Origin: a phage
Reading direction: 5' to 3' (one strand)
Assembly: GCA_024682255.1 (NCBI GenBank)
Contig: GCA_024682255.1_4716.1
Length of the DNA: 64,000 nt
Shown here: in pieces, positions 1 to 64,000 of the stretch
How positions within the stretch are numbered: the first letter of the stretch is position 1
How the letters are laid out: each line of letters begins with the position of its first letter
Notes under the pieces: generated by a model
Databases searched by the model: none
Told to the model about the DNA's origin: nothing
The model's input: only the letters and a program-made list of their open reading frames with translations
Position numbers and translations under genes: made by a program

Positions 1-78
1 CAGAAGAAACAACCACATCTGAGGAAACGACGACCAACACAACGTCAGAAGACGACACTTCAGGTGACATTGTTTAAA
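1..78 (+). CDS. C-terminal end of a gene starting upstream of the window (partial); Thr/Glu/Asp-rich tail
   Basis: Frame 3 is open from the window edge to TAA at 76-78 (EETTTSEETTTNTTSEDDTSGDIV*), followed by a hairpin at 110-143. Too short to evaluate on its own. Confidence 0.3.
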
Positions 79-109
79 CGGATGTAAAAAAAAAATAACA
101 CATAGTTAA

Positions 110-143
110 CCTTCTCCCCAACCCGATGAGGGAAGGGGAGAAG
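110..143 (-). terminator. Intrinsic terminator hairpin between convergent genes
   Basis: Arms ccttctcccc / ggggagaagg are perfectly complementary. An A10 run at 87-96 on the plus strand becomes a U-tract immediately 3' of the hairpin on the minus-strand RNA, giving a classic rho-independent terminator for the gene at 162-437. Confidence 0.7.
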
Positions 144-161
144 GGCTATGCGCTATTTAAT

Positions 162-437
162 TTATTTCGAGGTTAACCACGATTCAATTGTGGTGAGTTT
201 GCTTCTCAGTACGCGCCAACTAGGGTGTGGTGGGATCACAGCGCCTTTGTCGATTACGGTTAGCTGAACCTGGTACTTCTGTTGCATACGTGCTACCGTG
301 TCGCTTATCGAGAGGAAAAGCTGGTAACGTTCATATGCCGTCAGTTCACTGTCCTGTTGAACTGCGTTGGCCGCTAACGTAATTTCGCGTAAGTCCTTTG
401 CATCCACAGAGACGGTAATGAGTTTATATTGACTCAT
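162..437 (-). CDS. hypothetical protein (91 aa)
   Basis: ATG start at 437 with AAGGAAA Shine-Dalgarno-like site upstream; stop at 162. Confidence 0.6.
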   Translation of the reverse strand: MSQYKLITVSVDAKDLREITLAANAVQQDSELTAYERYQLFLSISDTVARMQQKYQVQLTVIDKGAVIPPHPSWRVLRSKLTTIESWLTSK

Positions 438-456
438 ACGGTTTCCTTATCAACTA

Positions 457-478
457 GGGTATTGCAAATACAATACCC
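457..478 (-). terminator. Stem-loop downstream of the 852-aa gene
   Basis: Perfect 8-bp inverted repeat gggtattg / caataccc with a 6-nt loop, directly after the stop at 499. Confidence 0.45.
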
Positions 479-498
479 GTCGTCGGACGATAAGTTAA

Positions 499-3057
499 TT
501 ACTGCTCATCACGTTCCAGCAGATACTCGGAAGCGGTAATACCGTTTACCGTACGTACTGCTTTCAGACGAGTATCATCACTCAGAATCACAGTAACAGA
601 TTGTAGACCTTTTACTTTGGTTTCGAAGGTCTTGAATACCTGATCCAGCATACGAGCAATGCTTGGGTTGGTTGCAGCCGATGCGTGAGTGTAACCGCTC
701 TGGTTCAGCTTCAGAATCTTGGCGTTGGTCGGTACGCGAACAACAACATGCGGACGCATCGCGAACACGCTGTGATTAAACCAGTAAGCATCGTTGCTAT
801 CTTCGTCGGTAACGATGTCCGGATTAACACGCATATCCTCGATAGCCGCATCCGCCAAACGACGTTCGATTTCGTCAGCATCCAGAGAGCCATCTTTCTC
901 CAGTTCTGCACGATACTCGCTCATGGCAACCAGATGACGTTCACGATTCGCTGCGGATTTTTCGTGAGCTGCTTTCAGGTAGTCATGCATGTTGTACAGT
1001 TCAGCCATGGAAAGACGAATGTTCCACTGACCTTCGCCATCACGATTGCAGTAGAGACACTTCAGCATGTTGACCCAGGTGTAGTAGCAATTGGAGAATT
1101 CATCTTCAATGAACTTCTGGTCCATTTTAAGATCGTGAATCAGCCAACCGGACAGTTCTCCGATATCATCAACGAAGCTAGAGATGGTGGTTTCAGAGAA
1201 GTTCTTCGGTACGATACGTTTGATCAGCTTATTGACGTCTTTGGTCATGCTATCGTTCAGGAAATGCCAAATACGCAGAGGAATGACATCTCGATACTGT
1301 TGCATGATCTGACGATAAGCTTTGATATCGTCGCTACGACCTTTATCAATAGACAACGCATCCAGGAATTCATGGATTGCATCCAGCTCTTTGTCGGTAT
1401 AGGTTCCCAGATAGGAATTGACGGTGGCCAGGAATGCTAATGCGTCGTTTTGGTTAACGTCGGTGTTGGTCTGCTGAATGATCGCCACTGCAGCTTTAGT
1501 TTCAGCATCCTCAACGCTTGACGCTGCGATTGCATCGGTGACGGTAAACAGTTTCATTTCGCGCTGCTCACCGACAACGATTGGCTCACGCTGAACCGGC
1601 TTGTTAAGACTAACACGAACAACTTCTGCTTGCGCGATACGATCCAGTTTTGCCATTTCCTGCTCTGCCATACGACGAGCGGTTGGATCTGATTCAAGTT
1701 CGATGTATTCCACTTCTTCCTCCGTGAGGGATGTAATGTCAACAATGGTTTCATGAAGAATTCCGTTTTCGTCGATACGTGCTCGACGAGCGAAGTGCCT
1801 GAAGTCATACAACGTCGGCCAACGACTATTAGGTGCGTAGTCTTTGGCTTTCAGACGCATCTGCATAAATTCATCATGTTGAACAACACGACCGTAACGC
1901 TTAGCATCTTCGGTCGCATCAATTGGATTAACGGTCTTTGTTGCCGTAGCGGAACGAGCCGTACGAACCGGTTCCGGTTTCACCTGCGCCGGTTCAGGTT
2001 GAACGGGTTTCTGCTGTCCAGCCTTAACATGCCATTCTGGCTCTTCGTACTGTTCAGCAAATTGCTCAGCCGCTGCAAAGATATCGTTGATACCACCAAT
2101 ATCTCCTTCAGGATTTGTCGAGTAAATCCGTGGTTGTGGTGCCTCGTAACGCGGCGCTGTAGCAGCAGGTGCATCATCAACGATAGGATCGTCATCACCA
2201 ACATCATACAAACGGTTGAACGCACAATCCTTCGAATCGATGTACGATGGCGCTTGTGGTTGAACAACCGTCGGCCGAGGTTGTGCGCCGTATCCTGGCG
2301 TTGTTGGAGCCATACCACGCATAACTGCCGGATTAGGCCGGTATTGCGGTTGCGGATAGGTTCCACCATACATGGCGTACGCTGGCTGTTGTGGTTGACC
2401 GTACCCGCCACTAACCATCGCGCTTGCTTGCGGACCACGATAAGTCATCCCCATCTGCATCACCTGCTGCTTCAAACCACGTGACTTCTGAGCGATTTGC
2501 GCCAGGCTCCCACTTTTATTCAGCTGCGTGTACTTATTCGCGGCTTCCGGGTTAATGCGTGATAATTCAATCGCGCGATAATATTCCGGGTACTGATTCG
2601 GTTCAAAGAGCCACGTTACAAGATGATACAGCGCAACTGTGCTCACGGCAGCAGAGACGATCTGGTCGTCGGACGCGTTCTGTGGCATCGGGTTGATGTA
2701 AGAGAACACGTTCCAACAACAGTCTTCAACAAGCGATTCCATCATCATGTCGTTATTGGTATAACGTGCGACGAACTCGGTTTGTATTTTGTCTTGCTGA
2801 GCGAAGTCTTTCAGGACATTAAAGATGGCTTGACGGATTTTGACGATCGTCGCTTCTTGGGTGATGAAGTTATAGTTCTGCTGATATGAGGGTTGTTGGT
2901 ATTGTGGTGGTTGATAGGCGTTATTCGGGTATGCGCCGTACGGCGATTGCTGATACTGTTGCTGACGAACCTGTTCAGCCGTATAATTAACCGTGCTCGT
3001 ATAAGGGTTTTCGCTATAGCCCATTTGTTGATACATGTTGTTACTGCCGTTATACAT
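499..3057 (-). CDS. hypothetical large protein (852 aa) with Gln/Tyr/Pro-rich low-complexity N-terminal region
   Basis: ATG at 3057 with AAAGGAT upstream. The first ~250 aa are compositionally biased (repeated YQQ, PQ, GY motifs). No recognisable catalytic motif. Confidence 0.8.
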   Translation of the reverse strand: MYNGSNNMYQQMGYSENPYTSTVNYTAEQVRQQQYQQSPYGAYPNNAYQPPQYQQPSYQQNYNFITQEATIVKIRQAIFNVLKDFAQQDKIQTEFVARYTNNDMMMESLVEDCCWNVFSYINPMPQNASDDQIVSAAVSTVALYHLVTWLFEPNQYPEYYRAIELSRINPEAANKYTQLNKSGSLAQIAQKSRGLKQQVMQMGMTYRGPQASAMVSGGYGQPQQPAYAMYGGTYPQPQYRPNPAVMRGMAPTTPGYGAQPRPTVVQPQAPSYIDSKDCAFNRLYDVGDDDPIVDDAPAATAPRYEAPQPRIYSTNPEGDIGGINDIFAAAEQFAEQYEEPEWHVKAGQQKPVQPEPAQVKPEPVRTARSATATKTVNPIDATEDAKRYGRVVQHDEFMQMRLKAKDYAPNSRWPTLYDFRHFARRARIDENGILHETIVDITSLTEEEVEYIELESDPTARRMAEQEMAKLDRIAQAEVVRVSLNKPVQREPIVVGEQREMKLFTVTDAIAASSVEDAETKAAVAIIQQTNTDVNQNDALAFLATVNSYLGTYTDKELDAIHEFLDALSIDKGRSDDIKAYRQIMQQYRDVIPLRIWHFLNDSMTKDVNKLIKRIVPKNFSETTISSFVDDIGELSGWLIHDLKMDQKFIEDEFSNCYYTWVNMLKCLYCNRDGEGQWNIRLSMAELYNMHDYLKAAHEKSAANRERHLVAMSEYRAELEKDGSLDADEIERRLADAAIEDMRVNPDIVTDEDSNDAYWFNHSVFAMRPHVVVRVPTNAKILKLNQSGYTHASAATNPSIARMLDQVFKTFETKVKGLQSVTVILSDDTRLKAVRTVNGITASEYLLERDEQ

Positions 3058-3091
3058 TTCTTACGATCCTTTTTATTTATTCGGTTAGGTG

Positions 3092-4888
3092 TCAATCGAT
3101 TATGTCGTGATCGTTAATTTCTACAATTTCTTCATCGAATCGACCGACGTCTTTCTTCAAGCCTGCATTGGTTGCTGCAACGTCATTTGCGATTTGTGGG
3201 GTAATGATTAACCGACCGCGTTCGTCGATAGGTGCGTACATACTGAACTTCTGACGTCCGGTTGGTTCGGAGTGTGGAAGATTCAGATAGCTTGCGCAGA
3301 ACGGGATGGAACCACTAACCAAACGACTCTCGTCAGCCAATGCAGCACCGCCTGCGTTTTGGCTCTGGAGAACAACATGCGTGCTCACTTTGAACAGCAT
3401 GCAATCACCAGGTGACTGAATCGATGTTGCCACTTTCTCACGTTTATCACGATTGCTCTGGATATTGAGAATCGCTTCCGTTGCAACTTGATTTCGCAAC
3501 GCTTTCTGTACATCGCGATTGGTCATCTCTTTACGGTTGTTCTGTCGTTTACCACGTTCTGTGGTTTTAAGATGGAACCCCAGTTTAAAGATGCTCTTAC
3601 GCACATCCTCCATGACATATTCCAACACCATCAATTCCTTACCGAACATCGTCGTGGTATCAACACGACTCATTTCGATAGTAACATTGTCGATCAGATA
3701 CGCCATAAATTCGTAGAAGTCGTCGCAAGGAATATTTTCCTGTTTGAACTTCTTCTGCTGAATCTCGTCAACGTAAAGATCGAGACTGTCGATGTGGTGG
3801 TTTACATCACGCAACAAACGCGCATCCGCATTGTTGTTATTAAAGATAATCAAACCGAGTAATGTACGCCAATGGTCTGGCGCATTCGCGAACTCTTCAA
3901 CCGGATAATCTTCCGGAAAACGATCGTAATAACGGTCGATGAGATACAAGAATGCACCGACAAGGCCAAGAACAATACGTTCCGTGCCTCCGCGTCTTAC
4001 AGCAATTTGAATATCAGGATGTTTGTAACGTACAGCGCTAGCGCTACGACTTTTACCGCTTTTGCTGATACTAAAGCCTTTAGGAATAACCCCCATGGTG
4101 CGATAGATTACCCATTGGTCACGCGGAAAATCGCGTTCAGCAAGGTTCCGTCCGGTTACGGCTTCGACACCCGCAAAACGTCGGAAACACTCACCCACCC
4201 CATACTTCGCAAAGAGATAGTGACCCAGTGTGGTTACGCTGGTGTGGTTGATGTTGTCACCGTTCACTTTACTTTGTTTGGTAAGATGATAGATTTGCGA
4301 CCAGGGTAATGACAGGTAATGACGATAATCGATACCGGTCGGTGTATCATTGCTCAGGAACTGATACGGTGTACGTTTAACCGTGATTTTGTCACGCGGA
4401 AGCATGATGAATGCCATGTCTTTCGTGTAACTGATTACAGGGTCAGCGAGCACCGCGCTGAGAATGAAGTTCGCACCACGTAGACGCATTTTACCACCCT
4501 GACCTACCGCGGGTAATAGGAGAGGATGTCGGATAATGCAGTAGTCCTTTCCGGGTTCACGACGGTCACCTGATTCCATCGCGCCGTACCAGCGGAATTC
4601 TAGCATCACCATAAACACATCGGAAGGCGCAAGGTCGAAGGTCAGCTTACCGCTATCCTTCCCTTTGGTTTTCTTTCCTCCGCTTAAGTAGTGGAACTGT
4701 TCGCGGGCCATACAGCGACGCAGGCCATGATACACCAGATCCTTAGGTAAACTATCTTTGCTGTTCCGCCAAAGACGATCAACATAGGACTCAACATCTT
4801 GCATCTTATCGACGACGATGTTGCGTGCTATCTTCTCGTTCATCTTCGGTGCAAGCTCAGCGACAGCTTTGCAGAATCTAGGATCCAT
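3092..4888 (-). CDS. hypothetical protein (598 aa)
   Basis: The ORF track starts at a GTG at 4891; the adjacent ATG at 4886-4888 with AAAGGAG five nt upstream is the more likely start. Confidence 0.8.
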   Translation of the reverse strand: MDPRFCKAVAELAPKMNEKIARNIVVDKMQDVESYVDRLWRNSKDSLPKDLVYHGLRRCMAREQFHYLSGGKKTKGKDSGKLTFDLAPSDVFMVMLEFRWYGAMESGDRREPGKDYCIIRHPLLLPAVGQGGKMRLRGANFILSAVLADPVISYTKDMAFIMLPRDKITVKRTPYQFLSNDTPTGIDYRHYLSLPWSQIYHLTKQSKVNGDNINHTSVTTLGHYLFAKYGVGECFRRFAGVEAVTGRNLAERDFPRDQWVIYRTMGVIPKGFSISKSGKSRSASAVRYKHPDIQIAVRRGGTERIVLGLVGAFLYLIDRYYDRFPEDYPVEEFANAPDHWRTLLGLIIFNNNNADARLLRDVNHHIDSLDLYVDEIQQKKFKQENIPCDDFYEFMAYLIDNVTIEMSRVDTTTMFGKELMVLEYVMEDVRKSIFKLGFHLKTTERGKRQNNRKEMTNRDVQKALRNQVATEAILNIQSNRDKREKVATSIQSPGDCMLFKVSTHVVLQSQNAGGAALADESRLVSGSIPFCASYLNLPHSEPTGRQKFSMYAPIDERGRLIITPQIANDVAATNAGLKKDVGRFDEEIVEINDHDIID

Positions 4889-4927
4889 CACACACTCCTT
4901 TCAGAAAGTTGCTTAAGCAGATTAAAG

Positions 4928-6364
4928 TTACTTTTTCGATGCCGCTTTCTCAAGAATCTTGAAAAAGGTCATACCTATACCGACAACGGCCGCAGTTATA
5001 CTCGCAGCGGCTTTCCAAACATCGACGTTACGTTGACGTCGCGCTTCTTCCGCCTCACGTTGTCTTTTTGCCTCTTCATCTCGACGACGTAGCTCGGCCG
5101 TGAATTCATCATGCTTACGTTTCGCGTCCTCATCTCGGCGACGCATTTCAGCGATAAATTCATCGTGCTTTCGTTTTGCTTCCTCATCACGACGTTTTAA
5201 ATCAGCTTGATAATCTTCGTGTATTTGTCTACGTAGATCATCTTGACGTTTCATTTCGGCTTGGTGTTGTTCCATCCTACGTTTTTGTTCGTCTTTAAGC
5301 TGATCGAGTTCGGCTTTATGTTGTTCATCACGCAGCTTTGCGTCGGCGCGATGCGCCTCGTGCATCTGTGCGATAACTGCCTTGTGTTCATCCGCCATAC
5401 GTCGCATTTCAGCCATCACCCCTTTAAGGGTTTCTTCTGATGCCTTACGTTCGTAGCTACGTTGGTCGAAATCATTTTTGTAGGCTTCTTTTTGGACGGG
5501 GTCGCGCCAATGCAATGCCGATTCACGTGTCGGAAAAACATTGTACTTCCACATCTCTTTTTCCAAATCTTCGACCGGTACGAAGATGGAGTCATTATTC
5601 CCGAAGGTAACCAACATACCTGGCGCGCCTGCTCCATTCGTTGGTTTTATTTCGAACGCTTTCCCCAGCACGTTAACCCATAAGCTATACGGATTATGAA
5701 AGTCGGGTGGCGTCCAATGGATAGTGAGTTGTGTTCCGAGAATCCGGAAACCCTCTGTTTTTCCCGTCAAGCTCCGCGCGCACGTTGCGATGTAGGGGTG
5801 ATCAATCCCTTTCGTAACGTGGTCTGCGCTTTTGTATTCTCCTTTAACTTTTACGATTGCCACGTTGATTTGCGCGACATAAGCGGGTTGATTAAAGTTC
5901 AACGTGTTGAGGTCAATTTGACATATCTCATCCAGCGTATCGTACCAGTCTTGCTGGTCTAATAGACGCGGCATTTTCTCTGTGTTAACAATACGACGGA
6001 TATGCGGTTTCCTTATCGCGTAACCTGTGCCGTTTTTAACACGGAGTATATCCCGACGTCTACCCGCGTAGACGAAGTTTCTGAATGCACCATTCGCATT
6101 AGATACGTCATGGCTGTCAACTATTACAGGACTACGAAATTTTGAACGTCGTACGATCCTGAATGTATTGCCGTCCTCAACCCTACCAGGAATGTACTGG
6201 AACATATTGTCGGAGGTGATAACCAACACGGTATGGCCAGATTCATTAATACATGCCCATCCTAATTCCAGGTCATATAACGGTTCAGCATAACCGTCAA
6301 TGCGATAAGCGTGCGTACCATCCCACGGTTCGAACGCGGTATCACATATTGGCATGGAGGGCAT
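4928..6364 (-). CDS. hypothetical protein with tandem charged coiled-coil repeats and a C-terminal transmembrane anchor
   Basis: ATG at 6362-6364 with GGAGG upstream (the track's TTG at 6370 is probably not the start). Near the C-terminus the 18-aa unit RRDE[ED]AKRKHDEF[IT]AE[ML]R occurs twice in tandem with a third partial copy, followed by hydrophobic AAASITAAVVGIGMTFF. Confidence 0.8.
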   Translation of the reverse strand: MPSMPICDTAFEPWDGTHAYRIDGYAEPLYDLELGWACINESGHTVLVITSDNMFQYIPGRVEDGNTFRIVRRSKFRSPVIVDSHDVSNANGAFRNFVYAGRRRDILRVKNGTGYAIRKPHIRRIVNTEKMPRLLDQQDWYDTLDEICQIDLNTLNFNQPAYVAQINVAIVKVKGEYKSADHVTKGIDHPYIATCARSLTGKTEGFRILGTQLTIHWTPPDFHNPYSLWVNVLGKAFEIKPTNGAGAPGMLVTFGNNDSIFVPVEDLEKEMWKYNVFPTRESALHWRDPVQKEAYKNDFDQRSYERKASEETLKGVMAEMRRMADEHKAVIAQMHEAHRADAKLRDEQHKAELDQLKDEQKRRMEQHQAEMKRQDDLRRQIHEDYQADLKRRDEEAKRKHDEFIAEMRRRDEDAKRKHDEFTAELRRRDEEAKRQREAEEARRQRNVDVWKAAASITAAVVGIGMTFFKILEKAASKK

Positions 6365-6572
6365 CGTCAACCTCCATCTGATTGAAAACTATCACGCATA
6401 ACGCATTTCCCTTTTCTTGTTCTTATCAATCCGACAGCCGACGGTTTCAGCATCGTTCCTAGCGCGAGAACGACCTTACGTGTTGTCTATGCCTTATTCA
6501 TCGCAGGCGTCTGTCACCTAGGTAATGTAAGCGTCAAATTTTTTCTATTCGCAACGATAAACGGCATAGAAA

Positions 6573-6603
6573 CCTCCCCCAACCCTTACGGGCTGAGGGA
6601 GGC
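6573..6603 (-). terminator. GC-rich hairpin of the dispersed family, downstream of the 740-aa gene
   Basis: cctccc...gggagg arms 100 bp past the stop at 6702; preceded on the plus strand by catag, which is TATG on the minus strand after the hairpin. Confidence 0.55.
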
Positions 6604-6701
6604 TGACTTATGTATCACGGTGCCGGATGAATGTCCGGTGCAATGAAACCATCCGCAACGTTGTCGTCAAGAATATCATCCAACGAAGCAGCTACGGTAG
6701 T

Positions 6702-8924
6702 TCAGTTGGTCTGAACCGGCAGCTTGATGTTTTCAGTGTAGACCTTACGCAGGTTCACAACGTTAATCAGACCCAGCAGCGGGCAGTTGTTAACGAAGCG
6801 GCAGCGCGGCTGAACCATGGTTTCTTTAGAAACCTGACCGTTACGGGTAACCTGAGCAACAGATACCAGTTCCGGTACATACAGGAACATACCGAAGGTC
6901 AGCGGATCCGGAGAACCCTGGATACCACGAGACAGGGTCACGAAGATCTTATCGCGCAGCATGACGTTCGGGTTATCTACAACCACGAAGTTGAAGCTTA
7001 CACCAACGGTACGGAAATCACCATCGGTCTGCAGGAACTGCGGGATGTAGTTGTCAGTTGCTACTACGCAACGCGGTTTCTCATCAGCGTTGGAAGACAG
7101 CAGCTGCAGAGCTGGCTGATAACCAGACTCGGAGTACATGCGGTATGCCATTTCACGAATCACGTTCATGATCGCAGCAGACACTTCAGCACGACGTTCT
7201 GCAGTGGTGGTACCCTGAACAGATTTCTCCAGGTCCAGATTGATTTCTTCGAACCACGGACGGATCAGGTAACGACCGAAACCTTCGATCTGGATGTCGC
7301 CGAACTGACGGAAGCGAGAGGTCGCAACCGCTTTCAGTGCGTCTTTGTAGCTGAACAGTTTCTCAACCATCAGGTTGTCGAAACGTGCGTTAGCAGCTTG
7401 GATCAGAACGTCCAGGTCAGCAGCGTTTTCTTCCCAATCCAGCGGACGAGGAATGGAGAACGGAGCCAGCAGGCCGATTGCGTAACGTTCTTGCTTCATG
7501 TTGAAGTCAAGGTGCTTACCACGCTCACGACGGTTGCTGTTGTTACGGCGGATACGCAGTTCGTAACCAACCAGTTTGAAGCTCAGGTCTTCAGCCAGTT
7601 GTTTGAACTCTTCGCTCTTACGCGGTTGTTCGATGTTGTCCTGATCAACCAGGCGATACAGTTCAGCGTTAGCGCCGTTAACACGCAGACCGGCTTTCTC
7701 TACGTTGGAAGAACCGTAAACTTCGATTGCCAGCTGAGCAGCGGATTTCGCATCGATGATGTCCTGCAGCGCTTCGGCTTTCGCGCCTTTAACGTCAACG
7801 GTGTTCTCATCAACGAAGATGGAGTGGGTGTCGAACGCCAGGGTCATTTTGCGGAAGTCGCCTTCCAGGGATTTCTGGAAACCGTTGGTGATCAGACCAG
7901 ATACGTCGAACGGTACGTAAGAGGTTTTGCTGTGCTTGGTAGATTTGATTTCCACCAGGATTTTGGTCAGCGTGATCTGGGCGTCCAGTGCGTCGGTGTT
8001 GTCGCTGTAACCGTTAGCCAGGATGCTATCGTCTTCAGCAATACCGATCATGTCGATCAGTTTATCAACAGCCAGGTAAGACGTTTTATAAGTTACGCCT
8101 TTAATTTCGATGTCACGCGGAGCAACGATAGTTTTGTCAACGAAGTACTGTGCGTTAGCATCGTCAGCACGATAGATCGGATGCAGATCGGTCACGTCGT
8201 TGGACAGAACGTCGTTGTACATGAACGCATCCAGCAGCGGACGACGTACCCAATCAGCCGGAGTACCGTCAGCGTTACGACGCAGGTGGTTGAACACCAG
8301 CGGACGACGGAAAGATACGTCGTAACCGATCTGGTTCGGAGCCAGAACGATGGTGTTATACAGTTCGTTACCCATGCGGCTCAGACGAGAAGCCTTCACG
8401 TTGAACACAACGGAGTACGGCATCATGTCACGCAGTTCTTTCTGGTCGTAGGACAGCTGAACCAGTTCTTCAGATTCGCAACCGCAGGAATCAGCAGCCA
8501 TCATGACGAAGTTAGAGCTGTCAACTTCACGGCCAGACGGAGTGGTGCTGATGTTCATGGAACGTGCTTGTTTAGCATATTCCACCGGGTTACCATGAGC
8601 CAGCATGATCAGTGCTGCTGCACGAGCCTGCTGTGCGTTCATGGTGAACAGCTGTTCTTCAATACGCTGCTTCTCTTCCGGAGTGGTGGTTTCGAAGCCC
8701 AGCATGGACAGAACCGGTTCTTCGGCTTTACGGATGTCGCTGCTGAAGCTCTTAACATCCATTTCGTTAACCAGTTTGTCCATGGATTTGAAATCAACCT
8801 TAGAAGCAGATTCCATAGACAGGAAGGTGTTCTCCAGACCTTTGTCTGCTGGTTTGCTACCATTAGCGGTCAGGAACTGGCGAGTGGCCGCGACCTGTTG
8901 GCTAAGAAGGGTTTTATCATTCAT
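6702..8924 (-). CDS. abundant virion structural protein, putative major capsid protein (740 aa)
   Basis: ATG at 8924 with AAGGATA upstream. Strong codon bias (CGT, CTG, GAA, AAC preferred) indicates high expression, and the length matches jumbo-phage major capsid proteins. No fold-diagnostic motif is readable, so tail sheath or another abundant protein cannot be excluded. Confidence 0.45.
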   Translation of the reverse strand: MNDKTLLSQQVAATRQFLTANGSKPADKGLENTFLSMESASKVDFKSMDKLVNEMDVKSFSSDIRKAEEPVLSMLGFETTTPEEKQRIEEQLFTMNAQQARAAALIMLAHGNPVEYAKQARSMNISTTPSGREVDSSNFVMMAADSCGCESEELVQLSYDQKELRDMMPYSVVFNVKASRLSRMGNELYNTIVLAPNQIGYDVSFRRPLVFNHLRRNADGTPADWVRRPLLDAFMYNDVLSNDVTDLHPIYRADDANAQYFVDKTIVAPRDIEIKGVTYKTSYLAVDKLIDMIGIAEDDSILANGYSDNTDALDAQITLTKILVEIKSTKHSKTSYVPFDVSGLITNGFQKSLEGDFRKMTLAFDTHSIFVDENTVDVKGAKAEALQDIIDAKSAAQLAIEVYGSSNVEKAGLRVNGANAELYRLVDQDNIEQPRKSEEFKQLAEDLSFKLVGYELRIRRNNSNRRERGKHLDFNMKQERYAIGLLAPFSIPRPLDWEENAADLDVLIQAANARFDNLMVEKLFSYKDALKAVATSRFRQFGDIQIEGFGRYLIRPWFEEINLDLEKSVQGTTTAERRAEVSAAIMNVIREMAYRMYSESGYQPALQLLSSNADEKPRCVVATDNYIPQFLQTDGDFRTVGVSFNFVVVDNPNVMLRDKIFVTLSRGIQGSPDPLTFGMFLYVPELVSVAQVTRNGQVSKETMVQPRCRFVNNCPLLGLINVVNLRKVYTENIKLPVQTN

Positions 8925-9073
8925 TGAAAGTATCCTTTACAGAATTAACTTATATAAGTCGGTCGATAGACCATAGCGTACACGCGTGCATGCGCCACTA
9001 TAGTATCAGTAAACACTTACCGTTATTGAGGTCGTGATACAACACTAAAAATGCCGCATAACTTTTCCCTACG

Positions 9074-9694
9074 TCACAAACGACGCAGGCGATAATGGAT
9101 GGAACGATTGGTGCAATATGAACGGAACAGCGGCAATTGCGCAACTTCCGCAAGACTCATATTAATTCGCAGGTGTTCAATAACGGCGCTGTAGTTATCA
9201 GCAATACGATCGCTCAATAACTCTTCTGCCAATAAAGGAAGACAATCGACAACAATCGCGATCACATCCTCATTAACATAACGCACCCGAACACTCAACG
9301 GACGTTTGTCTGGGCTGTAAGTTGGATCCGCCAAACGACGTTCAATATCACGCGGATAGCTCGTCAGTAAATGGTAATAACCATTGTCATAACGATTGAT
9401 GTACTCACACAGCACATCAACATTCTTCTCTGGCGGCAAACCTGTTTCGTCATAGTGATACGCAAACATACCACCAAGCAGGTTGTTAAGATGAACCGCA
9501 GGGTTCGCTTGTTCGTGTTCTTTCGTGATGAAGAAAGGCACGTTCTGGGCTGCGAAATAAAAACCTACATCATTGGGCGATAGTATGCCGAAAAGACTTT
9601 TAGGATCCAATAACACCTGTAAGTCGTCACGCGCATTTCGAATAATCGCGTGTTCTACCCAATTCGGAACGACGAGATATCGGAGTTCCTTCAT
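9074..9694 (-). CDS. hypothetical protein (206 aa)
   Basis: ATG at 9694; divergent from the helicase-like gene starting 40 bp away. Confidence 0.75.
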   Translation of the reverse strand: MKELRYLVVPNWVEHAIIRNARDDLQVLLDPKSLFGILSPNDVGFYFAAQNVPFFITKEHEQANPAVHLNNLLGGMFAYHYDETGLPPEKNVDVLCEYINRYDNGYYHLLTSYPRDIERRLADPTYSPDKRPLSVRVRYVNEDVIAIVVDCLPLLAEELLSDRIADNYSAVIEHLRINMSLAEVAQLPLFRSYCTNRSIHYRLRRL

Positions 9695-9733
9695 TATGAT
9701 TACCTCTTTGCAAGTATCGAAAGGATTGAGTCG

Positions 9734-11344
9734 ATGGACCCAAAACAGATAGCCATTAAGATTATTACGTTACTGTTTCGTAATGCACAATTGAACCATC
9801 CCGATCCCAGTACGATCGAACATGTTAAATCCGTCTTAGATAAAGTCGAACCCCCGAAAAACCATCTCGCTACAGACGTAGATAGAGAGGTTTTCAACAA
9901 CCTGATGAATACCATTCATTGGATGTTGGAACAACCATTATCGGAACCTTTCGATAAACAACAGTTGTTACAAAGGATACGTTTAGATTGCCTTGAACAA
10001 AGCAACCTTTACGAGATTCTTGCCGACGGACTGTACGATATCGAAGACGACGCTCATATCAGTAAGGTCTGTTCACTCTATTACAACGAATTACGTAATC
10101 TGATTACCCGTCGTCGTGTTTTCGAAACCTTTAGAAACACGTACATGGATATCAGTAACGGGCGACTTGGGGATAAAGAATTTTTCGATGCGATGGCGAA
10201 TTTGAAATTATCGCTAGACAGTATCGAAATGGATACCGAAAATCCCGAAGAGATGTCGTGTATGATTGACGGCTTTATCGCTGACAGTGAAGACGATATC
10301 GAGAAAGTTGAACGTATGTTCGTCAAAGCGATGGAACGTAACAGTCCTGAAGGTGGGTTTGTAACCGGCTGGCAAGGTTTTAATAAAATGTTGGGGTCGG
10401 TCGGCGTTTTACGTCGCGGTACCTTAGGACTGATTGGTGCAATGCAGCACCGGAACAAGTCAGGCGTGTTGTTAAAACTGTTCACACATCTGGCATTGTA
10501 CAATAAACCCCATTTCTTTTTTCCGGAGCGAGCAAAGAAAGCATTACTGATTCATTTGTCGACAGAAAACGAAGTGGAAGAAAACACGCTTCAGATATAC
10601 AAGAACATGCGAGAACAGGAAACGGGCGAATATGTCGATATTCGTAAGATTGACCCTCGCGAGGCATCACGTTATGTGTTGAAGGTGTTCAACGATGCGG
10701 GTTTCTCTGTTTGTATGCGTCGTGTTGATGGGATGAGTTATAAACAACTCGCTAATCTCATCGACCATTTCGAACGCATGGGTTATGAAGTCATGGCGTT
10801 GTTCATTGACTATCTGAAAATGTTCTCATCGGAAGGGTTGGATAGAAATGGGCCGACCGGCGCATGGCTCCAAGAACTCTTCAACAAAGTCCGTAACCTC
10901 TGCAGCGTTAAACGTATTTTAGGTATGACCGTACACCAGCTGTCATCCGATGCGAAGATGCGTGCACGTGATGGTAACGATGAAGAGTTCGTTGACCAGG
11001 TCGCAGGCTTAAGTTACTGGGATGGCTGTAAAGGGATTGACCGTGAGATTGACCTTGAAGTGATTGTTGATATCGTTAAGGAACCCGGCAAACGTCAAAG
11101 CTGGCAGGTCTTTGCATTAGGGAAAGACCGTCAACCGGATAACGGTTCAACGAAACCTGAAGACAAACATTTCGCGATGCCATTCCAAACCATCGGGATG
11201 CTTCCTGATGATTACGGTAAGAAAGCGGTATATTGCCGCAAGGTTGGCGGACAACCTGTCTCCGAGGGAGGTAAAGGTCCGTGGAACAAGTTCGATGAAA
11301 ACGCAGCACCGAGTAATGAATTACAATTTGATTTAGAATTTTAA
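9734..11344 (+). CDS. DnaB-family (RecA-fold) helicase-like protein with non-canonical Walker A
   Basis: The track's start at 9650 is GTG and overlaps the divergent gene; the first in-frame ATG at 9734 has AAGGA upstream. The translation has VMALFIDYLKMF (compare DnaB LIMIDYLQLM), then VHQLSSDAKMRARDG and a segment resembling the DnaB H3/H4 region. The P-loop reads GAMQHRNKSG rather than GxxxxGK[ST]. Confidence 0.6.
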   Translation: MDPKQIAIKIITLLFRNAQLNHPDPSTIEHVKSVLDKVEPPKNHLATDVDREVFNNLMNTIHWMLEQPLSEPFDKQQLLQRIRLDCLEQSNLYEILADGLYDIEDDAHISKVCSLYYNELRNLITRRRVFETFRNTYMDISNGRLGDKEFFDAMANLKLSLDSIEMDTENPEEMSCMIDGFIADSEDDIEKVERMFVKAMERNSPEGGFVTGWQGFNKMLGSVGVLRRGTLGLIGAMQHRNKSGVLLKLFTHLALYNKPHFFFPERAKKALLIHLSTENEVEENTLQIYKNMREQETGEYVDIRKIDPREASRYVLKVFNDAGFSVCMRRVDGMSYKQLANLIDHFERMGYEVMALFIDYLKMFSSEGLDRNGPTGAWLQELFNKVRNLCSVKRILGMTVHQLSSDAKMRARDGNDEEFVDQVAGLSYWDGCKGIDREIDLEVIVDIVKEPGKRQSWQVFALGKDRQPDNGSTKPEDKHFAMPFQTIGMLPDDYGKKAVYCRKVGGQPVSEGGKGPWNKFDENAAPSNELQFDLEF

Positions 11345-11371
11345 ACGCAAAAAAAAAAAGATTGTACGGTT

Positions 11372-11403
11372 CCCTCCTCCAACCCGTAAGGGAAGGAGGA
11401 GGG
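11372..11403 (-). terminator. Hairpin of the dispersed family between convergent genes
   Basis: ccctcctcc aacccgtaa ggaaggagggaggg, with an A11 run at 11348-11358 on the plus strand (U-tract on the minus strand). Confidence 0.6.
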
Positions 11404-11419
11404 GTTATGACCGCTTTGA

Positions 11420-11746
11420 TTAACTTATTGTCATGAATTCATTAGGTGAAAATTTCCAGCCGTTCTCAGTGAGAAGCGTGTTGAGTTTCGCTGCAACGAT
11501 AAGCCATGCGTGCATGGCTGTTACATCGTATTGGCGGTTCACTCGACGTTGGTTTTCGATATTGATTTGCTCCTGTTCAGTGATGTTTGGATAAAGTGCG
11601 ATAGCGCTAGGTTTACCCAGCGCGCTAGTCATCACCGCCGTACATTCACTGATAATGTTGTTTAAGTGGTAGTTATACACCGTTCCACGCATGACGCGAT
11701 GACGGCATTCGATAATAGCGTCGTAAATGATTTCTCGAGTAATCAT
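11420..11746 (-). CDS. hypothetical protein (108 aa)
   Basis: ATG at 11746; compact spacing with the next gene. Confidence 0.7.
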   Translation of the reverse strand: MITREIIYDAIIECRHRVMRGTVYNYHLNNIISECTAVMTSALGKPSAIALYPNITEQEQINIENQRRVNRQYDVTAMHAWLIVAAKLNTLLTENGWKFSPNEFMTIS

Positions 11747-11752
11747 GATAAT

Positions 11753-12154
11753 TTAAAACATACGGTCGTTTTTAGCACGGGCGTTCATTACCAGATCGTA
11801 GATGCCTGCGGTTCGTAAGCACTCTTCGTAGTAACGATGTGCGCCTTCATCAGCCATCCATGATAACCCTCGGCTATCCGCAACAATAACCAGTTTATTA
11901 TTGTTGAACGCACACACCACACGGTAGGTCGCGTTGTTATTCGGATCGCGAGTGATAAGTTCGTAGACGCCGTTAACAGGTTTACTGAATTCACCGTTTA
12001 ACGGGATGAGTTCTGTAGTACCTTCAGCAAACGTTACGTTGATCGGTGATGGATCTTTGGCGATAACAGTATATTCCACATTGTGTTCTTCACTGGTCAT
12101 GATACCGAAGTAAGAACTCACAGGGGAACGTGGTACACTAAGAATATTAAACAT
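11753..12154 (-). CDS. hypothetical protein (133 aa)
   Basis: ATG at 12154 with AAGAGGA upstream. Confidence 0.75.
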   Translation of the reverse strand: MFNILSVPRSPVSSYFGIMTSEEHNVEYTVIAKDPSPINVTFAEGTTELIPLNGEFSKPVNGVYELITRDPNNNATYRVVCAFNNNKLVIVADSRGLSWMADEGAHRYYEECLRTAGIYDLVMNARAKNDRMF

Positions 12155-12223
12155 AGATGTTGTCCTCTTAATTGGATTTAGATTGTTGAGTATGTGATTG
12201 GAAATGAAAACGTTGTTTCGGTT

Positions 12224-12793
12224 TTAGACGATGAGTGACCAGGTGGTAAGCACCCCGCTTGCGAATTCGAGCTTAAGACGTTTACCGATAAGTTGTTGTT
12301 GGATCATCTTCTCGGTGATACGTCGATCATGCTGAACCGCTTTATCAAACGCTTCTTTCGCTTCAGCTTGGTAGAAGTTCGTTTCTTCGTTTTCGTCGAT
12401 CTCTTCGAGAGCATCATCGTCGATGTCAGCAAGTTTCACTCGACCGTTTTCATCAGGTTGTTCTGCAGGTTCATTGTCATACGGCGTGTCTTTTGTTGGT
12501 GCGACACGATGTTGCAACTCGACCTGTGTTAACATGATCTCCATCTCACCATCGATAGGAATGATTTCATCGGCGCTGCCGTTTTCGGTCAGCTCTCGAC
12601 TTTCCAGTAATGTCGTCGTAACAGAGAACACCTCTTCAACAGGAACCTCATCATCGTCGATGGTGTTAACCGTGTTGCTGGTAACTTCGGCAACGACCAT
12701 CAAATCAAATGCGTGAGGATCGCCTGGCATTTTGATTCCTGGAAGTTTGTTGAGGTACCAAGGATCAAGAATCATGATTTCTGGATTAAACAT
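12224..12793 (-). CDS. hypothetical acidic protein (189 aa)
   Basis: ATG at 12793 with AAAGGTAA upstream; Asp/Glu-rich (DDDALEEIDENEE). Confidence 0.75.
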   Translation of the reverse strand: MFNPEIMILDPWYLNKLPGIKMPGDPHAFDLMVVAEVTSNTVNTIDDDEVPVEEVFSVTTTLLESRELTENGSADEIIPIDGEMEIMLTQVELQHRVAPTKDTPYDNEPAEQPDENGRVKLADIDDDALEEIDENEETNFYQAEAKEAFDKAVQHDRRITEKMIQQQLIGKRLKLEFASGVLTTWSLIV

Positions 12794-12869
12794 CGTATTT
12801 TACCTTTCTATGTTAGGTGGATTGCGGATAGAAGAATCAATGCATAAACTAATTTAAGTTTGTTAAGGT

Positions 12870-13772
12870 TTACTTAGTCTTCGAGTTACAAGGACTGACA
12901 TGTTGTTGTACTCGTTGAATTGTATCGTAGTACGGGTTAGATTGGTTGAACATGTTGTTGTGTGGATGATAGCCGTATGGTGCATTTTGCCTTGTTGATG
13001 AGAAACCTTGTTGAGAAGGACGATTTGAATTAACCGCGAGTACGTAGTAAACCAAATTTTGACGGTCGAACGTTCCTTCGTTTTTGAAGGTGTCGGCGTA
13101 GGCTTTTACCGCTGGAGCGAGCCTATCACCATCAGCGGTAATAATTGTACCGTCTGGGTAAACTTCACGAACGACGCACCATGTTCCGATAAGAACGTCT
13201 TTGGGTGGCGTATTGCCGTATCCGGTTGTAACGGTAAGGTAAGTATCGAACCCTTCAGAACAACAAGGATGACGATAGATAGGTCCTGTCATTTCCGTTC
13301 TATCGGTATCATCGCATTTCTCTATTGAGAACGATGATGTGTCGGTTTTGAAATTGTCAAATTCTTTCTTTAAGTCGATTACAGGTTCTTTCGTATAGTA
13401 CTTCTTGATTGCTTTGACGTAAAGATCAGGAACGGTTGTCAGCATTCCGTTATACCTGATTCTCAGGTTTTCGAGTAATCCAAAGATGCTCGCGCATGCC
13501 TGTTCGCGAGGTTTTGTAAGATAAGAGATCCCCCCAGGAACGCTGGGATCTTTGAGAAAGAAGATTGCGTTATTGTCGTTGTGTGACACATTAAAGAAAA
13601 CGATTGATTCGATATATACGGAGCATAGGCTATCGTTGGCGTCGTCAGATAACACCCAGATGCACTCATCGGTCGTCTTGTTTAAAAGTTCTGTTTTGTC
13701 CACCAAACGTTGTTTCATTGCGAGGAAATGTGCCTGTTGTTCAGCGGATAATTCACGATAAATAGTGGTCAT
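12870..13772 (-). CDS. hypothetical protein (300 aa), paralog of the gene at 13858-14632
   Basis: ATG at 13772 with AAGGAG upstream. Shares PIYRHPCCSEGFDTYLTVTTGYG...REVYPDGTIIT with PIYIHPECHTTYDRYLTITGGVA...REIYPDGRIVT in the neighbour. Confidence 0.8.
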   Translation of the reverse strand: MTTIYRELSAEQQAHFLAMKQRLVDKTELLNKTTDECIWVLSDDANDSLCSVYIESIVFFNVSHNDNNAIFFLKDPSVPGGISYLTKPREQACASIFGLLENLRIRYNGMLTTVPDLYVKAIKKYYTKEPVIDLKKEFDNFKTDTSSFSIEKCDDTDRTEMTGPIYRHPCCSEGFDTYLTVTTGYGNTPPKDVLIGTWCVVREVYPDGTIITADGDRLAPAVKAYADTFKNEGTFDRQNLVYYVLAVNSNRPSQQGFSSTRQNAPYGYHPHNNMFNQSNPYYDTIQRVQQHVSPCNSKTK

Positions 13773-13857
13773 GCTCGGCTCCTTGATTACGATAAGGATG
13801 ATTGTGGTTTTGTGATGCTGGTAGGGCTCCTTTGTTTAGGGCCCTACCAATATTGGG

Positions 13858-14632
13858 TTACTCAGGATCGGCGTAGAAATGATGGGGATAGCCGGAGTAC
13901 GATCCTGCGTTACCAGTTATGAATTCTTTCTGGGAATCGACGACGAGTGCGTAGAACTGTCGGGAATTTGTTAGCGTTGAGAAATAAGCGGAAAGGACTT
14001 TTTCATTCAACGCATCGCAAGGTAGACAGGTGCGCCCGCAAAACGTAACGATACGGCCGTCAGGATAGATCTCACGAATCATTCTCCACTCACCGATATC
14101 CACTGGTGATGGCGCTGCTACACCACCTGTTATCGTTAAGTAACGATCGTACGTGGTATGGCATTCAGGATGAATATAGATCGGCTTGTTCGTTTCGACA
14201 GGTTCCGAAGTATCTCGACGACTAAGGAGTTCAACAACTTCAAGATAAATCGTTGGTAGATCGCGGAGAATACCGGTGTTACGACGTTTCTTTGTGATTC
14301 GCGGACGAATCTCGTTAAGAGCGTATTCGAGCTTACGTTCAGCTTCGTACGCATCGAGTTTTATTAGGTGGCCCGGTTCATCGGAATGATCCTGAGTTAT
14401 GTAAACGAAATACGTGTTGTCTTTTGCAGCGCGAAAGATTCGAGCGACCTTAAATGTTTCTACAGTGCGATAACCAAGGCGCGATTGATTTTCCACAGGA
14501 GAAAATATCCAATGTCGTCCTTCGTCCGCCCCAACAATTTCGTTGAAACTATCCGTTTGTTCTGGGACCTGGTAGTCAGCCATTAATGTATCAAGAGCGT
14601 CGTCAGCCAGTTTGGTGTAAATATCTGTCATG
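13858..14632 (-). CDS. hypothetical protein (258 aa), paralog of the gene at 12870-13772
   Basis: The track's ORF runs to 14817 across the intergenic hairpin; the ATG at 14632 (MTDIYTKLADD) has GAGGAT upstream and is the more plausible start. Confidence 0.75.
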
Positions 14633-14687
14633 TTTGTATCCTCGGTTGTTAAGAGAAATTTACAATGATAACAGTAACCGTTGTTAT

Positions 14688-14717
14688 CACCTAGGTAATG
14701 TAGTCGCGAAATAAACT
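14688..14717 (-). promoter_or_regulatory. Conserved leader motif CCTAGGTAATGTAGTCG[C/T]GAAATAAACTG, copy 2 of 3
   Basis: Near-identical to 53449-53473 and partly to 6515-6529; in each case it lies between an upstream hairpin and the next minus-strand start codon. Confidence 0.45.
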
Positions 14718-14735
14718 GGATTAGACAGCATAGAA

Positions 14736-14767
14736 CCCTCTCCCAACCCGTAAGGGAAGGGAGAGGG
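14736..14767 (-). terminator. Hairpin of the dispersed family (core type ccctctccc aacccgtaa gggaagggagaggg)
   Basis: A 12-bp stem with a symmetric AA/AA internal loop and a four-nucleotide loop, sitting between the stop at 14774 and the next gene; catag precedes it on the plus strand. Confidence 0.6.
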
Positions 14768-14773
14768 AATATA

Positions 14774-15407
14774 TCACCAATGATCGAAGGAACCAGGAGT
14801 GTTACGAACGATCTCAACTTGGAAGGTTATTGGTGTTGATGGCAATGAAACATATTCGCGTTGCGATAGCGGGACGTTGTCTTCTCGCTCATCGATGCGA
14901 GCGGAACCTGTCAGAAATTGGAACATAGCGACTTGAAGCTCATCGGTGAAACGGAGGTACTCACCGATGTGTGGTGTTGCATCATATCGAATAAGTACGT
15001 TGCCAAACCGTCGTGCGATATTTGGAGTATCTGTGAACGAAACAGGGAAATCCAAAGTCATTCCCATCGTTTCACCCGGCTTCATTTTCCGAATCGACGC
15101 AATTGGCACGTCGAAGATATTCCATTCTTCTTTCATCGTGTCTGGAAACACACCGCGATACAAGATGGTCTTTTGATGACGATGAACGGGTTGTAAACGG
15201 TCAACCAATATTTTCAAAGGTTTAAGTTCTTCAGCCAACTCATAATCTGCTTGGATGTTCCACTTTGCCGCAAGTTCCATTAGGTTGGGATACGCGCTAT
15301 ATTTATTGACGATAGTCCAGTTAACATTACGCAAATCAATAGGAAGGAATTTGATAATTTCCTTGTTGAATATCCATTGGTTTAATTTCTTAATCTCCGA
15401 AAGCATG
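14774..15407 (-). CDS. hypothetical protein (about 211 aa)
   Basis: Start taken at the ATG at 15405-15407 (MLSEIKK), just after the stop of the upstream gene at 15423; the track's longer ORF would overlap that gene. Confidence 0.6.
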
Positions 15408-15422
15408 ACGTACTCACTACAG

Positions 15423-16790
15423 CTAAACGGTTGGACGAACGGTGTTGTCTTTTTCTGGTGCAAGCCATAACGTGACCGTACCATGGCATGTCCACTGTGG
15501 TTCACGTACAGAAGAACCTGCCATCGTAACAGCACAATCGGTACGCATGATAACCCCGTATGCTTCGCAGAGATTGTTATCCTGCATCCACACAACTTTA
15601 GCAGGCATGCCGGGATACAACAAATCCATGTTTGCGTATTCCCACACCAACTGCATTGTTCTACCGCGTAATCCAGCAGTATTACTTAATTCACGCCATC
15701 GGTTATCGGTTACGCGTCCCATCCCTTTCGCCACCTTCACGTTATCGCTACGTTCTTCAGTTACGTACTCGCTAACGTTTACGGTACGACTGATTATCGT
15801 ATCACCCCCTTTTGATAATGTCATTCCCTGACTCATCTGACTTGCCGAAACAAAACGCCCGCCCGCATTACCTAACAACGAAGCCGCGTTATTGATGTCG
15901 CTTACCGACGCCCCTCTCGTACAGGCAATTTCCACGTATTTGTCACGATTGATCCAGGTCTTGTCCATGCCCGGAAACATATCGGCAGGATAGTTGTAAA
16001 AGATAGCCGTGCGCCGACCGTCAGAGAAACGGGTTTCGTCATAGAGAGGATAAATATACAGATACGGAGATTGGTAATAACAACCGACGTCCGCTGAATA
16101 AATACCGACCTGGTTCTGGATTTTATCTACGAGATCCATTGCGTTGGTACCATGCGGAAGAATAAGCAACTTGAACAGGTTGTCGTTATTCGGTGCAACA
16201 ATATCCACACCCTGCATTTTGAATCCGGTGTCGGCTTCAACCGCAGAAAGTATCTTGCTGAATTCGAGTCGTAACACATCCAGAACTTTCGACCCAGTAT
16301 AGTTTTCACCGGTTTCTGATTGCATGAAGCTTTCAAGAACAGGATCGAACAGTTGAAATTGAAGATCGACCATTTGTTCGTAGTCTTTCTTCGAAGAATC
16401 GGTTGCGGTACGTTCGTCGTTAGCAGACATACGACTGTCTACGGTTGTTAAACAAACCGCTCGGTAGACGTAAGCTTGCGCAGCATCGTCTACGGTTTGG
16501 CGTTGTCCACGCATCAGACTGTACGCCTGCACGATGATGCGCATTTTAAGTTGTTGTTGGTACGGTAGAATGTATTTTCCGTAACTGCCTGGCGGGAACT
16601 TTACAGAGATATAAAGTTCATCTCCTGCGTTACGTTCATAGTCTCGATACGTGTGGACTTGAGTCACTAAAGGAACAGACACCGTCATTGACGGCGTGAT
16701 TAATTCCGCGGTGACTTTATACGCAACAGCAACTGCTTCCTGCGCAAATGTACCGATATACCGTCCTAACGGCGTCTGTTTGTAATCCAT
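15423..16790 (-). CDS. hypothetical protein (455 aa)
   Basis: ATG at 16790; tightly packed with its neighbours as in an operon. Confidence 0.8.
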   Translation of the reverse strand: MDYKQTPLGRYIGTFAQEAVAVAYKVTAELITPSMTVSVPLVTQVHTYRDYERNAGDELYISVKFPPGSYGKYILPYQQQLKMRIIVQAYSLMRGQRQTVDDAAQAYVYRAVCLTTVDSRMSANDERTATDSSKKDYEQMVDLQFQLFDPVLESFMQSETGENYTGSKVLDVLRLEFSKILSAVEADTGFKMQGVDIVAPNNDNLFKLLILPHGTNAMDLVDKIQNQVGIYSADVGCYYQSPYLYIYPLYDETRFSDGRRTAIFYNYPADMFPGMDKTWINRDKYVEIACTRGASVSDINNAASLLGNAGGRFVSASQMSQGMTLSKGGDTIISRTVNVSEYVTEERSDNVKVAKGMGRVTDNRWRELSNTAGLRGRTMQLVWEYANMDLLYPGMPAKVVWMQDNNLCEAYGVIMRTDCAVTMAGSSVREPQWTCHGTVTLWLAPEKDNTVRPTV

Positions 16791-16792
16791 GT

Positions 16793-17398
16793 TTAACGAC
16801 CCCGTTGCTGTTGTTGAATGATGAATTCTTCGATCTTCGTACCACGGAATTCACTGTGACGAACCGCCTGCAGTTGCTCTTCAACGGTTGGGCCTGCATT
16901 GAGACCACCACGACGTGCGCGGTTGATGCCGATTTTACGACGCTGACCGATTTCACGTAAACGTGAAGATAATCCGCTCATTTCGGTTGGGTCTTTAATG
17001 CGACCGCGTGCAACGTTCCACAGACCACCCATGAACTCTTCGAGGATACGGCTGGCTTCGAGAGACGGTACGCGTGCGTTAGGATCGTTTTCGAGATTGT
17101 ATTTAACGTATTCCGTGTGTTCCAGAAGAAGCATGAACATCTTCATGGCGTTCACGTCAGGATTTGCAATACGCATAGGGACACCGCGAGAATGTTTTTC
17201 AGCAGCCTGCGGTACAGTGAGCTGTGCGGGCACCTCTTCGTTCATGGCCATATCGTCGATTTCTGCGACCCCTGAAGAGTAGACACCGCTGACTTCGTTG
17301 GTGTAGTTATCCACCATGAATTTACGGGGAATCCAGAATTCGAATTTACGTTCAAATAGACGTTTGGTTGGGGTATCTTTAACGTGTTGTAGACTCAT
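16793..17398 (-). CDS. hypothetical protein (201 aa)
   Basis: ATG at 17398 overlapping the stop of the upstream gene. Confidence 0.75.
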   Translation of the reverse strand: MSLQHVKDTPTKRLFERKFEFWIPRKFMVDNYTNEVSGVYSSGVAEIDDMAMNEEVPAQLTVPQAAEKHSRGVPMRIANPDVNAMKMFMLLLEHTEYVKYNLENDPNARVPSLEASRILEEFMGGLWNVARGRIKDPTEMSGLSSRLREIGQRRKIGINRARRGGLNAGPTVEEQLQAVRHSEFRGTKIEEFIIQQQQRGR

Positions 17399-18711
17399 GG
17401 TTCAATAGCTCCTGCTCGTAACAGCATAATAACGAACGGTGTGAAATAATAACGATCTAGCGGAGAAAGCAACGGTATTGCGTCAACCATCTGTTTCAGT
17501 GCTGGATGGCTGATCGCTTTCTCATCGACCATATCACGTACCATACTCTCAATAATCGTCATTGGGGCTTGATTGCGGTAGAAAGCCTCTGTGAAAACAT
17601 AGTACGGATCGTCCGCTACCGATGGAAACAACGGAACGCCATCATACTCCATCGATGTAAGGTTGGTCACCAACGGGTTTGTCGGTGGTGTGTTTTCAGG
17701 TACAGCCAACTCTTTACCGACGTCTTCACCGAGCGACGTGGTCGCAGGCCACATACAGAACCGCGCACCACTAAAACGAATCCCACCTGCAGCTGGGTAT
17801 TGATAGAAACGCTTCGTTGACAACAGTGTGAATTTCACCGTTAGCCGTGCTTCGTCTTCCTGACGTCCGTCCATGACCCATTCAAAGACAGAAATCGCAT
17901 TCGCTTCCTGGCTGTCGTCTACGTTAAGGCGTCCGAAGTTCCATGATGGTTTTCCTTCAAGCGACGACCATAATTTCGTAAACGCGTTAACGCACCAGGG
18001 GTCGTAGGTTGCAGCATCTTGACCAGGAACAAGCAGTGTGTTTAATTCACGGCTGTAGAATTCATGGTAATACGCGTGACAAAGTCCTAGTGCACGACGG
18101 AGATAATCATACTTACGATTGTATTTCTCCGTTGCCATTACGGGATGTTTTCCGTGCTTTAACTGGTCTTGGTCGTACAGCGTATCCTCAACGATTTTCG
18201 CTTCCAGTTCGATAAGCTGTTTTTCGTCAAGAATACGCTGGAAGGAAATATCGCATTCGTAAGCCGGTGCTAAGCTGATGTTCTTCGGCGTGATTCGGGT
18301 GATCGTGTAAACCGCAATACGATGATCGAGACCGGAGATTAACAGCATGTTACCTAAAAGAGGAACCGATACCGCCGGAAGTATACATGTACCCTCTGAT
18401 TGAAAACGTGCGGTACCGTTGTCGTACGACGGCGTCAATGACGACATTAACTTGATAGGGTAATGTCTGATGCGACGGTACTGCTGTTCAGCGATGTCGC
18501 GGTTAGCCTGAAAACTGCTTTGTTCATCGTCGCGACCGAGAATCTGTTCGTAATAATCGCATTCTACGGAATAACCGGATGCGTAATTCACTAACCCGAT
18601 TTGACTATTGTATTGCTCATCCACCACCGCAGAACGATAAACATCGTCGCGAGCCTTCGCGGGTTGTTGGGGGTTGATGATGGGTTTCGCGGGCTTCTTA
18701 GCGAGCGCCAT
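17395..18711 (-). CDS. hypothetical protein (438 aa)
   Basis: ATG at 18711. Confidence 0.8.
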   Translation of the reverse strand: MALAKKPAKPIINPQQPAKARDDVYRSAVVDEQYNSQIGLVNYASGYSVECDYYEQILGRDDEQSSFQANRDIAEQQYRRIRHYPIKLMSSLTPSYDNGTARFQSEGTCILPAVSVPLLGNMLLISGLDHRIAVYTITRITPKNISLAPAYECDISFQRILDEKQLIELEAKIVEDTLYDQDQLKHGKHPVMATEKYNRKYDYLRRALGLCHAYYHEFYSRELNTLLVPGQDAATYDPWCVNAFTKLWSSLEGKPSWNFGRLNVDDSQEANAISVFEWVMDGRQEDEARLTVKFTLLSTKRFYQYPAAGGIRFSGARFCMWPATTSLGEDVGKELAVPENTPPTNPLVTNLTSMEYDGVPLFPSVADDPYYVFTEAFYRNQAPMTIIESMVRDMVDEKAISHPALKQMVDAIPLLSPLDRYYFTPFVIMLLRAGAIEP

Positions 18712-20263
18712 AGCGTTTCACTCCTACGATGGTACCGACAAGAATTCTCGGTACGAATAAACTACGATGTTTGAACCATGAAGCGGTTGTTGGGATACGT
18801 TTGATGGCTTCGATAAGCCCGATTAGCGTATAGCACCCCCGACTGTTCTTCTTAGGCCAGTACTTTTTATCTAAACCTAATACCGCAAACAGTTCATCCA
18901 CCAGATTGGGATAACAACACAACGCTTCAAGTGTTTCAACCTGTAACTGACTTAAATCTAACAGTATTGCTAGACGAACGTGGTAATCACTCCGTAAGTC
19001 TAACGGATCTTTCGCTTCAAGATCACCAACGTCGGTTAATGCCCACGCGTCTCTTGCGTAGCGGTATTTACCCTTCCAAACCTCAAGGAAAAAAGGAGAC
19101 TGGTAGTGGCATTTTGACCATTCAGGGTACTCACGGAACCACCGAACAAGATCGGGATGGAATTCACCTTCTTCAGCTAACGAGTCCAACGTCACCAACA
19201 GGTTAGGTTGTTCAGGATCGATAGCAAGCAGCGCGGTGAAAAGCGTGCTTGATGGAAGTTCGGTTTCCATGCTCGATGGAGGCAACCATTCATCCAAATC
19301 GGGATACCGATACGCTTGAAGCGATGCACCTTGTTCCGGCAAGAACGAATCACGAAGAATGTCCTGATACTGCACCACCATACCACCACGACGTGCACGG
19401 GATTTATCGCGCACCGAGAGGCTTGGTTTGTAAAGGTACTCTTCGGGGAGTATCTGTTGATGTACTTGAACAGGATACCGTGCTACGATGTGTGTTGGTG
19501 TGTCGTACGTGTAACGGTAAGAGAAGGTTGCGTTGTACGAAGAACTGTTCTCATTCTTCTCGGGTTTTGGTGCGTCGGTGAAATCAAATTGACCAGAGAT
19601 CTCTTCTTGCATTTCCCTGATAACCAATTTAACGCTCTTACCGTCACCGGCAACTGTCGTCATGGTGGTTGCACGGTTGTCGAACCCGTCTCTAAGGTAT
19701 TCGCTGAACTTATCCCCGTAACCCGCTAATGCTTCTCGGTGTGTGTGAATAACTTTTAACAGCATGAGAAACTGTGTTGGGATCGCATAGCTGTATTCAG
19801 CGCTAAGAAAGGCAGCGACGTGCTGGCTTGTCAGCAAACGTTTCATGTCGTACCACCAACGTTCGGCAGTGACCTGATCTTCGAACCGTTTGGTGATCTG
19901 CATGGTTGCAACCATCGTACTGTAAACAGGTACCAGCGATACGCCAAGGTTACGGTCTTCGAATACGGGAAGACTGTTTCGTTTGTAAACAGTATCGTAC
20001 ATAGACGCCTGTTCTTCAGGGACAATGTTAAGTTCAATTTGGATAAACCCGTCAGCAGGCCCTTTTACATCCTGATCAACAACTTGCGGCGGTTGCTCGT
20101 TCGCAGCGCTCATTTTAGCGTGAAGCGCTTCCCCTCGAAAAAGAATGTTCTCCCGACTATAATCCCACCCGCAAAGCTCGCTGATCTGCCGTAACACCGC
20201 GATTGCAACCGGACGTGTTACCGTCGCGTATACGTCATTGATTTTTCGATCAAGTTTAGGCAT
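18698..20263 (-). CDS. hypothetical protein (about 521 aa)
   Basis: The track's start at 20290 is GTG; the ATG at 20261-20263 with GAGGA upstream overlaps the stop of the next gene and is the likely start. Confidence 0.75.
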   Translation of the reverse strand: MPKLDRKINDVYATVTRPVAIAVLRQISELCGWDYSRENILFRGEALHAKMSAANEQPPQVVDQDVKGPADGFIQIELNIVPEEQASMYDTVYKRNSLPVFEDRNLGVSLVPVYSTMVATMQITKRFEDQVTAERWWYDMKRLLTSQHVAAFLSAEYSYAIPTQFLMLLKVIHTHREALAGYGDKFSEYLRDGFDNRATTMTTVAGDGKSVKLVIREMQEEISGQFDFTDAPKPEKNENSSSYNATFSYRYTYDTPTHIVARYPVQVHQQILPEEYLYKPSLSVRDKSRARRGGMVVQYQDILRDSFLPEQGASLQAYRYPDLDEWLPPSSMETELPSSTLFTALLAIDPEQPNLLVTLDSLAEEGEFHPDLVRWFREYPEWSKCHYQSPFFLEVWKGKYRYARDAWALTDVGDLEAKDPLDLRSDYHVRLAILLDLSQLQVETLEALCCYPNLVDELFAVLGLDKKYWPKKNSRGCYTLIGLIEAIKRIPTTASWFKHRSLFVPRILVGTIVGVKRYGAR

Positions 20264-20639
20264 CGGTGTCGTCCTCGCTAATTTCCTCACCTCCTTGTTG
20301 TCGATATCCGGTATAATGAATCAGACTGCTCTGTAGAAGCTCTTTAACGAGCCCTAGACGCGTTTTATCTGTTTCATTGGACGTTTCCATTAATGTTTCT
20401 ATTTCGTTGTTTAAAACAGCGTATAGCGCTTCTAACGGCAATCCTTGGATGATTGGTTTGTTGGTACCTTCCGGTAGTGCCGCAACAGGAATCTGCACGA
20501 CGGTTTCATGTGCGGTATGTGGGTTGATACGGCAAATATACATACCGGGTACTGAATGTCGCGGGCACGCCGCTACCAAGCATGTCTGTTGCTGCGCACC
20601 GTTAAGTGCGAGTGAAAGAAATTTTGCTTCACGTGTCAT
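20256..20639 (-). CDS. hypothetical protein (127 aa)
   Basis: ATG at 20639. Confidence 0.7.
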   Translation of the reverse strand: MTREAKFLSLALNGAQQQTCLVAACPRHSVPGMYICRINPHTAHETVVQIPVAALPEGTNKPIIQGLPLEALYAVLNNEIETLMETSNETDKTRLGLVKELLQSSLIHYTGYRQQGGEEISEDDTDA

Positions 20640-20690
20640 CGCAGATTCCTGTTTGAAAGATAAGATATCACATGATGGTCGACAGCATAA

Positions 20691-20712
20691 AGCCCACCCC
20701 GAAGGGCGGGCT
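20691..20712 (-). terminator. Intrinsic terminator of the 1128-aa gene
   Basis: On the minus-strand RNA this reads AGCCCGCCC-UUCG-GGGUGGGCU followed by UUUAUGCUG. The stem contains a G-U wobble on the minus-strand RNA but an A-C mismatch on the plus strand, so it is strand-specific. Confidence 0.65.
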
Positions 20713-20727
20713 GTTTATGCTTACGGA

Positions 20728-23700
20728 TTACTTGTAGGCACCGCAATGGGCTTTGATGAGGAAAAGCACTGCTTGCATCGGTTTATTGAACTGTTGCCAT
20801 AACGTCAATGCAGGATGGAACAACCAATCTTCCAGGCCGAGAACAATACCGTAGTTAACGACATTATTAACGTCGTTCTCAATGTTGAGTTCGCTGTCCA
20901 GGAATTTATCGATTGAACGCAGGGTCTGCATGGCATTGTCAGCAATAAGCCAAGCTTCATGCGCTTCACGAGCCGCACGCAGCACTGCTTCCAGTTCGCT
21001 GATAGTAGCTACCGGTAATTCCTCACTGGTAAGGTCGTCAGAAACCGTAAACTGGCGATTGATACCGGTGTAGATCCACTGCATCAGTTTCGCTGCTTCC
21101 TCGTTCGGGTTGTTACGCGTTGTCGCATAAGTCGCGCTCACCTTCACGATGTGCGTTTCACCAAGATACGCTTTGGAACCAACGCCTTTACGATCGCTGT
21201 TTTTCCACGGTTGTACGGTAGCGACCATGAGCTTATCCCATTTCTGAATAGGAATACGCTTCAGACCAACAACCGATCCAGCGGATGTTTCGGACTGGTT
21301 GCTCTTCCGCACTTCGCTGAGTTCACGATCGATAGCAACGATTAATTCGCGTGTCATGTTACCAAGCATTTTGATTTCACCCAACGCAGCGATGAGCTTC
21401 TTCACGTCGGTAACAGGTTCACCACCGATGGTAAGATGACGGATGAAACGTTTCAGAATAATCCGTTCTGCTGCTGGGTTACCACGACGCGCTTTAGCCA
21501 ATGCTTGCTGCGTTTCGGCGAACAGCTTATCCCATGGAGCCGTAGCAGCAGTATAGTAACGATGATTGGTTTCGATCCAATTACCGATACGGTTGACCGC
21601 ACTCTTAACGGTATCCATGAATCCTTCCATCGCAATTTCGGTAGCTTCGACGTTACCCTGGAAGTTATCAGGACCGATCTCACGTGCCGCTACCAGAATA
21701 CCTTCCACAGCACTCACCGCATGGCGACCGATAGCCAGATTTCGCTGTGCTTCTTCAGCACGCTCAACGAATTCCACCACCGCAGGATCATCAACGATTT
21801 CCGCCTCAGCAACAACACGTGTACCGGCATCGCCTTCCAGCGTCTCGATCGTTACAACAGGATCGTTTTCACCAGCAACATCCTGGTACTCTTCCTGTTT
21901 AAGATCACCGTTATCTGCCGCAGCGATAGCGTTCATTATGCGGATGGTGACCTCACCAAGTTCTTGCGAAACGAATCCATAAACGGTGCAAGCAGTCGTT
22001 GCGAAGTTCATCAATGTGCGCGTACGCTGCGTGATGTAACGTGCGCCGGATTCGTTTTCCAGTTTATCGAGATCCCGGATTAACTGCTCGGCTGTTTCTT
22101 GAAGCTGTGTTACCGCCTTCAAGAGATCTTCGTCGAACAGTTTCTTCGATGCATCAACTAACATATCAGCATTGACGTTGGATGGTACCGTATCGCCTTG
22201 CTGTTTCATCTCGCTCAGCTCATCGCGGAACTTACGGATACCTTCTAAAGCGTCGTCAACGGAATATCCGAATGCCTTAACGCCCGCCATTCCGAGAGCT
22301 GCTTTCATATCGCCAGGATGTTGAACTTGCTCGCCTTCCTTGCTGTTCTTTAACTCATCGAAATATTGACGTGATGCGTCCGCAATACGCTTGCTGTCTT
22401 TTACTGCGTTAACGATCTTATCAACCGATTTCGAATCGTTTGCAAGTAACGTGTCAAGCTTGTTCCATGCAACATCAACTTTCTTCCCGTTGTTAGCCTC
22501 GCCCGGCGGTGGAAGCAGCTTCATCACTGGTGTTGTGCGTTGTTCTTTGGTGAGCTTACCAGCTTTCTCTTCGATTTTCTTTTTATTAACACCGAAAAGT
22601 TTTCTTAGGCGCGCCACGATGGCTTTTAAGAACTTCACAACCGCTTCGTAAACCGATTTCAGGATCTGTTTAAAGCGACCGGGTTTCTTGTCACCGTCTT
22701 CCAGATTAAGATCGCTGTTCAGTGCGACATCAAGCTGTTTGTACGATTCCATGATGTATTCGTCTTTGATTTCAGGACGAATCTCGAAGCTTTCCATCGG
22801 ACCTTCAGCCGGACGGAATTCCATTTTCAGTTCGCCTTGCAGGGTAGGGTCGACAATGGCGATCGCTTCACCCTGACCATCAGCGTTAAAGCGTTCAGCG
22901 TAACGAGTACGGCGAACAATAACACTCTTATCCCCATCAAGACGACGTACCACCATGGTACCAGGAATGTATGGTTGTTCTGTTTCAATGACGGTTACAT
23001 CTGCTTCACCTTCGCCGAGAATAACAGATGCACGCTGTTCAACAACAGGAACATCTAATACACCACGGGCTTCCAGCTCTTGATGAATTTCGAACGACTC
23101 TTGTTTCAGATCTTCATCTTCTTCGTTTTCGTCGTCTTCATCATCGTCACCTTTGGTGTTTTCATCACCTTTGGTGGCTGTGGTGTCGGTAGCATCAGCA
23201 TCAGCGTCGGTGTTGGTAGCGTCTTCGGTCGCAGGTTCGGTGGTGTTGTCCTCCGTGGACGACCCGTCAGTGTTATCGACGTCAACATCACCTTGCAGTT
23301 CTGTTTCCTGAGCAACTGCTTCGGCTTTCTGCTCGCCGGTATTACCGTCATTAGCGTCGACAACAGGTTGTTCGTCAGCGACGGTATCTTCAACCTTTTC
23401 TACTTTCTCCACGACACGTTTAATCACGGTGACTTTGATGGGTTCTTCCGTTGTTTTGGTTTCTGGCGTCACCTCGGCTGCCGCAGCCGCTGTTTCAGCA
23501 ACAGGTTCTGCTTTTTCCGGTTCGACGACATTACCTTTAACGCCTTCGGTGGTTTCTGCAGGTTGCGCTGCCTGTTCGATTTGTGCCGGATTGGTTGGAT
23601 CGATGGCGTTAGCTGCATCCTGAATCTTGTTCTTCAGGTTGTCGCGGTCGGCGTTAACGGTCGGGTCATTGGTCACTTTCGGTGCCGGTGTTTCGGTCGG

Positions 23701-24114
23701 TGCGTTTGCCGGATACGGGTTCTTCGGCTCTTCGCCAGGTGCGGTCGGTACCGCGATCAGAACGAACGGTTGAACATCGTTACCGTCTTCCATGGTCACG
23801 CCGCCGTTGCTCGGTGTGAAACGAATTCGCAAGCTACCATCAATAGGACGGGTCACAATAACAGCACGTACGACATCTTCACCGTTTTCATCCGTGCTAC
23901 GAATCACACGAACAGCGTCATCAACAGTAGCCCCTTCCTCGAGCGTATCTGATTCGATCGTCGCTTCGATGCTGTCTGGCCGTGCCGCTGTAGGTAATGC
24001 GATCACTTGCTCTTCTTTATCAGTAGAAAGCGTTGCTTTGACTTCGATAGGTGTATCGCCGCTTTCCAGGTTAAGATGCGACTTACGCATCAGATCAGCT
24101 AACGATTTTTTCAT
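20728..24114 (-). CDS. hypothetical large protein (1128 aa) with acidic low-complexity stretches
   Basis: ATG at 24114. Contains TKGDENTKGDDDEDDENEEDEDLKQ and Ala/Glu/Thr/Pro-rich segments. By position it leads the paralog cluster. Confidence 0.8.
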   Translation of the reverse strand: MKKSLADLMRKSHLNLESGDTPIEVKATLSTDKEEQVIALPTAARPDSIEATIESDTLEEGATVDDAVRVIRSTDENGEDVVRAVIVTRPIDGSLRIRFTPSNGGVTMEDGNDVQPFVLIAVPTAPGEEPKNPYPANAPTETPAPKVTNDPTVNADRDNLKNKIQDAANAIDPTNPAQIEQAAQPAETTEGVKGNVVEPEKAEPVAETAAAAAEVTPETKTTEEPIKVTVIKRVVEKVEKVEDTVADEQPVVDANDGNTGEQKAEAVAQETELQGDVDVDNTDGSSTEDNTTEPATEDATNTDADADATDTTATKGDENTKGDDDEDDENEEDEDLKQESFEIHQELEARGVLDVPVVEQRASVILGEGEADVTVIETEQPYIPGTMVVRRLDGDKSVIVRRTRYAERFNADGQGEAIAIVDPTLQGELKMEFRPAEGPMESFEIRPEIKDEYIMESYKQLDVALNSDLNLEDGDKKPGRFKQILKSVYEAVVKFLKAIVARLRKLFGVNKKKIEEKAGKLTKEQRTTPVMKLLPPPGEANNGKKVDVAWNKLDTLLANDSKSVDKIVNAVKDSKRIADASRQYFDELKNSKEGEQVQHPGDMKAALGMAGVKAFGYSVDDALEGIRKFRDELSEMKQQGDTVPSNVNADMLVDASKKLFDEDLLKAVTQLQETAEQLIRDLDKLENESGARYITQRTRTLMNFATTACTVYGFVSQELGEVTIRIMNAIAAADNGDLKQEEYQDVAGENDPVVTIETLEGDAGTRVVAEAEIVDDPAVVEFVERAEEAQRNLAIGRHAVSAVEGILVAAREIGPDNFQGNVEATEIAMEGFMDTVKSAVNRIGNWIETNHRYYTAATAPWDKLFAETQQALAKARRGNPAAERIILKRFIRHLTIGGEPVTDVKKLIAALGEIKMLGNMTRELIVAIDRELSEVRKSNQSETSAGSVVGLKRIPIQKWDKLMVATVQPWKNSDRKGVGSKAYLGETHIVKVSATYATTRNNPNEEAAKLMQWIYTGINRQFTVSDDLTSEELPVATISELEAVLRAAREAHEAWLIADNAMQTLRSIDKFLDSELNIENDVNNVVNYGIVLGLEDWLFHPALTLWQQFNKPMQAVLFLIKAHCGAYK

Positions 24115-24129
24115 AAAGCGTTATTCCTC

Positions 24130-25236
24130 TTAAAAGTAATATTTCAGCGCCTCGCGAGAGACATCAAGCATAGCCGCCGTTGAATTCGTAAAGAACTCGG
24201 CATAGCCCACAAGCGGCACCTTGATCCACGCGGTATACGCTGTAAGGTATCGAGAAAGGGCTACCATAGCATCATCAGAAGCAGTAGTAACTGACAACTG
24301 ACCTTGTTGACGATAAACGTCGTTAAGTTTTGCTTGTAGATTCCCTGCGATTTCGAGTAACTCGTTGGCGTACTTTTTACGATGGTAACTAACCAGCAAA
24401 TCAACACCCGTATTTACAGACTCGAGTAGCACACCAACTTGTTCTAATGTTGGCATTGTAACCACCATATCCCGTTCAACGGACGGTACATCCTGGACTT
24501 CAAACCGTGCGGATTGAATAGCAAGGGATTGTTGAATTGGACCAGAACCTGAGGCGGTAACCTGATCGAGTCGCAGCACACGGTTGCCCAGTAACGTTAC
24601 GTTGACGAGTCTCGATTCGTTCAGCGTACTGTAGACTTTATGCAATAACGTGTACGCATCACGGTTAATCACATCGATTAATGCGGTATCCGTCTGTTTT
24701 AAGATAATGTCGAGCGCTCTATCTAACGTATTAGCGAACTGCTTGAAATCATCACGGAATGACGAAGACAAGAGATATTCAGCGATTGCTAAATTCTGCT
24801 TGTATAACGTATTCCCGGTCGTGAAATCGAACCCAAAACTGTTTCCATACCGTAGGTGCGGAGCCAGCGTTGACGAAGCTTCGAAGCTTTGCGCGATGGG
24901 TTTACGACCAACGGCTTTTGTGTAATGACGACGGATGTTACTGAGTTCAAGTTGTAGTGCGCGACTACGATCGATAAACCGTGCGATAAACGCGGTGATG
25001 TTTCGCAACGTTGTCCAGATTGCATCGATGATAGCTTTGATGATTTTCATCGCAAGCTGATCGTACGATTCCATTGTGAGGAGATCAGCACTTTCTGTGG
25101 TATAACCGGTCGTCGGAATACCGCCTGCTTGCTGATAAATAAGCTGGTGAATTTGTCGTTGCGTTGCTGTCTCTGGCACAGGTAATGTTTTTAACAAGCT
25201 TAACGCTTGAATCTGTCCATCATAGGTCTGCAGCAT
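24130..25236 (-). CDS. hypothetical protein, member of a tandem paralog family (possible virion internal protein)
   Basis: The track's start at 25287 overlaps the upstream gene; the in-frame ATG at 25236 with GAGGAAA is used. Shares a hydrophobic helix-like core with the next three genes. Confidence 0.6.
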   Translation of the reverse strand: MLQTYDGQIQALSLLKTLPVPETATQRQIHQLIYQQAGGIPTTGYTTESADLLTMESYDQLAMKIIKAIIDAIWTTLRNITAFIARFIDRSRALQLELSNIRRHYTKAVGRKPIAQSFEASSTLAPHLRYGNSFGFDFTTGNTLYKQNLAIAEYLLSSSFRDDFKQFANTLDRALDIILKQTDTALIDVINRDAYTLLHKVYSTLNESRLVNVTLLGNRVLRLDQVTASGSGPIQQSLAIQSARFEVQDVPSVERDMVVTMPTLEQVGVLLESVNTGVDLLVSYHRKKYANELLEIAGNLQAKLNDVYRQQGQLSVTTASDDAMVALSRYLTAYTAWIKVPLVGYAEFFTNSTAAMLDVSREALKYYF

Positions 25237-26521
25237 TGCTGGTTTCCTCAAGTTCGAGATGCGCATCAAGATAATCATTAAGACCATCGATGACGTCGCA
25301 GACAGTTAACAGGAATCGGGCAAAAGCGACCGCCTGGAAGCCGACGACGTTACGCGCGATACCTACACGTTGAACGATAGCGGATGCGGCGGTATCGTTG
25401 TTGTCCATCTGTTGTAGCAAACGCTCGTAAGGTTGAATCCATTCGTCCTGGTCGGCAAGGCTTGCTTCAAGACAACGCTTAAATTCTAACTGTCGCAGCG
25501 TAGACCATAACGTACTTAATGCGTTGATGATTGCGTTGGTTCCGTCGATAACATCGTTTAACGGCAAGAAACGGAATCCGTCTTTTGCTGATTGGAAAGA
25601 TACGGCTTCCCACACAACGCTGAACTGCGTTCCTGTTGCGTCTTCGATGTTGTGTAATTTAAGATAGGAAGCACCAACAGGTACGTCAACGACCAGATCG
25701 TCTGTTCCGGTAGGCGTTAACGGCTTCTCGCATAACGCATCGTTGATGACTTCGAGGATATTCTCCCAACAGGCTTCGTTTTCTGCAGCGATACCTTCTT
25801 TGTTATCCGCTGATGGTGCTTTTAGTAGCTGCATTAATAACGGATCAAGTTGACGATGCCATGCTGCGAGGATTCCTGTGTTCGTTACGATGTTTTCTGC
25901 GGTTTGTCGTAAATCAGCAATACTGCTTACCGCACCGCCTTTCGGATGAAGATACCGCCAGTTATAAGGAAAGTTCTCCCAGAATGCGTTATCTTCATTA
26001 ACGTCGTATTCGGAAATATTTTTCAACGCAGTCGCTTTCTTTAATAACGGCTTCACCTGACGAACGAATCGACGATAACAACGATTGCAGATATCGATCG
26101 CGTAGCGGTACAATTCGTTCATGTAAAGCCATAACGCTCGGGTTGCTTCTTTTGCGGTCTTGTCAAAACTTTCCATGTTCAGGCTCATTCCGCTGGAAGT
26201 TTCCTCTTCCAGACCCTCGATGATGTGGTTTGGGTCCATTCCCATTCCAGCTGCTGCGGTCGATGCGATATGTTTGATGGTGCTGATATCGCGTTCTTCA
26301 ACTTCAGCCATGTTTGGGACAATATCCAGCCTGAGTTTATTTAATGTTTGAAGGTGTTGTTCACCTTCTTTCATCACCGTGTTTGTTTCGTCGATTGAGT
26401 GAAACTGATTCTCAATATTACCGGCATCGAGAATATTGCCAGCGATACCGAACGATTCTACAGGTTCATCATCAATCCCTTGAAACAACGATGTCATGGG
26501 TTGTTGTAACACGTTTTCCAT
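25220..26521 (-). CDS. hypothetical protein, tandem paralog family member (433 aa)
   Basis: ATG at 26521 with AGGAG upstream. Core ISTIKHIASTAAAGMGMD...ATRALWLYMNELYRYAIDI aligns with the neighbours. Confidence 0.8.
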   Translation of the reverse strand: MENVLQQPMTSLFQGIDDEPVESFGIAGNILDAGNIENQFHSIDETNTVMKEGEQHLQTLNKLRLDIVPNMAEVEERDISTIKHIASTAAAGMGMDPNHIIEGLEEETSSGMSLNMESFDKTAKEATRALWLYMNELYRYAIDICNRCYRRFVRQVKPLLKKATALKNISEYDVNEDNAFWENFPYNWRYLHPKGGAVSSIADLRQTAENIVTNTGILAAWHRQLDPLLMQLLKAPSADNKEGIAAENEACWENILEVINDALCEKPLTPTGTDDLVVDVPVGASYLKLHNIEDATGTQFSVVWEAVSFQSAKDGFRFLPLNDVIDGTNAIINALSTLWSTLRQLEFKRCLEASLADQDEWIQPYERLLQQMDNNDTAASAIVQRVGIARNVVGFQAVAFARFLLTVCDVIDGLNDYLDAHLELEETSNAADL

Positions 26522-26628
26522 TTGGGACTCCTACGTAGGAAAATCTTGGCGGGTGATCATGTCCGCCATTTACCTTCTGAACCGTTGATTCAGAAGTCAA
26601 AAGATAACCGGATACCAACGCCATAAAA

Positions 26629-26660
26629 CCTTCCTCCAACCCAACAGGGAAGGAGGAAGG
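26629..26660 (-). terminator. Hairpin of the dispersed family (ccttcctcc variant)
   Basis: Arms ccttcctcc / ggaggaagg carry compensatory changes relative to the core type. Confidence 0.55.
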
Positions 26661-26670
26661 GATATGGTGA

Positions 26671-27960
26671 TTATGCTTTTTCGGTTACAGCATCGAAATA
26701 TTTCGCTGCGGCAAATACAGCATCTGCATATTGACGGTTAGCAACACGGAGAATCTTAGCTGCTAATACCGCGCTCAATCGCGCCATTTCAGAAATGGCG
26801 CTTATATAAGGGCGAACGGTTTCACGATCTGCTTCCGGTAGATTGTCGAGCATACCGTCCCATTTAGTTTTAATTTTCATACCGTTTAGTTTAGCGGTAC
26901 GTTCGACAGTACTCGTTAAACTTTCTGTCTGGCGAAAATACGCGGGGTCAACGACACGAAACGCGTTAAGATACGAAGTCAGTGCGGCTTTCAATTCGTC
27001 GTCGTTATTGAAAATGTTCGCGTTTTCGATACTACCGGTCGCGGTTTCTTCAACTTCGATCTGAATATTCTTCACGAGCGCGCAGGCCTTAATGGTATCT
27101 TTCTCAGCCAAAAGAGCGTCAAGACCTTTAACAACATATCGTTTCCCACCGCTTTCTGGTATTTTGAGTCCTTTTAACGCAGGCTTGATGGCGTAAATAT
27201 AATCGTCCAGAATATCGGCAAGTGTCGTCAAATCGGTTAGTTTATTAACTTTCTTGTTAATGTCGTCAGTTTGGAGTAGTAAAAAAGCGGATGCTTGTGT
27301 GGATGCCGCTAACTGCTCAATATGTTTACGAACCTCCAACGCGTTAACCATTTTTGCGTTAGGGAACATGCTAATCATATTCCCGGTCGGTTTATTTAGT
27401 TGTTTGATGTGACGCTCGCCTTTATTTACAGCGGTTGCAACATCGGTAATTTTTTTATACGCTACCGCAAGGTTTTTGAAAAGCAGCTGAATCAGTTTAC
27501 ATAGCTGTTCAGCCATGTTCGCAATGATTACCCAAACTGCGTATAACGCTTGCGCAGCGCGTTCTTTAAAGCCTTCCAGCACAATAGCTTGCCCTTCCAC
27601 CAAACGATCGTCAGCTTGGAACATGTCTTCATCAGACATCCCCAGGTTAGCTGCTGACGTCGAAGCAATCTGACGGATAAGGGCGACGTCGCTCGCACGT
27701 GCTTCCGAGATCGTTGGTGCGATCATGTACGCTGTATCTTCCAGCGTTGCTGAGGTACGCACTGCAATTTCAGCCAGTTCGCTGGATTCATCGATCGTCT
27801 CGTCGGTGCGTCGAATCACCAACTCAACTTCGTCCTCTTCGATTTCCGCGTTAGGATCATTTTGCTCCGTCGGAATTGCCGCAAGAAGATCTTCGGCGCT
27901 GAGCAATGCGAGTTCGAATGCGTTTTTATTGACGTTATCGAAAAGAGAGATGCGGGCCAT
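26671..27960 (-). CDS. hypothetical protein, tandem paralog family member (429 aa)
   Basis: ATG at 27960 with AAGGAA upstream. Core TISEARASDVALIRQIASTSAANLGM...EGFKERAAQALYAVWVIIANMAEQL. Confidence 0.8.
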   Translation of the reverse strand: MARISLFDNVNKNAFELALLSAEDLLAAIPTEQNDPNAEIEEDEVELVIRRTDETIDESSELAEIAVRTSATLEDTAYMIAPTISEARASDVALIRQIASTSAANLGMSDEDMFQADDRLVEGQAIVLEGFKERAAQALYAVWVIIANMAEQLCKLIQLLFKNLAVAYKKITDVATAVNKGERHIKQLNKPTGNMISMFPNAKMVNALEVRKHIEQLAASTQASAFLLLQTDDINKKVNKLTDLTTLADILDDYIYAIKPALKGLKIPESGGKRYVVKGLDALLAEKDTIKACALVKNIQIEVEETATGSIENANIFNNDDELKAALTSYLNAFRVVDPAYFRQTESLTSTVERTAKLNGMKIKTKWDGMLDNLPEADRETVRPYISAISEMARLSAVLAAKILRVANRQYADAVFAAAKYFDAVTEKA

Positions 27961-27969
27961 GTTAGTTCC

Positions 27970-29286
27970 TTAACCTTTGGTATAAGCTTTAACGAGAGTG
28001 TTGATAAATGAAGTCAGTGCGCGAAGATACTGGTAAGCGAACTGGTTTTGAATACGGTTCTCTTTACCGCAAAGCAGAATCGCGCGCTTAACGAGCTTAG
28101 GATAGATCTCGATGTACGGTTGGTAGCTCGCATCAAAATTCTGCTCGTTGAAGCGTTTCATGGTGATTTCCTGGATGCGCTCCATGGTGCGAATTTTATT
28201 GCGAGAGAACATCTCAGAGAAAGCACGTCCGCGTTTTGTTACCATCAACAGATCTTTCGCGAACGTCAGTTGTCGAACGCTACGCAAATCGTCAGGTGTT
28301 GGTAGGACGTACGTTTCTGGATCGCTATCCCATTCAACATCTTCAACGACAATATCCAAGTCGAGGTAACGTTTAACCGCATCGATGATGTTGTCTTTTG
28401 ATGCGTCGAATTCTTTCAAGAAGACTGCGCCGTTGATGTAACGAATGCGTTTTCCGGAAACCGTTGGGGTGATAACGTCAGTACCTTCCACGGAACCGCG
28501 ATTTTCCAGTGTCGATTTGACAGCGTGCAAGAAAGACAGATAATCAACAGGAAGTTTTTCAACCTTATCTAAATGGAAGTCGATGATGTTTAATCCTAAC
28601 CCATCAATAACCGAATGACCATCCGATTTAAGGAACATCTGATTGAAGGTATCGATGTTGCTTTTCAGCGTGTCTACACCACCGACTTTGTTACGGTTAG
28701 GGAAAAGTGTCCGCCACTCCGCTTTAAACGCAACTTCTTTATTTTCCTCGTATTTGCCTTTAGGCATTTGTTCGAGGGCTGCAACGGCTTTCTGAAAATT
28801 GCGCGTCTCGTCGTAAACAAGACGGGTCAGCTTCTCGAAGGCTGCTGCCAAGGTCAGGGCAATATCAACAATGATATCCCAGATCTTTTTCATGGCTTTT
28901 ACAACGGTGTCCTTAAACCCTTCAACAACCAAAGCTTCTCCAACCTCAACACGATCGGTTGGCGTCAGCAATGCTTCGGAGGGTAGACCCAGAGCAATCG
29001 ACGCGGATTCTTGCACGTTACGAACTAATGCAACGTCACTGTAGTTAGCCGATTCGATAGTCGGAGCAACATCAAAACTGATTTCCCGTAATGCGGCAAC
29101 AGCAGGGAAAGCACGATCAAGTGCATCTTCATGTTCGTCGATTGTCGCCAAACGTAATTCAACGCCATCGGCATCGATGACATCGACTGTAGGCTCCACA
29201 GCAAGCGCCTCAGCAACAATAGGATCTTTTTCAAACGCCTCAAGGCTAATATCGCCTTGGGTCGCAAATAACGGTATGTGTACCAT
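27970..29286 (-). CDS. hypothetical protein, tandem paralog family member (about 438 aa)
   Basis: The track's start at 29310 is TTG; the ATG at 29284-29286 is used. Core TIESANYSDVALVRNVQESASIALGL...EGFKDTVVKAMKKIWDIIVDIALTL. Confidence 0.75.
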   Translation of the reverse strand: MVHIPLFATQGDISLEAFEKDPIVAEALAVEPTVDVIDADGVELRLATIDEHEDALDRAFPAVAALREISFDVAPTIESANYSDVALVRNVQESASIALGLPSEALLTPTDRVEVGEALVVEGFKDTVVKAMKKIWDIIVDIALTLAAAFEKLTRLVYDETRNFQKAVAALEQMPKGKYEENKEVAFKAEWRTLFPNRNKVGGVDTLKSNIDTFNQMFLKSDGHSVIDGLGLNIIDFHLDKVEKLPVDYLSFLHAVKSTLENRGSVEGTDVITPTVSGKRIRYINGAVFLKEFDASKDNIIDAVKRYLDLDIVVEDVEWDSDPETYVLPTPDDLRSVRQLTFAKDLLMVTKRGRAFSEMFSRNKIRTMERIQEITMKRFNEQNFDASYQPYIEIYPKLVKRAILLCGKENRIQNQFAYQYLRALTSFINTLVKAYTKG

Positions 29287-29334
29287 GTGTTGTCTCCAGT
29301 AATGATTCAAAAGATAAACCTGGACGGCATAGAA

Positions 29335-29366
29335 CCCTCTCCCAACCCGTCAGGGAAGGGAGAGGG
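29335..29366 (-). terminator. Hairpin of the dispersed family (core type, loop cccgtcaggg)
   Basis: ccctctccc / gggagaggg arms, preceded by catag on the plus strand. Confidence 0.6.
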
Positions 29367-29388
29367 AATATGTCAGTTTATTAACTGA

Positions 29389-30717
29389 TTACTGCTGTGC
29401 TGCGTCAGCCGGTTTCTCAGCCGCCTGGCCGCCGTACTCTTTCAGCATTTTAGCAACACCATCCAGGACAGCGTTACCTGCCTGAACACCGTATTTCATC
29501 AGACCAGTCTGCGGGTTCACGTAGCAGGAACGTGCGTCTTTCAGTGCAGACAGTACAGCTTGAACACGCTGTTTTTCCTGAGCGGAAACTTCGCCTTTCT
29601 TAGACAGATCGGCTTCCATATCGTCACCGAATTTAACAGCGTCTTTGAAGCCCTGGGATTTCTTACCGATGTTGCCTTTCAGCGCCAGCAGTTTGTCAGC
29701 CAGTACTTCAACACCGCTAACCGCAGCGGCCAGCTGATTCGGAGATAGAACTTTAGCCTCTTGCTGCAGCGCAGTAATGGCGTTAGCACCGCGTTCCCAG
29801 GTTACTTTCCCATCTGTGGTTTTGAATCCCCAATCGTTCGGACCTTTAACGTCAGCGATTGCTGGTGCGTTCAGTTTATCAGTGTATTCGGTGTGGGACT
29901 TAGATTTGACTAACCCAACGAATTTATCAGCACGATCGTCAGCAGCCTTCATTGCTTTCTCGAAGGTGTCAGTGATTTTAGTCGCCGCGGTAACCAGATC
30001 AAGGCCGCCGATATAACCTGTAGCGCTACCCAGTAAAACTTTATCGTTCTTCGGAGTACCTTTACGTTTGGCGATCATTTCTTTCAGTTTAGCAGCACGT
30101 GCTTTCAGTTTGGTCGCGCCGTCGAAGATACGATCCATGAACTTCACGAAGGTTTCCCAGGAAGTTTTCAGGAAGTTCTTGATGGTTGCCCACAGTTTCT
30201 GCCACCATTTTTGTTCTTCCAGGAAGATCATGTTGGTCGCATCGTAACGGGAAGCGGAACCACCGAAGCTTTCGAAGGACGGCATGGTTTCCGGCATTTT
30301 GAAACCGATAGTACCACACAGACGTTTCAGATTACGCATGTGTTCCTGAGCGGTCTGTGCAGACATACCGCCGTCTTTCAGGTAGCTTTCGGTTGCAACA
30401 ACGGTTTCCGTCAGTTCGTCCATGGCTTCATCCATGGCTTCTGCGGTTTCGTCGTCTTTTGCAATTTCGATAACAACAGCATCAACCTGCTCGATATCAC
30501 CACGAACTTCGATAGCCAGTTCGGTTTCAGCTGCGGTATCTTCAGCGATTTCAGCACGTTCGGTCAGCTCAGCCACAACGGTTTCATCCGCTGGTGCAGC
30601 ATCAGCTGCCGGTTCTGCTTCAACGGTTGCCGCTGCATCCGGATCGATCTCAGCAGCCAGTTGAACCAGCTGTGCGTTAGATGGATTTGCGACAAGACGA
30701 TCAAAAATAGAAGGCAT
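29389..30717 (-). CDS. hypothetical highly expressed protein (442 aa), possibly related to the paralog family
   Basis: ATG at 30717 with AAGGAAA upstream; strong codon bias; acidic Ala/Glu-rich N-terminal region. Confidence 0.75.
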   Translation of the reverse strand: MPSIFDRLVANPSNAQLVQLAAEIDPDAAATVEAEPAADAAPADETVVAELTERAEIAEDTAAETELAIEVRGDIEQVDAVVIEIAKDDETAEAMDEAMDELTETVVATESYLKDGGMSAQTAQEHMRNLKRLCGTIGFKMPETMPSFESFGGSASRYDATNMIFLEEQKWWQKLWATIKNFLKTSWETFVKFMDRIFDGATKLKARAAKLKEMIAKRKGTPKNDKVLLGSATGYIGGLDLVTAATKITDTFEKAMKAADDRADKFVGLVKSKSHTEYTDKLNAPAIADVKGPNDWGFKTTDGKVTWERGANAITALQQEAKVLSPNQLAAAVSGVEVLADKLLALKGNIGKKSQGFKDAVKFGDDMEADLSKKGEVSAQEKQRVQAVLSALKDARSCYVNPQTGLMKYGVQAGNAVLDGVAKMLKEYGGQAAEKPADAAQQ

Positions 30718-30781
30718 AATTTGTTTCCTTTACAATAAATTGCACATTAGCTAATGTGGCTTAAGCGAACCGTTAGTCCAC

Positions 30782-31312
30782 TTAAAAGCCCTTAAAACCC
30801 GGTGCCATAGGTTGCCCAAACACCGCATTCAAAGTACATATGATGTCTTGGATGCCATTGTCCCAATGGAGCCAAGTACGCACCATCTCTTCGTCTGACA
30901 ACGTGATATAACTCATAAGTTTACCGCTGCTTTCCAGACGTTGGTGCGAACTTAACGACTGACGATCTGACCAGTTATCAATCAATTGACCCGCAATCTG
31001 AACGTTCGTGTCTCGTCTACCCGTGTGAATGAACCGTAGTGTATCACGGATAAACTCCAGACTGGTGAAGTTCAGATTTGGGTTATGGCTGTTCATTTCC
31101 ACCCAATCGGTGATAGGGTACATCAAACGATAAAGGGTAGAAAGAACCTGACGTTCATATTTCCAGTCATCGAGAGGAGTACCGTCGACCAGACGCTGAT
31201 ACAAACTAACAACGTCACGATCGTAGTTCTCCTGACGTTTTACACCGTTAACCGGGAATCCAAAGAACCCGGTACCGTATAACGTTAAAGGGACGTCACG
31301 AAGTGCATTCAT
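30782..31312 (-). CDS. hypothetical protein (176 aa)
   Basis: ATG at 31312 overlapping the upstream stop. Confidence 0.7.
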   Translation of the reverse strand: MNALRDVPLTLYGTGFFGFPVNGVKRQENYDRDVVSLYQRLVDGTPLDDWKYERQVLSTLYRLMYPITDWVEMNSHNPNLNFTSLEFIRDTLRFIHTGRRDTNVQIAGQLIDNWSDRQSLSSHQRLESSGKLMSYITLSDEEMVRTWLHWDNGIQDIICTLNAVFGQPMAPGFKGF

Positions 31313-32211
31313 ACAGCCGCCTCTTCTTGTCGTTTAATATCATAACGAAGTTTCTTCAGTCGCTCTTCGTGATATTCGATCTGCTGCTGGATTTTTGGAT
31401 CGTTGCCTGCATTCTGCTGTTTTTGCTTCAGTGACAAAATCCAATATTCCAACGCTTGGGCTTCTTCTTTGGCTGCTTGTAACGACGCTTCTTCACGTTC
31501 GCTGCGCCAGATACGGAAACGGTAAACAAGCGTGTCGGTTACATCACCGTTAGCCCACGAGCCCAGACGCATCGGGTCGGTATTACCCGCATTGTACAGT
31601 CCGTTACCAACACCGTCTTCATCAGAAACCACAACATCCGGGATTTTATCCAACCCCGCAAGGATCTGTTGTTTCTGTCCGCACAGCACTTCGGTGGCGA
31701 CAGCAAAACCGTACATGTTGGCGGTCAGGTAAGCGATCTCGTTTTTAGTGAAGAATTCACCAAGCGCTTTATCACCACCCGGCATGCTTTCGCAGATGAC
31801 TGCTGCACGAAGCAGTGTGCGAGAATAGCTAACGTAGAAGCCCAGTGCTTCAACAAGACGTACCAGAGCGGCTTCTTTGAAACTTAGACCGTCGGCAGCA
31901 ACATCGATTTCCAGGTTTTTGTTAACACGTTTAACGATTTCTGGAATCAGGTCAACAGCATTACGTAGCGCTAAGTGAACGTTTTCTACCCAGCTTCCAG
32001 AGCGAACGCGGGTTAAACGCTGGTGCAGATCCTTATCAGCAAGTTTCCATAAGGCGCTTTCACCCTTTTGGAGAAGCGAAGCGGATGTCTCGTAGTAAGG
32101 AATCGCGGTGTTGTTGATTTCGTCACGGATTGATTCAAGTGCGTCAGCAACACCGGTGCGTTTAAAAAGCGGCTTCAAACCGCGAATGAATTCTTTAAAA
32201 TCGATTGCCAT
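31309..32211 (-). CDS. hypothetical protein (300 aa)
   Basis: ATG at 32211. Confidence 0.75.
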   Translation of the reverse strand: MAIDFKEFIRGLKPLFKRTGVADALESIRDEINNTAIPYYETSASLLQKGESALWKLADKDLHQRLTRVRSGSWVENVHLALRNAVDLIPEIVKRVNKNLEIDVAADGLSFKEAALVRLVEALGFYVSYSRTLLRAAVICESMPGGDKALGEFFTKNEIAYLTANMYGFAVATEVLCGQKQQILAGLDKIPDVVVSDEDGVGNGLYNAGNTDPMRLGSWANGDVTDTLVYRFRIWRSEREEASLQAAKEEAQALEYWILSLKQKQQNAGNDPKIQQQIEYHEERLKKLRYDIKRQEEAAV

Positions 32212-32250
32212 GAGTGAGCACCTATGCTATTTCGAAACAGGTTGCGTGTA

Positions 32251-33357
32251 TTAACGAATCTGTGGGACGTTTCCGGTACGGAGCGCCTGGAGGATCGTCA
32301 GAAGATCGGAACCCGAGGTTGACGAACTGTTGGATTTTTCCAGTTGCTTGAAGCTTACGGTGGTCCCTTGATCCAAGCTGTGGAAATAGAAGGTCACCAT
32401 CTCTTCAGCTTCGTCGATGATGATCAACTGCATTGCGAGGGCTTCAGCCATGACTTTCTGACGTGTGGTATAGTCAGATAAACGACGTCCGATCTTACGC
32501 TCGATGGCTTCCTGGTTAGCCTTAGAGATGATATAGGTGGAGGCGATGGCTCCAGAAGAAGGGATCTTTGTGCTCGCTGCAGCTTTTGCGGCATTGATGC
32601 GTGCAGCATTAACAGCCTTGCGGATACCCTCTTTATCCATGCGTGAGATTTGTTTGTGTTCGCGAACCAGATCGCTAAGCAGGATCATATCGCTCCAGAA
32701 AGACAGCTCACCGGCCATCATGCGATGCCAACGTGCTCGCCAGGTGTTCTGTGGACCACCGATCGCTAAAATCGACGCAAGCACTTCCGCTGGTGAACTT
32801 GCGATACGCATGCTGATATTCAGCGGCATTTTCATCGTTGCTTGACCATCGGTCAGCGTCACGGTTAAGAACTTGCCGGTGACCGCGTTCGCATCTTTGT
32901 TCAGCAATTCGATCGCAGCGTCGCTGGCTCCAACATCGGCGATATTTTTTTGTTTCCCCTGCAGGTTGAATCCTTTGTCATCAAGGAAAACAAGGCTTTT
33001 GCTATCCGCGCTTTCCAGCGCTAATTTAACAGCCTTATCCATCAGGTTAACGTTACGGTTTGGGTTCACACGACCCAGCGTTTTATCGACACTGATATTA
33101 CCCACCTGCATGATGGTGTTCAACGCCAGTAAATAGAACCCGGTATACATGTTTTCAGCGGTGCGCATGCAGTTGCCTAACGCATTGCGTGCGTCGCTAT
33201 AATACAACTCACGTTCAAAGATCAACGGCGCGATAACGCGTGAAGGTTGTGAGAGTTCAACCAGCGAACCTGGTTGGATAAGTTTATTAACTTCGTAGAC
33301 TTTAGCGATACCGGACGCAACAACGTTAACAGCGTCGGCAATTTCTGATGCTACCAT
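32251..33357 (-). CDS. hypothetical protein (368 aa)
   Basis: ATG at 33357 with AAGGAT upstream; divergent from the plus-strand gene at 33392. Confidence 0.8.
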   Translation of the reverse strand: MVASEIADAVNVVASGIAKVYEVNKLIQPGSLVELSQPSRVIAPLIFERELYYSDARNALGNCMRTAENMYTGFYLLALNTIMQVGNISVDKTLGRVNPNRNVNLMDKAVKLALESADSKSLVFLDDKGFNLQGKQKNIADVGASDAAIELLNKDANAVTGKFLTVTLTDGQATMKMPLNISMRIASSPAEVLASILAIGGPQNTWRARWHRMMAGELSFWSDMILLSDLVREHKQISRMDKEGIRKAVNAARINAAKAAASTKIPSSGAIASTYIISKANQEAIERKIGRRLSDYTTRQKVMAEALAMQLIIIDEAEEMVTFYFHSLDQGTTVSFKQLEKSNSSSTSGSDLLTILQALRTGNVPQIR

Positions 33358-33391
33358 ATTGAAATCCTTATTTACAAATAAAGGAAAGAAA

Positions 33392-34597
33392 ATGTCTAAT
33401 TACTACGACCAAGCTATTCAAACCATTCAGGAGAATAATGCGTCGTTAACACCCGAAGCTGTGGAGGCAGCGGGCAATGCGGTGTTATTCACTGATTCGG
33501 ATTGGGCAATAGCGCGGAAGAATATTCGTACCAGTGTCGGTCAAGGGACATACGAGGACAGTATCGCCAGACGGTATCGGAATGTGTCACCTATTCCAGG
33601 GAACAGCCCGATTCCGATTAACCGCGATCATGCCGGTATTACCTTCTTTACACGACCTAATTTACATCTTACCGACGCGAACTTAAAACGAGATCGACGT
33701 TTGTGGTCGTTACGCACGGATAACCCTAACAGTATTCAGGCTGTTGTCCGCGACTACTTGGACCCTGTGGGTGCCAGAAAGCGGAACCATCGAGGACGTG
33801 CCATCGTCGATGAGCGCAATCCATTCATAAGTATACTGACGGACAACCTGACGGATATCAGCGGTTTCAATGACATGGAAATGCAGGTCTATCAAGGCAA
33901 ACCGGGATTACGCCAAGAAACCGTTGTGATGGCTGACGGCTCAGTGGATATGTTTCAACCCTATAACCTGAACGCGACGTTCAAGAACATCATGGGTAAC
34001 CCCATCATGTTCCTTCATTATATTTGGTTGATTTACATCGCTGGTGTGCATAATGGCGAACTGACGCCAAGCCCTCAGGCCATCATTGATAATGAAATGG
34101 ATTACTGGACAAGATGTTATCGCATCATCCTGGATCCAACTGGGATGTATGTTCGTTATATCTTCGCACCGACCGCGATGTTTCCTGTCGGGTTACCGAT
34201 CGGTAATATGGCCAACTACAGCATCGATAAACCCTTCACGCAAGATAACGAACGTATCACTATCCCATACCAAGCGGTTGGTAACAACGCATTCGATGAA
34301 ATTCTGAAGGATGAATTCAATCGCCTTGTCCTGATGTTCTATTACGGTGAGAACGATACCCGTACGTTCCTTGAAGATGAGGAGTTGGTACCTATCTCAC
34401 CCTATGAGCGTCGAATCATGTCATATCGTGTCGATATGTATCCATTTATTCATCCGTTGACCTCAGAGCTTCTTTGGTTCGTACCCGCTGATGATTACAA
34501 CGAATTCTATCTGGATCTTGAGCCGTCGGCGTTACCACCGGATACGTTCAGTCGCGATCTTGTCCGAACCACCATTCCGCAAAATTACGAGGGATAA
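33392..34597 (+). CDS. hypothetical protein (401 aa)
   Basis: The track's start at 33359 is TTG; the ATG at 33392 (MSNYYDQ) with AAGGAAAGAAA upstream is used. Confidence 0.75.
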   Translation: MSNYYDQAIQTIQENNASLTPEAVEAAGNAVLFTDSDWAIARKNIRTSVGQGTYEDSIARRYRNVSPIPGNSPIPINRDHAGITFFTRPNLHLTDANLKRDRRLWSLRTDNPNSIQAVVRDYLDPVGARKRNHRGRAIVDERNPFISILTDNLTDISGFNDMEMQVYQGKPGLRQETVVMADGSVDMFQPYNLNATFKNIMGNPIMFLHYIWLIYIAGVHNGELTPSPQAIIDNEMDYWTRCYRIILDPTGMYVRYIFAPTAMFPVGLPIGNMANYSIDKPFTQDNERITIPYQAVGNNAFDEILKDEFNRLVLMFYYGENDTRTFLEDEELVPISPYERRIMSYRVDMYPFIHPLTSELLWFVPADDYNEFYLDLEPSALPPDTFSRDLVRTTIPQNYEG

Positions 34598-34600
34598 TAA

Positions 34601-37594
34601 ATGAGCGTAACCAACAAAGATCTTGCTGAACAGCTCAATCGCTATATGCTTTCACCTATTGAAATGCAGGCTGTTGCAAGCGATATGATCCGTTTGGCCT
34701 CTGATGGCGAGTTAACCCTGGTTGACCCCAGCTGTCCGTTTGTTTATCTGCTGGAGGTTGCAACAGCAACGGCTGCGAACCAGAACGCGCGGGATGAGTC
34801 CCGTGTTCGCGAACTGTATCCGAAGCTTGCAACGAACTGGAACCAGCTCTATCGTTGGATGTATGATGAGTCGTACGTCGGACGTTTCGCAATGCCGGGT
34901 AAAACGGAAATCATTTATTCGTTAGGGTATCAGGAAATCCTCGATCGTGCGGTAGAAATTCCAAACAACGCCACCTCCGATGATTTAAGCCGTTCTTACA
35001 GCCGTAAGTTAGTGATACCACGTACGACGGCGTTTACGGTAGCCGGAATGGATTTCGGATTGCATTATCCCATCGAAATCCAGGTGCAAGCGCACGACCA
35101 GATCCGTGTCGTTTATAACACTGATAACATCAGCCCGCTGCAAACCTTGGAGAGTAACCAAGTTGAGTACGGGGTTGTTCGTGTAAAAGCGGGTAAAGTG
35201 TTGGTGATGCGTATCCCGCTGTTCCAGTTTAAAACGCTGGTAAAAGATGTACCGTTTAACAGCGTTCACGGGATGAACAGCAGCATTACCTTCGAAGATC
35301 AGTTTTACCACTGTCGTGCGTACATGTCGTCGGATAACGATACCTGGACGGAGATAGCGACAACACACAGTCAGCAGATCTACGATCCGTTAACACCAAC
35401 TATCGCGTTACAAGTAGAAGGGAACAAACTTAACTGGCGTGTTCCTGAAATTTATTTGTCTCAAGGTACGATGGATAAAAGCACCATTCGACTCGAGGTG
35501 TTGACGACGAAAGGGAAAATCAGCGTCGACCCGTCTGATTACGACGTGACCGATTGGAAAGATAACTACATCGATTTGTCACCAAAAGCCGAACAGAAAT
35601 ACAGTGCTCCACTAAGCGCGTTCAACATTAAAGGGATTTATAGCGAAGGGGCATTGTCGGGTGGACGATCTGCGTTAACGTTCGAGGAACAACGTGAACG
35701 TGTTATGGCGGGCGTGAACAAAACCAAGGTGCCGATCACAGGAACGCAGGTAGAGCTGGTGCTTCAAGATGCGGGTTATGGGATGGTGACCACCATCGAT
35801 AACGTAACCAATCGTTCGTTCCTGGCAACCCGAGATTTACCGCAATTGAGCGACAGCGTGCCGCAAGCCGGTTCGTTGATGGGGTCTTTCTATACGTCAG
35901 CTGCAGCATTGGTGAAAAGTAAGTTTGTCGCTGATAACGGCGATCGTATTACGATTAAACCGGATTGCTTGTATCGTGACAGTAACGGAAGTATCGCACT
36001 GTTGTCGGACGATGAAATTGACCGTATTAATGCAGGCAACTCCGATGCGAAGTTGAACGCGGTAAACAACGCCATGTTGTTTTACAGTCCGTTTCATTAC
36101 GTATTAGACGCAACAAGCGATTTCGACATCCATGCTTATTACCTGGATGCCCCTAAGATCGGCACACAAGCATTCCTCGACGCGAACGAGACAATCCCGT
36201 TAACCGCTATGGTGACCGGATACCGTCTGGATCGTATCGCTGAAGGATATCGTCTAAGCCTCATTGTAGAAGGTAACGACGCATGGAAGGCGCTCGACGA
36301 TAAAAACGTGCATATCCAGCTGGGGTTCAATCCGCGGGGTGAGGGTGATTATGCGACGATGTTGGCGTCACCGACAACCGATGAACAAGGTCGTCGTTTG
36401 TTCACCTTCGATATCACCACGAATTATGATTTTACGCGGATCCTGGCCGATGATTCCACGGCGTATGAACCGTATATCGCATTGACCTCTTTCTCGATGT
36501 ATGAATCGACACCGCGGGATTATTGGGCATCACTGCAGCAGTACCTGGAAATATTCCATGTGGTGACGGATTACGCACCGGAAGATGTCGACGGTATTTT
36601 ACACAGTGCTTCCGATAATTACCTGGTTAAGAAACTCACGCTTCAAAATGGGTATTGTTTCTACCGTGAACGTCTCACCGCAACCTTTGGTTATGATCTG
36701 GACGGTCTTTGGATGCGCTCTCGTACGGTGGCCTCGGAGATTACGTATAAACGTTACACCGAGAACATCCCGTGGGTGTATGATGAAGATATTCCAGCGA
36801 CGGATGAGACCGGTTCGGTTATCATCGAGCAAGGTGATGATGGTACGTTGTCGGTTAAATATCTACATCGTAAAGGTGACCCGAAATTAAACAGTGATGG
36901 AAGCCAAGCCTATCGTTATCTGAAAGGCGACATCATGAAAGATAATTACGGTAATCCGATCCCTGTCGATGAACGTGAAGTTCTGCGTAACCTGGACATG
37001 TTCTTTATTGATGCGTCGTATCTGCTCGCGAACGATACGGACGTGATTGACTATCGTAACACGATTCCTACTCAGCTTATCGAGTGGATCCAGAACGATA
37101 TCAGCACGTTCAAGAATTTCTGTTATGAGGAAACAGCGATTTCACTGTATCCTAAGCAATCGCTGGGGTATGTGGATGTTATTGTGGAAAACGGATTGGA
37201 AACAACGCTTCCTGCTGCCTTATCGTTCAACGTGACGCTTTACTTACCGGCTAAGCAATACGCAGACTTGGATCTACGTCAAGTCCTTCAAGCGATGGTA
37301 TCGAAAGTCATCAATGAATGTTTAACATCCCGTACAGTGGCTAAAGCAGAAATGATCGCGATGATTCGTGAGGAGGGTGGCGACGACATCCTGAACGTTG
37401 AAATCGATGATTTTGGACCAGGTAAGAACCTCAGTGTTTATACCGCGAAGAACGATGGTGTTCGTTGTGCGGTGAAGAAAGAGCTTTATGTTAAAGCGGA
37501 TGGTATCTTGTCCGTACGCGAAGCGATTGATGTGAATTTTGTGAAACACGCACAAAGCAACAGTTCAGCGCTAGCGGAAGGCCTTCGTGTCTAA
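34601..37594 (+). CDS. hypothetical large protein (997 aa), probably structural
   Basis: ATG at 34601 with GAGGGATAATAA upstream; 4 bp after the previous stop. Confidence 0.8.
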   Translation: MSVTNKDLAEQLNRYMLSPIEMQAVASDMIRLASDGELTLVDPSCPFVYLLEVATATAANQNARDESRVRELYPKLATNWNQLYRWMYDESYVGRFAMPGKTEIIYSLGYQEILDRAVEIPNNATSDDLSRSYSRKLVIPRTTAFTVAGMDFGLHYPIEIQVQAHDQIRVVYNTDNISPLQTLESNQVEYGVVRVKAGKVLVMRIPLFQFKTLVKDVPFNSVHGMNSSITFEDQFYHCRAYMSSDNDTWTEIATTHSQQIYDPLTPTIALQVEGNKLNWRVPEIYLSQGTMDKSTIRLEVLTTKGKISVDPSDYDVTDWKDNYIDLSPKAEQKYSAPLSAFNIKGIYSEGALSGGRSALTFEEQRERVMAGVNKTKVPITGTQVELVLQDAGYGMVTTIDNVTNRSFLATRDLPQLSDSVPQAGSLMGSFYTSAAALVKSKFVADNGDRITIKPDCLYRDSNGSIALLSDDEIDRINAGNSDAKLNAVNNAMLFYSPFHYVLDATSDFDIHAYYLDAPKIGTQAFLDANETIPLTAMVTGYRLDRIAEGYRLSLIVEGNDAWKALDDKNVHIQLGFNPRGEGDYATMLASPTTDEQGRRLFTFDITTNYDFTRILADDSTAYEPYIALTSFSMYESTPRDYWASLQQYLEIFHVVTDYAPEDVDGILHSASDNYLVKKLTLQNGYCFYRERLTATFGYDLDGLWMRSRTVASEITYKRYTENIPWVYDEDIPATDETGSVIIEQGDDGTLSVKYLHRKGDPKLNSDGSQAYRYLKGDIMKDNYGNPIPVDEREVLRNLDMFFIDASYLLANDTDVIDYRNTIPTQLIEWIQNDISTFKNFCYEETAISLYPKQSLGYVDVIVENGLETTLPAALSFNVTLYLPAKQYADLDLRQVLQAMVSKVINECLTSRTVAKAEMIAMIREEGGDDILNVEIDDFGPGKNLSVYTAKNDGVRCAVKKELYVKADGILSVREAIDVNFVKHAQSNSSALAEGLRV

Positions 37595-37616
37595 AACAAA
37601 ATAGCATGAGCATAAC

Positions 37617-37648
37617 CCTCCTCCAACCCAACAGGGAAGGAGGAGGGA
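37617..37648. terminator. Bidirectional hairpin between convergent genes (ccctcctcc variant)
   Basis: Lies between the plus-strand stop at 37594 and the minus-strand stop at 37657. Confidence 0.6.
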
Positions 37649-37656
37649 ATATGCTG

Positions 37657-40600
37657 TTATCTTACGTTATTGCTATTCTGCTGTTCGCTGAACCAACCAT
37701 ACACCTTGAGATCGGTACCGTATTTCAATGCGATATACGCATTCAGCGCAGCACAGAACAAAGACGCGAATGCCCATATCAGCGAAGGATCAACATCTTC
37801 CGTTACCACCTGGAGAGTATTATCCGGTTCCCATGATGGAGAACTGTCCATGAACGTTGCGTACCATCCCCGCCGTTGTTCTTCGGTGGTAAAGTCGCTA
37901 TGAGGTTCCAACGCTTCTTTTGCCAGACGTCGATATTCGAACATATGCGTTGCTAAAGCCGATGAGTTACCAGATTCGCCTTCATAGTTCGGATCCACCG
38001 CATAACAGAGTTCTGTTGAATCTAACAAAGCAACCGCCTGTGTGATGCTGTCGGCAGTACCTGCACCATAGAGCTCGATAGACCGCGAAAGCTTTTCACA
38101 GAACGTATTTAACGCGGCAGGATTGGACACCTGAAGGTCAAGGCCTAATGTCCACGGATAGTTACTGAACACACCCGTGAACCGCGGCATAACACCCAAC
38201 AGATGCTGACCGATTACGGCACGGTTATAAACAGCCCGGTTATAGACTTGAAACGCAGCCTCCAAGGCTTGGTTATAATGACGACGAAGTTCATCACGTG
38301 AGTTGCGGAATCTGTTTGCCGCAAGACTCGTGGCTGCGACGCTACAAACATCGTAATTGGTGGACGAAAGCACAACCTCGTTAAGATCGAACGCTTCCTG
38401 TTTCAATGTTCCGCTAACAGCCGCCGCTTCGCTGTTCGCTTTATCGACAACAGTACTCAAGGCGTTGATGTAACGTTTAGCTCGGACTTCCAGCCACTGT
38501 GCGATGCCGAGAATATCCACCGCAGCTTTAGCAAGATCGCGTGCATTCACGATTTCGTTCTTCAACGCCCCTAAACCTTTATTCTCAGGCGAAGAGGCTT
38601 GTTGGCGAATCATGCTGTTCAACATGGTAAGCAGATTATCCAACTCATGTCCACTGACCTTGTTACGCGCATCGGTAATCGGCCCTTGCAGGAATTTACG
38701 GCAACCGTCGTTGTATCGAATCAGTTTATCCACATCGATAGATTCGTTCGTGGATTCCTTGAACTGATCCTTCAATTCTTCACGGTAGTCGTGGATTTCA
38801 CTTGCGAGATTGTCGATAGTGATACCATCATGTCCAAGAAGAACTTTATCGAAGTTACCTTTCTCGAATGCCAGAGCAAGACCTTCACGAATCTTAGCGA
38901 GTTTATCTTGATCGAGTTCACGCCCGTTCGATAGCTCTTTCACTTCCGAACTGATTAGTGCCGCAACGTTACCCAGATTGTCGGTAACGCCTTTGAACGC
39001 TCCCGACCAGATCGTTCCTGCTTCAGCGTATTTCGCAATGGTCTGAATACCGACGGTGTGCAACGACGCTAAACGTTTCTTCGTGCCTTCGGTAAGCAGA
39101 GCGTCTTTAGCTCGTGTAAGCTGACTGTTATTGGCTTCCGCCTGCTGAATCGCTGCTTTCGCACTTCCATTACGCCAGCTCTTAACCAGCCAATCGACCA
39201 AACGTTTTAGAATGTTGACGGTGTATTCCATCGTCCGCCGTAACGTTTCCCACGCGCTTTCTGCGGTATAGATGCCGTACCCTTCCATCTTCAACGCTTT
39301 CAAGCTTGTTTGACGTGCCAACCATTCTACCGTTGCAGAACAAACGTTTACTAATGCTTCTAGGTAGTTGTAATAGACGTCTGTTGCAGCCGTTTCGTTG
39401 AGCTTTGAATGCAGATAAAACTGATCGTAAAGTTCGTCGTCATCGCCGAAGGCATCGTAGTTCCACAGCTCAGTATCGCAGCCTGTGCCGCAGAAGACGT
39501 CTGCTGTTGTAAACTCTTTAAGCGCTTTAGCCGCATCATTCGTCAGGAATTTACCTGTTTCAACTACATCATCGACGTTAAGCTTGGGGAGTTCATCGGT
39601 AACTGGCTCTTGCAACATTAACGTGTTGAAGAATGCGCTGTACTTGTATCCGAGCCATTTTGGATAACTGCTTTCAGGTATCGTAGACAACGGCTTGATT
39701 TTCTTGGCTTCAGCCAGCGTGTCTTTTGCAACCTGATATTGGTTTTCCCCAGCCTTGATGCGTCGTAACGCTTTTTCTTCCAACTGCTGGAGTTTGGCAT
39801 GCCGTGCTTGTGCTGGAGCTTCAACGAGTTTTTGTACCGACTGCATTGCTGAAATCGCTTCTTTTAATACGATCATCGGCATACGAACTTTGCCGTCGTC
39901 AAAACTAAGAGCACGAGCGACACGCTTACTTACGACAGGTTTGTCGTGGATATTTCGTTCCACCCACGATTTGTTTGCGTAAGTTTGAGCGATTTGCTGT
40001 TGGATATTTTCAAGGTATTTCCAGCTTTTGGATGCCTTGCTATCCAAAAGCGGATTCGGTCCCTTCTTATCGAAAAGTTTCAGAATCGGATCAAAGAAAC
40101 CTTCCTGTACAAGATCGATACGTGTATATCCGTCAGCCGCTTCGATTTCTTCTTGGGTTTTATCCCAAAGCTCTTCGCTACGGATAGCAGTAGCGGTTTC
40201 AGATACCGACATAACAAGCTCAGCAACAGCTTCAGCGTAAGTCAGTACGGTACGCACACATTGCACTAACATGCGCTGGTAAACGATACGTGCGTTTTGC
40301 AGACGTGCGATAACCGCTAAATATCCGATGTTGTCAAGATTTTCATCGGCTTGAGCGGATTCAACGCGTTCTAACAGTTGTTTAACTAGCGCCGCTGTTT
40401 CTGGGTAATCGTTCACGACGTCACGCATGATTCGTGATGCGAAAACCGCGGTACCTAAAACGGTGAGAAGTGTTTTACCGTCCCATTCTTTCGGTGCTGC
40501 TACCGATTCAGTAGGGATGAGATTTCCCGCTTGGTCGAAGTACGGCATAAGGACATTGATATCAGTCGACGGAACAGCAGTAACTGCGTTGTACTCTTCA

Positions 40601-41262
40601 TCCGCGCCATCGTTGCCAGACGGCTGTAAAGCAAGTGCTTGCTCAAGGATTTTGCGGTCAACGGCATAAAGCGCCGACAGAGCTTGCGTTACCGCAACCA
40701 GATCAACAATCGGTGACCAGAGCTGTGCGAGCTTACCTTCGTATTTCTGTACAGCGATAGCAAGGTCTTCTTTTACGTCTGGATGATCGATCAAACCACC
40801 CAACGTTTCATGGATGGCAGAAAAACGTTCAGAATGTGCCTGAGTCAATGCGGTAAAATCGTCAACGTAAGACGCATTTTCTTCAAGGCGTGTAAGTTCC
40901 TGCTCCAGAAGATCTTTTACCTGCGTGGTAGAGGCGTTTCTCAACTGTTCCCCGATAATCGCGATGGCTTTATCGACAACACGGCAGGCTTCATTGAAAC
41001 CGGTTGTTGAAGGTAACTCGGTCCATAATGCCAGCGGCTTACCTTCCATTGCGTCAGGAAGGGAATATGACAGCATTGTTAGTTGTTGACGTGATACCTG
41101 TTTGTCACGATGCAATGTTTCTTTCAACGCCAGAAGCTCATCAAGACCCACACTGCTAGGGATCGTGGGATGTGATACAGCGTTGATATTTTCTGTCAAT
41201 GACTCAAGAACCAATAAACCATTTTCAGCGGAAGATAACCCTGCTTTAAGGTATTTGTTCAT
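37657..41262 (-). CDS. hypothetical very large protein (1201 aa), probably virion-associated
   Basis: ATG at 41262 with GGAG upstream; predicted mostly helical. No catalytic motif recognised. Confidence 0.8.
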   Translation of the reverse strand: MNKYLKAGLSSAENGLLVLESLTENINAVSHPTIPSSVGLDELLALKETLHRDKQVSRQQLTMLSYSLPDAMEGKPLALWTELPSTTGFNEACRVVDKAIAIIGEQLRNASTTQVKDLLEQELTRLEENASYVDDFTALTQAHSERFSAIHETLGGLIDHPDVKEDLAIAVQKYEGKLAQLWSPIVDLVAVTQALSALYAVDRKILEQALALQPSGNDGADEEYNAVTAVPSTDINVLMPYFDQAGNLIPTESVAAPKEWDGKTLLTVLGTAVFASRIMRDVVNDYPETAALVKQLLERVESAQADENLDNIGYLAVIARLQNARIVYQRMLVQCVRTVLTYAEAVAELVMSVSETATAIRSEELWDKTQEEIEAADGYTRIDLVQEGFFDPILKLFDKKGPNPLLDSKASKSWKYLENIQQQIAQTYANKSWVERNIHDKPVVSKRVARALSFDDGKVRMPMIVLKEAISAMQSVQKLVEAPAQARHAKLQQLEEKALRRIKAGENQYQVAKDTLAEAKKIKPLSTIPESSYPKWLGYKYSAFFNTLMLQEPVTDELPKLNVDDVVETGKFLTNDAAKALKEFTTADVFCGTGCDTELWNYDAFGDDDELYDQFYLHSKLNETAATDVYYNYLEALVNVCSATVEWLARQTSLKALKMEGYGIYTAESAWETLRRTMEYTVNILKRLVDWLVKSWRNGSAKAAIQQAEANNSQLTRAKDALLTEGTKKRLASLHTVGIQTIAKYAEAGTIWSGAFKGVTDNLGNVAALISSEVKELSNGRELDQDKLAKIREGLALAFEKGNFDKVLLGHDGITIDNLASEIHDYREELKDQFKESTNESIDVDKLIRYNDGCRKFLQGPITDARNKVSGHELDNLLTMLNSMIRQQASSPENKGLGALKNEIVNARDLAKAAVDILGIAQWLEVRAKRYINALSTVVDKANSEAAAVSGTLKQEAFDLNEVVLSSTNYDVCSVAATSLAANRFRNSRDELRRHYNQALEAAFQVYNRAVYNRAVIGQHLLGVMPRFTGVFSNYPWTLGLDLQVSNPAALNTFCEKLSRSIELYGAGTADSITQAVALLDSTELCYAVDPNYEGESGNSSALATHMFEYRRLAKEALEPHSDFTTEEQRRGWYATFMDSSPSWEPDNTLQVVTEDVDPSLIWAFASLFCAALNAYIALKYGTDLKVYGWFSEQQNSNNVR

Positions 41263-41277
41263 AAAACACTCCGTTGA

Positions 41278-41308
41278 CCTAGGTGGAGGTTATTGGCCTC
41301 CACCTAGG
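41278..41308 (-). terminator. Hairpin with 12-bp perfect stem
   Basis: cctaggtggagg-ttattgg-cctccacctagg, between the stop at 41344 and the next start at 41262. Confidence 0.55.
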
Positions 41309-41343
41309 GTTGAACAACGCGTACGGTTATACGGTACGCACGA

Positions 41344-44139
41344 TTACGCTAATTTACCGAAACCGGCTTTCTGTAGTTTCTCGTTGATCAGTTTTGCTTC
41401 CGCGAAAACATAATCACGATACGCAGTCACTAACCCGTCCACCCGTGAGCGCAAGGCTTCTTCGAAGCTATACCACGCAGCGATTTCACGAATCTGTGCG
41501 TTGATATAATCAACGGTTGAGCGAAGCTCGGTTGCGTTTTCTTGCGGGATGGCTTTCACCTGGCGAGCAACGTCATTTAAACGACGGAACTGTGTTTCGA
41601 TTTCTTTAAACTTACTGTCCGCAAGTTTGCTGAATTCGTCACCGGAACGGGTGAATAACAGATAGCTGTTGCCGTCAAGTGCGGTTGCTAACTGCTGAAG
41701 TACGTTGGTGTCCGGATACACAGGAGTACCGCTTTGCAGTACTTTCTCACCGAATTCCGCGAAGTCCTTCGGTGGTAAGTGTGCAGACGTTGTCAACTCG
41801 TTGAAACGGAAAGTCAGCGAATTATCATACAGCATCCGGTACGCTTCCATACCCTGTTTCATGGTACCGGCCAGGTTAGCCAGACGCGGAGCAATCTCGC
41901 CTTCTTTAGCGCGTTTCTGGTCTTCTAACGCCCCTTCGAGTTCTTTACACTGGTCGTTCAGATACACGATACGATCGGGACGCAGACGACGCATCTCACG
42001 AAGAATAGTATCCAGCTTACCTTCCTGGAAATAACCTAACGTTAAAGACGTACACGCTTGCTGAAGACGATCGAACACCGGTAAGGTCACCATCTCCTTA
42101 CGGATACCATCAACAATCGCAGAAACAGCCGAAAGTTTCTGTTCTGTCGTTAATGGAACATCAGAGACCGACTTGCTGGGCGCACCAACAACGTTACGCA
42201 TTGCGTCGGTATCCTCGGTTTTATCAACCTCTTTACGAACATGCTCATCAGGAACATAAACGTTCGCGTTACGTTTCGCCTGCTTGATGGCGTCGTTGGC
42301 CGCTTTTTCGGTGGCCGCTACGCTATCGGCACGTTTCTTCAAGAGTTCAATAATCCAGAGCAACAGACGACGAATCGCTGTATAGGCGGTCGTGATGATG
42401 ACACCGATAACAGCCATCTTCATGATACCGAACGATTCCATGGTCGGCTCTAACGCCTGGTCCGGCATATACCGTTCACGCAGCTCCAGATAGATCTGCT
42501 CATCTGGTTTGCTGACCTCACCACGATGTGAAGTCCGATAGATGGCTTCGTCAATCTCAACAAGATCTTTGCGTGCCTGGCGATCGGATTCTGTTAAGTA
42601 AGCACAACCGGATACGTCGTCTTCGAAGCTTAAGAATTTGAAAAAGTCGCTGACATCGACGTTGACCTTCTTCGCTTCATTGTCAACGTTAATGAAATCC
42701 GTTTTACGAGACTGCTGTTGAATCTTAATATCCTTTATCGGTTTAAGCGCTTTGTCTTTTAATGCCTGCATGATCTGTTTCCAGCTGGCATCGCGTTCAA
42801 GAACAAGGAAATAGTTCTTGAGTTCGAATGCGCGATAGCGGGCAACAAGTTGTTCTACCTGAACATGAGCGAGTTGTACGTCCATCAGCCAACGCGACAT
42901 TGCCGAGATCAAACGGCTATAAGCAAGCAGCGTCTGATACGTCAGCTTCATGTGTTTCTCGTACAGCTCAATATCGCCGTCTTGAATATCAGCCGTTGGG
43001 TTCATTTCCTTCGTTGCTTTGAAGATTTGTTCGGCTTCATTTAACGTTTGTTCGAATTTGACTTCATTAAACGTGTCAAACGGTTCGGCCAACTCTACCA
43101 TTCGATCGTGAAGTTCACGAACCCAGGCTTCTTTATTGTTGCGAATAGCTGCGTCATCGTGAAGTTCAGTTTGATGTTTCTGTACCCATTCTTCGACGAT
43201 ATCAGCGGCGGCAACAATTCCTGTACCATCGGAAACTAACGGAACAACTCCAGCAAGTACGCCTACACATGCTGGGGTTTTCCAATAATCGTTCAAAGCG
43301 TTTCTGAATTCAACGATGGATTGTACGTTTGGTACTGTGTCCAAAAACGTACTGCCGTTACGGCTCATTGTCGTTACGATATCAGCGAATTCCTTCTGCT
43401 TAGCGGTAACAAAAGGAACCAGGACCATAAGCCATTCAGCAACCGATTTCGCTTTTTCTTTCAGGTTCTTGTCAGCGATTTCTTTAAGGTTTATCGCACC
43501 ACCGTAACCTGCAAGCTCTTTATATACGTCGCTAAGGGTCATCTGTTTATCCAACATTTCTTTGAAACGTGGATAATCAGCACCTAACGCATCGATAATA
43601 TCGTTGATTACGTCATCGGTTGTTGCAATAAACTTCTTCGTATCAACGTTTGAATATTTCCAGACGTACCGTACGGCTTTCTTGATTCCCGCAAAGATAA
43701 ACGCCCAAATACGCTTGATGAGTTCCCAGACTTTCTTCGCACCGTCGACAAACAGTTTAGAGACCTTGGCAACGAATCCTTCCTGTACCAACTCAACGCC
43801 GTTCCGTGATGGGATTTCGGTGAAGAAAGCATCTGGCAGTTGTTTCGGGAATGCGTCACCAAGACGCATACGCAGTTCCGGTACATCAGCACGAGAAATG
43901 CCGCGTGTTACTAACTGTTCGTGAAGACGAACGTTTTCTTCGCCAGAGGTCACGAATTCGTCAACATCGAAGGAGACCATTGCTTCCTGATCTTCGGTGG
44001 TAACGACGCTTGAACCGTCGCTGGTTTGGATGTCCTCGTCAGGGAACGCCATGAGCATACCGTGACGCATTTCAACCACTCCGTAATCGGTTGCTAAACC
44101 GAATTCGTTGTGATCGGGGGTAATAACCGGGATACTCAT
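41344..44139 (-). CDS. hypothetical large protein (931 aa) with one internal hydrophobic segment
   Basis: ATG at 44139 overlapping the upstream stop; hydrophobic MAVIGVIITTAYTAIRRLLLWIIELL in mid-protein. Confidence 0.8.
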   Translation of the reverse strand: MSIPVITPDHNEFGLATDYGVVEMRHGMLMAFPDEDIQTSDGSSVVTTEDQEAMVSFDVDEFVTSGEENVRLHEQLVTRGISRADVPELRMRLGDAFPKQLPDAFFTEIPSRNGVELVQEGFVAKVSKLFVDGAKKVWELIKRIWAFIFAGIKKAVRYVWKYSNVDTKKFIATTDDVINDIIDALGADYPRFKEMLDKQMTLSDVYKELAGYGGAINLKEIADKNLKEKAKSVAEWLMVLVPFVTAKQKEFADIVTTMSRNGSTFLDTVPNVQSIVEFRNALNDYWKTPACVGVLAGVVPLVSDGTGIVAAADIVEEWVQKHQTELHDDAAIRNNKEAWVRELHDRMVELAEPFDTFNEVKFEQTLNEAEQIFKATKEMNPTADIQDGDIELYEKHMKLTYQTLLAYSRLISAMSRWLMDVQLAHVQVEQLVARYRAFELKNYFLVLERDASWKQIMQALKDKALKPIKDIKIQQQSRKTDFINVDNEAKKVNVDVSDFFKFLSFEDDVSGCAYLTESDRQARKDLVEIDEAIYRTSHRGEVSKPDEQIYLELRERYMPDQALEPTMESFGIMKMAVIGVIITTAYTAIRRLLLWIIELLKKRADSVAATEKAANDAIKQAKRNANVYVPDEHVRKEVDKTEDTDAMRNVVGAPSKSVSDVPLTTEQKLSAVSAIVDGIRKEMVTLPVFDRLQQACTSLTLGYFQEGKLDTILREMRRLRPDRIVYLNDQCKELEGALEDQKRAKEGEIAPRLANLAGTMKQGMEAYRMLYDNSLTFRFNELTTSAHLPPKDFAEFGEKVLQSGTPVYPDTNVLQQLATALDGNSYLLFTRSGDEFSKLADSKFKEIETQFRRLNDVARQVKAIPQENATELRSTVDYINAQIREIAAWYSFEEALRSRVDGLVTAYRDYVFAEAKLINEKLQKAGFGKLA

Positions 44140-44576
44140 GCATTCTCTCCTTGCAGTGCGTTAGCGAAAGCTGTTGCAAGTTGTGCGACCAGTTTCGGGT
44201 CAACGCCTTCGATAACGTCAGGCAGCCCTGCGGTTTCTTGGTCACGAACAGCGGAGGCTAATAACAGCATGGTTTCAGGTGCAGTTGGCTCATGCACCAT
44301 GCGGTAACGCAGGCACCAGAAGTAGCGAGCAACGTCTAACGCATCAGCTAACCCGATAACCAGTACCTTGTTCAGCTTATCCAGCCCTTCACGGATTTTA
44401 GGGAGATGTTCGCGAACGAAAATGCTATCTGCGGTCAGATCTTCTTTTTCAGCGAATACGGGCATGCTGTAACCAGCAATGTAACCAGCGGCAATACTTA
44501 ACGCACGGGTCTGTTGTTCGGCCGGGAAATCACGAACCAGGTCTTTCAGCTGAACGGCGAAATCAGAAATATTCAT
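44136..44576 (-). CDS. hypothetical protein (146 aa)
   Basis: ATG at 44576 with AAAGGAA upstream. Confidence 0.75.
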   Translation of the reverse strand: MNISDFAVQLKDLVRDFPAEQQTRALSIAAGYIAGYSMPVFAEKEDLTADSIFVREHLPKIREGLDKLNKVLVIGLADALDVARYFWCLRYRMVHEPTAPETMLLLASAVRDQETAGLPDVIEGVDPKLVAQLATAFANALQGENA

Positions 44577-44608
44577 GTTAAATTCCTTTATAGTAAAAAT
44601 AGAAGAGA

Positions 44609-45919
44609 TTAGGCGATAATGGAATCAAGAGTCGCTGCGGTTTTGAACAGATCGCTGTTCATTGTAGAAGAAAGGGCTTGCTGAATTTCTTCCTGTTTAA
44701 CCGCCTTACGAACCCCAGGACGAAGGGCGATAGTCACCATTTGCATGAACGTACGGTTGTTGTTCATTTCTTTCAGTGTATCATCGATTGTTTTAATCGT
44801 GTCTAGCGTAGTTGAACGGATATCGTTAGGGAGATCGCGATCTTTCAGGCGTATAATCAGATCCTGTTTGATCTTACGGAATCGTTCCATATCGTTATCG
44901 TAAATGTTGTATGTTGGATCTAACCAAACTGCAAGCGCCATAGCGGCAACAAATATTGCCATACCGAGAATATTAACCGAGGTGAAGCTGATTGCAATCA
45001 GAATAGCCACGGCGGCATCTTTAATGAAGGAGAGCCAGAACATCGTTTTGGACTTCATGGAGTCTTTGCTATAATACCGATACATTTTAGCAAGCCCGCT
45101 AACGAGATACTCCCCACCACCATGACGTGTAGCGAACTGATCAGCCATGAATTCGGAAGCAACGTCGGTATATCGTCCAGCGTTGTTTACATTTCGTAAT
45201 TGCATCGCTTTGTTAGATACGTAAACCGTGTACCAGACACTACCATCGTCTGAATCACTGATTTTGTCTACGTCGACGTTGGTATCCAGCGTTTTGTTTA
45301 ACGCTTTCGCCAGTTCGATACGTTTTACCTTATCGGTTGTCCCCAACAGTTCACGCTGCACGGTCATGATTGAGGCTTCGACACGAACCGTTTCCGACAA
45401 TGTTTCGAGGAAAGTAAACGCATGACCGATTTCATGCAGCATTATGGCCGCTTTTTCTTCCGGAAGAAAGGGTTCTGTCGCTGCTAGCAGTTCATACGTG
45501 ATGGCAGAACGAATCTTCAACTCCTCAAAGATACCGTAAACACGACCTTTTTCTAAATCGACGTAACCGACAGGCGTATCTTTAATCTTCTTAAGGAGCG
45601 TAACACCATCAGCACCACGCATCCATAACCGATGATAGTCTGCCAAGATCGTGTTGTTTGTCGAAATATCCGGCGGGTACACGTAGGCATTCATCTGGCC
45701 CATTTTCACGTCGACCGAGAATTCGATGTTCAACCCCGTATAGCGTTTAACCATCTCGGTTAAACGACCGTCCTTGAAAACGTTTAAAACATCTTTTTTA
45801 TCCAGTCCCTGTTTGCTTCTGAAGAACTCGGTCATTTCCTTGAACAAGGAACCATCCTGAAACTTGATGGCTTCCATCGTTAATTCGTCATGACCATACA
45901 CGCGTTGTAGTAATGACAT
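44609..45919 (-). CDS. putative membrane-associated zinc metallopeptidase (HEXXH motif)
   Basis: ATG at 45919. The translation contains AAIMLHEIGHAF (HEIGH zincin signature) and, further C-terminal, a run of about 45 hydrophobic residues consistent with two transmembrane helices. Confidence 0.5.
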   Translation of the reverse strand: MSLLQRVYGHDELTMEAIKFQDGSLFKEMTEFFRSKQGLDKKDVLNVFKDGRLTEMVKRYTGLNIEFSVDVKMGQMNAYVYPPDISTNNTILADYHRLWMRGADGVTLLKKIKDTPVGYVDLEKGRVYGIFEELKIRSAITYELLAATEPFLPEEKAAIMLHEIGHAFTFLETLSETVRVEASIMTVQRELLGTTDKVKRIELAKALNKTLDTNVDVDKISDSDDGSVWYTVYVSNKAMQLRNVNNAGRYTDVASEFMADQFATRHGGGEYLVSGLAKMYRYYSKDSMKSKTMFWLSFIKDAAVAILIAISFTSVNILGMAIFVAAMALAVWLDPTYNIYDNDMERFRKIKQDLIIRLKDRDLPNDIRSTTLDTIKTIDDTLKEMNNNRTFMQMVTIALRPGVRKAVKQEEIQQALSSTMNSDLFKTAATLDSIIA

Positions 45920-45930
45920 TGTACACTCTC

Positions 45931-45948
45931 TAAATTTACGTAAATTTA
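45931..45948. promoter_or_regulatory. 18-bp perfect palindrome in a divergent intergenic region
   Basis: taaatttacgtaaattta equals its own reverse complement; it sits 12 nt upstream of the metallopeptidase start codon, overlapping its leader. Confidence 0.5.
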
Positions 45949-46140
45949 AGGGCTAATGGATCGGCTGGCCGCACCAATCACAATGTGTCCGCTGCTATGC
46001 AACGGCATTCATAGAAATACCTTTTGACGGTAACATCACCCATCACACCCCAAGCAATAAGAGTGGTCGGTTAAAAACAACAGAACGTGGGGATGATATA
46101 GAAAATCACCTTTTAACACTTATTACGAGTTTATCAAGCC

Positions 46141-47640
46141 ATGAGCGAACAAGAACGAAAACCTAAGAAGAAACTGCTCGGTATTCAATGTCGACACATC
46201 AGCTATAACGAAGCGAACGATGGCAGCAAGAACGACCTCATGATCGCAAAAGAGATCATGTTCTTTGATGATAATACGCAAGCGACGAACCTTCGCTTCT
46301 TCGAGAATTACAAACGTCCGTTTTGGGTGACGGTAGAGAGTAAACGTAAGAACAAATATAAAAAGGAAAGCGAGAAGCTCTCGCACGTACGTCGCTATGA
46401 TGTCCGTCAAAGTGAACTGGTTGAAAAGATCAGTTCGGTGCTTTATAAAAGACGTGCTGATGATAACACCCGTTTACAGCAGCTTGCACGGAGTCCATAC
46501 CTCTATGGAACGGACGTTAGCGCTAGCTGTTATTTAAAAACCCAATACAATACAAAATGGCCGGAATACGTCGATAAATTACCCGCTTCCATCGCCTGTT
46601 TCGATATCGAAACCGACGTTGTCCATGGACACGGTAAGATCGTCTGTATGTCTATTACAATGGGATACAATGCGATCCTTTGCTATACCAAGGACTTCGT
46701 TGGTCATATTCCGAATGCGATTGAGAAAACCCATGAGAAGATTCGATATTACCTGGCCGAACGTCTAAACACCAAAGAAGATCCGCACGCATTTGAAAAA
46801 TATCAGTACGATGTGCGAATCGTAGAAAGTCCGGCACAAGCGGTCATCCAATGCATGCAGAAGGTTCACGAATGGCAGCCGGATTATCTCCTTGGCTGGA
46901 ATATCGCGTTCGATATTCCGCGCATGCTCCAGGCACTGAACGAAGAAGGGTATCGTCCCGAGGATGTTTTCTCCGATCCCCGTGTACCACCTAAGTATCG
47001 TATTGCTCGCTGGGTACCACCGAAGACCGACAAGGTATCTGCTTCAGGGCGTAAAACCAACCTTACCCTTGAGCAAACCTGGCCGATGTTTTATACGATG
47101 GCTACGTATCAGGTTATGGATGCGATGTGTGGTTATAAGTTCGTTCGTTTAGGAAGACCGGATGAGGGACGTTATTCACTCGATGCGGTATTAGAGCGAA
47201 ATAAATGCCATACGAAATTAAAAGCAATTCCTGGTACAGAAGGGTTCACAGAGCTTGCGTGGCACGAAGAGATGCAAACGAACCATCAAATCGACTACGG
47301 TGTATATAACCTTTGGGATAACCAAGGCATCGAGGCGTTGGACCAGAAAACAAAAGACTATTCGATGACCATCCCTATCCGTTTAGCGGCGTCGGATTTG
47401 AAAGATTTCAGTTCTAACCCTAAACGTATCTGCGATAAACTTTTCTTCGTTTATCTTAACCGTGGGGAAGTCATGGGCTGCACTGCCGACGACATGACCC
47501 AGGAAGAAGATAAGTGGGTTATCTCACGAACCGGACATATCGTCACATTGCCGTGCGATCTCATGGCGGACAACGGCATCCATCTCTTCTGGGATATGCC
47601 GAACCTGAGAAGTTATATTAGATTATTTGTTGCGGATTAA
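46141..47640 (+). CDS. DNA polymerase N-terminal/3'-5' exonuclease domain protein (499 aa as annotated; the C-terminus may be spliced)
   Basis: ATG at 46141. Exo I ACFDIETD, Exo II GWNIAFDIP and Exo III YGVYNLWD are present at family-B-like spacing. No polymerase motifs A, B or C are present, consistent with a split polymerase. Confidence 0.6.
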   Translation: MSEQERKPKKKLLGIQCRHISYNEANDGSKNDLMIAKEIMFFDDNTQATNLRFFENYKRPFWVTVESKRKNKYKKESEKLSHVRRYDVRQSELVEKISSVLYKRRADDNTRLQQLARSPYLYGTDVSASCYLKTQYNTKWPEYVDKLPASIACFDIETDVVHGHGKIVCMSITMGYNAILCYTKDFVGHIPNAIEKTHEKIRYYLAERLNTKEDPHAFEKYQYDVRIVESPAQAVIQCMQKVHEWQPDYLLGWNIAFDIPRMLQALNEEGYRPEDVFSDPRVPPKYRIARWVPPKTDKVSASGRKTNLTLEQTWPMFYTMATYQVMDAMCGYKFVRLGRPDEGRYSLDAVLERNKCHTKLKAIPGTEGFTELAWHEEMQTNHQIDYGVYNLWDNQGIEALDQKTKDYSMTIPIRLAASDLKDFSSNPKRICDKLFFVYLNRGEVMGCTADDMTQEEDKWVISRTGHIVTLPCDLMADNGIHLFWDMPNLRSYIRLFVAD

Positions 47641-47707
47641 GAAATAAATCGGTTAAGTTTTACCTCCTTTCTCGATAAGTATGATACTAAGCGAGCAAGG
47701 AGTTGAT

Positions 47708-48814
47708 ATGTCGAGTAGTTATGAGTATCCAAAGATTACTGAATGTGTTGTTTCCGAAGAAGGTATCTTCGACCTCGATATGAAGCCGTTACCACTTACC
47801 GTGGAAGATGGAATATCGTACGTCAAACTTGACTGGTACCGTGGTCCCGGTCTGTATGACGCAGGTCTTGTGGTAATGCGTAAACTGCATGCTATCAACA
47901 TATACGAAGATCTGTTAGACGAAGCACATTCGTTGTATATCGATGGGAACCCAGAAAACATCAAACGTGAGAACTTGCTTTATCGTTTCAAGAACGGTAA
48001 GTTGGAACACAAGGGTTATCCGGGCTATTACTACGTCCCTTTCTTTACACACTACGTGATAAACGAGCAAGGCGAAGTGATCAGTCTTTTAACCGGGCAA
48101 AAGAAATCATGGACACGGTCGAAAGGGGATCCGAAACGAAATAAGCGTGCTGGGTACTTATATCAGCGCGTCGTTAATGATAATGGTTTCACAGCCCAAA
48201 TGTTTCAACATCGTGCGATGGGTTACGTGTTCCTGGAATACGGTGCCGACGTGATGACAAAGATCATCAACCACATAAACGGCATCAAATGGGATAATCG
48301 TCCATGCAACATTGAATGGACAACCTATTCTGAGAACAACAAGCATGCGATTGATAGCGGTCTTCGTACAGAAGGCTTACATCCTGTTAAGGTTAAGGAT
48401 TACAACACCGGTGAGGTTAGGGTATTCCCAACAATCGCTGCGTGCTGTGCTGCTTATCCATGCTTGGAACGTAAACGTGTTTGGTATTGGATGACGCGTA
48501 AAACGAAATTCATGCCAGCCTGCAATCTGTATTTCAAAGAAGTCGATGATGATACTCCGTGGCCAGATTGGCAAATCGGACAGCACCGTCGTCTTCAGGA
48601 ATACGATATGGGCCACCCTATCGCAGCTATCGATAAGCAAACCGGTAAACGTTATGTGTTTGCATCAATTGCTCACGCACAACGAGAGACGGGTGTTTCT
48701 AACGTGACTATCACGAAGTACTGTCGTAATAGACTTACAGAAGGTCGTTCTCCATTCATCTTCCGCTATTTTGAAGATGTTAGTTCGATGCCTGTAGGCC
48801 TTAACGACGCTTAA
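47708..48814 (+). CDS. HNH homing endonuclease
   Basis: ATG at 47708 with AAGGAG seven nt upstream (an alternative ATG at 47681 exists). HNH motif INHINGIKWDNRPCNIEWTTYSENNKHA and a C-terminal helix-turn-helix-like segment GKRYVFASIAHAQRETGVSNVTITKYC typical of phage homing endonucleases. Confidence 0.8.
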   Translation: MSSSYEYPKITECVVSEEGIFDLDMKPLPLTVEDGISYVKLDWYRGPGLYDAGLVVMRKLHAINIYEDLLDEAHSLYIDGNPENIKRENLLYRFKNGKLEHKGYPGYYYVPFFTHYVINEQGEVISLLTGQKKSWTRSKGDPKRNKRAGYLYQRVVNDNGFTAQMFQHRAMGYVFLEYGADVMTKIINHINGIKWDNRPCNIEWTTYSENNKHAIDSGLRTEGLHPVKVKDYNTGEVRVFPTIAACCAAYPCLERKRVWYWMTRKTKFMPACNLYFKEVDDDTPWPDWQIGQHRRLQEYDMGHPIAAIDKQTGKRYVFASIAHAQRETGVSNVTITKYCRNRLTEGRSPFIFRYFEDVSSMPVGLNDA

Positions 48815-48899
48815 CCGATTTTAGGTCCCGGTGGGGATAACGCCCCCACCGGATTCCCGTTAATTGCTGGAACCCCCTAAAGCCTTTCGACCACAGCGG

Positions 48900-49200
48900 A
48901 TTCTGAAAAGAAAAACGCGATGGTTAGAAAACAGAAAGGATGTTCGTAAGGAAGCGATAAATGGGCAATCAGCAGCGAAGCTTCTAAGGGCGTGCGTTAG
49001 CAATAAGACCTAAGAAGAACGTTCAACGACTATCCGGTCGCGCGGAGTAAGGGACAAGCGTCCCCAAACACGGGAGGGGTGCGAAAGCATTCCATGATAT
49101 AGTCTGCTCCTAAGTGAAAGCTTAGGCGGGTGGCACACACCGGCATAAGAGTTGCGTCTTATGTGGACAATGGCTTGACATCTCCTCGTCCTACCCGAAT
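48900..49200 (+). ncRNA. putative group I intron catalytic core (boundaries approximate)
   Basis: Non-coding, GC-rich stretch after the endonuclease gene. P7-like pairing GACUA (49028-49032) with UAGUC (49100-49104), a candidate P8 hairpin gggac-aagc-gtccc (49051-49064) between them, and a P9-like hairpin cctaag-tgaaag-cttagg (49109-49126) directly after, in the canonical order. Confidence 0.45.
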
Positions 49201-49475
49201 GGGCAGATCCTGTTGAATCTATCCAGAGCATGTGTTTTTCGTGAGCTCTCACGCATTGAGGGCGTCTCTGACTATCAATTCAGGAAGTTAGGTATCAACT
49301 TTATTACCGGAGGTAAAACGAACGCTGTAGACTTCTGTAGAATCGTTTATAAAGCACCGTCGATGTTTGAACTTTTAGAACATTTCGATGCGACGCGTCC
49401 AAAAGAGGAAGCACGGACCATCGAATGAATCAAGTATGTTGATCCTCGTTTAACAAAAAAGAAAACGCATGCGAA

Positions 49476-49513
49476 GCCCCTCCCCCTGGCGGAAGCCGGA
49501 GGGAGGGGTGGGG
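49476..49513. terminator. Bidirectional hairpin between convergent transcription units
   Basis: cccctcccc...gggagggg arms with a 15-nt loop, preceded by an A-rich stretch. Confidence 0.55.
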
Positions 49514-49514
49514 T

Positions 49515-50000
49515 TTATGTGTGTTCGTTGCCAACTTTCACTTTGTAATCAGCATCGGTTAAGAAAATAGACAGGAATCCATGTTCTTTGCAAATCTGAC
49601 TAAGGATGTCAGCAATGATTTCGTTGATCATCGGTTTGTTTGCAAGGGCATAGATGTACCCGGGTGTAAAAGAAAGTGCATGATTGATCATAGGCTCATG
49701 AGAAGCCAAGATAAGGATCACGTGATGCTTCCCATCGTCGGTAACGACCGCTTGCGTAGACACGAAGAAATCAGTGAAGCAGCAGCGATCACAGGCTTTA
49801 GGTATATACAAATCACCCAGAGCTTCGTCACGTGCTTTTACGTGTGTTTCAGGGGTAATGCTGCTAAGTTGATCTTCAGCGAGATCCAAGACATCCTCAA
49901 TCGTTTTAAGAATAGCGTTGCGGAAATCCTCGCGGTAGAATGGGATGATATCACGATCGTTCATGTAATCGCCGGATTCGATAGTAAAGTTGATGTTCAT
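49515..50000 (-). CDS. hypothetical small protein (161 aa), member 1 of a nine-gene array
   Basis: ATG at 50000 with AGGAG upstream. Confidence 0.75.
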   Translation of the reverse strand: MNINFTIESGDYMNDRDIIPFYREDFRNAILKTIEDVLDLAEDQLSSITPETHVKARDEALGDLYIPKACDRCCFTDFFVSTQAVVTDDGKHHVILILASHEPMINHALSFTPGYIYALANKPMINEIIADILSQICKEHGFLSIFLTDADYKVKVGNEHT

Positions 50001-50050
50001 TGAATGCTCCTAGTGGTTATGTCGATTGATTGATGTATTGATTTATGTTT

Positions 50051-50069
50051 GAAGGTGTTGTTCACCTTC
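50051..50069 (-). terminator. Hairpin gaaggtg-ttgtt-caccttc adjacent to a stop codon
   Basis: 7-bp stem immediately after the stop at 50071; part of the exact 25-nt repeat also found at 26344-26368. Confidence 0.5.
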
Positions 50070-50070
50070 G

Positions 50071-50511
50071 TTAGATATCATCATCCGTGGTGCCGTAGGA
50101 CATATGCTGAATTAATTTTCTCGGCTCGATGAAAATACGACATGTGATAAACACATCGGGATCGTATTGCTCCACGCAACGTCCGAAGGCTTGTTTTGCG
50201 GCTTGACGCACCGATGTTATTTCCTGATCGTTCATCGCATTATCGAATTCGATGTTGATCGTGATTTTATCGGGAAATAAATAGATAAAGTAATCGCCAC
50301 TGATACCACCATCATCAAAGTGACGTTCATTGTAACACTGGACGAGCTTACCTTCACGTTCTTTCTGATACCATCCAAGGATACTATTAAGACCTCTGTC
50401 CACGCATTCGAATGCTTGAGTAATAACATCCTCAACGACGGAGGCTGCCGTGGGACCATTGAATAGACGATCTAAGCGCTTTTTCATCGATTTGTCGGTT
50501 TTCATGTTCAT
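50071..50511 (-). CDS. hypothetical small protein (about 146 aa), array member 2
   Basis: The track's start at 50538 abuts the hairpin at 50543-50573 with no ribosome-binding site; the internal ATG at 50511 (MNMKTDK) with AGGAAAAG upstream is preferred. Start is uncertain. Confidence 0.6.
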   Translation of the reverse strand: MNMKTDKSMKKRLDRLFNGPTAASVVEDVITQAFECVDRGLNSILGWYQKEREGKLVQCYNERHFDDGGISGDYFIYLFPDKITINIEFDNAMNDQEITSVRQAAKQAFGRCVEQYDPDVFITCRIFIEPRKLIQHMSYGTTDDDI

Positions 50512-50542
50512 TGTTTCTTTTCCTGTTATAGTCAACATATAG

Positions 50543-50573
50543 CCCTTCCCCGGCCTTGACGGCTAGGGAAGGG
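50543..50573 (-). terminator. Hairpin of the dispersed family (cccttccc variant)
   Basis: cccttccc...gggaaggg arms; catatag precedes it on the plus strand. Confidence 0.5.
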
Positions 50574-50588
50574 TATGTTTACGTATAT

Positions 50589-50984
50589 TTACTCTTTGAC
50601 GTCAGTTGTCGTTTCGACATGCTTCTCACTACTGACGTACCAGAGCAGGTACGCTGGGAAAAGATTGACCTCTAAGCTAAATGGGATATTGTATTTCTCT
50701 TCCATTTTACAGAGATGTTCTTTAAGTAAATTTCTCGCGTCTCTGTCACCACGAACAGAGTGCCAGTCTAGTTCTTTGTTCTCCTTTACCAGGACCTCTA
50801 CGATGATACGTTGCTCGTGAACCTCGGTTTTCACAGTGAAAAGTAAATCGCTGCTATCAAAACGGGTAAAACGAATGTATGAACCTGGTGTTTTTTCTTG
50901 TTTAATAATATCGATCATGGTAGAAATGCGCGGATGATCGATGTTGTCGTTAACAGCTTTAACGATGGATTCTACAATGCTCAT
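50589..50984 (-). CDS. hypothetical small protein (131 aa), array member 3
   Basis: ATG at 50984 with AAGGAT upstream; AT-rich region upstream. Confidence 0.75.
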   Translation of the reverse strand: MSIVESIVKAVNDNIDHPRISTMIDIIKQEKTPGSYIRFTRFDSSDLLFTVKTEVHEQRIIVEVLVKENKELDWHSVRGDRDARNLLKEHLCKMEEKYNIPFSLEVNLFPAYLLWYVSSEKHVETTTDVKE

Positions 50985-51141
50985 TTTTTATCCTTAATGT
51001 TATCGATTTAGAAATATTACTTAATTACTGTTTTATTTATCGATGGTTGTTACCCATGATGGGAAAGCCGGATGGAAACAGAGCGTGAACGTAACCTTCG
51101 TATCGTATTTAATCGCTGAACTTTATCTTTGATAGACATGA

Positions 51142-51600
51142 TTACCCCTTAGCTCCTTCTTCGTCTGGAGAGTATTCCATCGTGTAGAATTCATAACCAT
51201 CGGAAAACTTGAGTGTTAATGTAATAGGGAAATCGCACGGCATAGCTGATTTCGTAAATGCGTTATTAGCAACATCAGCCAACCGACGTATAGCATCGGT
51301 CCCGCTGACGCTGAACGGTAGTTGTATGTTGATAAGGATACGACGCTTGTAAACATAGAAAACAACGGTACTGTCGAGATAAACGCTATGGAACGGTATT
51401 GTTGGGATGCGTTCCACAATGGTAAAATACGTCCCGTCATTATCGCTATGCCCCATCGACCAAATATCGGATTTGCGTAGATTTTGTTTGAGGGATTCGA
51501 TACTTCGAGTGACGGTCTCAGCAACAGGCGTGACGTAAGTGTCTCTATGCGAGTCGAAAAGTTCGTTGACGTTAGATTCGAATGAATACATTGTTGCCAT
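51142..51600 (-). CDS. hypothetical small protein (152 aa), array member 4
   Basis: ATG at 51600 with GAGGTAG upstream. Confidence 0.75.
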   Translation of the reverse strand: MATMYSFESNVNELFDSHRDTYVTPVAETVTRSIESLKQNLRKSDIWSMGHSDNDGTYFTIVERIPTIPFHSVYLDSTVVFYVYKRRILINIQLPFSVSGTDAIRRLADVANNAFTKSAMPCDFPITLTLKFSDGYEFYTMEYSPDEEGAKG

Positions 51601-51626
51601 TTTCTACCTCAATAGTTTAACCGGCA

Positions 51627-51652
51627 CGTGTCCCCACCTAACAAGGGACACG
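51627..51652 (-). terminator. Hairpin cgtgtccc-loop-gggacacg
   Basis: 8-bp stem between array members. Confidence 0.45.
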
Positions 51653-51666
51653 ATATCATCGATTAA

Positions 51667-52161
51667 TTACTCTTCTGTGTTTTCATTGTCAGGATCGTAG
51701 TGGAATTCGAACAGCCCTGAACCGTCGTGCCCGTTGATTGTTAGTATAACGGGCATATCGAATCCTCGGACGCGCGAATGAAAACACTGTGCTAATTTGA
51801 GTTTGGCGTATGCCACTATTTCATTGACGGCAATGCACGACTCACCTGTTATACTCAGTATAACGTCGATACTAACAATGTTGTCGTGCAACGCAAAACG
51901 CCAGCGATCGATACGATTATTATCTTTAGCAGGTGTCTCGTTTACGAGATAGACTTTATCGTCAACCGACAAAGCGGGACTCCAGCAACGTTCGTTTATT
52001 AAATTCGCCTGGAGTTTTAGTATCGTCTGATCAATAATATCCCAACACGCAACCAGCGTGGCGTCAGACACTGAATTGAGAAGGGTGAGTACTTTATCCT
52101 TTATTTTAAGTGCTTCCGCAGGACGCCCGCAAATACCATGCATTTCAACTTTCTTATTCAT
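51667..52161 (-). CDS. hypothetical small protein (about 164 aa), array member 5
   Basis: The track's start at 52167 is GTG; the ATG at 52159-52161 is used. Confidence 0.65.
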   Translation of the reverse strand: MNKKVEMHGICGRPAEALKIKDKVLTLLNSVSDATLVACWDIIDQTILKLQANLINERCWSPALSVDDKVYLVNETPAKDNNRIDRWRFALHDNIVSIDVILSITGESCIAVNEIVAYAKLKLAQCFHSRVRGFDMPVILTINGHDGSGLFEFHYDPDNENTEE

Positions 52162-52206
52162 ATTCACTTCTTTCTTAATCTAAATGTTAGTTGGGGGATG
52201 GGATGC

Positions 52207-52809
52207 TTACATGCTTTCTAGCATATTGACGATCATGGAACCCATACCGAAACTCGGTCTCTCACCGATATACTCAGCAAGTTGACGGTGTACGTCTTTT
52301 GGATTTCCTTCTTCACCGTCAGCATCGATGTAGACCGAAAAAGAAACCGAATCGGAATCCACGCTGATAACCAGACGACGTTCATTGCGTTCCTTGAGCG
52401 TGTCGACGATAGATGCTTTCAGTACCGGGATCGCATTCATCGCGTGCAAGATATCTCCATCAGGTCTCGCCAGATCGATCTTTTCTTTCAGGTCGATATT
52501 GATGTTGGTTACAATTGGGTTGAGGTCGACCTTGACATAATCGTTGGGATACATGCGAATAATCGCACGATCGATATCTGAACCGTAAAAGTCAACACGT
52601 GGCTTTAACACCTCTTTGTTTGGATCCATGTTTTCATCCATACCCGCCTGCAAGAAACGTTCTACGTTATCCAGTTCACGATAAACTGACGCTTCGATTT
52701 CTTTCAGATAGTTGGCTGCGGTTTCATGTTCTTTACGTAGCTCGTCTTTAAGGAGCTGTACGGTGGTTTCACTGGAACGAATGCTGTTCGCGAATTGGGT
52801 AATTGACAT
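52207..52809 (-). CDS. hypothetical small protein (about 200 aa), array member 6
   Basis: The track's start at 52839 is TTG; the ATG at 52807-52809 (MSITQF) with AAGGAA upstream is used. Confidence 0.65.
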   Translation of the reverse strand: MSITQFANSIRSSETTVQLLKDELRKEHETAANYLKEIEASVYRELDNVERFLQAGMDENMDPNKEVLKPRVDFYGSDIDRAIIRMYPNDYVKVDLNPIVTNINIDLKEKIDLARPDGDILHAMNAIPVLKASIVDTLKERNERRLVISVDSDSVSFSVYIDADGEEGNPKDVHRQLAEYIGERPSFGMGSMIVNMLESM

Positions 52810-52863
52810 ATCGAATTCCTTAAATTCTCTTGAGTTCAATTGATGATGAAAAGCTGTAAAAAA

Positions 52864-52881
52864 GGTGGGGCGAACCCCACC
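52864..52881 (-). terminator. Classic intrinsic terminator
   Basis: On the minus strand: GGUGGGG-UUCG-CCCCACC followed by UUUUUU, directly after the stop at 52907. Confidence 0.7.
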
Positions 52882-52906
52882 AAAACGTCAGACACACGCA
52901 GGAAAA

Positions 52907-53332
52907 TTAATTCAGTGACGCATATAAGGCATAACGACTGTAGATTTCAACCGCCGGTCCGTTATGCGTTAACAGACCATCCCGGTTGTAATACTGGAAA
53001 AATGAATAACGTTTGTCGAAGTGATAAACAAAAGCAATGTCTTTGCCGTCAAAACCTGTGATGCGTGGTCTGTTTTTATCTAGCAATGCTTTAACTTTTA
53101 ACAGTGTTGCCGCACGTGCTTTAACGTTAGGGATCAAGCCATCACAATCGATATAAACAGTGTAACCTGTTTCAGATGTTGCGACGGTCGTATTGCGATT
53201 GACGCGGAAGATTTTTGTTTCGTATGTACTATCTTCAAGAATTGGGTTTTGTTTTTCGTATTTTCGTTTACGCAGAAATTCTACAACGGTGATATAGTTA
53301 GCGGTAATATGCCCGGTTATAGCTTGTAACAT
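52907..53332 (-). CDS. hypothetical small protein (141 aa), array member 7
   Basis: ATG at 53332 with AAAGGATG upstream. Confidence 0.75.
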   Translation of the reverse strand: MLQAITGHITANYITVVEFLRKRKYEKQNPILEDSTYETKIFRVNRNTTVATSETGYTVYIDCDGLIPNVKARAATLLKVKALLDKNRPRITGFDGKDIAFVYHFDKRYSFFQYYNRDGLLTHNGPAVEIYSRYALYASLN

Positions 53333-53448
53333 CTCGACATCCTTTTATATTGGATTGATTGCAATTGTCTTAAATAGATGATAAGATATTTTGCTCTTAT
53401 CACTAAGGTAACGCTTACGCGTCGCGTTCATGATGCATGGCATCATGA

Positions 53449-53473
53449 AGGTAATGTAGTCGTGAAATAAACT
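53449..53473 (-). promoter_or_regulatory. Conserved leader motif, copy 3 of 3, with adjacent inverted repeat
   Basis: aggtaatgtagtcgtgaaataaact matches 14692-14716 at 20 of 21 positions; an inverted repeat ttcatgatg-catgg-catcatgaa lies at 53427-53449. Confidence 0.45.
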
Positions 53474-53504
53474 GCGTTAACACGAAATAAAAAACAGCAT
53501 AGAA

Positions 53505-53536
53505 CCCTCTCCCAACCCGTAAGGGAAGGGAGAGGG
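53505..53536 (-). terminator. Hairpin of the dispersed family (core type)
   Basis: Identical core to 14736-14767 and 60673-60704; an A-run and catag precede it on the plus strand. Confidence 0.6.
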
Positions 53537-53549
53537 AATATTAAAATTG

Positions 53550-54005
53550 TCACTTTATATTGAACGCTTTTCGCAACGCATTAAGAACTAAATTAATTTC
53601 TTGCGCTTGTAACTTTAATCCCTGTGCTGAGCCATCAAACCCAAGCCAACGCCATACAAGGCATTTTACAGGTTTGTTGCTATCGTCGATACTATATGTG
53701 ATCTCCAGTGTACTTTGATACGCGTAGTCACCATGTGTTTTCAGTGACTGATTGAAATAAATATCAAATGCTTCTTCTATAGCCTGTTTACCGCGATCGT
53801 TACAAACAAACGCGATGTATCCGTCGGAATATCCAACTTCCTCTGGATGTCCTTGGCAGGAGAAAATACTGATGGCGTCTTGCTGAGCAAGATTGAACAC
53901 CGTGAAGAAATCACCAAATAAAGGATCGAGATTTAATGCGTTGTTATCGATAAGGTTCCTTACCGCTTTACGGTATTCTCCCAGACTATTGTTCGCTGTA
54001 AACAT
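53550..54005 (-). CDS. hypothetical small protein (151 aa), array member 8
   Basis: ATG at 54005 with AAAGGTAA upstream. Confidence 0.75.
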   Translation of the reverse strand: MFTANNSLGEYRKAVRNLIDNNALNLDPLFGDFFTVFNLAQQDAISIFSCQGHPEEVGYSDGYIAFVCNDRGKQAIEEAFDIYFNQSLKTHGDYAYQSTLEITYSIDDSNKPVKCLVWRWLGFDGSAQGLKLQAQEINLVLNALRKAFNIK

Positions 54006-54015
54006 TCTTTTACCT

Positions 54016-54417
54016 TTAAATATCGTGGATAGCGGTGCCGTTTAGCCAACAATACAACTTAATGCGACACGGATAGCGATTCGTAGCCAAGAGCAGTTCA
54101 TCGCGTAAACGCTGGTAGATTTCATCCTGGTGTTCGCGATCAATGGGGTAATCGGCCCAACATTCGATCATGACGTCACCATTCGTCAGAATCGTCGTAC
54201 GCATCCTGTCCTGGATACGGCGGTCTTTCCCGGCATTAGGGAAATACATTCCTTCGGTACGAATAAGGTCGCCGCAGGGCATGACTAACCATTCGTTCGT
54301 TTTGCCGGTATTCTTATAATCCATTACAGCTTGCATTGCGGTGTCAACGCTAAAAGAAACATAATTCCAAACGGATGTCCAACGATAGATTGCGGGTTGT
54401 TCGAGTGTTTCGTTCAT
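54016..54417 (-). CDS. hypothetical small protein (133 aa), array member 9
   Basis: ATG at 54417. Confidence 0.7.
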   Translation of the reverse strand: MNETLEQPAIYRWTSVWNYVSFSVDTAMQAVMDYKNTGKTNEWLVMPCGDLIRTEGMYFPNAGKDRRIQDRMRTTILTNGDVMIECWADYPIDREHQDEIYQRLRDELLLATNRYPCRIKLYCWLNGTAIHDI

Positions 54418-54471
54418 GGAGTGCTTGTCCTATTTTTATTTTCTGCACAGGATAAATTCAACGGCATAAAG

Positions 54472-54510
54472 CCCTTCCCTGCCCTTATATGGGGCGGGAA
54501 GAGTTTATGA
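54472..54510 (-). terminator. Hairpin of the dispersed family (cccttccc variant with longer loop)
   Basis: cccttccctgccc-ttatat-ggggcgggaagag; cataa precedes it on the plus strand. Confidence 0.5.
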
Positions 54511-54631
54511 CCGCAATGAGAATCTCTCACGACAAGCTCACGACGATTATCGCATCACCCCGCGAGTGAGGGAGATCAGGATCACCTCCTACGTCGTAAC
54601 GACAGTAATCCCGTTAACGCCACCTTAGGCA

Positions 54632-55258
54632 TTATGCAAAGCGACGCATGTAACCTGCCAGATAGTTACGCGTATCGAAGTAAGCAATTTCAGGAATTGC
54701 GATGTTAAGGTCGATAGCGCGGATTTCAACTTGGCGACGGCTTTCATCATAGATCGCATCCATCAGACGCAGTACTGTCAGGAAAGCCATGCGGGTATGG
54801 TAGTCCAGCGGCATGTTGTCGATACCGCGATACAGATAACGGTTTGCGTTAAATGCCCCTTCGCTGTTATCTTTCCAGATCTTCAGAATATCAGCAAAGG
54901 CGGTGCGGAAAACCTCAGGATTATCCACATCCAGTAACGCACGGAAGGCAGACATTAAAGACCGCTGATGGCGGATCAACGACTGCGGCGTTTGCGGCAT
55001 GGTTGGACCCATTTCTTCCGCATATTTCTGGAACGGGGCAACCAGGGTTGCGGCACGAGAAGCCACGATAGAAACAGCAGGCGATTCTTTCACCGCTGGT
55101 TTCGCAGGCTTTTCTTCAACAACGGTTTCCTTCTTCTCAACAGCGACCGTTTCCGGCTGTGCTACAACATCACTAACCGGAGCATCTGCAACGGTGGTTT
55201 CTACCGCAGTAATCTCCTCGTCCATTTTTGCAGAACGTTGGTCTTTATTCTTGCTCAT
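54632..55258 (-). CDS. hypothetical protein (208 aa) with Ala/Glu/Val/Pro-rich N-terminal region
   Basis: ATG at 55258 with AAAGGAAA upstream. Confidence 0.75.
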   Translation of the reverse strand: MSKNKDQRSAKMDEEITAVETTVADAPVSDVVAQPETVAVEKKETVVEEKPAKPAVKESPAVSIVASRAATLVAPFQKYAEEMGPTMPQTPQSLIRHQRSLMSAFRALLDVDNPEVFRTAFADILKIWKDNSEGAFNANRYLYRGIDNMPLDYHTRMAFLTVLRLMDAIYDESRRQVEIRAIDLNIAIPEIAYFDTRNYLAGYMRRFA

Positions 55259-55283
55259 GTTTATTTCCTTTTGTTTAACAAGG

Positions 55284-56585
55284 TTAACTAATATAAAGTT
55301 CAGGATCGTAAGGCGCTAACGATACACTGGCGTTATGCATTGCTTTCATCATAGTGTTCATGAAAACGTTGTTTACACCGGTGATCTCTGCCCCGATCGC
55401 ATCTGGGGTTGGAGCCATCGCGTTACCGCAACAGGTAGCACAGTATTCCAATGGGCCTGCTTTACAACGTTGAGGATCACGTAACTTGATGGTCTGTCCT
55501 TCCAAGGAAGCGAGTAATTCAGCATCAATAAGTTTAAGCGCCGCGCCGTCGATCATGTAACGGCCGACAAGCAGCTTATCTTTGATGTGGTCGCGGTTTA
55601 CCGTGAACAGAATATGTTCGTGGGTACCACAGTCGTCCATCGTGATTTTAAGGTTCTGTGTCGCACGTTGCGATTCTTTCGCCGTCTGTCCAGCTAAAGC
55701 GGTCAACGCACCACGTGAGAACGAACCAGCACGTGCGCTGTTGTTGTACTCCGCCCAATGGTCGACACGCATCCCTTCAGCCAGGCTGTGTGTGATAACG
55801 TTACGTTTACCGGGGTCAACGAAGTCGGCTTCAACCCCCATCATGATGTGCGTTTTCTTTCGAGTATTACCGAAACTCTTGCCTGGGTTAATATAGAACC
55901 CTTCCGATTCATCGCCCTTAAAGGATTCCTTATCCATTTTGGTTAGCGTGGCTTCGAGTTTGATCAGTTCTTCAGGCGTGAACTTACCTTCCTCTTGTAA
56001 GCGTGCTAACTCTTTATCGCGATAGGCAATAATATCATCATCGACCGTTAACGCTTTATCGCTCATCGATGGGACAATTAAACGGTTGATAGCGGTTAAC
56101 GCACTGATATTGTTGGTGAATTTCTTCACTTCGCTTGCGTACAGCGGGCCAATAGGACGTTCGTTAGGATCGGGTATTCCCTCTTCGGGATCGTCAGCTA
56201 CGCGTGGCGCAATCAGTGACTCCAGTGTGCCGCTGGTCAACCGTCCTGCCTGGTATTCAATCTGAATACCGAAAGCATCATAAAGGACGTACATATTGAA
56301 CAGAGCTTCGCCGAAGGTTGTGGTGGTTGTGTTCTTAACCGACGGTAGATCGCCAGGTGCGAGCTCCAATGGCTCCCAGAAACTCAACAAGGGTTTTGTT
56401 GGCTCGGTTTCCCATTGGTGTTCTTCACCGTCGATGGTAACCGTAACGACGTTACCTTGACGACGTAATTTAGGCTGATACTTCTCAGCGCCGCCTTCCG
56501 TAAAAGCAAATGCGTCGTTAATCCATTCAAGATAACGGTAGTGCCCTTCACGCATCGCGTAAAGGAAATATTCACGAGGTGTCAT
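55284..56585 (-). CDS. multisubunit RNA polymerase beta-prime subunit, C-terminal fragment (bridge helix and trigger-loop region)
   Basis: ATG at 56585 with AAAGGAG upstream. The translation contains TMDDCGTHEHILF (bacterial beta-prime EDDCGTHEG), a preceding bridge-helix-like SRGALTALAGQTAKESQRATQNL, and a downstream CATCCG / AIGAEITG segment paralleling CAHCYG / GEAIGVIAAQSIGEPGTQ. The NADFDGD catalytic motif is absent, so the subunit is split. Confidence 0.8.
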   Translation of the reverse strand: MTPREYFLYAMREGHYRYLEWINDAFAFTEGGAEKYQPKLRRQGNVVTVTIDGEEHQWETEPTKPLLSFWEPLELAPGDLPSVKNTTTTTFGEALFNMYVLYDAFGIQIEYQAGRLTSGTLESLIAPRVADDPEEGIPDPNERPIGPLYASEVKKFTNNISALTAINRLIVPSMSDKALTVDDDIIAYRDKELARLQEEGKFTPEELIKLEATLTKMDKESFKGDESEGFYINPGKSFGNTRKKTHIMMGVEADFVDPGKRNVITHSLAEGMRVDHWAEYNNSARAGSFSRGALTALAGQTAKESQRATQNLKITMDDCGTHEHILFTVNRDHIKDKLLVGRYMIDGAALKLIDAELLASLEGQTIKLRDPQRCKAGPLEYCATCCGNAMAPTPDAIGAEITGVNNVFMNTMMKAMHNASVSLAPYDPELYIS

Positions 56586-56598
56586 GTAACAACTCCTT

Positions 56599-57471
56599 TT
56601 AAACCCGGGTCAGGTCACCGTGACGTGAAACGAACTCTGATAACGCTCGGGTTGCTTCTTTGGATTCTTCAGCCATCGGGAAGTTTGCGGTAATAAGTTC
56701 TCGTAAGACAGGGACGAGTTCGTTATCTTCGAGATCAGAAGCTAAAGCGAATGCAATCAGTTCTTGGGTGTATGCATACGGTTGCTGACGTAATGCAGTA
56801 AGCTGATCCCGACACTGCGACATTAGCAGGTCCAGTGGAACCGCTATCGTACCCCCTTCATCAATATACTGGCTGAACACCGGTGGGAACGCATCGCTGA
56901 TGACACGAATACGTCGACGAATATGATCCGGAATCTGGACGTTTTCTTCGTCGACGACGTTTTCGCTATCTTTCTCCAGCTTCTTGGTCAGTACCTGTTG
57001 AATGCGTGGGAGTAAGCTTGAATGTACGAAACCGATTAATGGGGTTACATTCGCAGCATCGACGCCGTAAATGTGACGCGTACATTCTGCTAACGCTTCA
57101 GCTGCGGTGTAGTCTTCATCTTCAACGATAGCAAGTAGAAAAGCGGTATCGTCGTGTGTTTCCAGGTCTAATAACGTAGACGCTAGCGCATGAAGATATT
57201 TCAGGCTATCCAGCGATAGCTGTCCTTCGTTAATTCGGATCCCGAAGGCAAGCAATTGTTGTTTATAAAGTTCGATACATCCGTTTGTTAAAATGATGTC
57301 TAATTCGTTTAAATCGTATTGTTCCCCAGCACCTGACAACATCGTACTGCAGAACGTTTCCAGTTGTTCACATTTAAAATCTTGGTATAAACGATGCGTG
57401 CAGTGCTGTAACAGCGTACGCCTTGTTTCAGGGATCTTACCTTCTAACAAAGCCAAGACGGAATCAATCAT
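56599..57471 (-). CDS. hypothetical protein (about 290 aa)
   Basis: The track's start at 57477 is GTG; the ATG at 57469-57471 with GGAG upstream is used. Confidence 0.7.
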   Translation of the reverse strand: MIDSVLALLEGKIPETRRTLLQHCTHRLYQDFKCEQLETFCSTMLSGAGEQYDLNELDIILTNGCIELYKQQLLAFGIRINEGQLSLDSLKYLHALASTLLDLETHDDTAFLLAIVEDEDYTAAEALAECTRHIYGVDAANVTPLIGFVHSSLLPRIQQVLTKKLEKDSENVVDEENVQIPDHIRRRIRVISDAFPPVFSQYIDEGGTIAVPLDLLMSQCRDQLTALRQQPYAYTQELIAFALASDLEDNELVPVLRELITANFPMAEESKEATRALSEFVSRHGDLTRV

Positions 57472-57567
57472 ATCCACTCCGATGCGGTAAATGTCTACTA
57501 GCTCTCATAATCTATTGAAGAAACTACCAGCTTACGCCAACTTAGATTAATCAGGAGTAACCATCCC

Positions 57568-58041
57568 ATGCCAGTTTCATCCAAACCAAGAAAAAAATCC
57601 GTAGGAAACCCTAAAGCTCAGGAAACAACAGCAATTCGTTGGGACGAGTTACGTGAACCTATCGAAAACTGCGAATTGTTATTAGGTACCCTGGGTGCGG
57701 CTATTTACCAAGCGACGCAGCCCTGTCGTTTACGATTAACCCAAAACAAACGTGATGAGTTCGTTGCGTTATCAACAAGCACGAATAAAGATCTGACCGA
57801 ACTTCAAACCGAATTGACGACGATCAAGAACTCCATTACGCCGATGTACGGTAAAGAAGTTGATGAACAAAGTATTCTGTTACAGTACAACTACGGGATG
57901 TCGTTAATGAACATCCTGGAACGCGCATCCGATATTCTGCGTCCTGACGTTGCACGCCTGAGCCAACTGCGTGTTGAAGGGATGGAGAACCAGATCCGAT
58001 TCGCTAACAGCGTTAAATCTCAAGGAGCCACCGAAGCATGA
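57568..58041 (+). CDS. hypothetical protein (157 aa)
   Basis: ATG at 57568; divergent from the gene at 56599-57471; the stop overlaps the next start (ATGA). Confidence 0.7.
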   Translation: MPVSSKPRKKSVGNPKAQETTAIRWDELREPIENCELLLGTLGAAIYQATQPCRLRLTQNKRDEFVALSTSTNKDLTELQTELTTIKNSITPMYGKEVDEQSILLQYNYGMSLMNILERASDILRPDVARLSQLRVEGMENQIRFANSVKSQGATEA

Positions 58042-59723
58042 GCGAACAAGAAAAAGAAGTCGTGACGAATCAGGAAGCCGTTGAGCGTTCAGAGTCGTCT
58101 GTTGAAACAACGATTCCGGCAAGTTCCGAGCCTGTTGGTTCCGTACAGCAGGAAAGTAAAGACGAAGTCAACACTACTAAAGAAGATGTAGTGGCTCCAG
58201 AAGCAACCCGTGAAGAAGAACCGTCACATCCACCGCTAATCGATTTCTCGAAGGCGACGATACGTTTCCAATGCGAAGACATTCGTCCTAAGAGTCCGAA
58301 GAAAACAAAACGTCAGCCGTTGGTGTTACCGTTATATTCTCCGCGTGTGCAGACAACGTATTACCGGGAATACATCAACGAAGCAATGGATACCGTGCAA
58401 GCCATTGTCGCTCAACGCGGTAAACCGACAGACGAACAGTTTGATAAATTCAGTAAAGCGGTGGTGCAATCGGTTGCTGATGGACAATATCATCCGCGTG
58501 GTCCAGCTCACGATCGCGCGTTGGAACGTAAAGGCAGTCAGTGGACTAACGTACCCGTAGACTCATCGGGTGTTGGTCGCGTTATTCCTGGCATTCCGCA
58601 ACCGAACCATATTCCTGATGATGTCGAAGCGCCGCTGACAGGAACCGATGCGATCTATTTTGCTATCCGTAATACGAAATCAGGCGCACCTGCGGTAATG
58701 CCGTTATGGCATAGCGGTATTAAGCTGCAGTTCAATCCGCCGTCAAATGAACGTGTTGCAATTATGCACGAACGTATTGCACGCGATAAAATCCTGGGTG
58801 GTCGTGATAGCACCGGTTTCCTGTTTTCGGCAACCTCGATTATCACCATGAAGCACGCAATCGAATTAGCGTTAGAATGCTGTTACATGGCCAACGTACC
58901 GAACCTGGATATCCAGCGTTTGAAAGACATTATTCCGGTTACCGATGTTCCGGCGTTGTTGTTGAACGTGCTGGTAACCATGTATCCGTACGGGTATCCT
59001 TACGTACAGACCTGCTATCAGAATCCAGAAACCTGCGACTATCGTGTCGAAGATACCGTAAGCTTTGCGAAGCTCTATCAAGTTGACAACAGCGCAATTA
59101 CCAAACGTATGCGACAGATCATGACCGAAGGTCCGGTCATGACAGATGAACTTTTGCGTGAGTATGCGAACGAGCTGGGTGAAACGAACTCCCGTACGCT
59201 GGATCTGTCCGACAACGGTTCTGTTATCATTGAACTCGAAGTACCGAAGATCTCACGACAAATCGCCATGGGTGAACGTTGGTTAAGCGATACGCTGGAA
59301 GATCTGCGTGATATTCTATCGCGTCCGTCGATGACCGAAGAAGAGCGTGATCGTGTTATTCGTGAACGTCAGTTCTATAGCTGGATGCGTCAGTATGATG
59401 CGTGGATCAAATCGATGCATGTGTCGGTAAACGGTACCATGCGTCGTGTAAGCGATGCAGATACGGCAACGGTATTAGCACAGCTGTCTCGTGACAGCGA
59501 CCTTCGTGAACGCTATATCGATGGGCTGATGCAATTCATCGGTGATTCGACGATTGCGCTCGCAGCGATGCCTGCCTGGAAATGTCCGAAATGTAATGCC
59601 GATATTGCTGACAATCTGCGTGACCAGAAATACTACGATCTGATTGCTTTGGATGTACCCCAGCTTTTTTTTACCCTAAACTCCGTCCAATCTCTTCAGG
59701 AGGGGATGGACGCGGTATTCTAA
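58038..59723 (+). CDS. hypothetical protein (561 aa) with C-terminal CxxC element
   Basis: ATG at 58038 with AAGGAG upstream; WKCPKCN near the C-terminus. Confidence 0.8.
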   Translation: MSEQEKEVVTNQEAVERSESSVETTIPASSEPVGSVQQESKDEVNTTKEDVVAPEATREEEPSHPPLIDFSKATIRFQCEDIRPKSPKKTKRQPLVLPLYSPRVQTTYYREYINEAMDTVQAIVAQRGKPTDEQFDKFSKAVVQSVADGQYHPRGPAHDRALERKGSQWTNVPVDSSGVGRVIPGIPQPNHIPDDVEAPLTGTDAIYFAIRNTKSGAPAVMPLWHSGIKLQFNPPSNERVAIMHERIARDKILGGRDSTGFLFSATSIITMKHAIELALECCYMANVPNLDIQRLKDIIPVTDVPALLLNVLVTMYPYGYPYVQTCYQNPETCDYRVEDTVSFAKLYQVDNSAITKRMRQIMTEGPVMTDELLREYANELGETNSRTLDLSDNGSVIIELEVPKISRQIAMGERWLSDTLEDLRDILSRPSMTEEERDRVIRERQFYSWMRQYDAWIKSMHVSVNGTMRRVSDADTATVLAQLSRDSDLRERYIDGLMQFIGDSTIALAAMPAWKCPKCNADIADNLRDQKYYDLIALDVPQLFFTLNSVQSLQEGMDAVF

Positions 59724-59815
59724 TCGATCCGCGATACGGGTTACATGACGGACAACTTGTTCGTAATGATGAAAAAATCTGGGAATTGCTGTTAGCGCGT
59801 AAAGGCGATGGTGGC

Positions 59816-60145
59816 ATGAAACTGAACATCGAAATGGGTATAGCGTACGATACCATGTTTGGTTTGTACGACCGCGTTAACGAATGGACACCGTTGAAAT
59901 GGGTGGCTCAGCATCCCGCTGAAGATCCCTGGGACAGATTAGGGATTAAACCCTTAATCGAGGATTATGTTCGATTCGGTATTAAAGAGTTCATGACGCT
60001 GGATGCGTTTTTAAAAGCACCGTATCCTTACGCGCAAACGGTACTCAAAATCGCACAAGACGAACTGCGGAAACGTAGTGCGGTACTGGACGACGATGAG
60101 GACAAGTTACGACGAGAAGAAGAACGTTTACGAAACGGAAAATAA
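59816..60145 (+). CDS. hypothetical small protein (about 109 aa)
   Basis: The track's start at 59786 is TTG; the first in-frame ATG is at 59816. Start uncertain. The stop lies 1 nt before the next start. Confidence 0.5.
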   Translation: MKLNIEMGIAYDTMFGLYDRVNEWTPLKWVAQHPAEDPWDRLGIKPLIEDYVRFGIKEFMTLDAFLKAPYPYAQTVLKIAQDELRKRSAVLDDDEDKLRREEERLRNGK

Positions 60146-60146
60146 A

Positions 60147-60656
60147 ATGGCGAGATTTACCAGTTTGATTGGGTTGGATATTTGGGAAACACCGGCTGAC
60201 GTTCGGGTTATTCCTGTTAACACCGTCGGTGTGATGGGACGTGGTCTTGCTAAGCAGGCAGCCGATCGTGTGCCCGGTCTTCTTGAAGCGTACCGTAAGC
60301 AATGTCAAGATGGGTTTAAGGTGGGAGAAGTCGTGTCATATCAACACGGTGATAACGATCAACTCACTTACGTGCTGTTTCCATCAAAATCGGATTGGCG
60401 TGAAAGAACACGACGCGAGTATATCGTTAACGGTTTACTGGCGTTAAAAGCGTGGTTATTGGAGCTTCAGTTCGAAAGAGACGGCTTCTCATATCGGCGT
60501 CCGGCTGAACCGCTGATCGTTGCAATTCCTCCGGTTGGTTCTGGCTGCGGTAATATCGGCTACGGACAATCCGAAACAATCCAGCCTCAATGGGTACGCG
60601 CACAAATCAAACAGTATCTTGCCACCGTGCCAAACGTTCATTTCTACTTGTTCTAA
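60147..60656 (+). CDS. macro-domain-like (ADP-ribose binding or processing) protein
   Basis: ATG at 60147. DVRVIPVNTVGVMGRGLAKQAADR resembles the macro-domain VNAAN...GGGV...A motif, and LIVAIPPVGSGCGNIGYG resembles the hAhPxIGTGxxG motif. Confidence 0.5.
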   Translation: MARFTSLIGLDIWETPADVRVIPVNTVGVMGRGLAKQAADRVPGLLEAYRKQCQDGFKVGEVVSYQHGDNDQLTYVLFPSKSDWRERTRREYIVNGLLALKAWLLELQFERDGFSYRRPAEPLIVAIPPVGSGCGNIGYGQSETIQPQWVRAQIKQYLATVPNVHFYLF

Positions 60657-60672
60657 TGTAAAGGTAACATAA

Positions 60673-60704
60673 CCCTCTCCCAACCCGTAAGGGAAGGGAG
60701 AGGG
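60673..60704. terminator. Bidirectional hairpin of the dispersed family (core type) between convergent genes
   Basis: Lies between the plus-strand stop at 60656 and the minus-strand stop at 60722. Confidence 0.6.
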
Positions 60705-60721
60705 CTTATGCTGTTATGCTG

Positions 60722-61096
60722 TTAATCTTCGTTCCAGATGGCATCTTCCGGTGGAACAATAGGATCTTTCTTCGGCATTGATGGCACTTCATGACGATGC
60801 TTACGGAACTGCCTATCAATAACCTCACGAAGCCGGTACGCATCAACCCATGTTGATTTATTGAACAGCTCCAACGTCACAGTTAGCCGTGTTCTCGACA
60901 TTGAATAGCTTTTCTTTGCAATCAAATTGGGATAATTCAGTTGAGCGAACCACGCACGTATTTGTGCTTCGGTAAAAGCGATGCTGTAATAACTAAGTTT
61001 ACCGTCATTAAAATCGTGCGCGTGGGTGTAGCGTCCAGCGTAACGCCAGACAAGATGCACATTCAGATCGATCCATGGTGGGGTGGTATCAGCCAT
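60722..61096 (-). CDS. hypothetical protein (124 aa)
   Basis: ATG at 61096 with GAGGGTAA upstream. Confidence 0.7.
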   Translation of the reverse strand: MADTTPPWIDLNVHLVWRYAGRYTHAHDFNDGKLSYYSIAFTEAQIRAWFAQLNYPNLIAKKSYSMSRTRLTVTLELFNKSTWVDAYRLREVIDRQFRKHRHEVPSMPKKDPIVPPEDAIWNED

Positions 61097-61105
61097 GTGT
61101 TACCC

Positions 61106-61675
61106 TCAACGATTCTTCATCACTTTACCTAGGCTTTCGATATTATCCCAAAAGCGATTTTTACTTGGCGCATCACCGACGATAACCGACATCAAATCAC
61201 GACGTTCACGACTGATGATGCCTTGTGATTTCCAGATCACCATCGTCCAGCAAGCTGCCAGAACGAACAGATGGTTAATGCTTGGTTTGGTTTGCGCAAT
61301 GAACGCAAGCCATGCCCAGATACCGGTGTATACTATCGTCACTAAAAAGAGCGAGATTGTTGCAACGACAACAACGAAGTTTTGGACAGCGGGTTGATTC
61401 GCGTTATCATGAATAGCGGTAAGATCAGGAAGGTTACCTTCAACTGAACTCGTTTCATCGATTTCCAATTCTTCGATTTCTTTTCGTGTGTCAGGAGCTA
61501 ATCCAGCATCATCGAGATGCTTTTTTAACCGCTGTATGCTTAATCGTTGACCGACAGGAATGTTGATGTTGTCGTAACTATTAAGCGCATCGACCAGGGA
61601 GCGTCCGTCAACGAGAACCAAGCTCGCGGTACCCATCGTTTGCGGTTTTATTTTGTAAAGGTCTTTTACTTTCAT
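61106..61675 (-). CDS. hypothetical membrane protein (189 aa, two predicted transmembrane helices)
   Basis: ATG at 61675 with GGAGGTG upstream; hydrophobic VVVVATISLFLVTIVYTGIWAWLAFI and LFVLAACWTMVIW. Confidence 0.7.
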   Translation of the reverse strand: MKVKDLYKIKPQTMGTASLVLVDGRSLVDALNSYDNINIPVGQRLSIQRLKKHLDDAGLAPDTRKEIEELEIDETSSVEGNLPDLTAIHDNANQPAVQNFVVVVATISLFLVTIVYTGIWAWLAFIAQTKPSINHLFVLAACWTMVIWKSQGIISRERRDLMSVIVGDAPSKNRFWDNIESLGKVMKNR

Positions 61676-61696
61676 GTAGACACCACCTCCAACGTG

Positions 61697-64000
61697 TTAA
61701 GCGTCCGGCGTAAAATCAAAAGGAATGTCCGTACGAATGATATCATAACGTTTTCCGAGGAAATAGAACTCTTCGGGAACCTGGCCTGGAATGATGCTAT
61801 CACCGATGAACTGCGGATACGCCCAGATGTACTGGGTGAGTCCTTCGAACATATCCAGGTTATTTGCGTGGTTGCCCATGATACGTTTCCAGAGTTCGCG
61901 TTTATACGGCGTTTTAACATCGAACCCATAAAGCGGTGCGAGGTCTTCACCAGGAACAAATCCCAGGTAATAGTGGATCTGACTAACTGGGAAACCAAGG
62001 GTATCTCGCGGAATGGTGATCGCTTGCTCAGCCTTGGTGACATGCGTCTCAATAATCCAGTCATAGCACTCTGAATAGAACCGATCGAATTTCTCTGGAT
62101 TATACCACGCTTTGGGAAGATTGAGTTTCTCCGTGAACGCGTTCGACATGATCGTCGGCAAGAACGGAAGAACGCCGGTTTTGATCTGCGTGTATTTCGA
62201 TTTTACCCGGTTAACGAGATTCCAGCAACTGTATCCTAACTGTTCGTTACAAAACTCAACATAGAGATCGTAGTCACCACCGGATAACGGGTTGTTAATA
62301 TCACCGATGTCTGCGGCGTATTTGTTGGGATATCGGTTATTGAAAGCCAGTTTGGTTTGGTAGTCGTAGATACACGGTTTGTTGTTCGCTGTATTGATCC
62401 ACCACCAGGGTTCACCTACTTGTACACAAATGTCCTGGACATGAGGGTAAATGATATCAGCAAACGCGGTTAACACATCCCCTAACCACGTCATCGCCTG
62501 TTGGTTACATGGAGACAACAACCAAGACGGTGGCGTATATCCGGTTGCTGCGATGTTTCCTTCCCAATCCTGCTGCGCCCACTCGAACGGGCATGCGGTA
62601 CTCATCAATTCGTAACTTAAACTGATGGTGACGGAGAAATGGTGTTTTGCAGCATATGCGGCGAAAGCTTCATGCCACGCGATACAGGCCGGATTTAATA
62701 CATCCGTGGTGTTCACCAGTAACTTACCCGCACTTGGCGTCCAGACAGTATCGTAGAAATGCGACATCCCAACATAATGCACTAATTCATCTTGATACCC
62801 CGCATAAACCAGGTTCTCAAATACGCGCTCCGGCGTGATGTTGTAATGGTCATCATAAGCGGTTATCGCACGAAGTTCGTGTGGCGTACAGTGGTGGCGA
62901 CTAACCGTCATTTCCTGATACACCCCATCGATAGGAAGAATCTCGATGGTTAAACCGAGGTCGATTGGCGTTTCCAGATAGGTCGTTTCAGTCGCATCTT
63001 CCTTATAATGTCGAGAACTCATGCTGAACATCAACGACGTTACCGATTCGAGTTCGATGGGTTCGTCAGCATAGAACCCCGCCATTGCGTCATTGAAATC
63101 GATCGTCACGATTGCGCTTCTACCGTCTTCAGAGACATCGGTCGCATATCGGGTTAATGAGATATACTGACGGCTATCGTCTTTGTGTACGACGGTTAAA
63201 ACCGGCGGGTGTTCGGTATCTGCAAAGTTACGCTGATCGCCAGTAAACGTGACCTTCGCTTTAAAGATCAAACCGAGTAACGATGTCATGGGATCATACG
63301 CAATACATCCGTGATCCAGCGTATCCGTTGTCCGCCATTCTATCCCGACCAACCCGTTAGCGGTATGACATCGCATATACGCATTAAGTGTCATGTCCTC
63401 ACTGACAACCGCGAAGTTCTCTGTTGACTGACCGTTGATAATCCAATACATCGGTTGCCAGAGGTTACGCGTACCTTTTGCGTAGCGGTAGGTTGGTGCG
63501 CCTTTGGGGTTGCCATTATTAAGATGGAATACGGCAGTACCTTGATAATGGTCGTTCGTATTAATCGGAACACTGTAAGCATCGCCGAGGTCCGTACGTT
63601 CCACCTTCGTGACTGTCGCGTTTTCAAATAACCCACGTAGCGCGGGTAAACCGATATCTTCCGGCGCGTTTTCTCGACGAATCGCATCCGCGATGCGGTG
63701 GGCTAAGGCGGGGTAAATGACCTCACCCTGTTGTAGGTTTGCAAGACCTACAAAGCGATCGGGAGCGATACCAGCAATCAATAACTCGACATCACCCTTC
63801 GTTCTATCGTCGTTAAGATATTTCAGTCCGGTAAGGTCAAGATGCTGAATAAGCGACAACAGGTTGTATTTACGGTTTTCAACAGTTAGTACAAGATCGC
63901 CCGCCCAAACCAAACTTCCCTCATCCGCTGTTACTTTAACGGATTGTCGGCCCGTGGTAGACGTTGTTGTCGTTTTATTTAATTGTCCTTGTAGGAAGTC
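61697..64000 (-). CDS. hypothetical large protein, N-terminus outside the window (more than 768 aa)
   Basis: The track's start at 63913 is a TTG, and the same frame stays open with no stop to the window edge, so the gene continues upstream. Confidence 0.75.
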   Translation of the reverse strand, partial: DFLQGQLNKTTTTSTTGRQSVKVTADEGSLVWAGDLVLTVENRKYNLLSLIQHLDLTGLKYLNDDRTKGDVELLIAGIAPDRFVGLANLQQGEVIYPALAHRIADAIRRENAPEDIGLPALRGLFENATVTKVERTDLGDAYSVPINTNDHYQGTAVFHLNNGNPKGAPTYRYAKGTRNLWQPMYWIINGQSTENFAVVSEDMTLNAYMRCHTANGLVGIEWRTTDTLDHGCIAYDPMTSLLGLIFKAKVTFTGDQRNFADTEHPPVLTVVHKDDSRQYISLTRYATDVSEDGRSAIVTIDFNDAMAGFYADEPIELESVTSLMFSMSSRHYKEDATETTYLETPIDLGLTIEILPIDGVYQEMTVSRHHCTPHELRAITAYDDHYNITPERVFENLVYAGYQDELVHYVGMSHFYDTVWTPSAGKLLVNTTDVLNPACIAWHEAFAAYAAKHHFSVTISLSYELMSTACPFEWAQQDWEGNIAATGYTPPSWLLSPCNQQAMTWLGDVLTAFADIIYPHVQDICVQVGEPWWWINTANNKPCIYDYQTKLAFNNRYPNKYAADIGDINNPLSGGDYDLYVEFCNEQLGYSCWNLVNRVKSKYTQIKTGVLPFLPTIMSNAFTEKLNLPKAWYNPEKFDRFYSECYDWIIETHVTKAEQAITIPRDTLGFPVSQIHYYLGFVPGEDLAPLYGFDVKTPYKRELWKRIMGNHANNLDMFEGLTQYIWAYPQFIGDSIIPGQVPEEFYFLGKRYDIIRTDIPFDFTPDA

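Follow-up and report, generated by a model that had tools for sequence, protein, structure and literature searches.

A tandem array of six probable PF12699 internal head proteins in a Goslar-like jumbo phage, with predicted prohead-protease cleavage sites

Introduction

Six consecutive minus-strand genes of a phage contig (GCA_024682255.1_4716.1, NCBI GenBank assembly GCA_024682255.1), analysed here over a stretch of 64,000 nucleotides (the window), are very probably diverged tandem paralogs of the PF12699 (phiKZ_IP) family, encoding internal head and ejection proteins of the Goslar type for which processing by the prohead protease is predicted. With 95.6% nucleotide identity across the window, the phage is closely related to the nucleus-forming jumbo phage (chimallivirus) Goslar (reference Escherichia phage vB_EcoM_Goslar, NC_048170), and represents a separate lineage of the Goslar-like giant E. 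coli phages.

Members of the PF12699 family are among the most abundant virion components of nucleus-forming jumbo phages, with thousands of copies each. The same genes have already been described in Goslar, so that their identification from raw sequence is correct without being new, and no new kind of element is added. The predicted cleavage sites and mature products of six Goslar-type proteins are a modest but testable novelty, as are the faster evolution of the array relative to the neighbouring structural genes and a discrete hypervariable cassette of the gp53 type, which could guide work on the partners of the injected proteins. Both the cleavage sites and the cassette lie outside the published work on Goslar.

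Organization of the array

The six genes correspond, in the order of their transcription, to Goslar gp58, gp57, gp56, gp55, gp54 and gp53 (Table 1), with the same order and lengths and an amino acid identity of 92-98%, the orthologs of gp53 and gp58 being the most diverged from Goslar. The five open reading frames (A to E) delimited in the initial annotation are present on the minus strand, and agree in boundaries with the Goslar gp054-gp058 CDS annotation. The array of five flanked by an acidic protein of 1128 aa has to be extended, however, since this neighbour is itself a PF12699 member and the array accordingly comprises six genes.

Table 1. Features of the array and its surroundings, listed in the order of transcription (↓, predicted cut)
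Feature	Position	Strand	Remarks
Upstream genes F, G, H	30782..33357	-	gp91-like vertex-binding protein, gp90-like, gp89-like; transcribed like the array
E	29389..30717	-	442 aa; Goslar gp58 ortholog (92.3% aa to gp058); dominant PF12699 internal head/ejected protein; predicted cut site E149 or E167
Hairpin copy 1	29335..29366	-	directly 3' of the E stop codon, then TTCTATG
D	27970..29286	-	438 aa; Goslar gp57 ortholog; PF12699-like paralog; motif VVE122↓GFKDT
C	26671..27960	-	429 aa; Goslar gp56 ortholog; paralog of B and D; motif VLE129↓GFKER
Hairpin copy 2 (same element)	26629..26660	-	directly 3' of the C stop codon
Further hairpin	26547-26568		counterpart of an annotated Goslar terminator; also found in the hairpin scan
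B	25220..26521	-	433 aa; Goslar gp55 ortholog; paralog of C and D; motif NME117↓SFDKT
A	24130..25236	-	368 aa; Goslar gp54 ortholog; shortest member; motif TME56↓SYDQL
1128-aa acidic protein	20728..24114	-	Goslar gp53 ortholog (92.6% aa to gp053); sixth family member; predicted cut site E830
Hypervariable cassette of the 1128-aa protein	22009..22527	-	residues 530-702
C-terminal PF12699 domain of the 1128-aa protein	20731..21624	-	residues 831-1128, directly after AME830↓GFMDT

A hairpin element found between the genes occurs in seven copies in the window, all of them on the minus strand, versus 0.05 expected by chance. Its 12-bp stem pairs in 100% of the copies, with three compensated pairs, and the hairpin that follows the E orthologs is kept in other Goslar-like loci. 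The element may act as a terminator or an attenuator, possibly combined with a promoter.

Membership of the PF12699 family

A core common to A, B, C and D had been recognized at first reading. It proved significant among B, C and D, both by BLASTP (C-D 1e-17, B-D 1.5e-9, B-C 5e-9), with a similarity restricted to roughly the N-terminal 200 residues, and by hhalign (C-D 6e-14, B-C 7e-7, B-D 2e-5), but not for A. Compared with the other members by BLASTP and hhalign, neither A nor E gave anything significant (hhalign P 0.056-0.72, a range to which negative controls such as B versus G60, with P 0.015, are comparable), and both proteins enter the family solely through the Pfam profile.

This profile, PF12699 ("phiKZ-like phage internal head proteins"), has a curated gathering cut-off of 27 bits. 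Protein E largely exceeds it with 70.3 bits over nearly the whole profile, and also matches phrog_5750 and phrog_2497, both labelled "internal head protein" in PHROG. Protein D (24.4 bits, E-value 2e-5) remains slightly under the cut-off, and its orthologs carry weak precomputed PF12699 matches. Protein A scores 20.4 bits (E-value 3.4e-4), also under the cut-off, with residues 53-359 aligned to profile positions 89-384; an ortholog 96% identical to it has a precomputed PF12699 match. The 1128-aa protein gave no match when scanned at full length, whereas its residues 790-1128 (339 aa), scanned alone, reach 28.0 bits. This C-terminal domain is 97-100% conserved among 108 orthologs, and residues 823-920 align by phmmer with residues 130-229 of gp54 from the Salmonella phage SPN3US, from the cleavage site onward (domain E-value 0.004). 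Four of the six array proteins thus match PF12699 at E-values of 3.4e-4 or lower, with the Glu of the motif discussed below at a consistent profile position.

Proteins B and C have no match of their own in the Pfam scan. A distant relative retrieved with a B/C/D profile (P0037) scores 28.6 bits against PF12699 by itself, and weak precomputed matches in orthologs also tie B, C and D to the family indirectly. The AlphaFold2 model of B is of low confidence (pLDDT 52, pTM 0.52); searched with Foldseek against BFVD, it gave 59 matches at E-values up to 1e-3, aligned over nearly the full length. Among the 50 matches listed, every named one is a phage protein, and phiKZ-like phages are represented. 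Several carry the name "virion structural protein" or "internal head protein", including proteins of 201phi2-1, PhiPA3, PhiEaH1, Ea35-70, Phabio and Psa21. On this low-confidence model, B would possess the shared helix-rich PF12699 fold of about 300 aa, and the membership of B and C is either transitive or dependent on that model. In Goslar, AlphaFold 3 predicts the PF12699 fold for all six orthologs (10.64898/2026.04.21.720040). A small profile built from the phiKZ and SPN3US members only recovered E as the sole array protein at significance.

Predicted processing by the prohead protease

The motif EGFK...A..A....W.II, noticed initially as a hallmark of the cluster, exists literally in C alone, with two positions instead of three after EGFK; the other members contain looser versions: EGFKDT...W.II in D, ESFDKT...W in B, ESYDQL...W in A and EGFMDT...W in the 1128-aa protein. 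By analogy, the EGFK motif appears to coincide with the prohead-protease cut site of the SPN3US homologs, namely AQE125↓GWKETLK in gp53 and ARE137↓SLWDDIK in gp54 (PMC10052503). On the PF12699 profile, the SPN3US cut sites fall at positions 83-97 approximately, compared with about 89-95 for the motif Glu in three array members (D, A and the C-terminus of the 1128-aa protein). In an alignment of seven reference proteins, the [SA]-x-E site occupies one common column in all seven.

Cleavage at the predicted sites (Table 1) would yield mature products of 275-316 aa and 30-36 kDa with a pI of 8.6-9.5, and propeptides with a pI of 4.05-4.7. Protein B is the exception, as the only member with an acidic predicted mature part (pI 4.69). 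In E, the charge is split between the first 120 aa or so, which are acidic, and a basic remainder, whereas A lacks the long acidic N-terminal region of the other members.

The motif is near-invariant in seven Goslar-like genomes, where the residues next to the cut of B to E and of the 1128-aa protein are identical in 7/7, and A alone varies beside the cut (M/L at P2, Y/H at P2'). With respect to P3, the cleavage motif is A-x-E in SPN3US and S/A/G-x-E in phiKZ; in five of the six proteins, this position of the predicted site is occupied by V, N, T or F (V in C and D, N in B, T in A), a canonical P3 being found only in the 1128-aa protein (AME) and at SFE149 of E. At the site homologous to these, the capsid protein of the phage itself has the canonical sequence GCE150↓S.

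Under the proposed mechanism, each precursor would combine a strongly acidic N-terminal region with a helix-rich domain some 300 aa long. The N-terminal region would act as a prohead-targeting sequence, as in SPN3US and phiKZ, and the protease would then cut after the conserved Glu at the domain boundary, that is, at the E↓GFK of the initial motif. The mature, mostly basic proteins would then sit with the packaged DNA and exit the capsid with it. If this cleavage is true, the virion carries C-terminal domains of about 30-36 kDa, and the published copy numbers are underestimates because they were normalised to the full-length mass.

Presence in the virion and relation to the capsid

All six Goslar proteins, gp53 to gp58, were detected by LC-MS/MS in purified virions, with approximately 330 copies per virion for gp53, 70 for gp54, 50 for gp55, 60 for gp56, 50 for gp57 and 2150 for gp58 (10.64898/2026.04.21.720040). 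A gp58-sfGFP fusion, corresponding to E, is injected with the DNA, remains with the early phage infection (EPI) vesicle and later adjoins the phage nucleus (PMC10541120). According to published work on the neighbouring genes, gp59 is part of the vertex-binding complex, and both packaging and injection have been shown for gp60 and gp61; within the array itself, injection is demonstrated for gp58 alone. The suggestion of phiKZ-like head-internal proteins, made at first from the sequence, is thus upheld by the PF12699 matches, the modelled fold of B, the synteny and the virion mass spectrometry of orthologs that are 92-98% identical. Since neither micrographs nor asymmetric reconstructions of Goslar revealed any inner-body density (10.64898/2026.04.21.720040), the term "inner body" should not be transferred to these proteins; the designation "internal/ejected head protein" is supported.

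A possible, though rather unlikely, alternative is that the whole proteins, or else just the N-terminal portions, serve chiefly as structural cement bound to the capsid instead of free internal or ejected cargo. The cleaved N-terminal segments would staple capsomers inside the capsid in the manner of phiKZ gp93 (residues 14-84) and gp162N, and the conserved sequence of B, C and D, which lies in the N-terminal part, would reflect binding to the capsid protein. In the phiKZ capsid, N-terminal fragments of the PF12699 proteins gp93 and gp162 indeed occur between hexamers, proteolytically split from their helix-rich domains (PMC11297242), and an unassigned helical density near the vertex-binding complex of Goslar has been described as "reminiscent of the PF12699 fold" (10.64898/2026.04.21.720040). 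The PF12699 proteins are nevertheless absent from the Goslar atomic model (10.64898/2026.04.21.720040), gp58 is demonstrably injected (PMC10541120), and a cement function is compatible with ejection of the C-terminal domains, which it would complement.

Evolutionary variation and possible functions after injection

The dN/dS of the array is 2-10 times that of the flanking structural genes. Among Goslar-like phages, residues 181-360 of C, its C-terminal half, are strongly divergent (dN 0.17-0.22, dS 1-2.4), and the cassette of the 1128-aa protein (dN 0.19-0.36, dS 1.4-1.7) falls into at least six groups of alleles when an 85% level is applied, identity dropping to as little as 22%. The segments on both sides of the cassette form a single group each, except for the acidic low-complexity residues 281-340, and Goslar gp53 possesses another allele of this middle cassette than its ortholog in the window. 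The cassette lies within a helical domain (residues 508-735 approximately) predicted with confidence by AF2 (pLDDT 75-93), whose model gave no match in BFVD at E-values up to 1e-3. The joint climb of dN and dS points to the recombination of old alleles rather than to demonstrated positive selection, and a dN/dS above 1 was reached in none of the segments analysed.

Such fast-evolving, cassette-like parts would reflect host adaptation if the proteins act mainly after injection, as early-infection effectors that build or organize the EPI vesicle, protect the DNA or serve in counter-defence. The residence of gp58 at the EPI vesicle and later beside the phage nucleus (PMC10541120), the injection of gp60 and gp61, the raised dN/dS and the discrete, highly divergent alleles of the 1128-aa protein and of C are all consistent with such a role, which we still consider doubtful, because the variation corresponds better to recombined old alleles than to selection and the preprint on Goslar itself assigns no function to these proteins (10.64898/2026.04.21.720040). 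Within the reading of processed and ejected head proteins, it can be proposed, as a tentative idea, that [LVMI]-E↓[GS]-[FY] constitutes the maturation site in all six proteins in spite of the non-canonical P3, and that the cassette, modular, recombining and set between near-invariant flanks, is a host-facing determinant of specificity or anti-defence delivered at injection.

Comparison with phiKZ, SPN3US and T4

The gene order is one-to-one with phiKZ gp89-gp101, and is the same in SPN3US. By phmmer, H matches phiKZ gp89 (4e-35), G gp90 (1.5e-13), F gp91 (7e-14) and the gene downstream of the array gp98 (9e-33), and F also matches the Pfam family PhiKZ_gp91 (1e-46). Located downstream of the gp89/gp90/gp91 homologs and upstream of the gp98 homolog, the array occupies the slot of phiKZ gp92-gp97 and, like it, begins with five genes for proteins of roughly 370-550 aa and ends with a single large one. 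Protein A is the positional counterpart of gp96 (371 aa), which spans profile positions 89-386 as against 89-384 for A, and the 1128-aa protein that of gp97, both without a full-length Pfam match. The idea that the cluster merely assembles unrelated helix-rich proteins of like size, with a motif due to chance or composition, is largely refuted and highly improbable, for although most pairwise comparisons (those of A, E and the 1128-aa protein with the other members) fell short of significance and looked like negative controls, the relationship among B, C and D is significant, one Pfam family is matched by four of the six proteins with a consistently placed motif Glu, the model of B retrieves the same family by structure, and the synteny with phiKZ agrees in number, order and even sizes of the members.

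The array proteins differ from the phiKZ set in several respects. No significant pairwise sequence similarity links the two sets; several phiKZ members reach about 100-200 copies, whereas one member dominates in Goslar (10.64898/2026.04.21.720040); the inner body of phiKZ is visible by low-resolution EM and in bubblegrams, whereas none was seen in Goslar (10.64898/2026.04.21.720040); and phiKZ has two extra members elsewhere in its genome, gp162 and gp163, whereas none was found elsewhere in the window.

The SPN3US ejection proteins gp53 and gp54 ("paralog family A") belong to PF12699 and hold the same syntenic position as the array. Their acidic propeptides of 125 and 137 aa are removed by the prohead protease to leave basic mature proteins of about 31 kDa (PMC10052503, PMC5694885), which, with 300 and 282 aa and a pI of 9.2 and 9.5, respectively, resemble the products predicted for the array, and the cut context E↓GWKE is very close to the E↓GFKE of the array. 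SPN3US differs by having only two paralogs, each in more than 600 copies, in place of six genes, and by a strict A-x-E from which most of the proposed array sites deviate at P3.

The internal proteins of T4 have neither homology to the array proteins nor the PF12699 helical fold, and their targeting sequences measure 10-20 residues versus about 55-170 in the array. IPI-III and Alt nonetheless work alike, being packaged in the head, cut after a Glu by the prohead protease to remove the N-terminal targeting sequence, and injected with the DNA (PMC5694885).

The gene array

The 7-kb region shares 95.6% nucleotide identity with a chimallivirus, the nucleus-forming jumbo phage vB_EcoM_Goslar of Escherichia, and no other record of the phage collection matches it. 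The coding limits of genes A to E agree with those of Goslar gp054-gp058, and those of the large gene next to them, called big, with gp053. All six genes lie on the minus strand and encode proteins 92-98% identical to their Goslar orthologs.

Contigs of the Goslar type, about 235-250 kb long, occur commonly in public data (loci L002-L007; P0006, P0015, P0029, P0030, P0045 and others), both in metagenome assemblies and in those whose labels name isolates of Salmonella enterica, Shigella and E. coli. Their occurrence in isolate-labelled assemblies suggests that enterobacterial isolates are often co-sequenced with, or carry, such phages.

Coordinates of the genes, repeats and other features discussed
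Feature	Position	Strand	Description
A	24130-25236	-	368 aa; Goslar gp54 ortholog
B	25220-26521	-	433 aa; gp55 ortholog
C	26671-27960	-	429 aa; gp56 ortholog
D	27970-29286	-	438 aa; gp57 ortholog
E	29389-30717	-	442 aa; gp58 ortholog
big	20728-24114	-	1128 aa; gp53 ortholog
Hypervariable cassette	22009-22527	-	big, residues 530-702
Hairpin repeat	11379	-	
Hairpin repeat	14743	-	
Hairpin repeat	26636	-	hairpin 26629-26660
Hairpin repeat	29342	-	hairpin 29335-29366
Hairpin repeat	37623	-	
Hairpin repeat	53512	-	
Hairpin repeat	60680	-	
Capsid protein candidate	6702-8924	-	740 aa
1210-aa ORF	37660-41289	-	
499-aa ORF	46141-47640	+	
377-aa ORF	47681-48814	+	
Group I intron	48801-49126	+	Rfam RF00028

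Paralogy within the array

Three proteins of the array resemble each other in BLASTP comparisons, always inside their N-terminal ~200 residues (C-D, 1e-17; B-D, 1.5e-9; B-C, 5e-9), and the same pairs are recovered by hhalign from profile-profile comparison of 7-genome ortholog alignments (C-D, 6e-14; B-C, 7e-7; B-D, 2e-5). Since significant similarity is limited to B, C and D, the paralog cluster is, at the level of sequence, a real one with three pairwise members. For A, E and the parts of big, all hhalign comparisons gave P values of about 0.01-0.9, the level of unrelated controls. Among 322 ORFs of the window, big, A and E rank directly below B, C and D with an HMM built from the latter three, and their alignments fall on the helix that follows the motif, at non-significant E-values (0.02-1.9). 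A direct sequence link between A or E and B, C and D, non-significant by BLASTP, by this HMM and by hhalign on ortholog profiles, was consequently rejected. Profile searches found no additional family members elsewhere in the window.

The initial annotation had described a cluster of four to five tandem paralogs, A to D sharing a core with motifs such as EGFK...A..A....W.II and E being similar in size, composition and codon bias. The common core holds for B, C and D but, by direct comparison, not for A; the motif occurs literally in C only and in looser forms in D, B, A and big; and the cluster itself, partly confirmed, has to be widened to six genes.

Assignment to the phiKZ-like internal head proteins

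Protein E covers almost the entire profile of PF12699 (phiKZ_IP, the internal head proteins of phiKZ-like phages) with a score of 70.3 bits for a gathering cut-off of 27 bits, and also matches the PHROG "internal head protein" families. Slightly below the cut-off are D, with 24.4 bits (E 2e-5), and A, with 20.4 bits (E 3.4e-4); weak precomputed matches to PF12699 exist for their orthologs in other Goslar-like contigs. In the Pfam scan B and C gave no match to this family, nor did big at full length, residues 790-1128 of which reach 28.0 bits when taken alone. The B/C/D profile, run exhaustively with HMMER over 1.84 billion representatives, retrieved only 10 proteins; one of these, P0037 (E 1e-28 to this profile) is itself above the PF12699 cut-off, with 28.6 bits. 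A profile made from phiKZ gp92-96 and SPN3US gp53/54 only was significant for E alone. Searches for distant homologs yielded, by tblastn against the phage collection, Goslar and one weak match only and, by word-indexed search for A and B, only orthologs at 86% identity or more; a sequence search for solved structures of the array proteins found none.

The AlphaFold2 model of B, of low confidence (pLDDT 52, pTM 0.52), has 59 matches at E <= 1e-3 in BFVD, with near full-length alignments. All named proteins among the 50 matches listed are phage proteins, some of them internal head proteins or virion structural proteins from phiKZ-like phages such as 201phi2-1, PhiPA3, PhiEaH1, Ea35-70, Phabio and Psa21.

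According to a 2026 preprint devoted to Goslar virions, gp53 and gp58 carry PF12699 domains, gp54-gp57 are predicted by AlphaFold 3 to share the same fold, and purified virions contain all six proteins, at approximately 330 (gp53), 70 (gp54), 50 (gp55), 60 (gp56), 50 (gp57) and 2150 (gp58) copies per virion; no inner-body density was seen and the function of these proteins is stated there as unknown (10.64898/2026.04.21.720040). A gp58-sfGFP fusion was shown (PMC10541120) to be packaged and injected and then to remain with the early phage infection vesicle. The virion analysis proposed in the initial annotation is thus already published for orthologs, all six of which are present in virions, and the suggested identity as phiKZ-like internal head proteins is supported by PF12699, the matches of the B model, synteny and these virion data. 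The array is, as such, an already known feature, with a curated Pfam family and with published proteomic and imaging data on the Goslar orthologs. Its remaining interest resides in predicted maturation sites and in a hypervariable cassette, both open to testing.

Predicted maturation cleavage

The prohead protease of SPN3US removes propeptides of 125 and 137 residues from the PF12699 paralogs gp53 and gp54, whose mature N-termini read (E)GWKETLK and (E)SLWDDIK, respectively (PMC5694885, PMC10052503), and in phiKZ gp93 and gp162 proteolysis splits N-terminal capsid-binding segments from helix-rich domains (PMC11297242). Along the PF12699 profile, the SPN3US sites occupy positions of about 83-97 and the motif Glu of D, A and the big C-terminus positions of about 89-95; in the alignment of seven established members, 7/7 have an [SA]-x-E site in the same column, where the helical domain begins. 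Owing to this shared profile region and column, cuts are proposed after E56 (A), E117 (B), E129 (C), E122 (D), E830 (big), and E149 or E167 (E). In the Goslar orthologs the new N-termini would read SYDQL (gp54), SFDKT (gp55), GFKER (gp56), GFKDT (gp57), GFMDT (gp53), and SFGGS or EQKWW (gp58). The predicted mature products (275-316 aa, 30-36 kDa, pI 8.6-9.5, except for B, acidic at 4.7), released from propeptides of pI 4.05-4.7, would closely resemble mature SPN3US gp53 and gp54 (300 and 282 aa, 31.5 and 30.3 kDa, pI 9.2 and 9.5).

The motif is almost invariant across seven Goslar-like genomes, and residues near the predicted cut are the same in 7/7 genomes for B-E and big, only A varying beside the cut. 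The weak point of the model is position P3, occupied by V (C and D), N (B) and T (A) instead of S/A/G; cleavage logos are more variable in related phages according to the SPN3US authors. Judging from these comparisons, removal of a propeptide appears rather probable, and cleavage at the exact sites proposed slightly favoured over other outcomes.

The candidate for the major capsid protein is 25% identical to phiKZ gp120 and displays a canonical GCE150|S, homologous to E163|N of phiKZ gp120 and to the site after E130 of SPN3US gp75; because this site matches mapped maturation cuts, a propeptide of ~150 residues is predicted. In its N-terminal half, the 1128-aa protein contains ESFE|I twice (KQESFE342|IHQE and PMESFE444|IRPE), both fitting the S-x-E protease motif and each preceded by a similar beta-rich stretch (VVRAVIVTRP...RIRF; MVVRRL...IVRRTRY). 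Processing may divide this protein into several pieces.

Sequence evolution and the hypervariable cassette

Across the window, Goslar and five more Goslar-like contigs, dN/dS amounts to 0.05-0.16 for the six array genes versus 0.014-0.037 for most flanking structural genes. Windows of 60 codons gave no indication of positive selection, with dN/dS not above 0.74 and top reliable values of ~0.25. Both dN and dS rise together in two segments, residues 530-702 of big and 181-360 of C. The former is a discrete cassette whose alleles fall into at least 6 groups in 108 Goslar-like orthologs (minimum identity 22%), and the alleles of the window and Goslar differ. The flanking segments are each represented by one group in the 108 orthologs (84% identity or more), except for the acidic low-complexity residues 281-340. 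As dN and dS are both elevated, recombination of old alleles is suggested.

The cassette sits in a confidently modelled helical domain (AlphaFold2, pLDDT 75-93), for which no structural match at E <= 1e-3 was found among BFVD viral proteins. Residues 445-830 of big, whose start with IME|SYKQ had prompted the idea of a second PF12699 module, have a confident helical core in the AlphaFold2 model, but the idea found no support, with no BFVD match at E <= 1e-3 and no hhalign signal.

A repeated intergenic hairpin

An intergenic repeat of about 50 nt, cATAT-TCCCTCTCC-CTT-CCC-TKNN-GGG-TT-GGGAGAGGG-TT(C)TATG, occurs in 7 copies in the window, versus 0.05 expected by chance. Its 12-bp stem pairs in 7/7 copies, with compensatory changes at 3 pairs. 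At the copies checked (C, E and the 1210-aa ORF) it lies directly 3' of the stop codon, and it is kept after the E and C orthologs of other Goslar-like contigs. No Rfam entry corresponds to it. The element may act as a terminator or attenuator, with a late-promoter-like TATG behind it, and could be tied to the E ortholog being far more abundant than those of D and C.

The 1210-aa ORF compares with 930 aa annotated for Goslar gp064. Since their alignment is limited to the C-terminal 544 residues (98.7% identity), either its N-terminal part would differ from Goslar or the Goslar annotation differs.

A possibly interrupted polymerase gene

The 499-aa ORF contains FDIETD and, read by eye, resembles the exonuclease portion at the N-terminus of DNA polymerases. 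Downstream, the 377-aa ORF, with an HNH-like motif by sequence reading, is immediately followed by the group I intron (68.7 bits, cut-off 50). This succession suggests that an intron with a homing endonuclease interrupts a polymerase gene.

Comparison with phiKZ and SPN3US

Directly upstream of the array in the direction of transcription, F matches Pfam PhiKZ_gp91 (1e-46) and phiKZ gp91 (phmmer, 7e-14), while G and H match phiKZ gp90 (1.5e-13) and gp89 (4e-35) by phmmer. The corresponding Goslar gp59 belongs to the vertex-binding complex, and gp60 and gp61 are packaged and injected. The gp051 ortholog, second gene downstream of big past the small gp052 ortholog, matches phiKZ gp98 (9e-33). In the same slot, phiKZ possesses five genes for internal head proteins, gp92-96 (440, 435, 505, 547 and 371 aa), then the large gp97 (816 aa); in the window the slot is filled by E, D, C, B and A, then the 1128-aa gene. 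Protein A is like phiKZ gp96 in being the shortest and last small member and in matching only PF12699 profile positions ~89-386, and big is like gp97 in that neither has a full-length Pfam match. SPN3US displays the gene order of the window, but with two internal head protein genes.

Follow-up and report, generated by a model that had tools for sequence, protein, structure and literature searches.

A 25-nucleotide hairpin repeat in a Goslar-like jumbo phage: probably a scar of illegitimate recombination in an accessory-gene array

Introduction

An exact stretch of 25 nucleotides lies inside the gene of a virion protein and again, 23.7 kb away, as a hairpin beside the stop codon of a small accessory gene. 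What is the origin of the second copy, and does the hairpin have a function? The question arises in a phage DNA of 64,000 nucleotides (the window, by which we mean this whole stretch), which comes from a relative of Escherichia phage vB_EcoM_Goslar with 91-96% identity to it. vB_EcoM_Goslar is a nucleus-forming jumbo phage (Goslarvirus). Nucleotide identity to Goslar is 95.8% over window positions 25000-27000 (Goslar 59380-61380) and 91.4% over 49400-50700. A first-pass annotation of the window had proposed that the repeat could be an internal terminator or attenuator, a processing site, a protein-binding operator or a recombination footprint, and we compared the two copies across related genomes to weigh these readings.

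Results

The window contains two exact copies of the 25-mer, ATGTTTGAAGGTGTTGTTCACCTTC, one at 26344-26368 and the other at 50045-50069, on the plus strand in both cases, and a match search of the 64-kb window with up to three mismatches found no further site; the repeat reported by the first-pass annotation is thus confirmed. The genes at both sites are on the minus strand, and each copy lies on the sense strand. The annotation had also judged a chance repeat very unlikely, in keeping with a shuffle control in which 0 of 100 shuffles contained any match and with our own estimate that about 2e-6 exact 25-mer pairs are expected by chance in 64 kb. When all exact repeats of at least 16 nt in the window were enumerated, those of at least 20 nt were GC-rich hairpins, the 25-mer and one 22-mer. 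The identity of the two copies extends to 29 of 31 nt (repeat family D13), and outside this extended match the flanks have no significant similarity in an anchored test (P = 0.39 upstream, P = 0.17 downstream). The junction that holds the intergenic copy is identical in four independent ENA/Logan assemblies from different samples, and this copy is therefore not an assembly artefact. Nothing beyond the shortness of the repeat speaks for a coincidence or an assembly or sequencing artefact; given the shuffles, the chance expectation and the recurring junction, we consider that reading already refuted and its probability negligible.

The coding copy is located in the ortholog of a Goslar virion protein gene:

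25220..26521, minus strand: gene with the donor copy; Goslar_00055 (gp55) ortholog, PF12699-fold virion protein ("inner body" family)
26344..26368, minus strand: donor (ancestral) 25-mer copy; sense GAAGGTGAACAACACCTTCAAACAT; codons 52-59 plus 1 nt, encoding EGEQHLQT
26350..26368, minus strand: coding-copy hairpin; 7-bp stem and 5-nt loop, -12.2 kcal/mol in a 61-nt context, followed by AAACAUUAAAUAAA

In sense, the coding copy reads GAA GGT GAA CAA CAC CTT CAA ACA T within the protein context ..VMKEGEQHLQTLNKL.. of the gp55 ortholog. Searches of Pfam and PHROGs gave no direct family match for the gp55, gp70 or gp71-like proteins, and the PF12699 context of gp55 was taken from the neighboring gp58 ortholog (29389-30717), which matches PF12699 directly (2.3e-19), and from a preprint in which gp55 is predicted to have the PF12699 ("phiKZ internal head protein") fold and to be present at ~50 copies per virion (bioRxiv 10.64898/2026.04.21.720040). 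The first-pass label of 25220-26521 as a paralog gene is borne out, as this gene and 26671-27960 encode distant paralogs (BLASTP E = 5e-10, 23% identity over 126 aa).

An exact scan of viral and metagenome collections recovered the coding 25-mer in Goslar and six other relatives, and each of these seven contigs has one copy, in every case at gp55. Two genomes of a second clade, 81-82% identical in nucleotide sequence over the gp55 gene, have the exact 25-mer there as well. Since the coding copy is identical across relatives that include clade 2, it is ancestral. None of the 25 positions varies among ten coding copies and five spacer copies, and hence there is no covariation to assess. Members of the second Goslar-like clade itself (L025 and L026; genomes of ~247 kb; gp55 ~86% identical in amino acid and ~81% in nucleotide sequence) are plentiful in ENA/Logan assemblies, as they are in those labelled Salmonella, Shigella and E. 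coli.

Two other readings of the coding copy were rejected. An antisense ORF that begins at the ATG of the 25-mer (26344-26538, 64 aa) has no ribosome-binding site and no conservation argument in its favor, and the same antisense reading at the spacer copy spans only 9 codons. The cleavage motif of the prohead protease is S/A/G-X-E, which the KEGEQ at the coding copy does not fit.

The same gene contributes to a second exact repeat. The 22-mer, AAAGAAGCAACCCGAGCGTTAT in sense, is found at 26131-26152 and 56640-56661 and lies 213 nt from the 25-mer in the gp55 gene. It encodes KEATRAL in the same frame in the otherwise unrelated gp55 ortholog (codons 124-130) and gp79 ortholog (56599-57477, near the C-terminus). 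The copy on the gp79 side is invariant in four genomes, and the one on the gp55 side has 1-2 nt changed in Goslar, in L013 and in clade 2.

The second copy of the 25-mer occupies the boundary between two small genes:

50071..50511, minus strand: gp71-like accessory gene, allele C; 146 aa from MNMKTD.., ending ..HMSYGTTDDDI-stop; the mechanical ORF extends to 50538
50045..50069, minus strand: derived ectopic 25-mer copy; insertion-deletion junction between the gp71-like gene and the gp70 ortholog
49515..50000, minus strand: downstream gene; Goslar_00070 (gp70) ortholog, 161 aa

This copy starts 1 nt past the TAA stop codon (50071-50073) of the ORF at 50071-50538, and 44 nt separate it from the start of the downstream ORF at 49515-50000; the whole gp71-gp70 spacer is 70 nt. 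The stop-adjacent hairpin described in the first-pass annotation is confirmed. The AGGAG ribosome-binding site and the 5' spacer of the gp70 ortholog are common to all alleles. At the orthologous gp71-gp70 boundary the spacer 25-mer is absent from Goslar, L007 and L032: the Goslar spacer measures 110 nt and lacks the element, and L007 has an additional gene there.

A search for homologs of the gp71-like protein returned 68 clusters, 6 of which end in ..SYGTTDDDI-stop as in the window. Most of the 68 end in ..SY(G/D)T(T/K)..DESNK(E/G)-stop, and the remainder have other C-terminal variants. Contigs for three DDDI proteins, from four assemblies (L018-L021), all have the same spacer and the exact 25-mer. 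Judging from these sequences, the spacer copy is a real, segregating minority allele, found only with a gp71-like gene that ends in DDDI-stop. The DDDI allele occurs on different gp71 backgrounds (P0001 versus P0022) and has therefore moved by recombination, and the spacer 25-mer is intact in all five genomes examined with the allele, although their flanks vary. An allele that has persisted, recombined and kept its 25-mer is at least not deleterious.

The surroundings are variable as well. From 49515 to 54417 there is an array of small genes (131-210 aa) with no family match, and these are polymorphic in presence and absence among close relatives, as seen across the window and loci L007, L018-L024 and L032. 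The gp71-gp70 boundary has at least four structural alleles, and the gp71-like proteins are mosaics of two N-terminal haplotypes.

Does the hairpin resemble a regulatory element? The stem, GAAGGTG/CACCTTC, has 7 bp and a 5-nt loop and folds at -10.1 kcal/mol (z = -4.9); in the spacer it occupies 50051-50069. We looked for a U tail on both strands at both copies by reading the tails directly and found none: the sense tails after the stem are AAACAUAAAUCAAUAC (spacer copy) and AAACAUUAAAUAAAC (coding copy), and the antisense tails are GUUAGAUA and UUUCAUCA. In particular, no U tract follows the coding-copy hairpin in sense. A terminator scan of 44000-57000, a range that includes the spacer copy and leaves the coding copy outside, did not list the spacer hairpin. 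With a fold at -3.6 kcal/mol (z = +1.0), the Goslar-type spacer of allele B is unstructured, and since such alleles exist, the hairpin is not required at the gp71-gp70 boundary. Perfect 7-bp stems with loops of 3-8 nt number 50 in the window versus ~25 in shuffles; such hairpins are common by chance, and so one inside a coding region is unremarkable.

In the complete Goslar genome (237,307 nt) the 25-mer has a single copy even at up to five mismatches, and the 19-nt hairpin core has no second copy at up to three mismatches. The first-pass annotation had named a lack of further copies, together with an uninterrupted transcript at the internal copy, as a sign against function, and the closest complete genome indeed has no further copy. 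A dispersed regulatory repeat would be expected in many copies genome-wide, and there are two in the window and one in Goslar; an intrinsic terminator would be expected to have a U tail, which is missing, and the hairpin is not conserved at the orthologous gene end. The proposed roles as a terminator or attenuator, a processing site or a protein-binding operator are not favored by the missing U tail, the silence of the terminator scan at the spacer copy, the lack of conservation at the boundary, the single Goslar copy and an allele-specific spacer copy. The paper on the RNA-binding protein ChmC gives no motif for binding and has no eCLIP data from Goslar, and a literature search found no Goslar transcriptome.

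Like an intrinsic (Rho-independent) terminator, the spacer hairpin is a stem-loop directly past a stop codon. The terminator-type hairpins of Goslar-like phages differ from it, in that they have long GC-rich stems of the form CCCTC(T/C)CC..GG(A/G)GAGGG that recur at many gene ends, whereas the 25-mer forms a 7-bp stem of mixed composition with no U tract. In the window this GC-rich family (D1) has the form CCCTC(T/C)CC AACCC-loop-GGG AAGG(G/A)GAGGG, with up to 48 nt identical between copies, and comprises eight copies, all between genes:

6560-6612: GC-rich hairpin
11360-11412: GC-rich hairpin
14724-14776: GC-rich hairpin
26617-26669: GC-rich hairpin
29323-29375: GC-rich hairpin
37604-37656: GC-rich hairpin
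53493-53545: GC-rich hairpin
60661-60713: GC-rich hairpin

In gene sense these hairpins are followed by a TATG-containing motif, and the equivalent sites in Goslar are annotated as putative terminators. A further motif, ..AGGTAATGTAG(T/C)CG(T/C)GAAAT.., adjoins three of them (6513-6550, 14686-14723 and 53442-53479) and may be a promoter motif. A related Goslar motif, TAAGTAATATAGCCGTGAAAA, is found at four sites (2557, 113787, 142790 and 166059), and the Goslar variant closest to the hairpin-adjacent motif of the window, AAGGTAATGTAGTCGTGAAA, is at 15057 and 86695.

A scan of the window against Rfam at gathering thresholds gave nothing at either copy of the 25-mer; its sole match is a group I intron (RF00028) at 48801-49126 on the plus strand (68.7 bits, E = 2.5e-15). 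The intron overlaps by 14 nt the 3' end of a plus-strand ORF for an HNH_3/NUMOD1 homing endonuclease (47681-48814), and both are downstream of a DNA_pol_B_exo1 gene (46141-47640). The Goslar record has group I introns annotated at two other places and none at the position matching 48801-49126. Upstream of the polymerase exonuclease domain gene, in the divergent intergenic region between 44609-45919 (minus strand) and 46141-47640 (plus strand), there is an 18-nt perfect palindrome, TAAATTTACGTAAATTTA, at 45931-45948.

Comparison of the structural alleles shows how the spacer of the window relates to the others. In the full-length loci L024 and L007, the gp71-like gene is followed by a 169-aa gene, a 142-aa gene ending ..SFKYTPSNIN-stop, and gp70. 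The Goslar-type spacer (allele B) is a deletion derivative of this arrangement in which the decayed start of the 169-aa gene (CTGAACCATAACAGCAAC versus ATGAGCCAGAACAGCATC) is fused to the end of the 142-aa gene, whose last codons, ..AKSLICSFKYTPSNIN-stop, are retained. Because the allele B spacer holds remnants of genes that are intact in L024 and L007, the order of events runs from the full array to the Goslar-type deletion and then to the window allele. L032, which has allele B, matches the window exactly as far as ..CACCACGGAT / ..GGCACCACGGAT, and then once more from TCAAACATAAAT onward. Between these identical stretches lie 84 nt in L032, compared with 30 nt in the window (GATGATATCTAAC then GAAGGTGAACAACACCT). 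The segments at this junction are:

50070..50082, minus strand: 13-nt filler GATGATATCTAAC (sense), which rewrites the C-terminus to ..TT-DDDI and gives the TAA stop codon at 50071-50073
50053..50069, minus strand: templated 17 nt GAAGGTGAACAACACCT (sense), found only in the gp55 donor gene and in allele C
50045..50052, minus strand: 8-nt microhomology TCAAACAT (sense), common to the donor, the window allele and alleles A and B; right-hand junction

With respect to donor identity, 17 donor-only nt and 8 shared nt replace 84 nt of allele B. The right junction has a microhomology of 8/8 nt, and the left junction is set off from the recipient by the 13 nt of filler, for which no template of at least 13 nt was found in the window or the Goslar genome, where there are only chance 11-12-mers. 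Alleles A and B hold sequence that is missing from the window allele, and hence the window allele is derived and not ancestral. The polarity of the two copies agrees with this order: the coding copy is present in both clades, and the spacer copy only in the derived DDDI allele.

One feature of the coding copy bears on nucleotide-level constraint. Between the two clades, 40% of the degenerate, amino-acid-conserved codons of gp55 differ, and the longest run without a synonymous change in the gene, 9 codons starting at codon 52, falls exactly at the 25-mer. In this one clade-to-clade comparison the synonymous invariance of the 25-mer has P of about 0.015-0.034 (0.025 for zero change in 8 codons with residue-specific rates). 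The run of unchanged codons is a weak hint of nucleotide-level constraint on the coding copy and not evidence of function.

Discussion

How did a piece of the gp55 gene come to lie behind the gp71-like gene? The identity of the two copies and its limits are observed, as are its confinement to one allele, the positions of the breakpoints, the greater age of the coding copy and the lack of further copies. We infer from them a mechanism, either a template switch or microhomology-mediated repair, and a lack of function. In our judgment the intergenic 25-mer is quite likely a scar of illegitimate recombination, with a regulatory role not supported by the evidence. Among the readings offered in the first-pass annotation, it is therefore the recombination footprint that is supported, by a spacer copy that is allele-specific and lies exactly at an insertion-deletion junction; those of a terminator, attenuator or operator are not supported.

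The probable course of events is as follows. In a single lineage, the gp71-gp70 spacer, which lies in a hypervariable array of small genes, would have undergone break repair or a template switch during replication. The 84 nt of Goslar-type sequence that were lost would have comprised the last gp71 codons and the spacer, itself a remnant of two deleted genes. The gap would then have been filled by 30 nt, of which 13, with no traced template, gave the new stop codon and 17 were copied from gp55, 23.7 kb from the spacer. Synthesis may have re-entered the original locus through the 8-nt microhomology TCAAACAT, which was already common to donor and recipient. The spacer hairpin would be a passenger, present since the donor segment happened to be self-complementary. 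It is tempting to speculate that the self-complementarity of the donor helped the nascent strand to dissociate. The HNH/NUMOD1 ORF and the group I intron, which are 1-2 kb away, could in principle raise the local frequency of breaks.

Some findings sit less comfortably with a scar. The left junction is not clean, and given the 13 nt with no template a simple two-switch model does not explain everything. The run of synonymously unchanged codons at the coding copy and the persistence of the DDDI allele also weigh against it. In addition, the 22-nt exact repeat also falls in the first 400 nt of the gp55 gene, and if donors were picked purely at random, two ectopic identities in the same gene segment would not be predicted. 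Goslar contains a few more isolated exact repeats 20-22 nt long, against ~0.03 expected by our own estimate, and thus short ectopic identities appear to be a low-level background feature of these genomes.

An alternative is that the hairpin is a functional RNA element (a stabilizer, a processing site, a protein-binding site or a weak terminator) that acts in the gp55 mRNA and that was recruited to, or selected at, the 3' end of the gp71-like gene. A stable fold placed 1 nt past a stop codon, a coding copy with zero synonymous change in a gene where ~40% of degenerate codons changed elsewhere (longest run, P about 0.025), and a spacer copy unchanged in five genomes with varying flanks would all suit such an element. 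Yet there are just two copies, one confined to a minority allele, and Goslar manages with a single copy genome-wide; alleles whose spacer is unstructured still function; a U tract, a terminator call at the spacer copy and an Rfam match are all lacking; hairpins of similar size arise by chance at ~25 per 64 kb; and the P value comes from a single clade-to-clade comparison in a repeat with no variation from which covariation could be read. We therefore regard a functional RNA as unlikely. A narrower form of this idea, to which we give an even smaller chance, is that the 25-nt hairpin is under nucleotide-level selection in the gp55 mRNA or DNA, for instance if it serves expression of the PF12699 virion-protein operon as a site of binding or processing, and that the gp71-like copy is a co-option spread by recombination.

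It is also conceivable that a longer gp55 fragment, of ~45 nt or more and once fused in frame as ..GTT-VMKEGEQHLQT-stop, decayed into the spacer copy, with later indels hiding all but the 25-nt core. A gapped local alignment does extend to CACGG-TGATGA..AA-GAAGG and ..TAAAT, with a score of 57 versus 50 for the core alone, both genes read the ACG/Thr codon in one and the same frame, and in the spacer the 25-mer, taken in the +1 frame, ends at a TAA. The anchored flank similarity is not significant, however (P = 0.39 and 0.17), and CACCACGGAT is already present in the ancestral recipient (L032), so that this part of the similarity predates the event. It would also be odd for the core to escape substitution while its flanks took three indels, and the 68 homolog clusters include no intermediate allele. 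A longer ancestral fragment is, in our view, improbable.

The probable recombination scar has counterparts elsewhere. Templated insertions ("filler DNA") at deletion junctions arise through microhomology-mediated template switching or end joining of the MMBIR/FoSTeS type, and short-homology illegitimate recombination has been described for phages such as T4 and lambda. As in templated insertions, the locus has a deletion-insertion junction at which a short tract matches a donor far away on the same molecule, an 8-nt re-entry microhomology, additional bases with no traced template on the other side, and flanks that lack extended homology. It differs from them in that the event is reconstructed from alleles in the population rather than seen to happen, a clear microhomology is lacking at one junction, and the system is a nucleus-forming jumbo phage. 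The locus also resembles the mosaic, hypervariable accessory arrays of phages, in which the gene set differs between close relatives and spacers hold remnants of deleted genes; such arrays are the setting of the event and not an explanation of the 25-mer. The event is of an ordinary kind in a phage accessory-gene array.

For the regulation of these phages the result is mostly a negative one: population comparison identifies a regulatory-looking repeat hairpin beside a stop codon as a rearrangement scar. If the synonymous signal in gp55 is confirmed, it would point to an uncharacterized nucleotide-level constraint in a gene of the inner-body family; and if the hairpin in gp55 is in fact selected at the nucleotide level, the 22-mer would be a second element, and the 5' part of gp55 would be a place where short shared cis-elements cluster. 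Short ectopic identities in Goslar-like genomes should accordingly not be read as cis-elements unless alleles have been compared. The gp71-gp70 boundary provides a concrete, datable example of how nucleus-forming jumbo phages remodel their accessory arrays, in which a gene deletion was followed by a deletion-insertion with a patch from 23.7 kb away.

What the first reader, a model, noticed from the sequence alone, without database searches (positions are those of the whole stretch)
44609..45948. Membrane-anchored HEXXH metallopeptidase with a perfect 18-bp palindrome in its leader
The protein has the HEIGH zincin signature followed later by a long hydrophobic block consistent with two transmembrane helices, resembling membrane zinc peptidases. 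This is distinct from the serine-type prohead proteases usual in phiKZ-like phages. Immediately upstream, 12 nt from the start codon, is the perfect palindrome taaatttacgtaaattta (45931-45948), a candidate operator for a dimeric regulator or a translational control hairpin.
Basis: partly seen in the sequence, partly recalled or inferred. Interest (0 to 1): 0.55.

Follow-up and report, generated by a model that had tools for sequence, protein, structure and literature searches.

The report
Capsid-packaged M48-like zinc protease gene
This gene of a Goslar-like nucleus-forming jumbo phage encodes a conserved capsid protein that looks like an intact M48-type zinc protease with a greasy membrane-type hairpin, a good untested candidate for an injected enzyme, whereas the palindrome in front of it is real and single-copy but has no demonstrable function.

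Summary
ORF 44609-45919(-) encodes 436 aa with HEIGH at residues 162-166, an uncharged hydrophobic block at 302-333, and a perfect 18-bp palindrome at 45931-45948, 11 nt before the ATG.

The window is a relative of E. coli phage Goslar (94% nt). The protein is the ortholog of Goslar gp67, phiKZ gp84 (head protein) and SPN3US gp45.

Published Goslar virion mass spectrometry detects gp67 at roughly 50 copies, including a peptide starting after LTME16. That position matches the prohead-protease cut in SPN3US gp45.

Membrane insertion, ejection and substrates are inferred, not shown.

The palindrome occurs once per Goslar-type genome and is conserved in a diverged relative. But 22% of shuffled windows contain such a palindrome, it is absent from distant homologues, and its RNA hairpin is unstable (-0.2 kcal/mol). 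The translational-hairpin idea is not supported and the operator idea is untested.

The family is known. The M48-plus-hairpin reading of a core chimallivirus head protein is useful and testable.

The parts
44609..45919 (-). CDS, 436 aa. Ortholog of Goslar gp67 / phiKZ gp84 / SPN3US gp45; PHROG 2767; M48-like virion metallopeptidase.
45872..45919 (-). Codons 1-16: predicted N-terminal propeptide ending in LTME16, removed by the prohead protease.
   Evidence: E16 is nearly invariant. A [SAGT]-x-E motif occurs in the first 40 residues of 168/194 family members. A semi-tryptic peptide AIKFQDGSLFKEMTEFFR starting at A17 is in the Goslar virion MS table. The site aligns with the experimentally mapped ASE-20 cut of SPN3US gp45.
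45422..45436 (-). HEIGH (H162 E163 I G H166): two zinc ligands and the catalytic glutamate.
   Evidence: Invariant in alignment A1. Present in 194/194 wider family members. Aligns with ZMPSTE24 chain residues 335-339, HELGH. The peptide AAIMLHEIGHAFTFLETLSETVR is observed in Goslar virions.
45140..45154 (-). E256-F-M-A-D260: predicted third zinc ligand (Glu) in the M48 'ExxxD' helix.
   Evidence: E256, D260 and R265 are invariant. The spacing from HExxH is fixed at 94-99 residues in 186/194 members and 89 in one more. The profile segment tssEflADqFAtRhG aligns with ZMPSTE24 412[15 protein letters not shown].
44921..45049 (-). Residues 291-333: hydrophobic helical hairpin (candidate membrane-inserting element).
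   Evidence: Kyte-Doolittle peaks 1.87 and 2.31. AF2 helices at 291-313 and 317-333. A charge-free block of at least 18 aa is found at this position in 174/187 family members; the median length among the 35 sequences examined closely is 34 aa, usually with a central Gly/Pro turn. The sequence evolves fast while staying hydrophobic: 58% identity here against 96-98% elsewhere in P0005.
44612..44902 (-). Residues 340-436: C-terminal all-helical domain of unknown role (conserved Y340, R346, K359, L424, F425).
   Evidence: Alignment A1 and AF2 secondary structure. The only sequence matches are to designed helical repeat proteins, which is uninformative.
45926..45930 (-). GAGAG, the probable Shine-Dalgarno sequence of the gene.
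   Evidence: Read from the sequence. Lies in the block perfectly conserved in L002.
45931..45948 (.). Perfect 18-bp palindrome TAAATTTACGTAAATTTA. Function not established.
   Evidence: Exact. Single copy in Goslar-type genomes. Conserved in L002. Absent upstream of the phiKZ, PhiEaH1 and SEGD1 homologues. RNA hairpin dG -0.2 kcal/mol.
46010..46016 (-). TTCTATG: candidate late (nvRNAP-type, TATG) promoter. It would give a leader of about 91 nt containing the palindrome.
   Evidence: T[CT]TATG[CAG][CTA]G is about 6-fold enriched in intergenic DNA of the window, with 7 of 16 copies in the 6.9% that is non-coding. The motif lies in a block conserved in L002. phiKZ late promoters are TATG with the G as start site (PMC4666361). 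No transcription start data exist for this phage; this is an inference.
45989..46005 (-). Small stem-loop just downstream of the TATG (CCGTTGC-ATA-GCAGCGG).
   Evidence: Present in the MFE and centroid folds. L002 has GCCGTTG-CAGCA-CAACGGC, a different loop and 3' arm that keeps the pairing. Only two variants are available, so this is weak.
44136..44576 (-). Downstream gene, 146 aa: ortholog of Goslar gp66 / phiKZ gp85, a capsid vertex-binding-complex subunit.
   Evidence: Position and length match Goslar gp066. Role taken from the Goslar cryo-EM preprint and the phiKZ capsid structure.
41344..44139 (-). Next gene, 931 aa, overlapping the previous gene by 4 nt: ortholog of Goslar gp65 / phiKZ gp86 (vertex-binding complex).
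   Evidence: The same gene order is seen in phiKZ (84-85-86), PhiEaH1 and SEGD1/SPN3US.
46141..47640 (+). Divergently transcribed DNA polymerase (N-terminal part). It shares the 221-nt control region.
   Evidence: phrog_3011 E=2.3e-150. Goslar gp068 is annotated as DNA polymerase.

Best explanation
The gene encodes a core head protein of phiKZ-like (chimallivirus) jumbo phages: the ortholog of Goslar gp67, phiKZ gp84 and SPN3US gp45. It is a diverged but catalytically intact M48-type zinc metallopeptidase.

Shown or directly supported:
(1) Orthology and conserved gene order, next to the capsid vertex-binding-complex genes.
(2) An M48 fold with HExxH plus a downstream glutamate ligand, conserved in essentially every family member.
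(3) Presence of the Goslar ortholog in purified virions at tens of copies.
(4) An N-terminal cut after residue 16, at the prohead-protease motif.

Inferred mechanism: the protein is made late and targeted into the procapsid. Its 16-residue propeptide is trimmed by the serine prohead protease, and it is stored in the head. On infection it leaves with the DNA and the other ejected proteins. The conserved hydrophobic helical hairpin (residues about 291-333) then buries itself in a lipid bilayer, either the host inner membrane or the early-infection (EPI) vesicle that encloses the injected genome. This places the zinc protease domain and the C-terminal helical domain at the membrane surface, where it cleaves host envelope or co-injected phage proteins.

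The 18-bp palindrome lies in the probable 5' leader, directly upstream of the Shine-Dalgarno sequence. It is most likely an A/U-rich leader segment or a DNA-level site peculiar to Goslar-type phages. It is not an RNA switch, and it is not part of the conserved biology of the family.
For: Identity:
- 94.4% nt identity to Goslar.
- 95% aa identity to Goslar gp067, and tblastn hits in 245 phage records including phiKZ PHIKZ084 ('structural head protein'), PhiPA3 086, 201phi2-1 and SPN3US-type phages.
- More than 3,600 cluster representatives in metagenomes, nearly all full length.

Enzyme:
- H162, E163, H166, E256, D260 and R265 are invariant.
- HExxH is present in 194/194 members, and HExxH plus Exx[ASG]D spaced 89-99 residues apart in 187/194.
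- Pfam Peptidase_M48 matches 20/33 members, best E 2.5e-5.
- The profile aligns both motifs to ZMPSTE24 chain residues 335-339 (HELGH) and 415. That H335/H339/E415 bind zinc and E336 is catalytic is my recollection of the published structure.
- BFVD gives full-length matches to jumbo-phage virion proteins and weaker ones to entries named zincin or M48 peptidase.

Virion and processing:
- Goslar virion MS gives 19 peptides, 47% coverage and an estimate of about 48 copies (range 32-76). It includes the HEIGH peptide and a semi-tryptic peptide starting at A17.
- SPN3US gp45 has a 20-residue propeptide cut by prohead protease gp245, and ASE20|SIGFQ aligns with LTME16|AIKFQ.

Importance: phiKZ orf84 has 0 transposon insertions in 1,242 bp in the trimmed TraDIS table. 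The paper quotes a genome-wide rate of one unique insertion per 42 bp across its whole dataset.

Hairpin: it is conserved in position while its sequence is free to vary.

Palindrome.
Against: - No experiment shows catalysis, ejection or membrane insertion for any family member.
- The window protein itself does not reach any Pfam threshold, so the M48 assignment rests on profile, family and fold evidence.
- The protein sits in a membrane-free capsid, so the hairpin must be shielded there. It could instead be a protein-protein contact.
- In phiKZ gp84 the hydrophobic block is only 19 residues, so topology is unresolved (single pass, hairpin or monotopic).
- The cleavage evidence in Goslar is one spectrum from a table that was cut when stored, so the uncleaved N-terminus could not be excluded.
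- The absence of insertions in phiKZ may partly reflect polar effects. The authors invoke polar effects for orf85-86.
- The gp67 protein was not among those built into the Goslar cryo-EM model.
Confidence: 0.55

Rival explanations
1. The protease works inside the head, or during head assembly, and is never ejected. It could be a second maturation or quality-control protease, or a structural partner of the vertex-binding complex. In this reading the hydrophobic hairpin is a protein-protein contact, or a transient anchor holding the nascent procapsid on the inner membrane, where chimallivirus capsids are reported to assemble.
For: - It is co-transcribed, in conserved order, with the vertex-binding-complex genes gp66/gp65 (phiKZ gp85/gp86).
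- The estimated copy number of about 48 is close to the 55 copies (5 x 11 vertices) modelled for Goslar gp59, though the estimates are rough.
- Not every abundant head protein is ejected: Goslar gp208/gp209 and phiKZ gp89/gp162 stay in the head.
Against: - It was not seen in the ordered density of either the Goslar or the phiKZ capsid.
- All mapped head cleavages in SPN3US follow the prohead-protease motif, leaving no orphan cleavages that need a second enzyme.
- A 30-40 residue charge-free segment whose sequence drifts freely is more typical of a lipid-facing than a protein-facing element.
Confidence: 0.25
2. The palindrome is an operator for a dimeric DNA-binding protein (phage or host) that controls the divergent gp67 and DNA polymerase transcription units.
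For: - Perfect dyad symmetry of 18 bp in a 221-nt divergent control region.
- The 31-nt block around it is identical in L002 although the neighbouring intergenic sequence carries substitutions and indels.
- The intergenic region is 98.6% identical to Goslar, against 94.4% for the wider region.
- It is unique in the genome.
Against: - No second site and no half-site regulon in Goslar.
- No candidate regulator is linked to the locus.
- 22% of shuffled windows contain such a palindrome.
- It is absent upstream of the phiKZ, PhiEaH1 and SPN3US-type homologues.
- The conserved block also contains the ribosome-binding site, which could explain the conservation.
- Transcription in these phages is by phage RNA polymerases inside a compartment, where no operator-type control is known (my own knowledge).
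Confidence: 0.12
3. The palindrome is two back-to-back copies of a promoter element, forming a bidirectional 'middle' promoter. AAATTTAC on each strand matches the phiKZ middle-promoter motif AAanTTACc, which is centred near -24. On both strands an AATG lies 22-26 nt downstream of the motif centre.
For: - The phiKZ motif and its spacing are described in PMC4666361.
- The sequence read gives AAATTTACG-N17-CAATG towards gp67 and AAATTTACG-N13-TAATG towards the polymerase.
- Virion proteins such as vRNAP subunits are middle genes in phiKZ (abstract of PMC4666361).
Against: - ATTTAC occurs in only 6 Goslar upstream regions, with no shared context.
- AA..TTAC is not clearly enriched in intergenic DNA of the window: 6 observed against 3.5 expected, two of them the palindrome itself.
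- A start at the ATG would make the conserved GAGAG useless.
- A good TATG-type site lies 91 nt upstream.
- The polymerase has its own TATTAC element 14 nt from its ATG in Goslar; the window reads TTATTAC at the same place.
Confidence: 0.1
4. The palindrome forms an RNA hairpin that controls translation of the metallopeptidase.
For: It lies in the probable leader and ends directly at the Shine-Dalgarno sequence. The hairpin does appear in the MFE fold.
Against: - The stem is 7-8 A-U pairs, dG -0.2 kcal/mol alone, with 35% occupancy in the ensemble.
- In context the fold is -2.6 kcal/mol against a shuffle mean of -2.78.
- The 121-nt leader has z = -0.04.
- The stem leaves the SD and the AUG unpaired.
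- No Rfam match.
Confidence: 0.04
5. The zincin fold is a relic: the protein is a purely structural or ejected scaffold with no enzymatic activity.
For: - Sequence similarity to cellular M48 enzymes is very low; the window protein has no Pfam hit.
- Many virion proteins keep enzyme-like folds without known activity (my own knowledge).
Against: The residues that matter only for catalysis and metal binding (H, E, H, E, plus D260/R265) are the most conserved positions in a family that is otherwise 20-30% identical.
Confidence: 0.08

Closest known systems
Goslar gp67 / phiKZ gp84 / PhiPA3 086 / SPN3US gp45 (PHROG 2767, 'virion structural protein', function unknown)
   Same: Direct orthologs. 95% aa identity to Goslar gp67. 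Same length, same gene order (DNA polymerase, then divergently the gp84-85-86-like genes), same motifs and same N-terminal cleavage position.
   Different: Nothing essential. Among Goslar-type phages the central part of the gene is mosaic: 30-50% identity in the L003-type lineage, while the first 35 codons and the upstream region stay 94-100% identical. The palindrome exists only in the Goslar-type lineage.
ZMPSTE24 / Ste24p (eukaryotic M48A CAAX proteases)
   Different: Ste24 enzymes are seven-helix membrane barrels enclosing the active site (my own knowledge). Here there is one short hydrophobic hairpin after the catalytic domain, a soluble N-terminal domain and a C-terminal helical domain. 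Sequence identity is 15-18% over 170 aligned residues.
HtpX, BepA/YfgC, LoiP, Oma1 (bacterial and mitochondrial M48B/C envelope quality-control proteases)
   Different: HtpX has N-terminal transmembrane helices and BepA has a TPR domain and is periplasmic (my own knowledge); neither architecture is present here. None of these enzymes is packaged in a virus particle or carries a capsid-protease propeptide.
Prohead (head maturation) proteases of jumbo phages (phiKZ gp175, SPN3US gp245, Goslar gp212)
   Same: Also proteases found in the head. They act at S/A/G-x-E motifs, one of which lies at the N-terminus of this protein.
   Different: An unrelated fold and catalytic type (the serine, herpesvirus-assemblin-like type is my own knowledge). 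Encoded elsewhere in the genome. The protein studied here is a substrate, not the maturation enzyme.
Bacillus phage AR9 'zincin protease' proteins and uncultured Myoviridae 'Peptidase M48' entries in BFVD
   Same: Structural matches over most of the length (E 1e-7 to 1e-4), with peptidase names given by annotators. AR9 also has virion and non-virion multisubunit RNA polymerases.
   Different: TM-scores of only 0.4-0.45. Whether they are virion proteins with a hydrophobic hairpin was not checked.

Membership tests
Peptidase family M48 (MEROPS M48 / Pfam PF01435) | HEXXH zinc-binding and catalytic motif on the active-site helix | tested here: met
   HEIGH at 162-166, inside predicted helix 153-193. 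Invariant in A1 and present in 194/194 wider members. Aligns to ZMPSTE24 HELGH, chain residues 335-339.
Peptidase family M48 (MEROPS M48 / Pfam PF01435) | Third zinc ligand: a glutamate in a downstream helix within an E-x-x-x-D context (gluzincin of the M48/M56 type) | tested here: met
   E256-FMA-D260 is invariant. Constant 94-99 residue spacing in 186/194 members, 89 in one more. The profile segment aligns with ZMPSTE24 412[15 protein letters not shown]426, which contains E415. That E415 is the zinc ligand is my knowledge of the published structure.
Peptidase family M48 (MEROPS M48 / Pfam PF01435) | Sequence match to the family profile above the curated threshold (PF01435 gathering score 20.3 bits) | tested here: inconclusive
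   The window protein has no PF01435 hit at E<=10. 20 of 33 homologues match it, best E 2.5e-5. One relative scores 19.0 bits against the 20.3 cut-off. By extrapolation the best members should pass, but their bit scores were not printed.
Peptidase family M48 (MEROPS M48 / Pfam PF01435) | M48 catalytic-domain fold | tested here: met
Peptidase family M48 (MEROPS M48 / Pfam PF01435) | Zinc-dependent endopeptidase activity | not testable with these tools
   Needs purified protein, metal analysis, and an activity assay with and without 1,10-phenanthroline.
Integral membrane protein (bitopic hairpin) | Two hydrophobic helices each long enough to span a bilayer, conserved across the family | tested here: inconclusive
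   In the window protein: peaks at 294-312 and 315-333, but the first includes K300 and D301, and the uncharged run is 32 aa. In the family the charge-free block ranges from 14 to 57 aa (median 34) and is only 19 aa in phiKZ gp84. No topology predictor or experiment was available.
Chimallivirus / phiKZ-like head protein processed by the prohead protease | Detected in purified virions | tested here: met
   The Goslar ortholog has 19 peptides in virion LC-MS/MS (supplement of bioRxiv 10.64898/2026.04.21.720040). phiKZ gp84 is annotated 'structural head protein'. Homologues are annotated as virion structural proteins in many phages. This is evidence for orthologs, not for this exact phage.
Chimallivirus / phiKZ-like head protein processed by the prohead protease | Cleavage after an S/A/G-x-E type motif | tested here: met
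   LTME16|AIKFQ. The motif is conserved in 168/194 members. A semi-tryptic peptide from A17 is seen in Goslar virions, from a single spectrum. The homologous ASE20| cut in SPN3US gp45 is published. The residue at -3 here is T rather than S, A or G.
Ejected (injected) virion protein | Transfer from the capsid into the host cell at infection | not tested
   No data were found for any family member. The Goslar preprint tested gp60, gp61, gp208 and gp209 only.

The most novel reading that the evidence does not exclude
The virion delivers about 50 copies of a membrane-inserting zinc protease. This enzyme would be a phage-encoded determinant of the lipid-bounded early-infection (EPI) vesicle: it would anchor the injected genome-protein bolus to the membrane and cut host or phage proteins, either to form the vesicle or later to open it so that the genome can pass into the chimallin nucleus. 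That would make it the first enzyme assigned to the membrane stage of chimallivirus infection.
Probability: 0.2. Interest if true: 0.8.

Novelty: new variant of a known kind. Interest (0 to 1): 0.42.

Why it matters
Nucleus-forming jumbo phages first enclose their injected genome in a lipid vesicle. Which phage proteins deal with that membrane is an open question in the papers read here.

This head protein is conserved across phiKZ-like phages. Its phiKZ ortholog appears fitness-conferring by transposon sequencing. It combines an intact M48 zinc-protease site with a membrane-type hydrophobic hairpin, which makes it an obvious and cheap-to-test candidate.

In the literature I could search it is still listed only as a hypothetical or virion structural protein. 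Recording the fold, the catalytic residues, the propeptide cut and the hairpin gives experimenters precise mutations to make.

The palindrome matters little. At most it is a lineage-specific control element.

Tried and rejected
- Direct Pfam and PDB sequence searches with the single protein gave nothing useful. Only the family alignment, per-member scans and the fold search were informative.
- The top sequence matches of the profile in the PDB were designed helical repeat proteins, hitting the C-terminal helices. I rejected them as compositional.
- Literature searches for gp84, PHIKZ084 and gp67 found no functional study.
- The afdb50 fold library was not available.
- A replication origin at the divergent intergenic region: there is no GC-skew change, so I dropped it.
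- A 3-mismatch relative of the palindrome at 50574-50591 overlaps a stop codon and is absent from Goslar. I treat it as chance.
- Nine of the 12 exact copies of the palindrome in IMG/VR lie in unrelated, mostly A+T-rich contigs with no homologue of the protein nearby. They are chance occurrences.
- L003-type relatives could not serve as an independent conservation test. Their intergenic region and first 100 nt of the gene are near-identical to the window because of mosaicism.
- Two long fusion proteins containing the domain (P0144, P0176) had no recognisable N-terminal partner.
- No sigma-70-type promoter is present in the region. [quoted passage not shown]
Full report
**What is in the sequence**

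The minus strand carries an ATG-initiated ORF at 44609-45919 encoding 436 residues. HEIGH is at residues 162-166.

A hydrophobic block follows the catalytic region. Kyte-Doolittle peaks fall at 294-312 and 315-333. The longest charge-free run is residues 302-333.

TAAATTTACGTAAATTTA at 45931-45948 is a perfect palindrome. GAGAGTGTACA (11 nt, beginning with a plausible Shine-Dalgarno GAGAG) separates it from the ATG.

**Where the window comes from**

The region is 94.4% identical in DNA to Escherichia phage vB_EcoM_Goslar, a chimallivirus (nucleus-forming jumbo phage).

The ORF is the ortholog of Goslar gp067 (95% aa). tblastn finds relatives in 245 phage records. These include phiKZ PHIKZ084 ('structural head protein'), PhiPA3 086, 201phi2-1 and the SPN3US group, mostly annotated 'virion structural protein'. 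It belongs to PHROG 2767, function unknown.

Gene order is conserved from Goslar to phiKZ, PhiEaH1 and SPN3US-type phages. A DNA polymerase gene lies on one strand. On the other strand, divergently, lie this gene, a ~146-aa gene and a large gene. [quoted passage not shown]

A profile search of 1.84 billion cluster representatives finds 3,642 family members at E<=0.001 and 1,797 at E<=1e-30. The 150 best listed are nearly all full length, about 410-455 aa.

**Is it a metallopeptidase?**

The single sequence hits nothing in Pfam or the PDB, but the family evidence is consistent.
- In a 33-sequence alignment with 20-96% identity to the query, the invariant positions are G129, A158, H162, E163, G165, H166, E256, D260, R265, G267 and R346.
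- Among 194 family members of 380-500 aa, all have HExxH. In 187 an Exx[A/S/G]D motif lies 89-99 residues downstream.
- Twenty of 33 members match Pfam Peptidase_M48, best E 2.5e-5. A few match HtpX models weakly.
- The family profile aligns 'ftpeEiaAilLHEiGH' to human ZMPSTE24 324-339, and 'tssEflADqFAtRhGaGraLvtaldKl' to 412[27 protein letters not shown]. From my knowledge of the published structure, these are the two histidine ligands with the catalytic glutamate, and the glutamate ligand E415.
- In BFVD the model matches full-length jumbo-phage virion proteins (TM up to 0.83). More weakly it matches entries named 'zincin protease' (Bacillus phage AR9) and 'Peptidase M48'.
- Two phage genomes already carry the automatic name 'beta-barrel assembly-enhancing protease' for this family.

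I conclude that the protein is a diverged M48-type gluzincin with an intact active site.

**It is a capsid protein, and a substrate of the prohead protease rather than that protease**

In the supplement of the 2026 Goslar structure preprint (bioRxiv 10.64898/2026.04.21.720040), gp067 is detected in purified virions. It has 19 peptides and 47% coverage, and a rough estimate of 48 copies per virion (range 32-76). One of the peptides is AAIMLHEIGHAFTFLETLSETVR. It is not among the proteins built into the cryo-EM model, and the main text does not discuss it.

The same table lists AIKFQDGSLFKEMTEFFR, whose N-terminus (A17) follows E16 and not a Lys or Arg. E16 is nearly invariant. A [S/A/G/T]-x-E motif occurs in the first 40 residues of 168/194 members.

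For SPN3US, gp45 is published as a substrate of prohead protease gp245 with a 20-residue propeptide (PMC5694885 and PMC10052503). Gene order identifies gp45 as the homologue. Its ASE20|SIGFQ aligns with LTME16|AIKFQ here.

The Goslar evidence is one spectrum in a table that was truncated on storage, so the extent of processing is unknown.

In the phiKZ transposon screen, PHIKZ084 has no insertion in 1,242 bp in the trimmed TraDIS table. The paper quotes a genome-wide rate of one unique insertion per 42 bp across its whole dataset. The authors warn of polar effects, yet report that the downstream orf85-86 tolerate deletion. That makes a requirement for orf84 itself plausible but not proven.

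**The hydrophobic element**

A charge-free block of at least 18 residues sits at the same place in 174 of 187 members. Among the 35 sequences examined closely its median length is 34 residues, usually with a Gly/Pro turn in the middle. AlphaFold2 predicts two helices, 291-313 and 317-333.

Its sequence drifts much faster than the rest of the protein while staying hydrophobic. In P0005 it is 58% identical, against 96-98% elsewhere; in P0006 it is 42%, against 68-97%. This is typical of lipid-facing segments.

The length varies widely, however, from 14 to 57 residues, and is 19 in phiKZ gp84. A two-pass hairpin, a single pass and a monotopic wedge all remain possible.

Because the protein resides in a membrane-free capsid, 'membrane-anchored' can only describe a state before packaging or after ejection. 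That is inference.

**Most likely mechanism**

Shown, for orthologs: the protein is packaged in the capsid, its N-terminus is trimmed, and it belongs to a conserved M48-like family.

Inferred: after ejection with the genome, the hairpin inserts into the inner membrane or the EPI vesicle, and the protease acts there on host envelope or co-injected proteins.

The main rival is a role confined to the head or to head assembly at the membrane, possibly together with the vertex-binding complex encoded next to it. I put this at about 0.25. The present data do not separate the two.

**The palindrome**

It is the only perfect 18-bp palindrome in the window. But 22% of first-order Markov shuffles contain one.

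It is unique. No other copy with up to 4 mismatches exists in the complete Goslar genome. There is one copy per Goslar-type contig in IMG/VR, always in front of this gene. Nine further exact copies occur in unrelated, mostly A+T-rich contigs.

In L002, whose protein is 77% identical, the intergenic region has a 44-nt deletion, a 7-nt insertion and many substitutions. Even so, CCCTTAAATTTACGTAAATTTAGAGAGTGTA is unchanged. The same is true of two other blocks, each containing TTTCTAT(G/A).

The upstream regions of the phiKZ, PhiEaH1 and SPN3US-type homologues have no palindrome.

As RNA, the stem is 7-8 A-U pairs with dG -0.2 kcal/mol. In context the fold is no more stable than shuffles, and it leaves the SD and AUG free. 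Rfam finds nothing. The translational-hairpin reading is therefore not supported.

An operator remains possible but has no positive evidence. A third idea is that the two AAATTTAC half-sites are copies of the phiKZ middle-promoter motif AAanTTACc (PMC4666361). This fits the spacing, but the motif is not recurrent in Goslar upstream regions.

A TATG-type candidate late promoter (TTCTATG, 46010-46016) lies 91 nt upstream. Related motifs are about 6-fold enriched in intergenic DNA of the window. If that promoter is used, the palindrome is simply part of an A/U-rich leader next to the ribosome-binding site.

**Comparison with what is known, and novelty**

The gene family is catalogued and repeatedly seen in virion proteomes, but in the literature I could search it is described only as a hypothetical or structural protein.

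The catalytic core is M48. The architecture differs from the characterised M48 enzymes Ste24, HtpX, Oma1 and BepA. It consists of an N-terminal propeptide cut by a capsid protease, a soluble catalytic domain, a short hydrophobic hairpin and a conserved helical C-terminal domain, and the protein is packaged in a phage head. I rate it a new variant of a known kind.

For this window the finding amounts to recognising a known gene and giving it a well-supported fold assignment and a testable role. The palindrome adds little.

Noticed in passing
window 6560-6612, 11360-11412, 14724-14776, 26617-26669, 29323-29375, 37604-37656, 53493-53545, 60661-60713: There are eight copies of a ~53-nt intergenic element. 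It is a G+C-rich hairpin (CCCTCTCCCAACCCGTAAGGGAAGGGAGAGGG) flanked on one side by CATAGAA (TTCTATG on the other strand) and on the other by AATATG or TTATG. It looks like a terminator hairpin with TATG-type late promoters facing outward on both strands.
   Followed up: partly
window 14686-14723 and 53442-53479 (also 6513-6550); Goslar loci L019-L023: A second repeat lies next to the hairpin element. Its reverse complement reads TTTCGCGACTACATTACCTAGGTGA. Across the Goslar genome a clear consensus TTTCACGGCTATATTACTTAGGTGA precedes several genes, including the nuclear shell (chimallin) gene. It resembles what I recall (my own knowledge, not checked in the papers read here) as the phiKZ early, virion-RNA-polymerase promoter.
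   Followed up: partly
window 6627-8927 (+) over 6702-8924 (-): The major capsid protein gene (740 aa, minus strand) is completely overlapped by an antisense ORF of 766 aa on the plus strand. In Goslar the same frame is interrupted (1,938-nt and 387-nt stop-free stretches), so the antisense ORF is probably not a gene.
   Followed up: partly
window 47681-48814 (+), and 47640-48860 generally: An HNH homing-endonuclease-like gene follows the DNA polymerase fragment. This segment does not align with Goslar at the DNA level, apart from a 78-nt stretch at 75% identity, although both flanks do. The two phages therefore carry different endonuclease genes at the same site. L002 and L003 have a 368-aa version.
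   Followed up: partly
window 44869-45817 versus L003: The metallopeptidase gene is mosaic among Goslar-type phages. In the L003-type lineage the intergenic region and the first 35 codons are 94-100% identical to the window, the centre of the protein is only 30-50% identical (9% in the hydrophobic block), and the C-terminal 100 residues are about 62% identical. This indicates recombination or strong diversifying pressure on the catalytic and hairpin parts.
   Followed up: partly
window 45920-46140: The 221-nt region between the metallopeptidase and polymerase genes differs from Goslar at only 3 positions (98.6%), while the surrounding 2.5 kb is 94.4% identical. Three blocks survive in the more diverged L002. 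The polymerase start has no recognisable Shine-Dalgarno sequence; a TTATTAC element (TATTAC in Goslar) ends 14 nt before its ATG.
   Followed up: partly
window 50574-50591: TATGTTTACGTATATTTA, a 3-mismatch relative of the palindrome, overlaps the stop codon of the gene at 50589-50984(-) and sits just upstream of a G+C-rich hairpin. It is not present in Goslar and is probably chance.
   Followed up: yes
L006 7008-7025 and L013 4198-4215 (unrelated IMG/VR contigs): In two unrelated phage contigs the same 18-bp palindrome follows a G+C-rich hairpin and the sequence CCGTATATA, in very similar contexts. This suggests a regulatory site in that other phage group.
   Followed up: no
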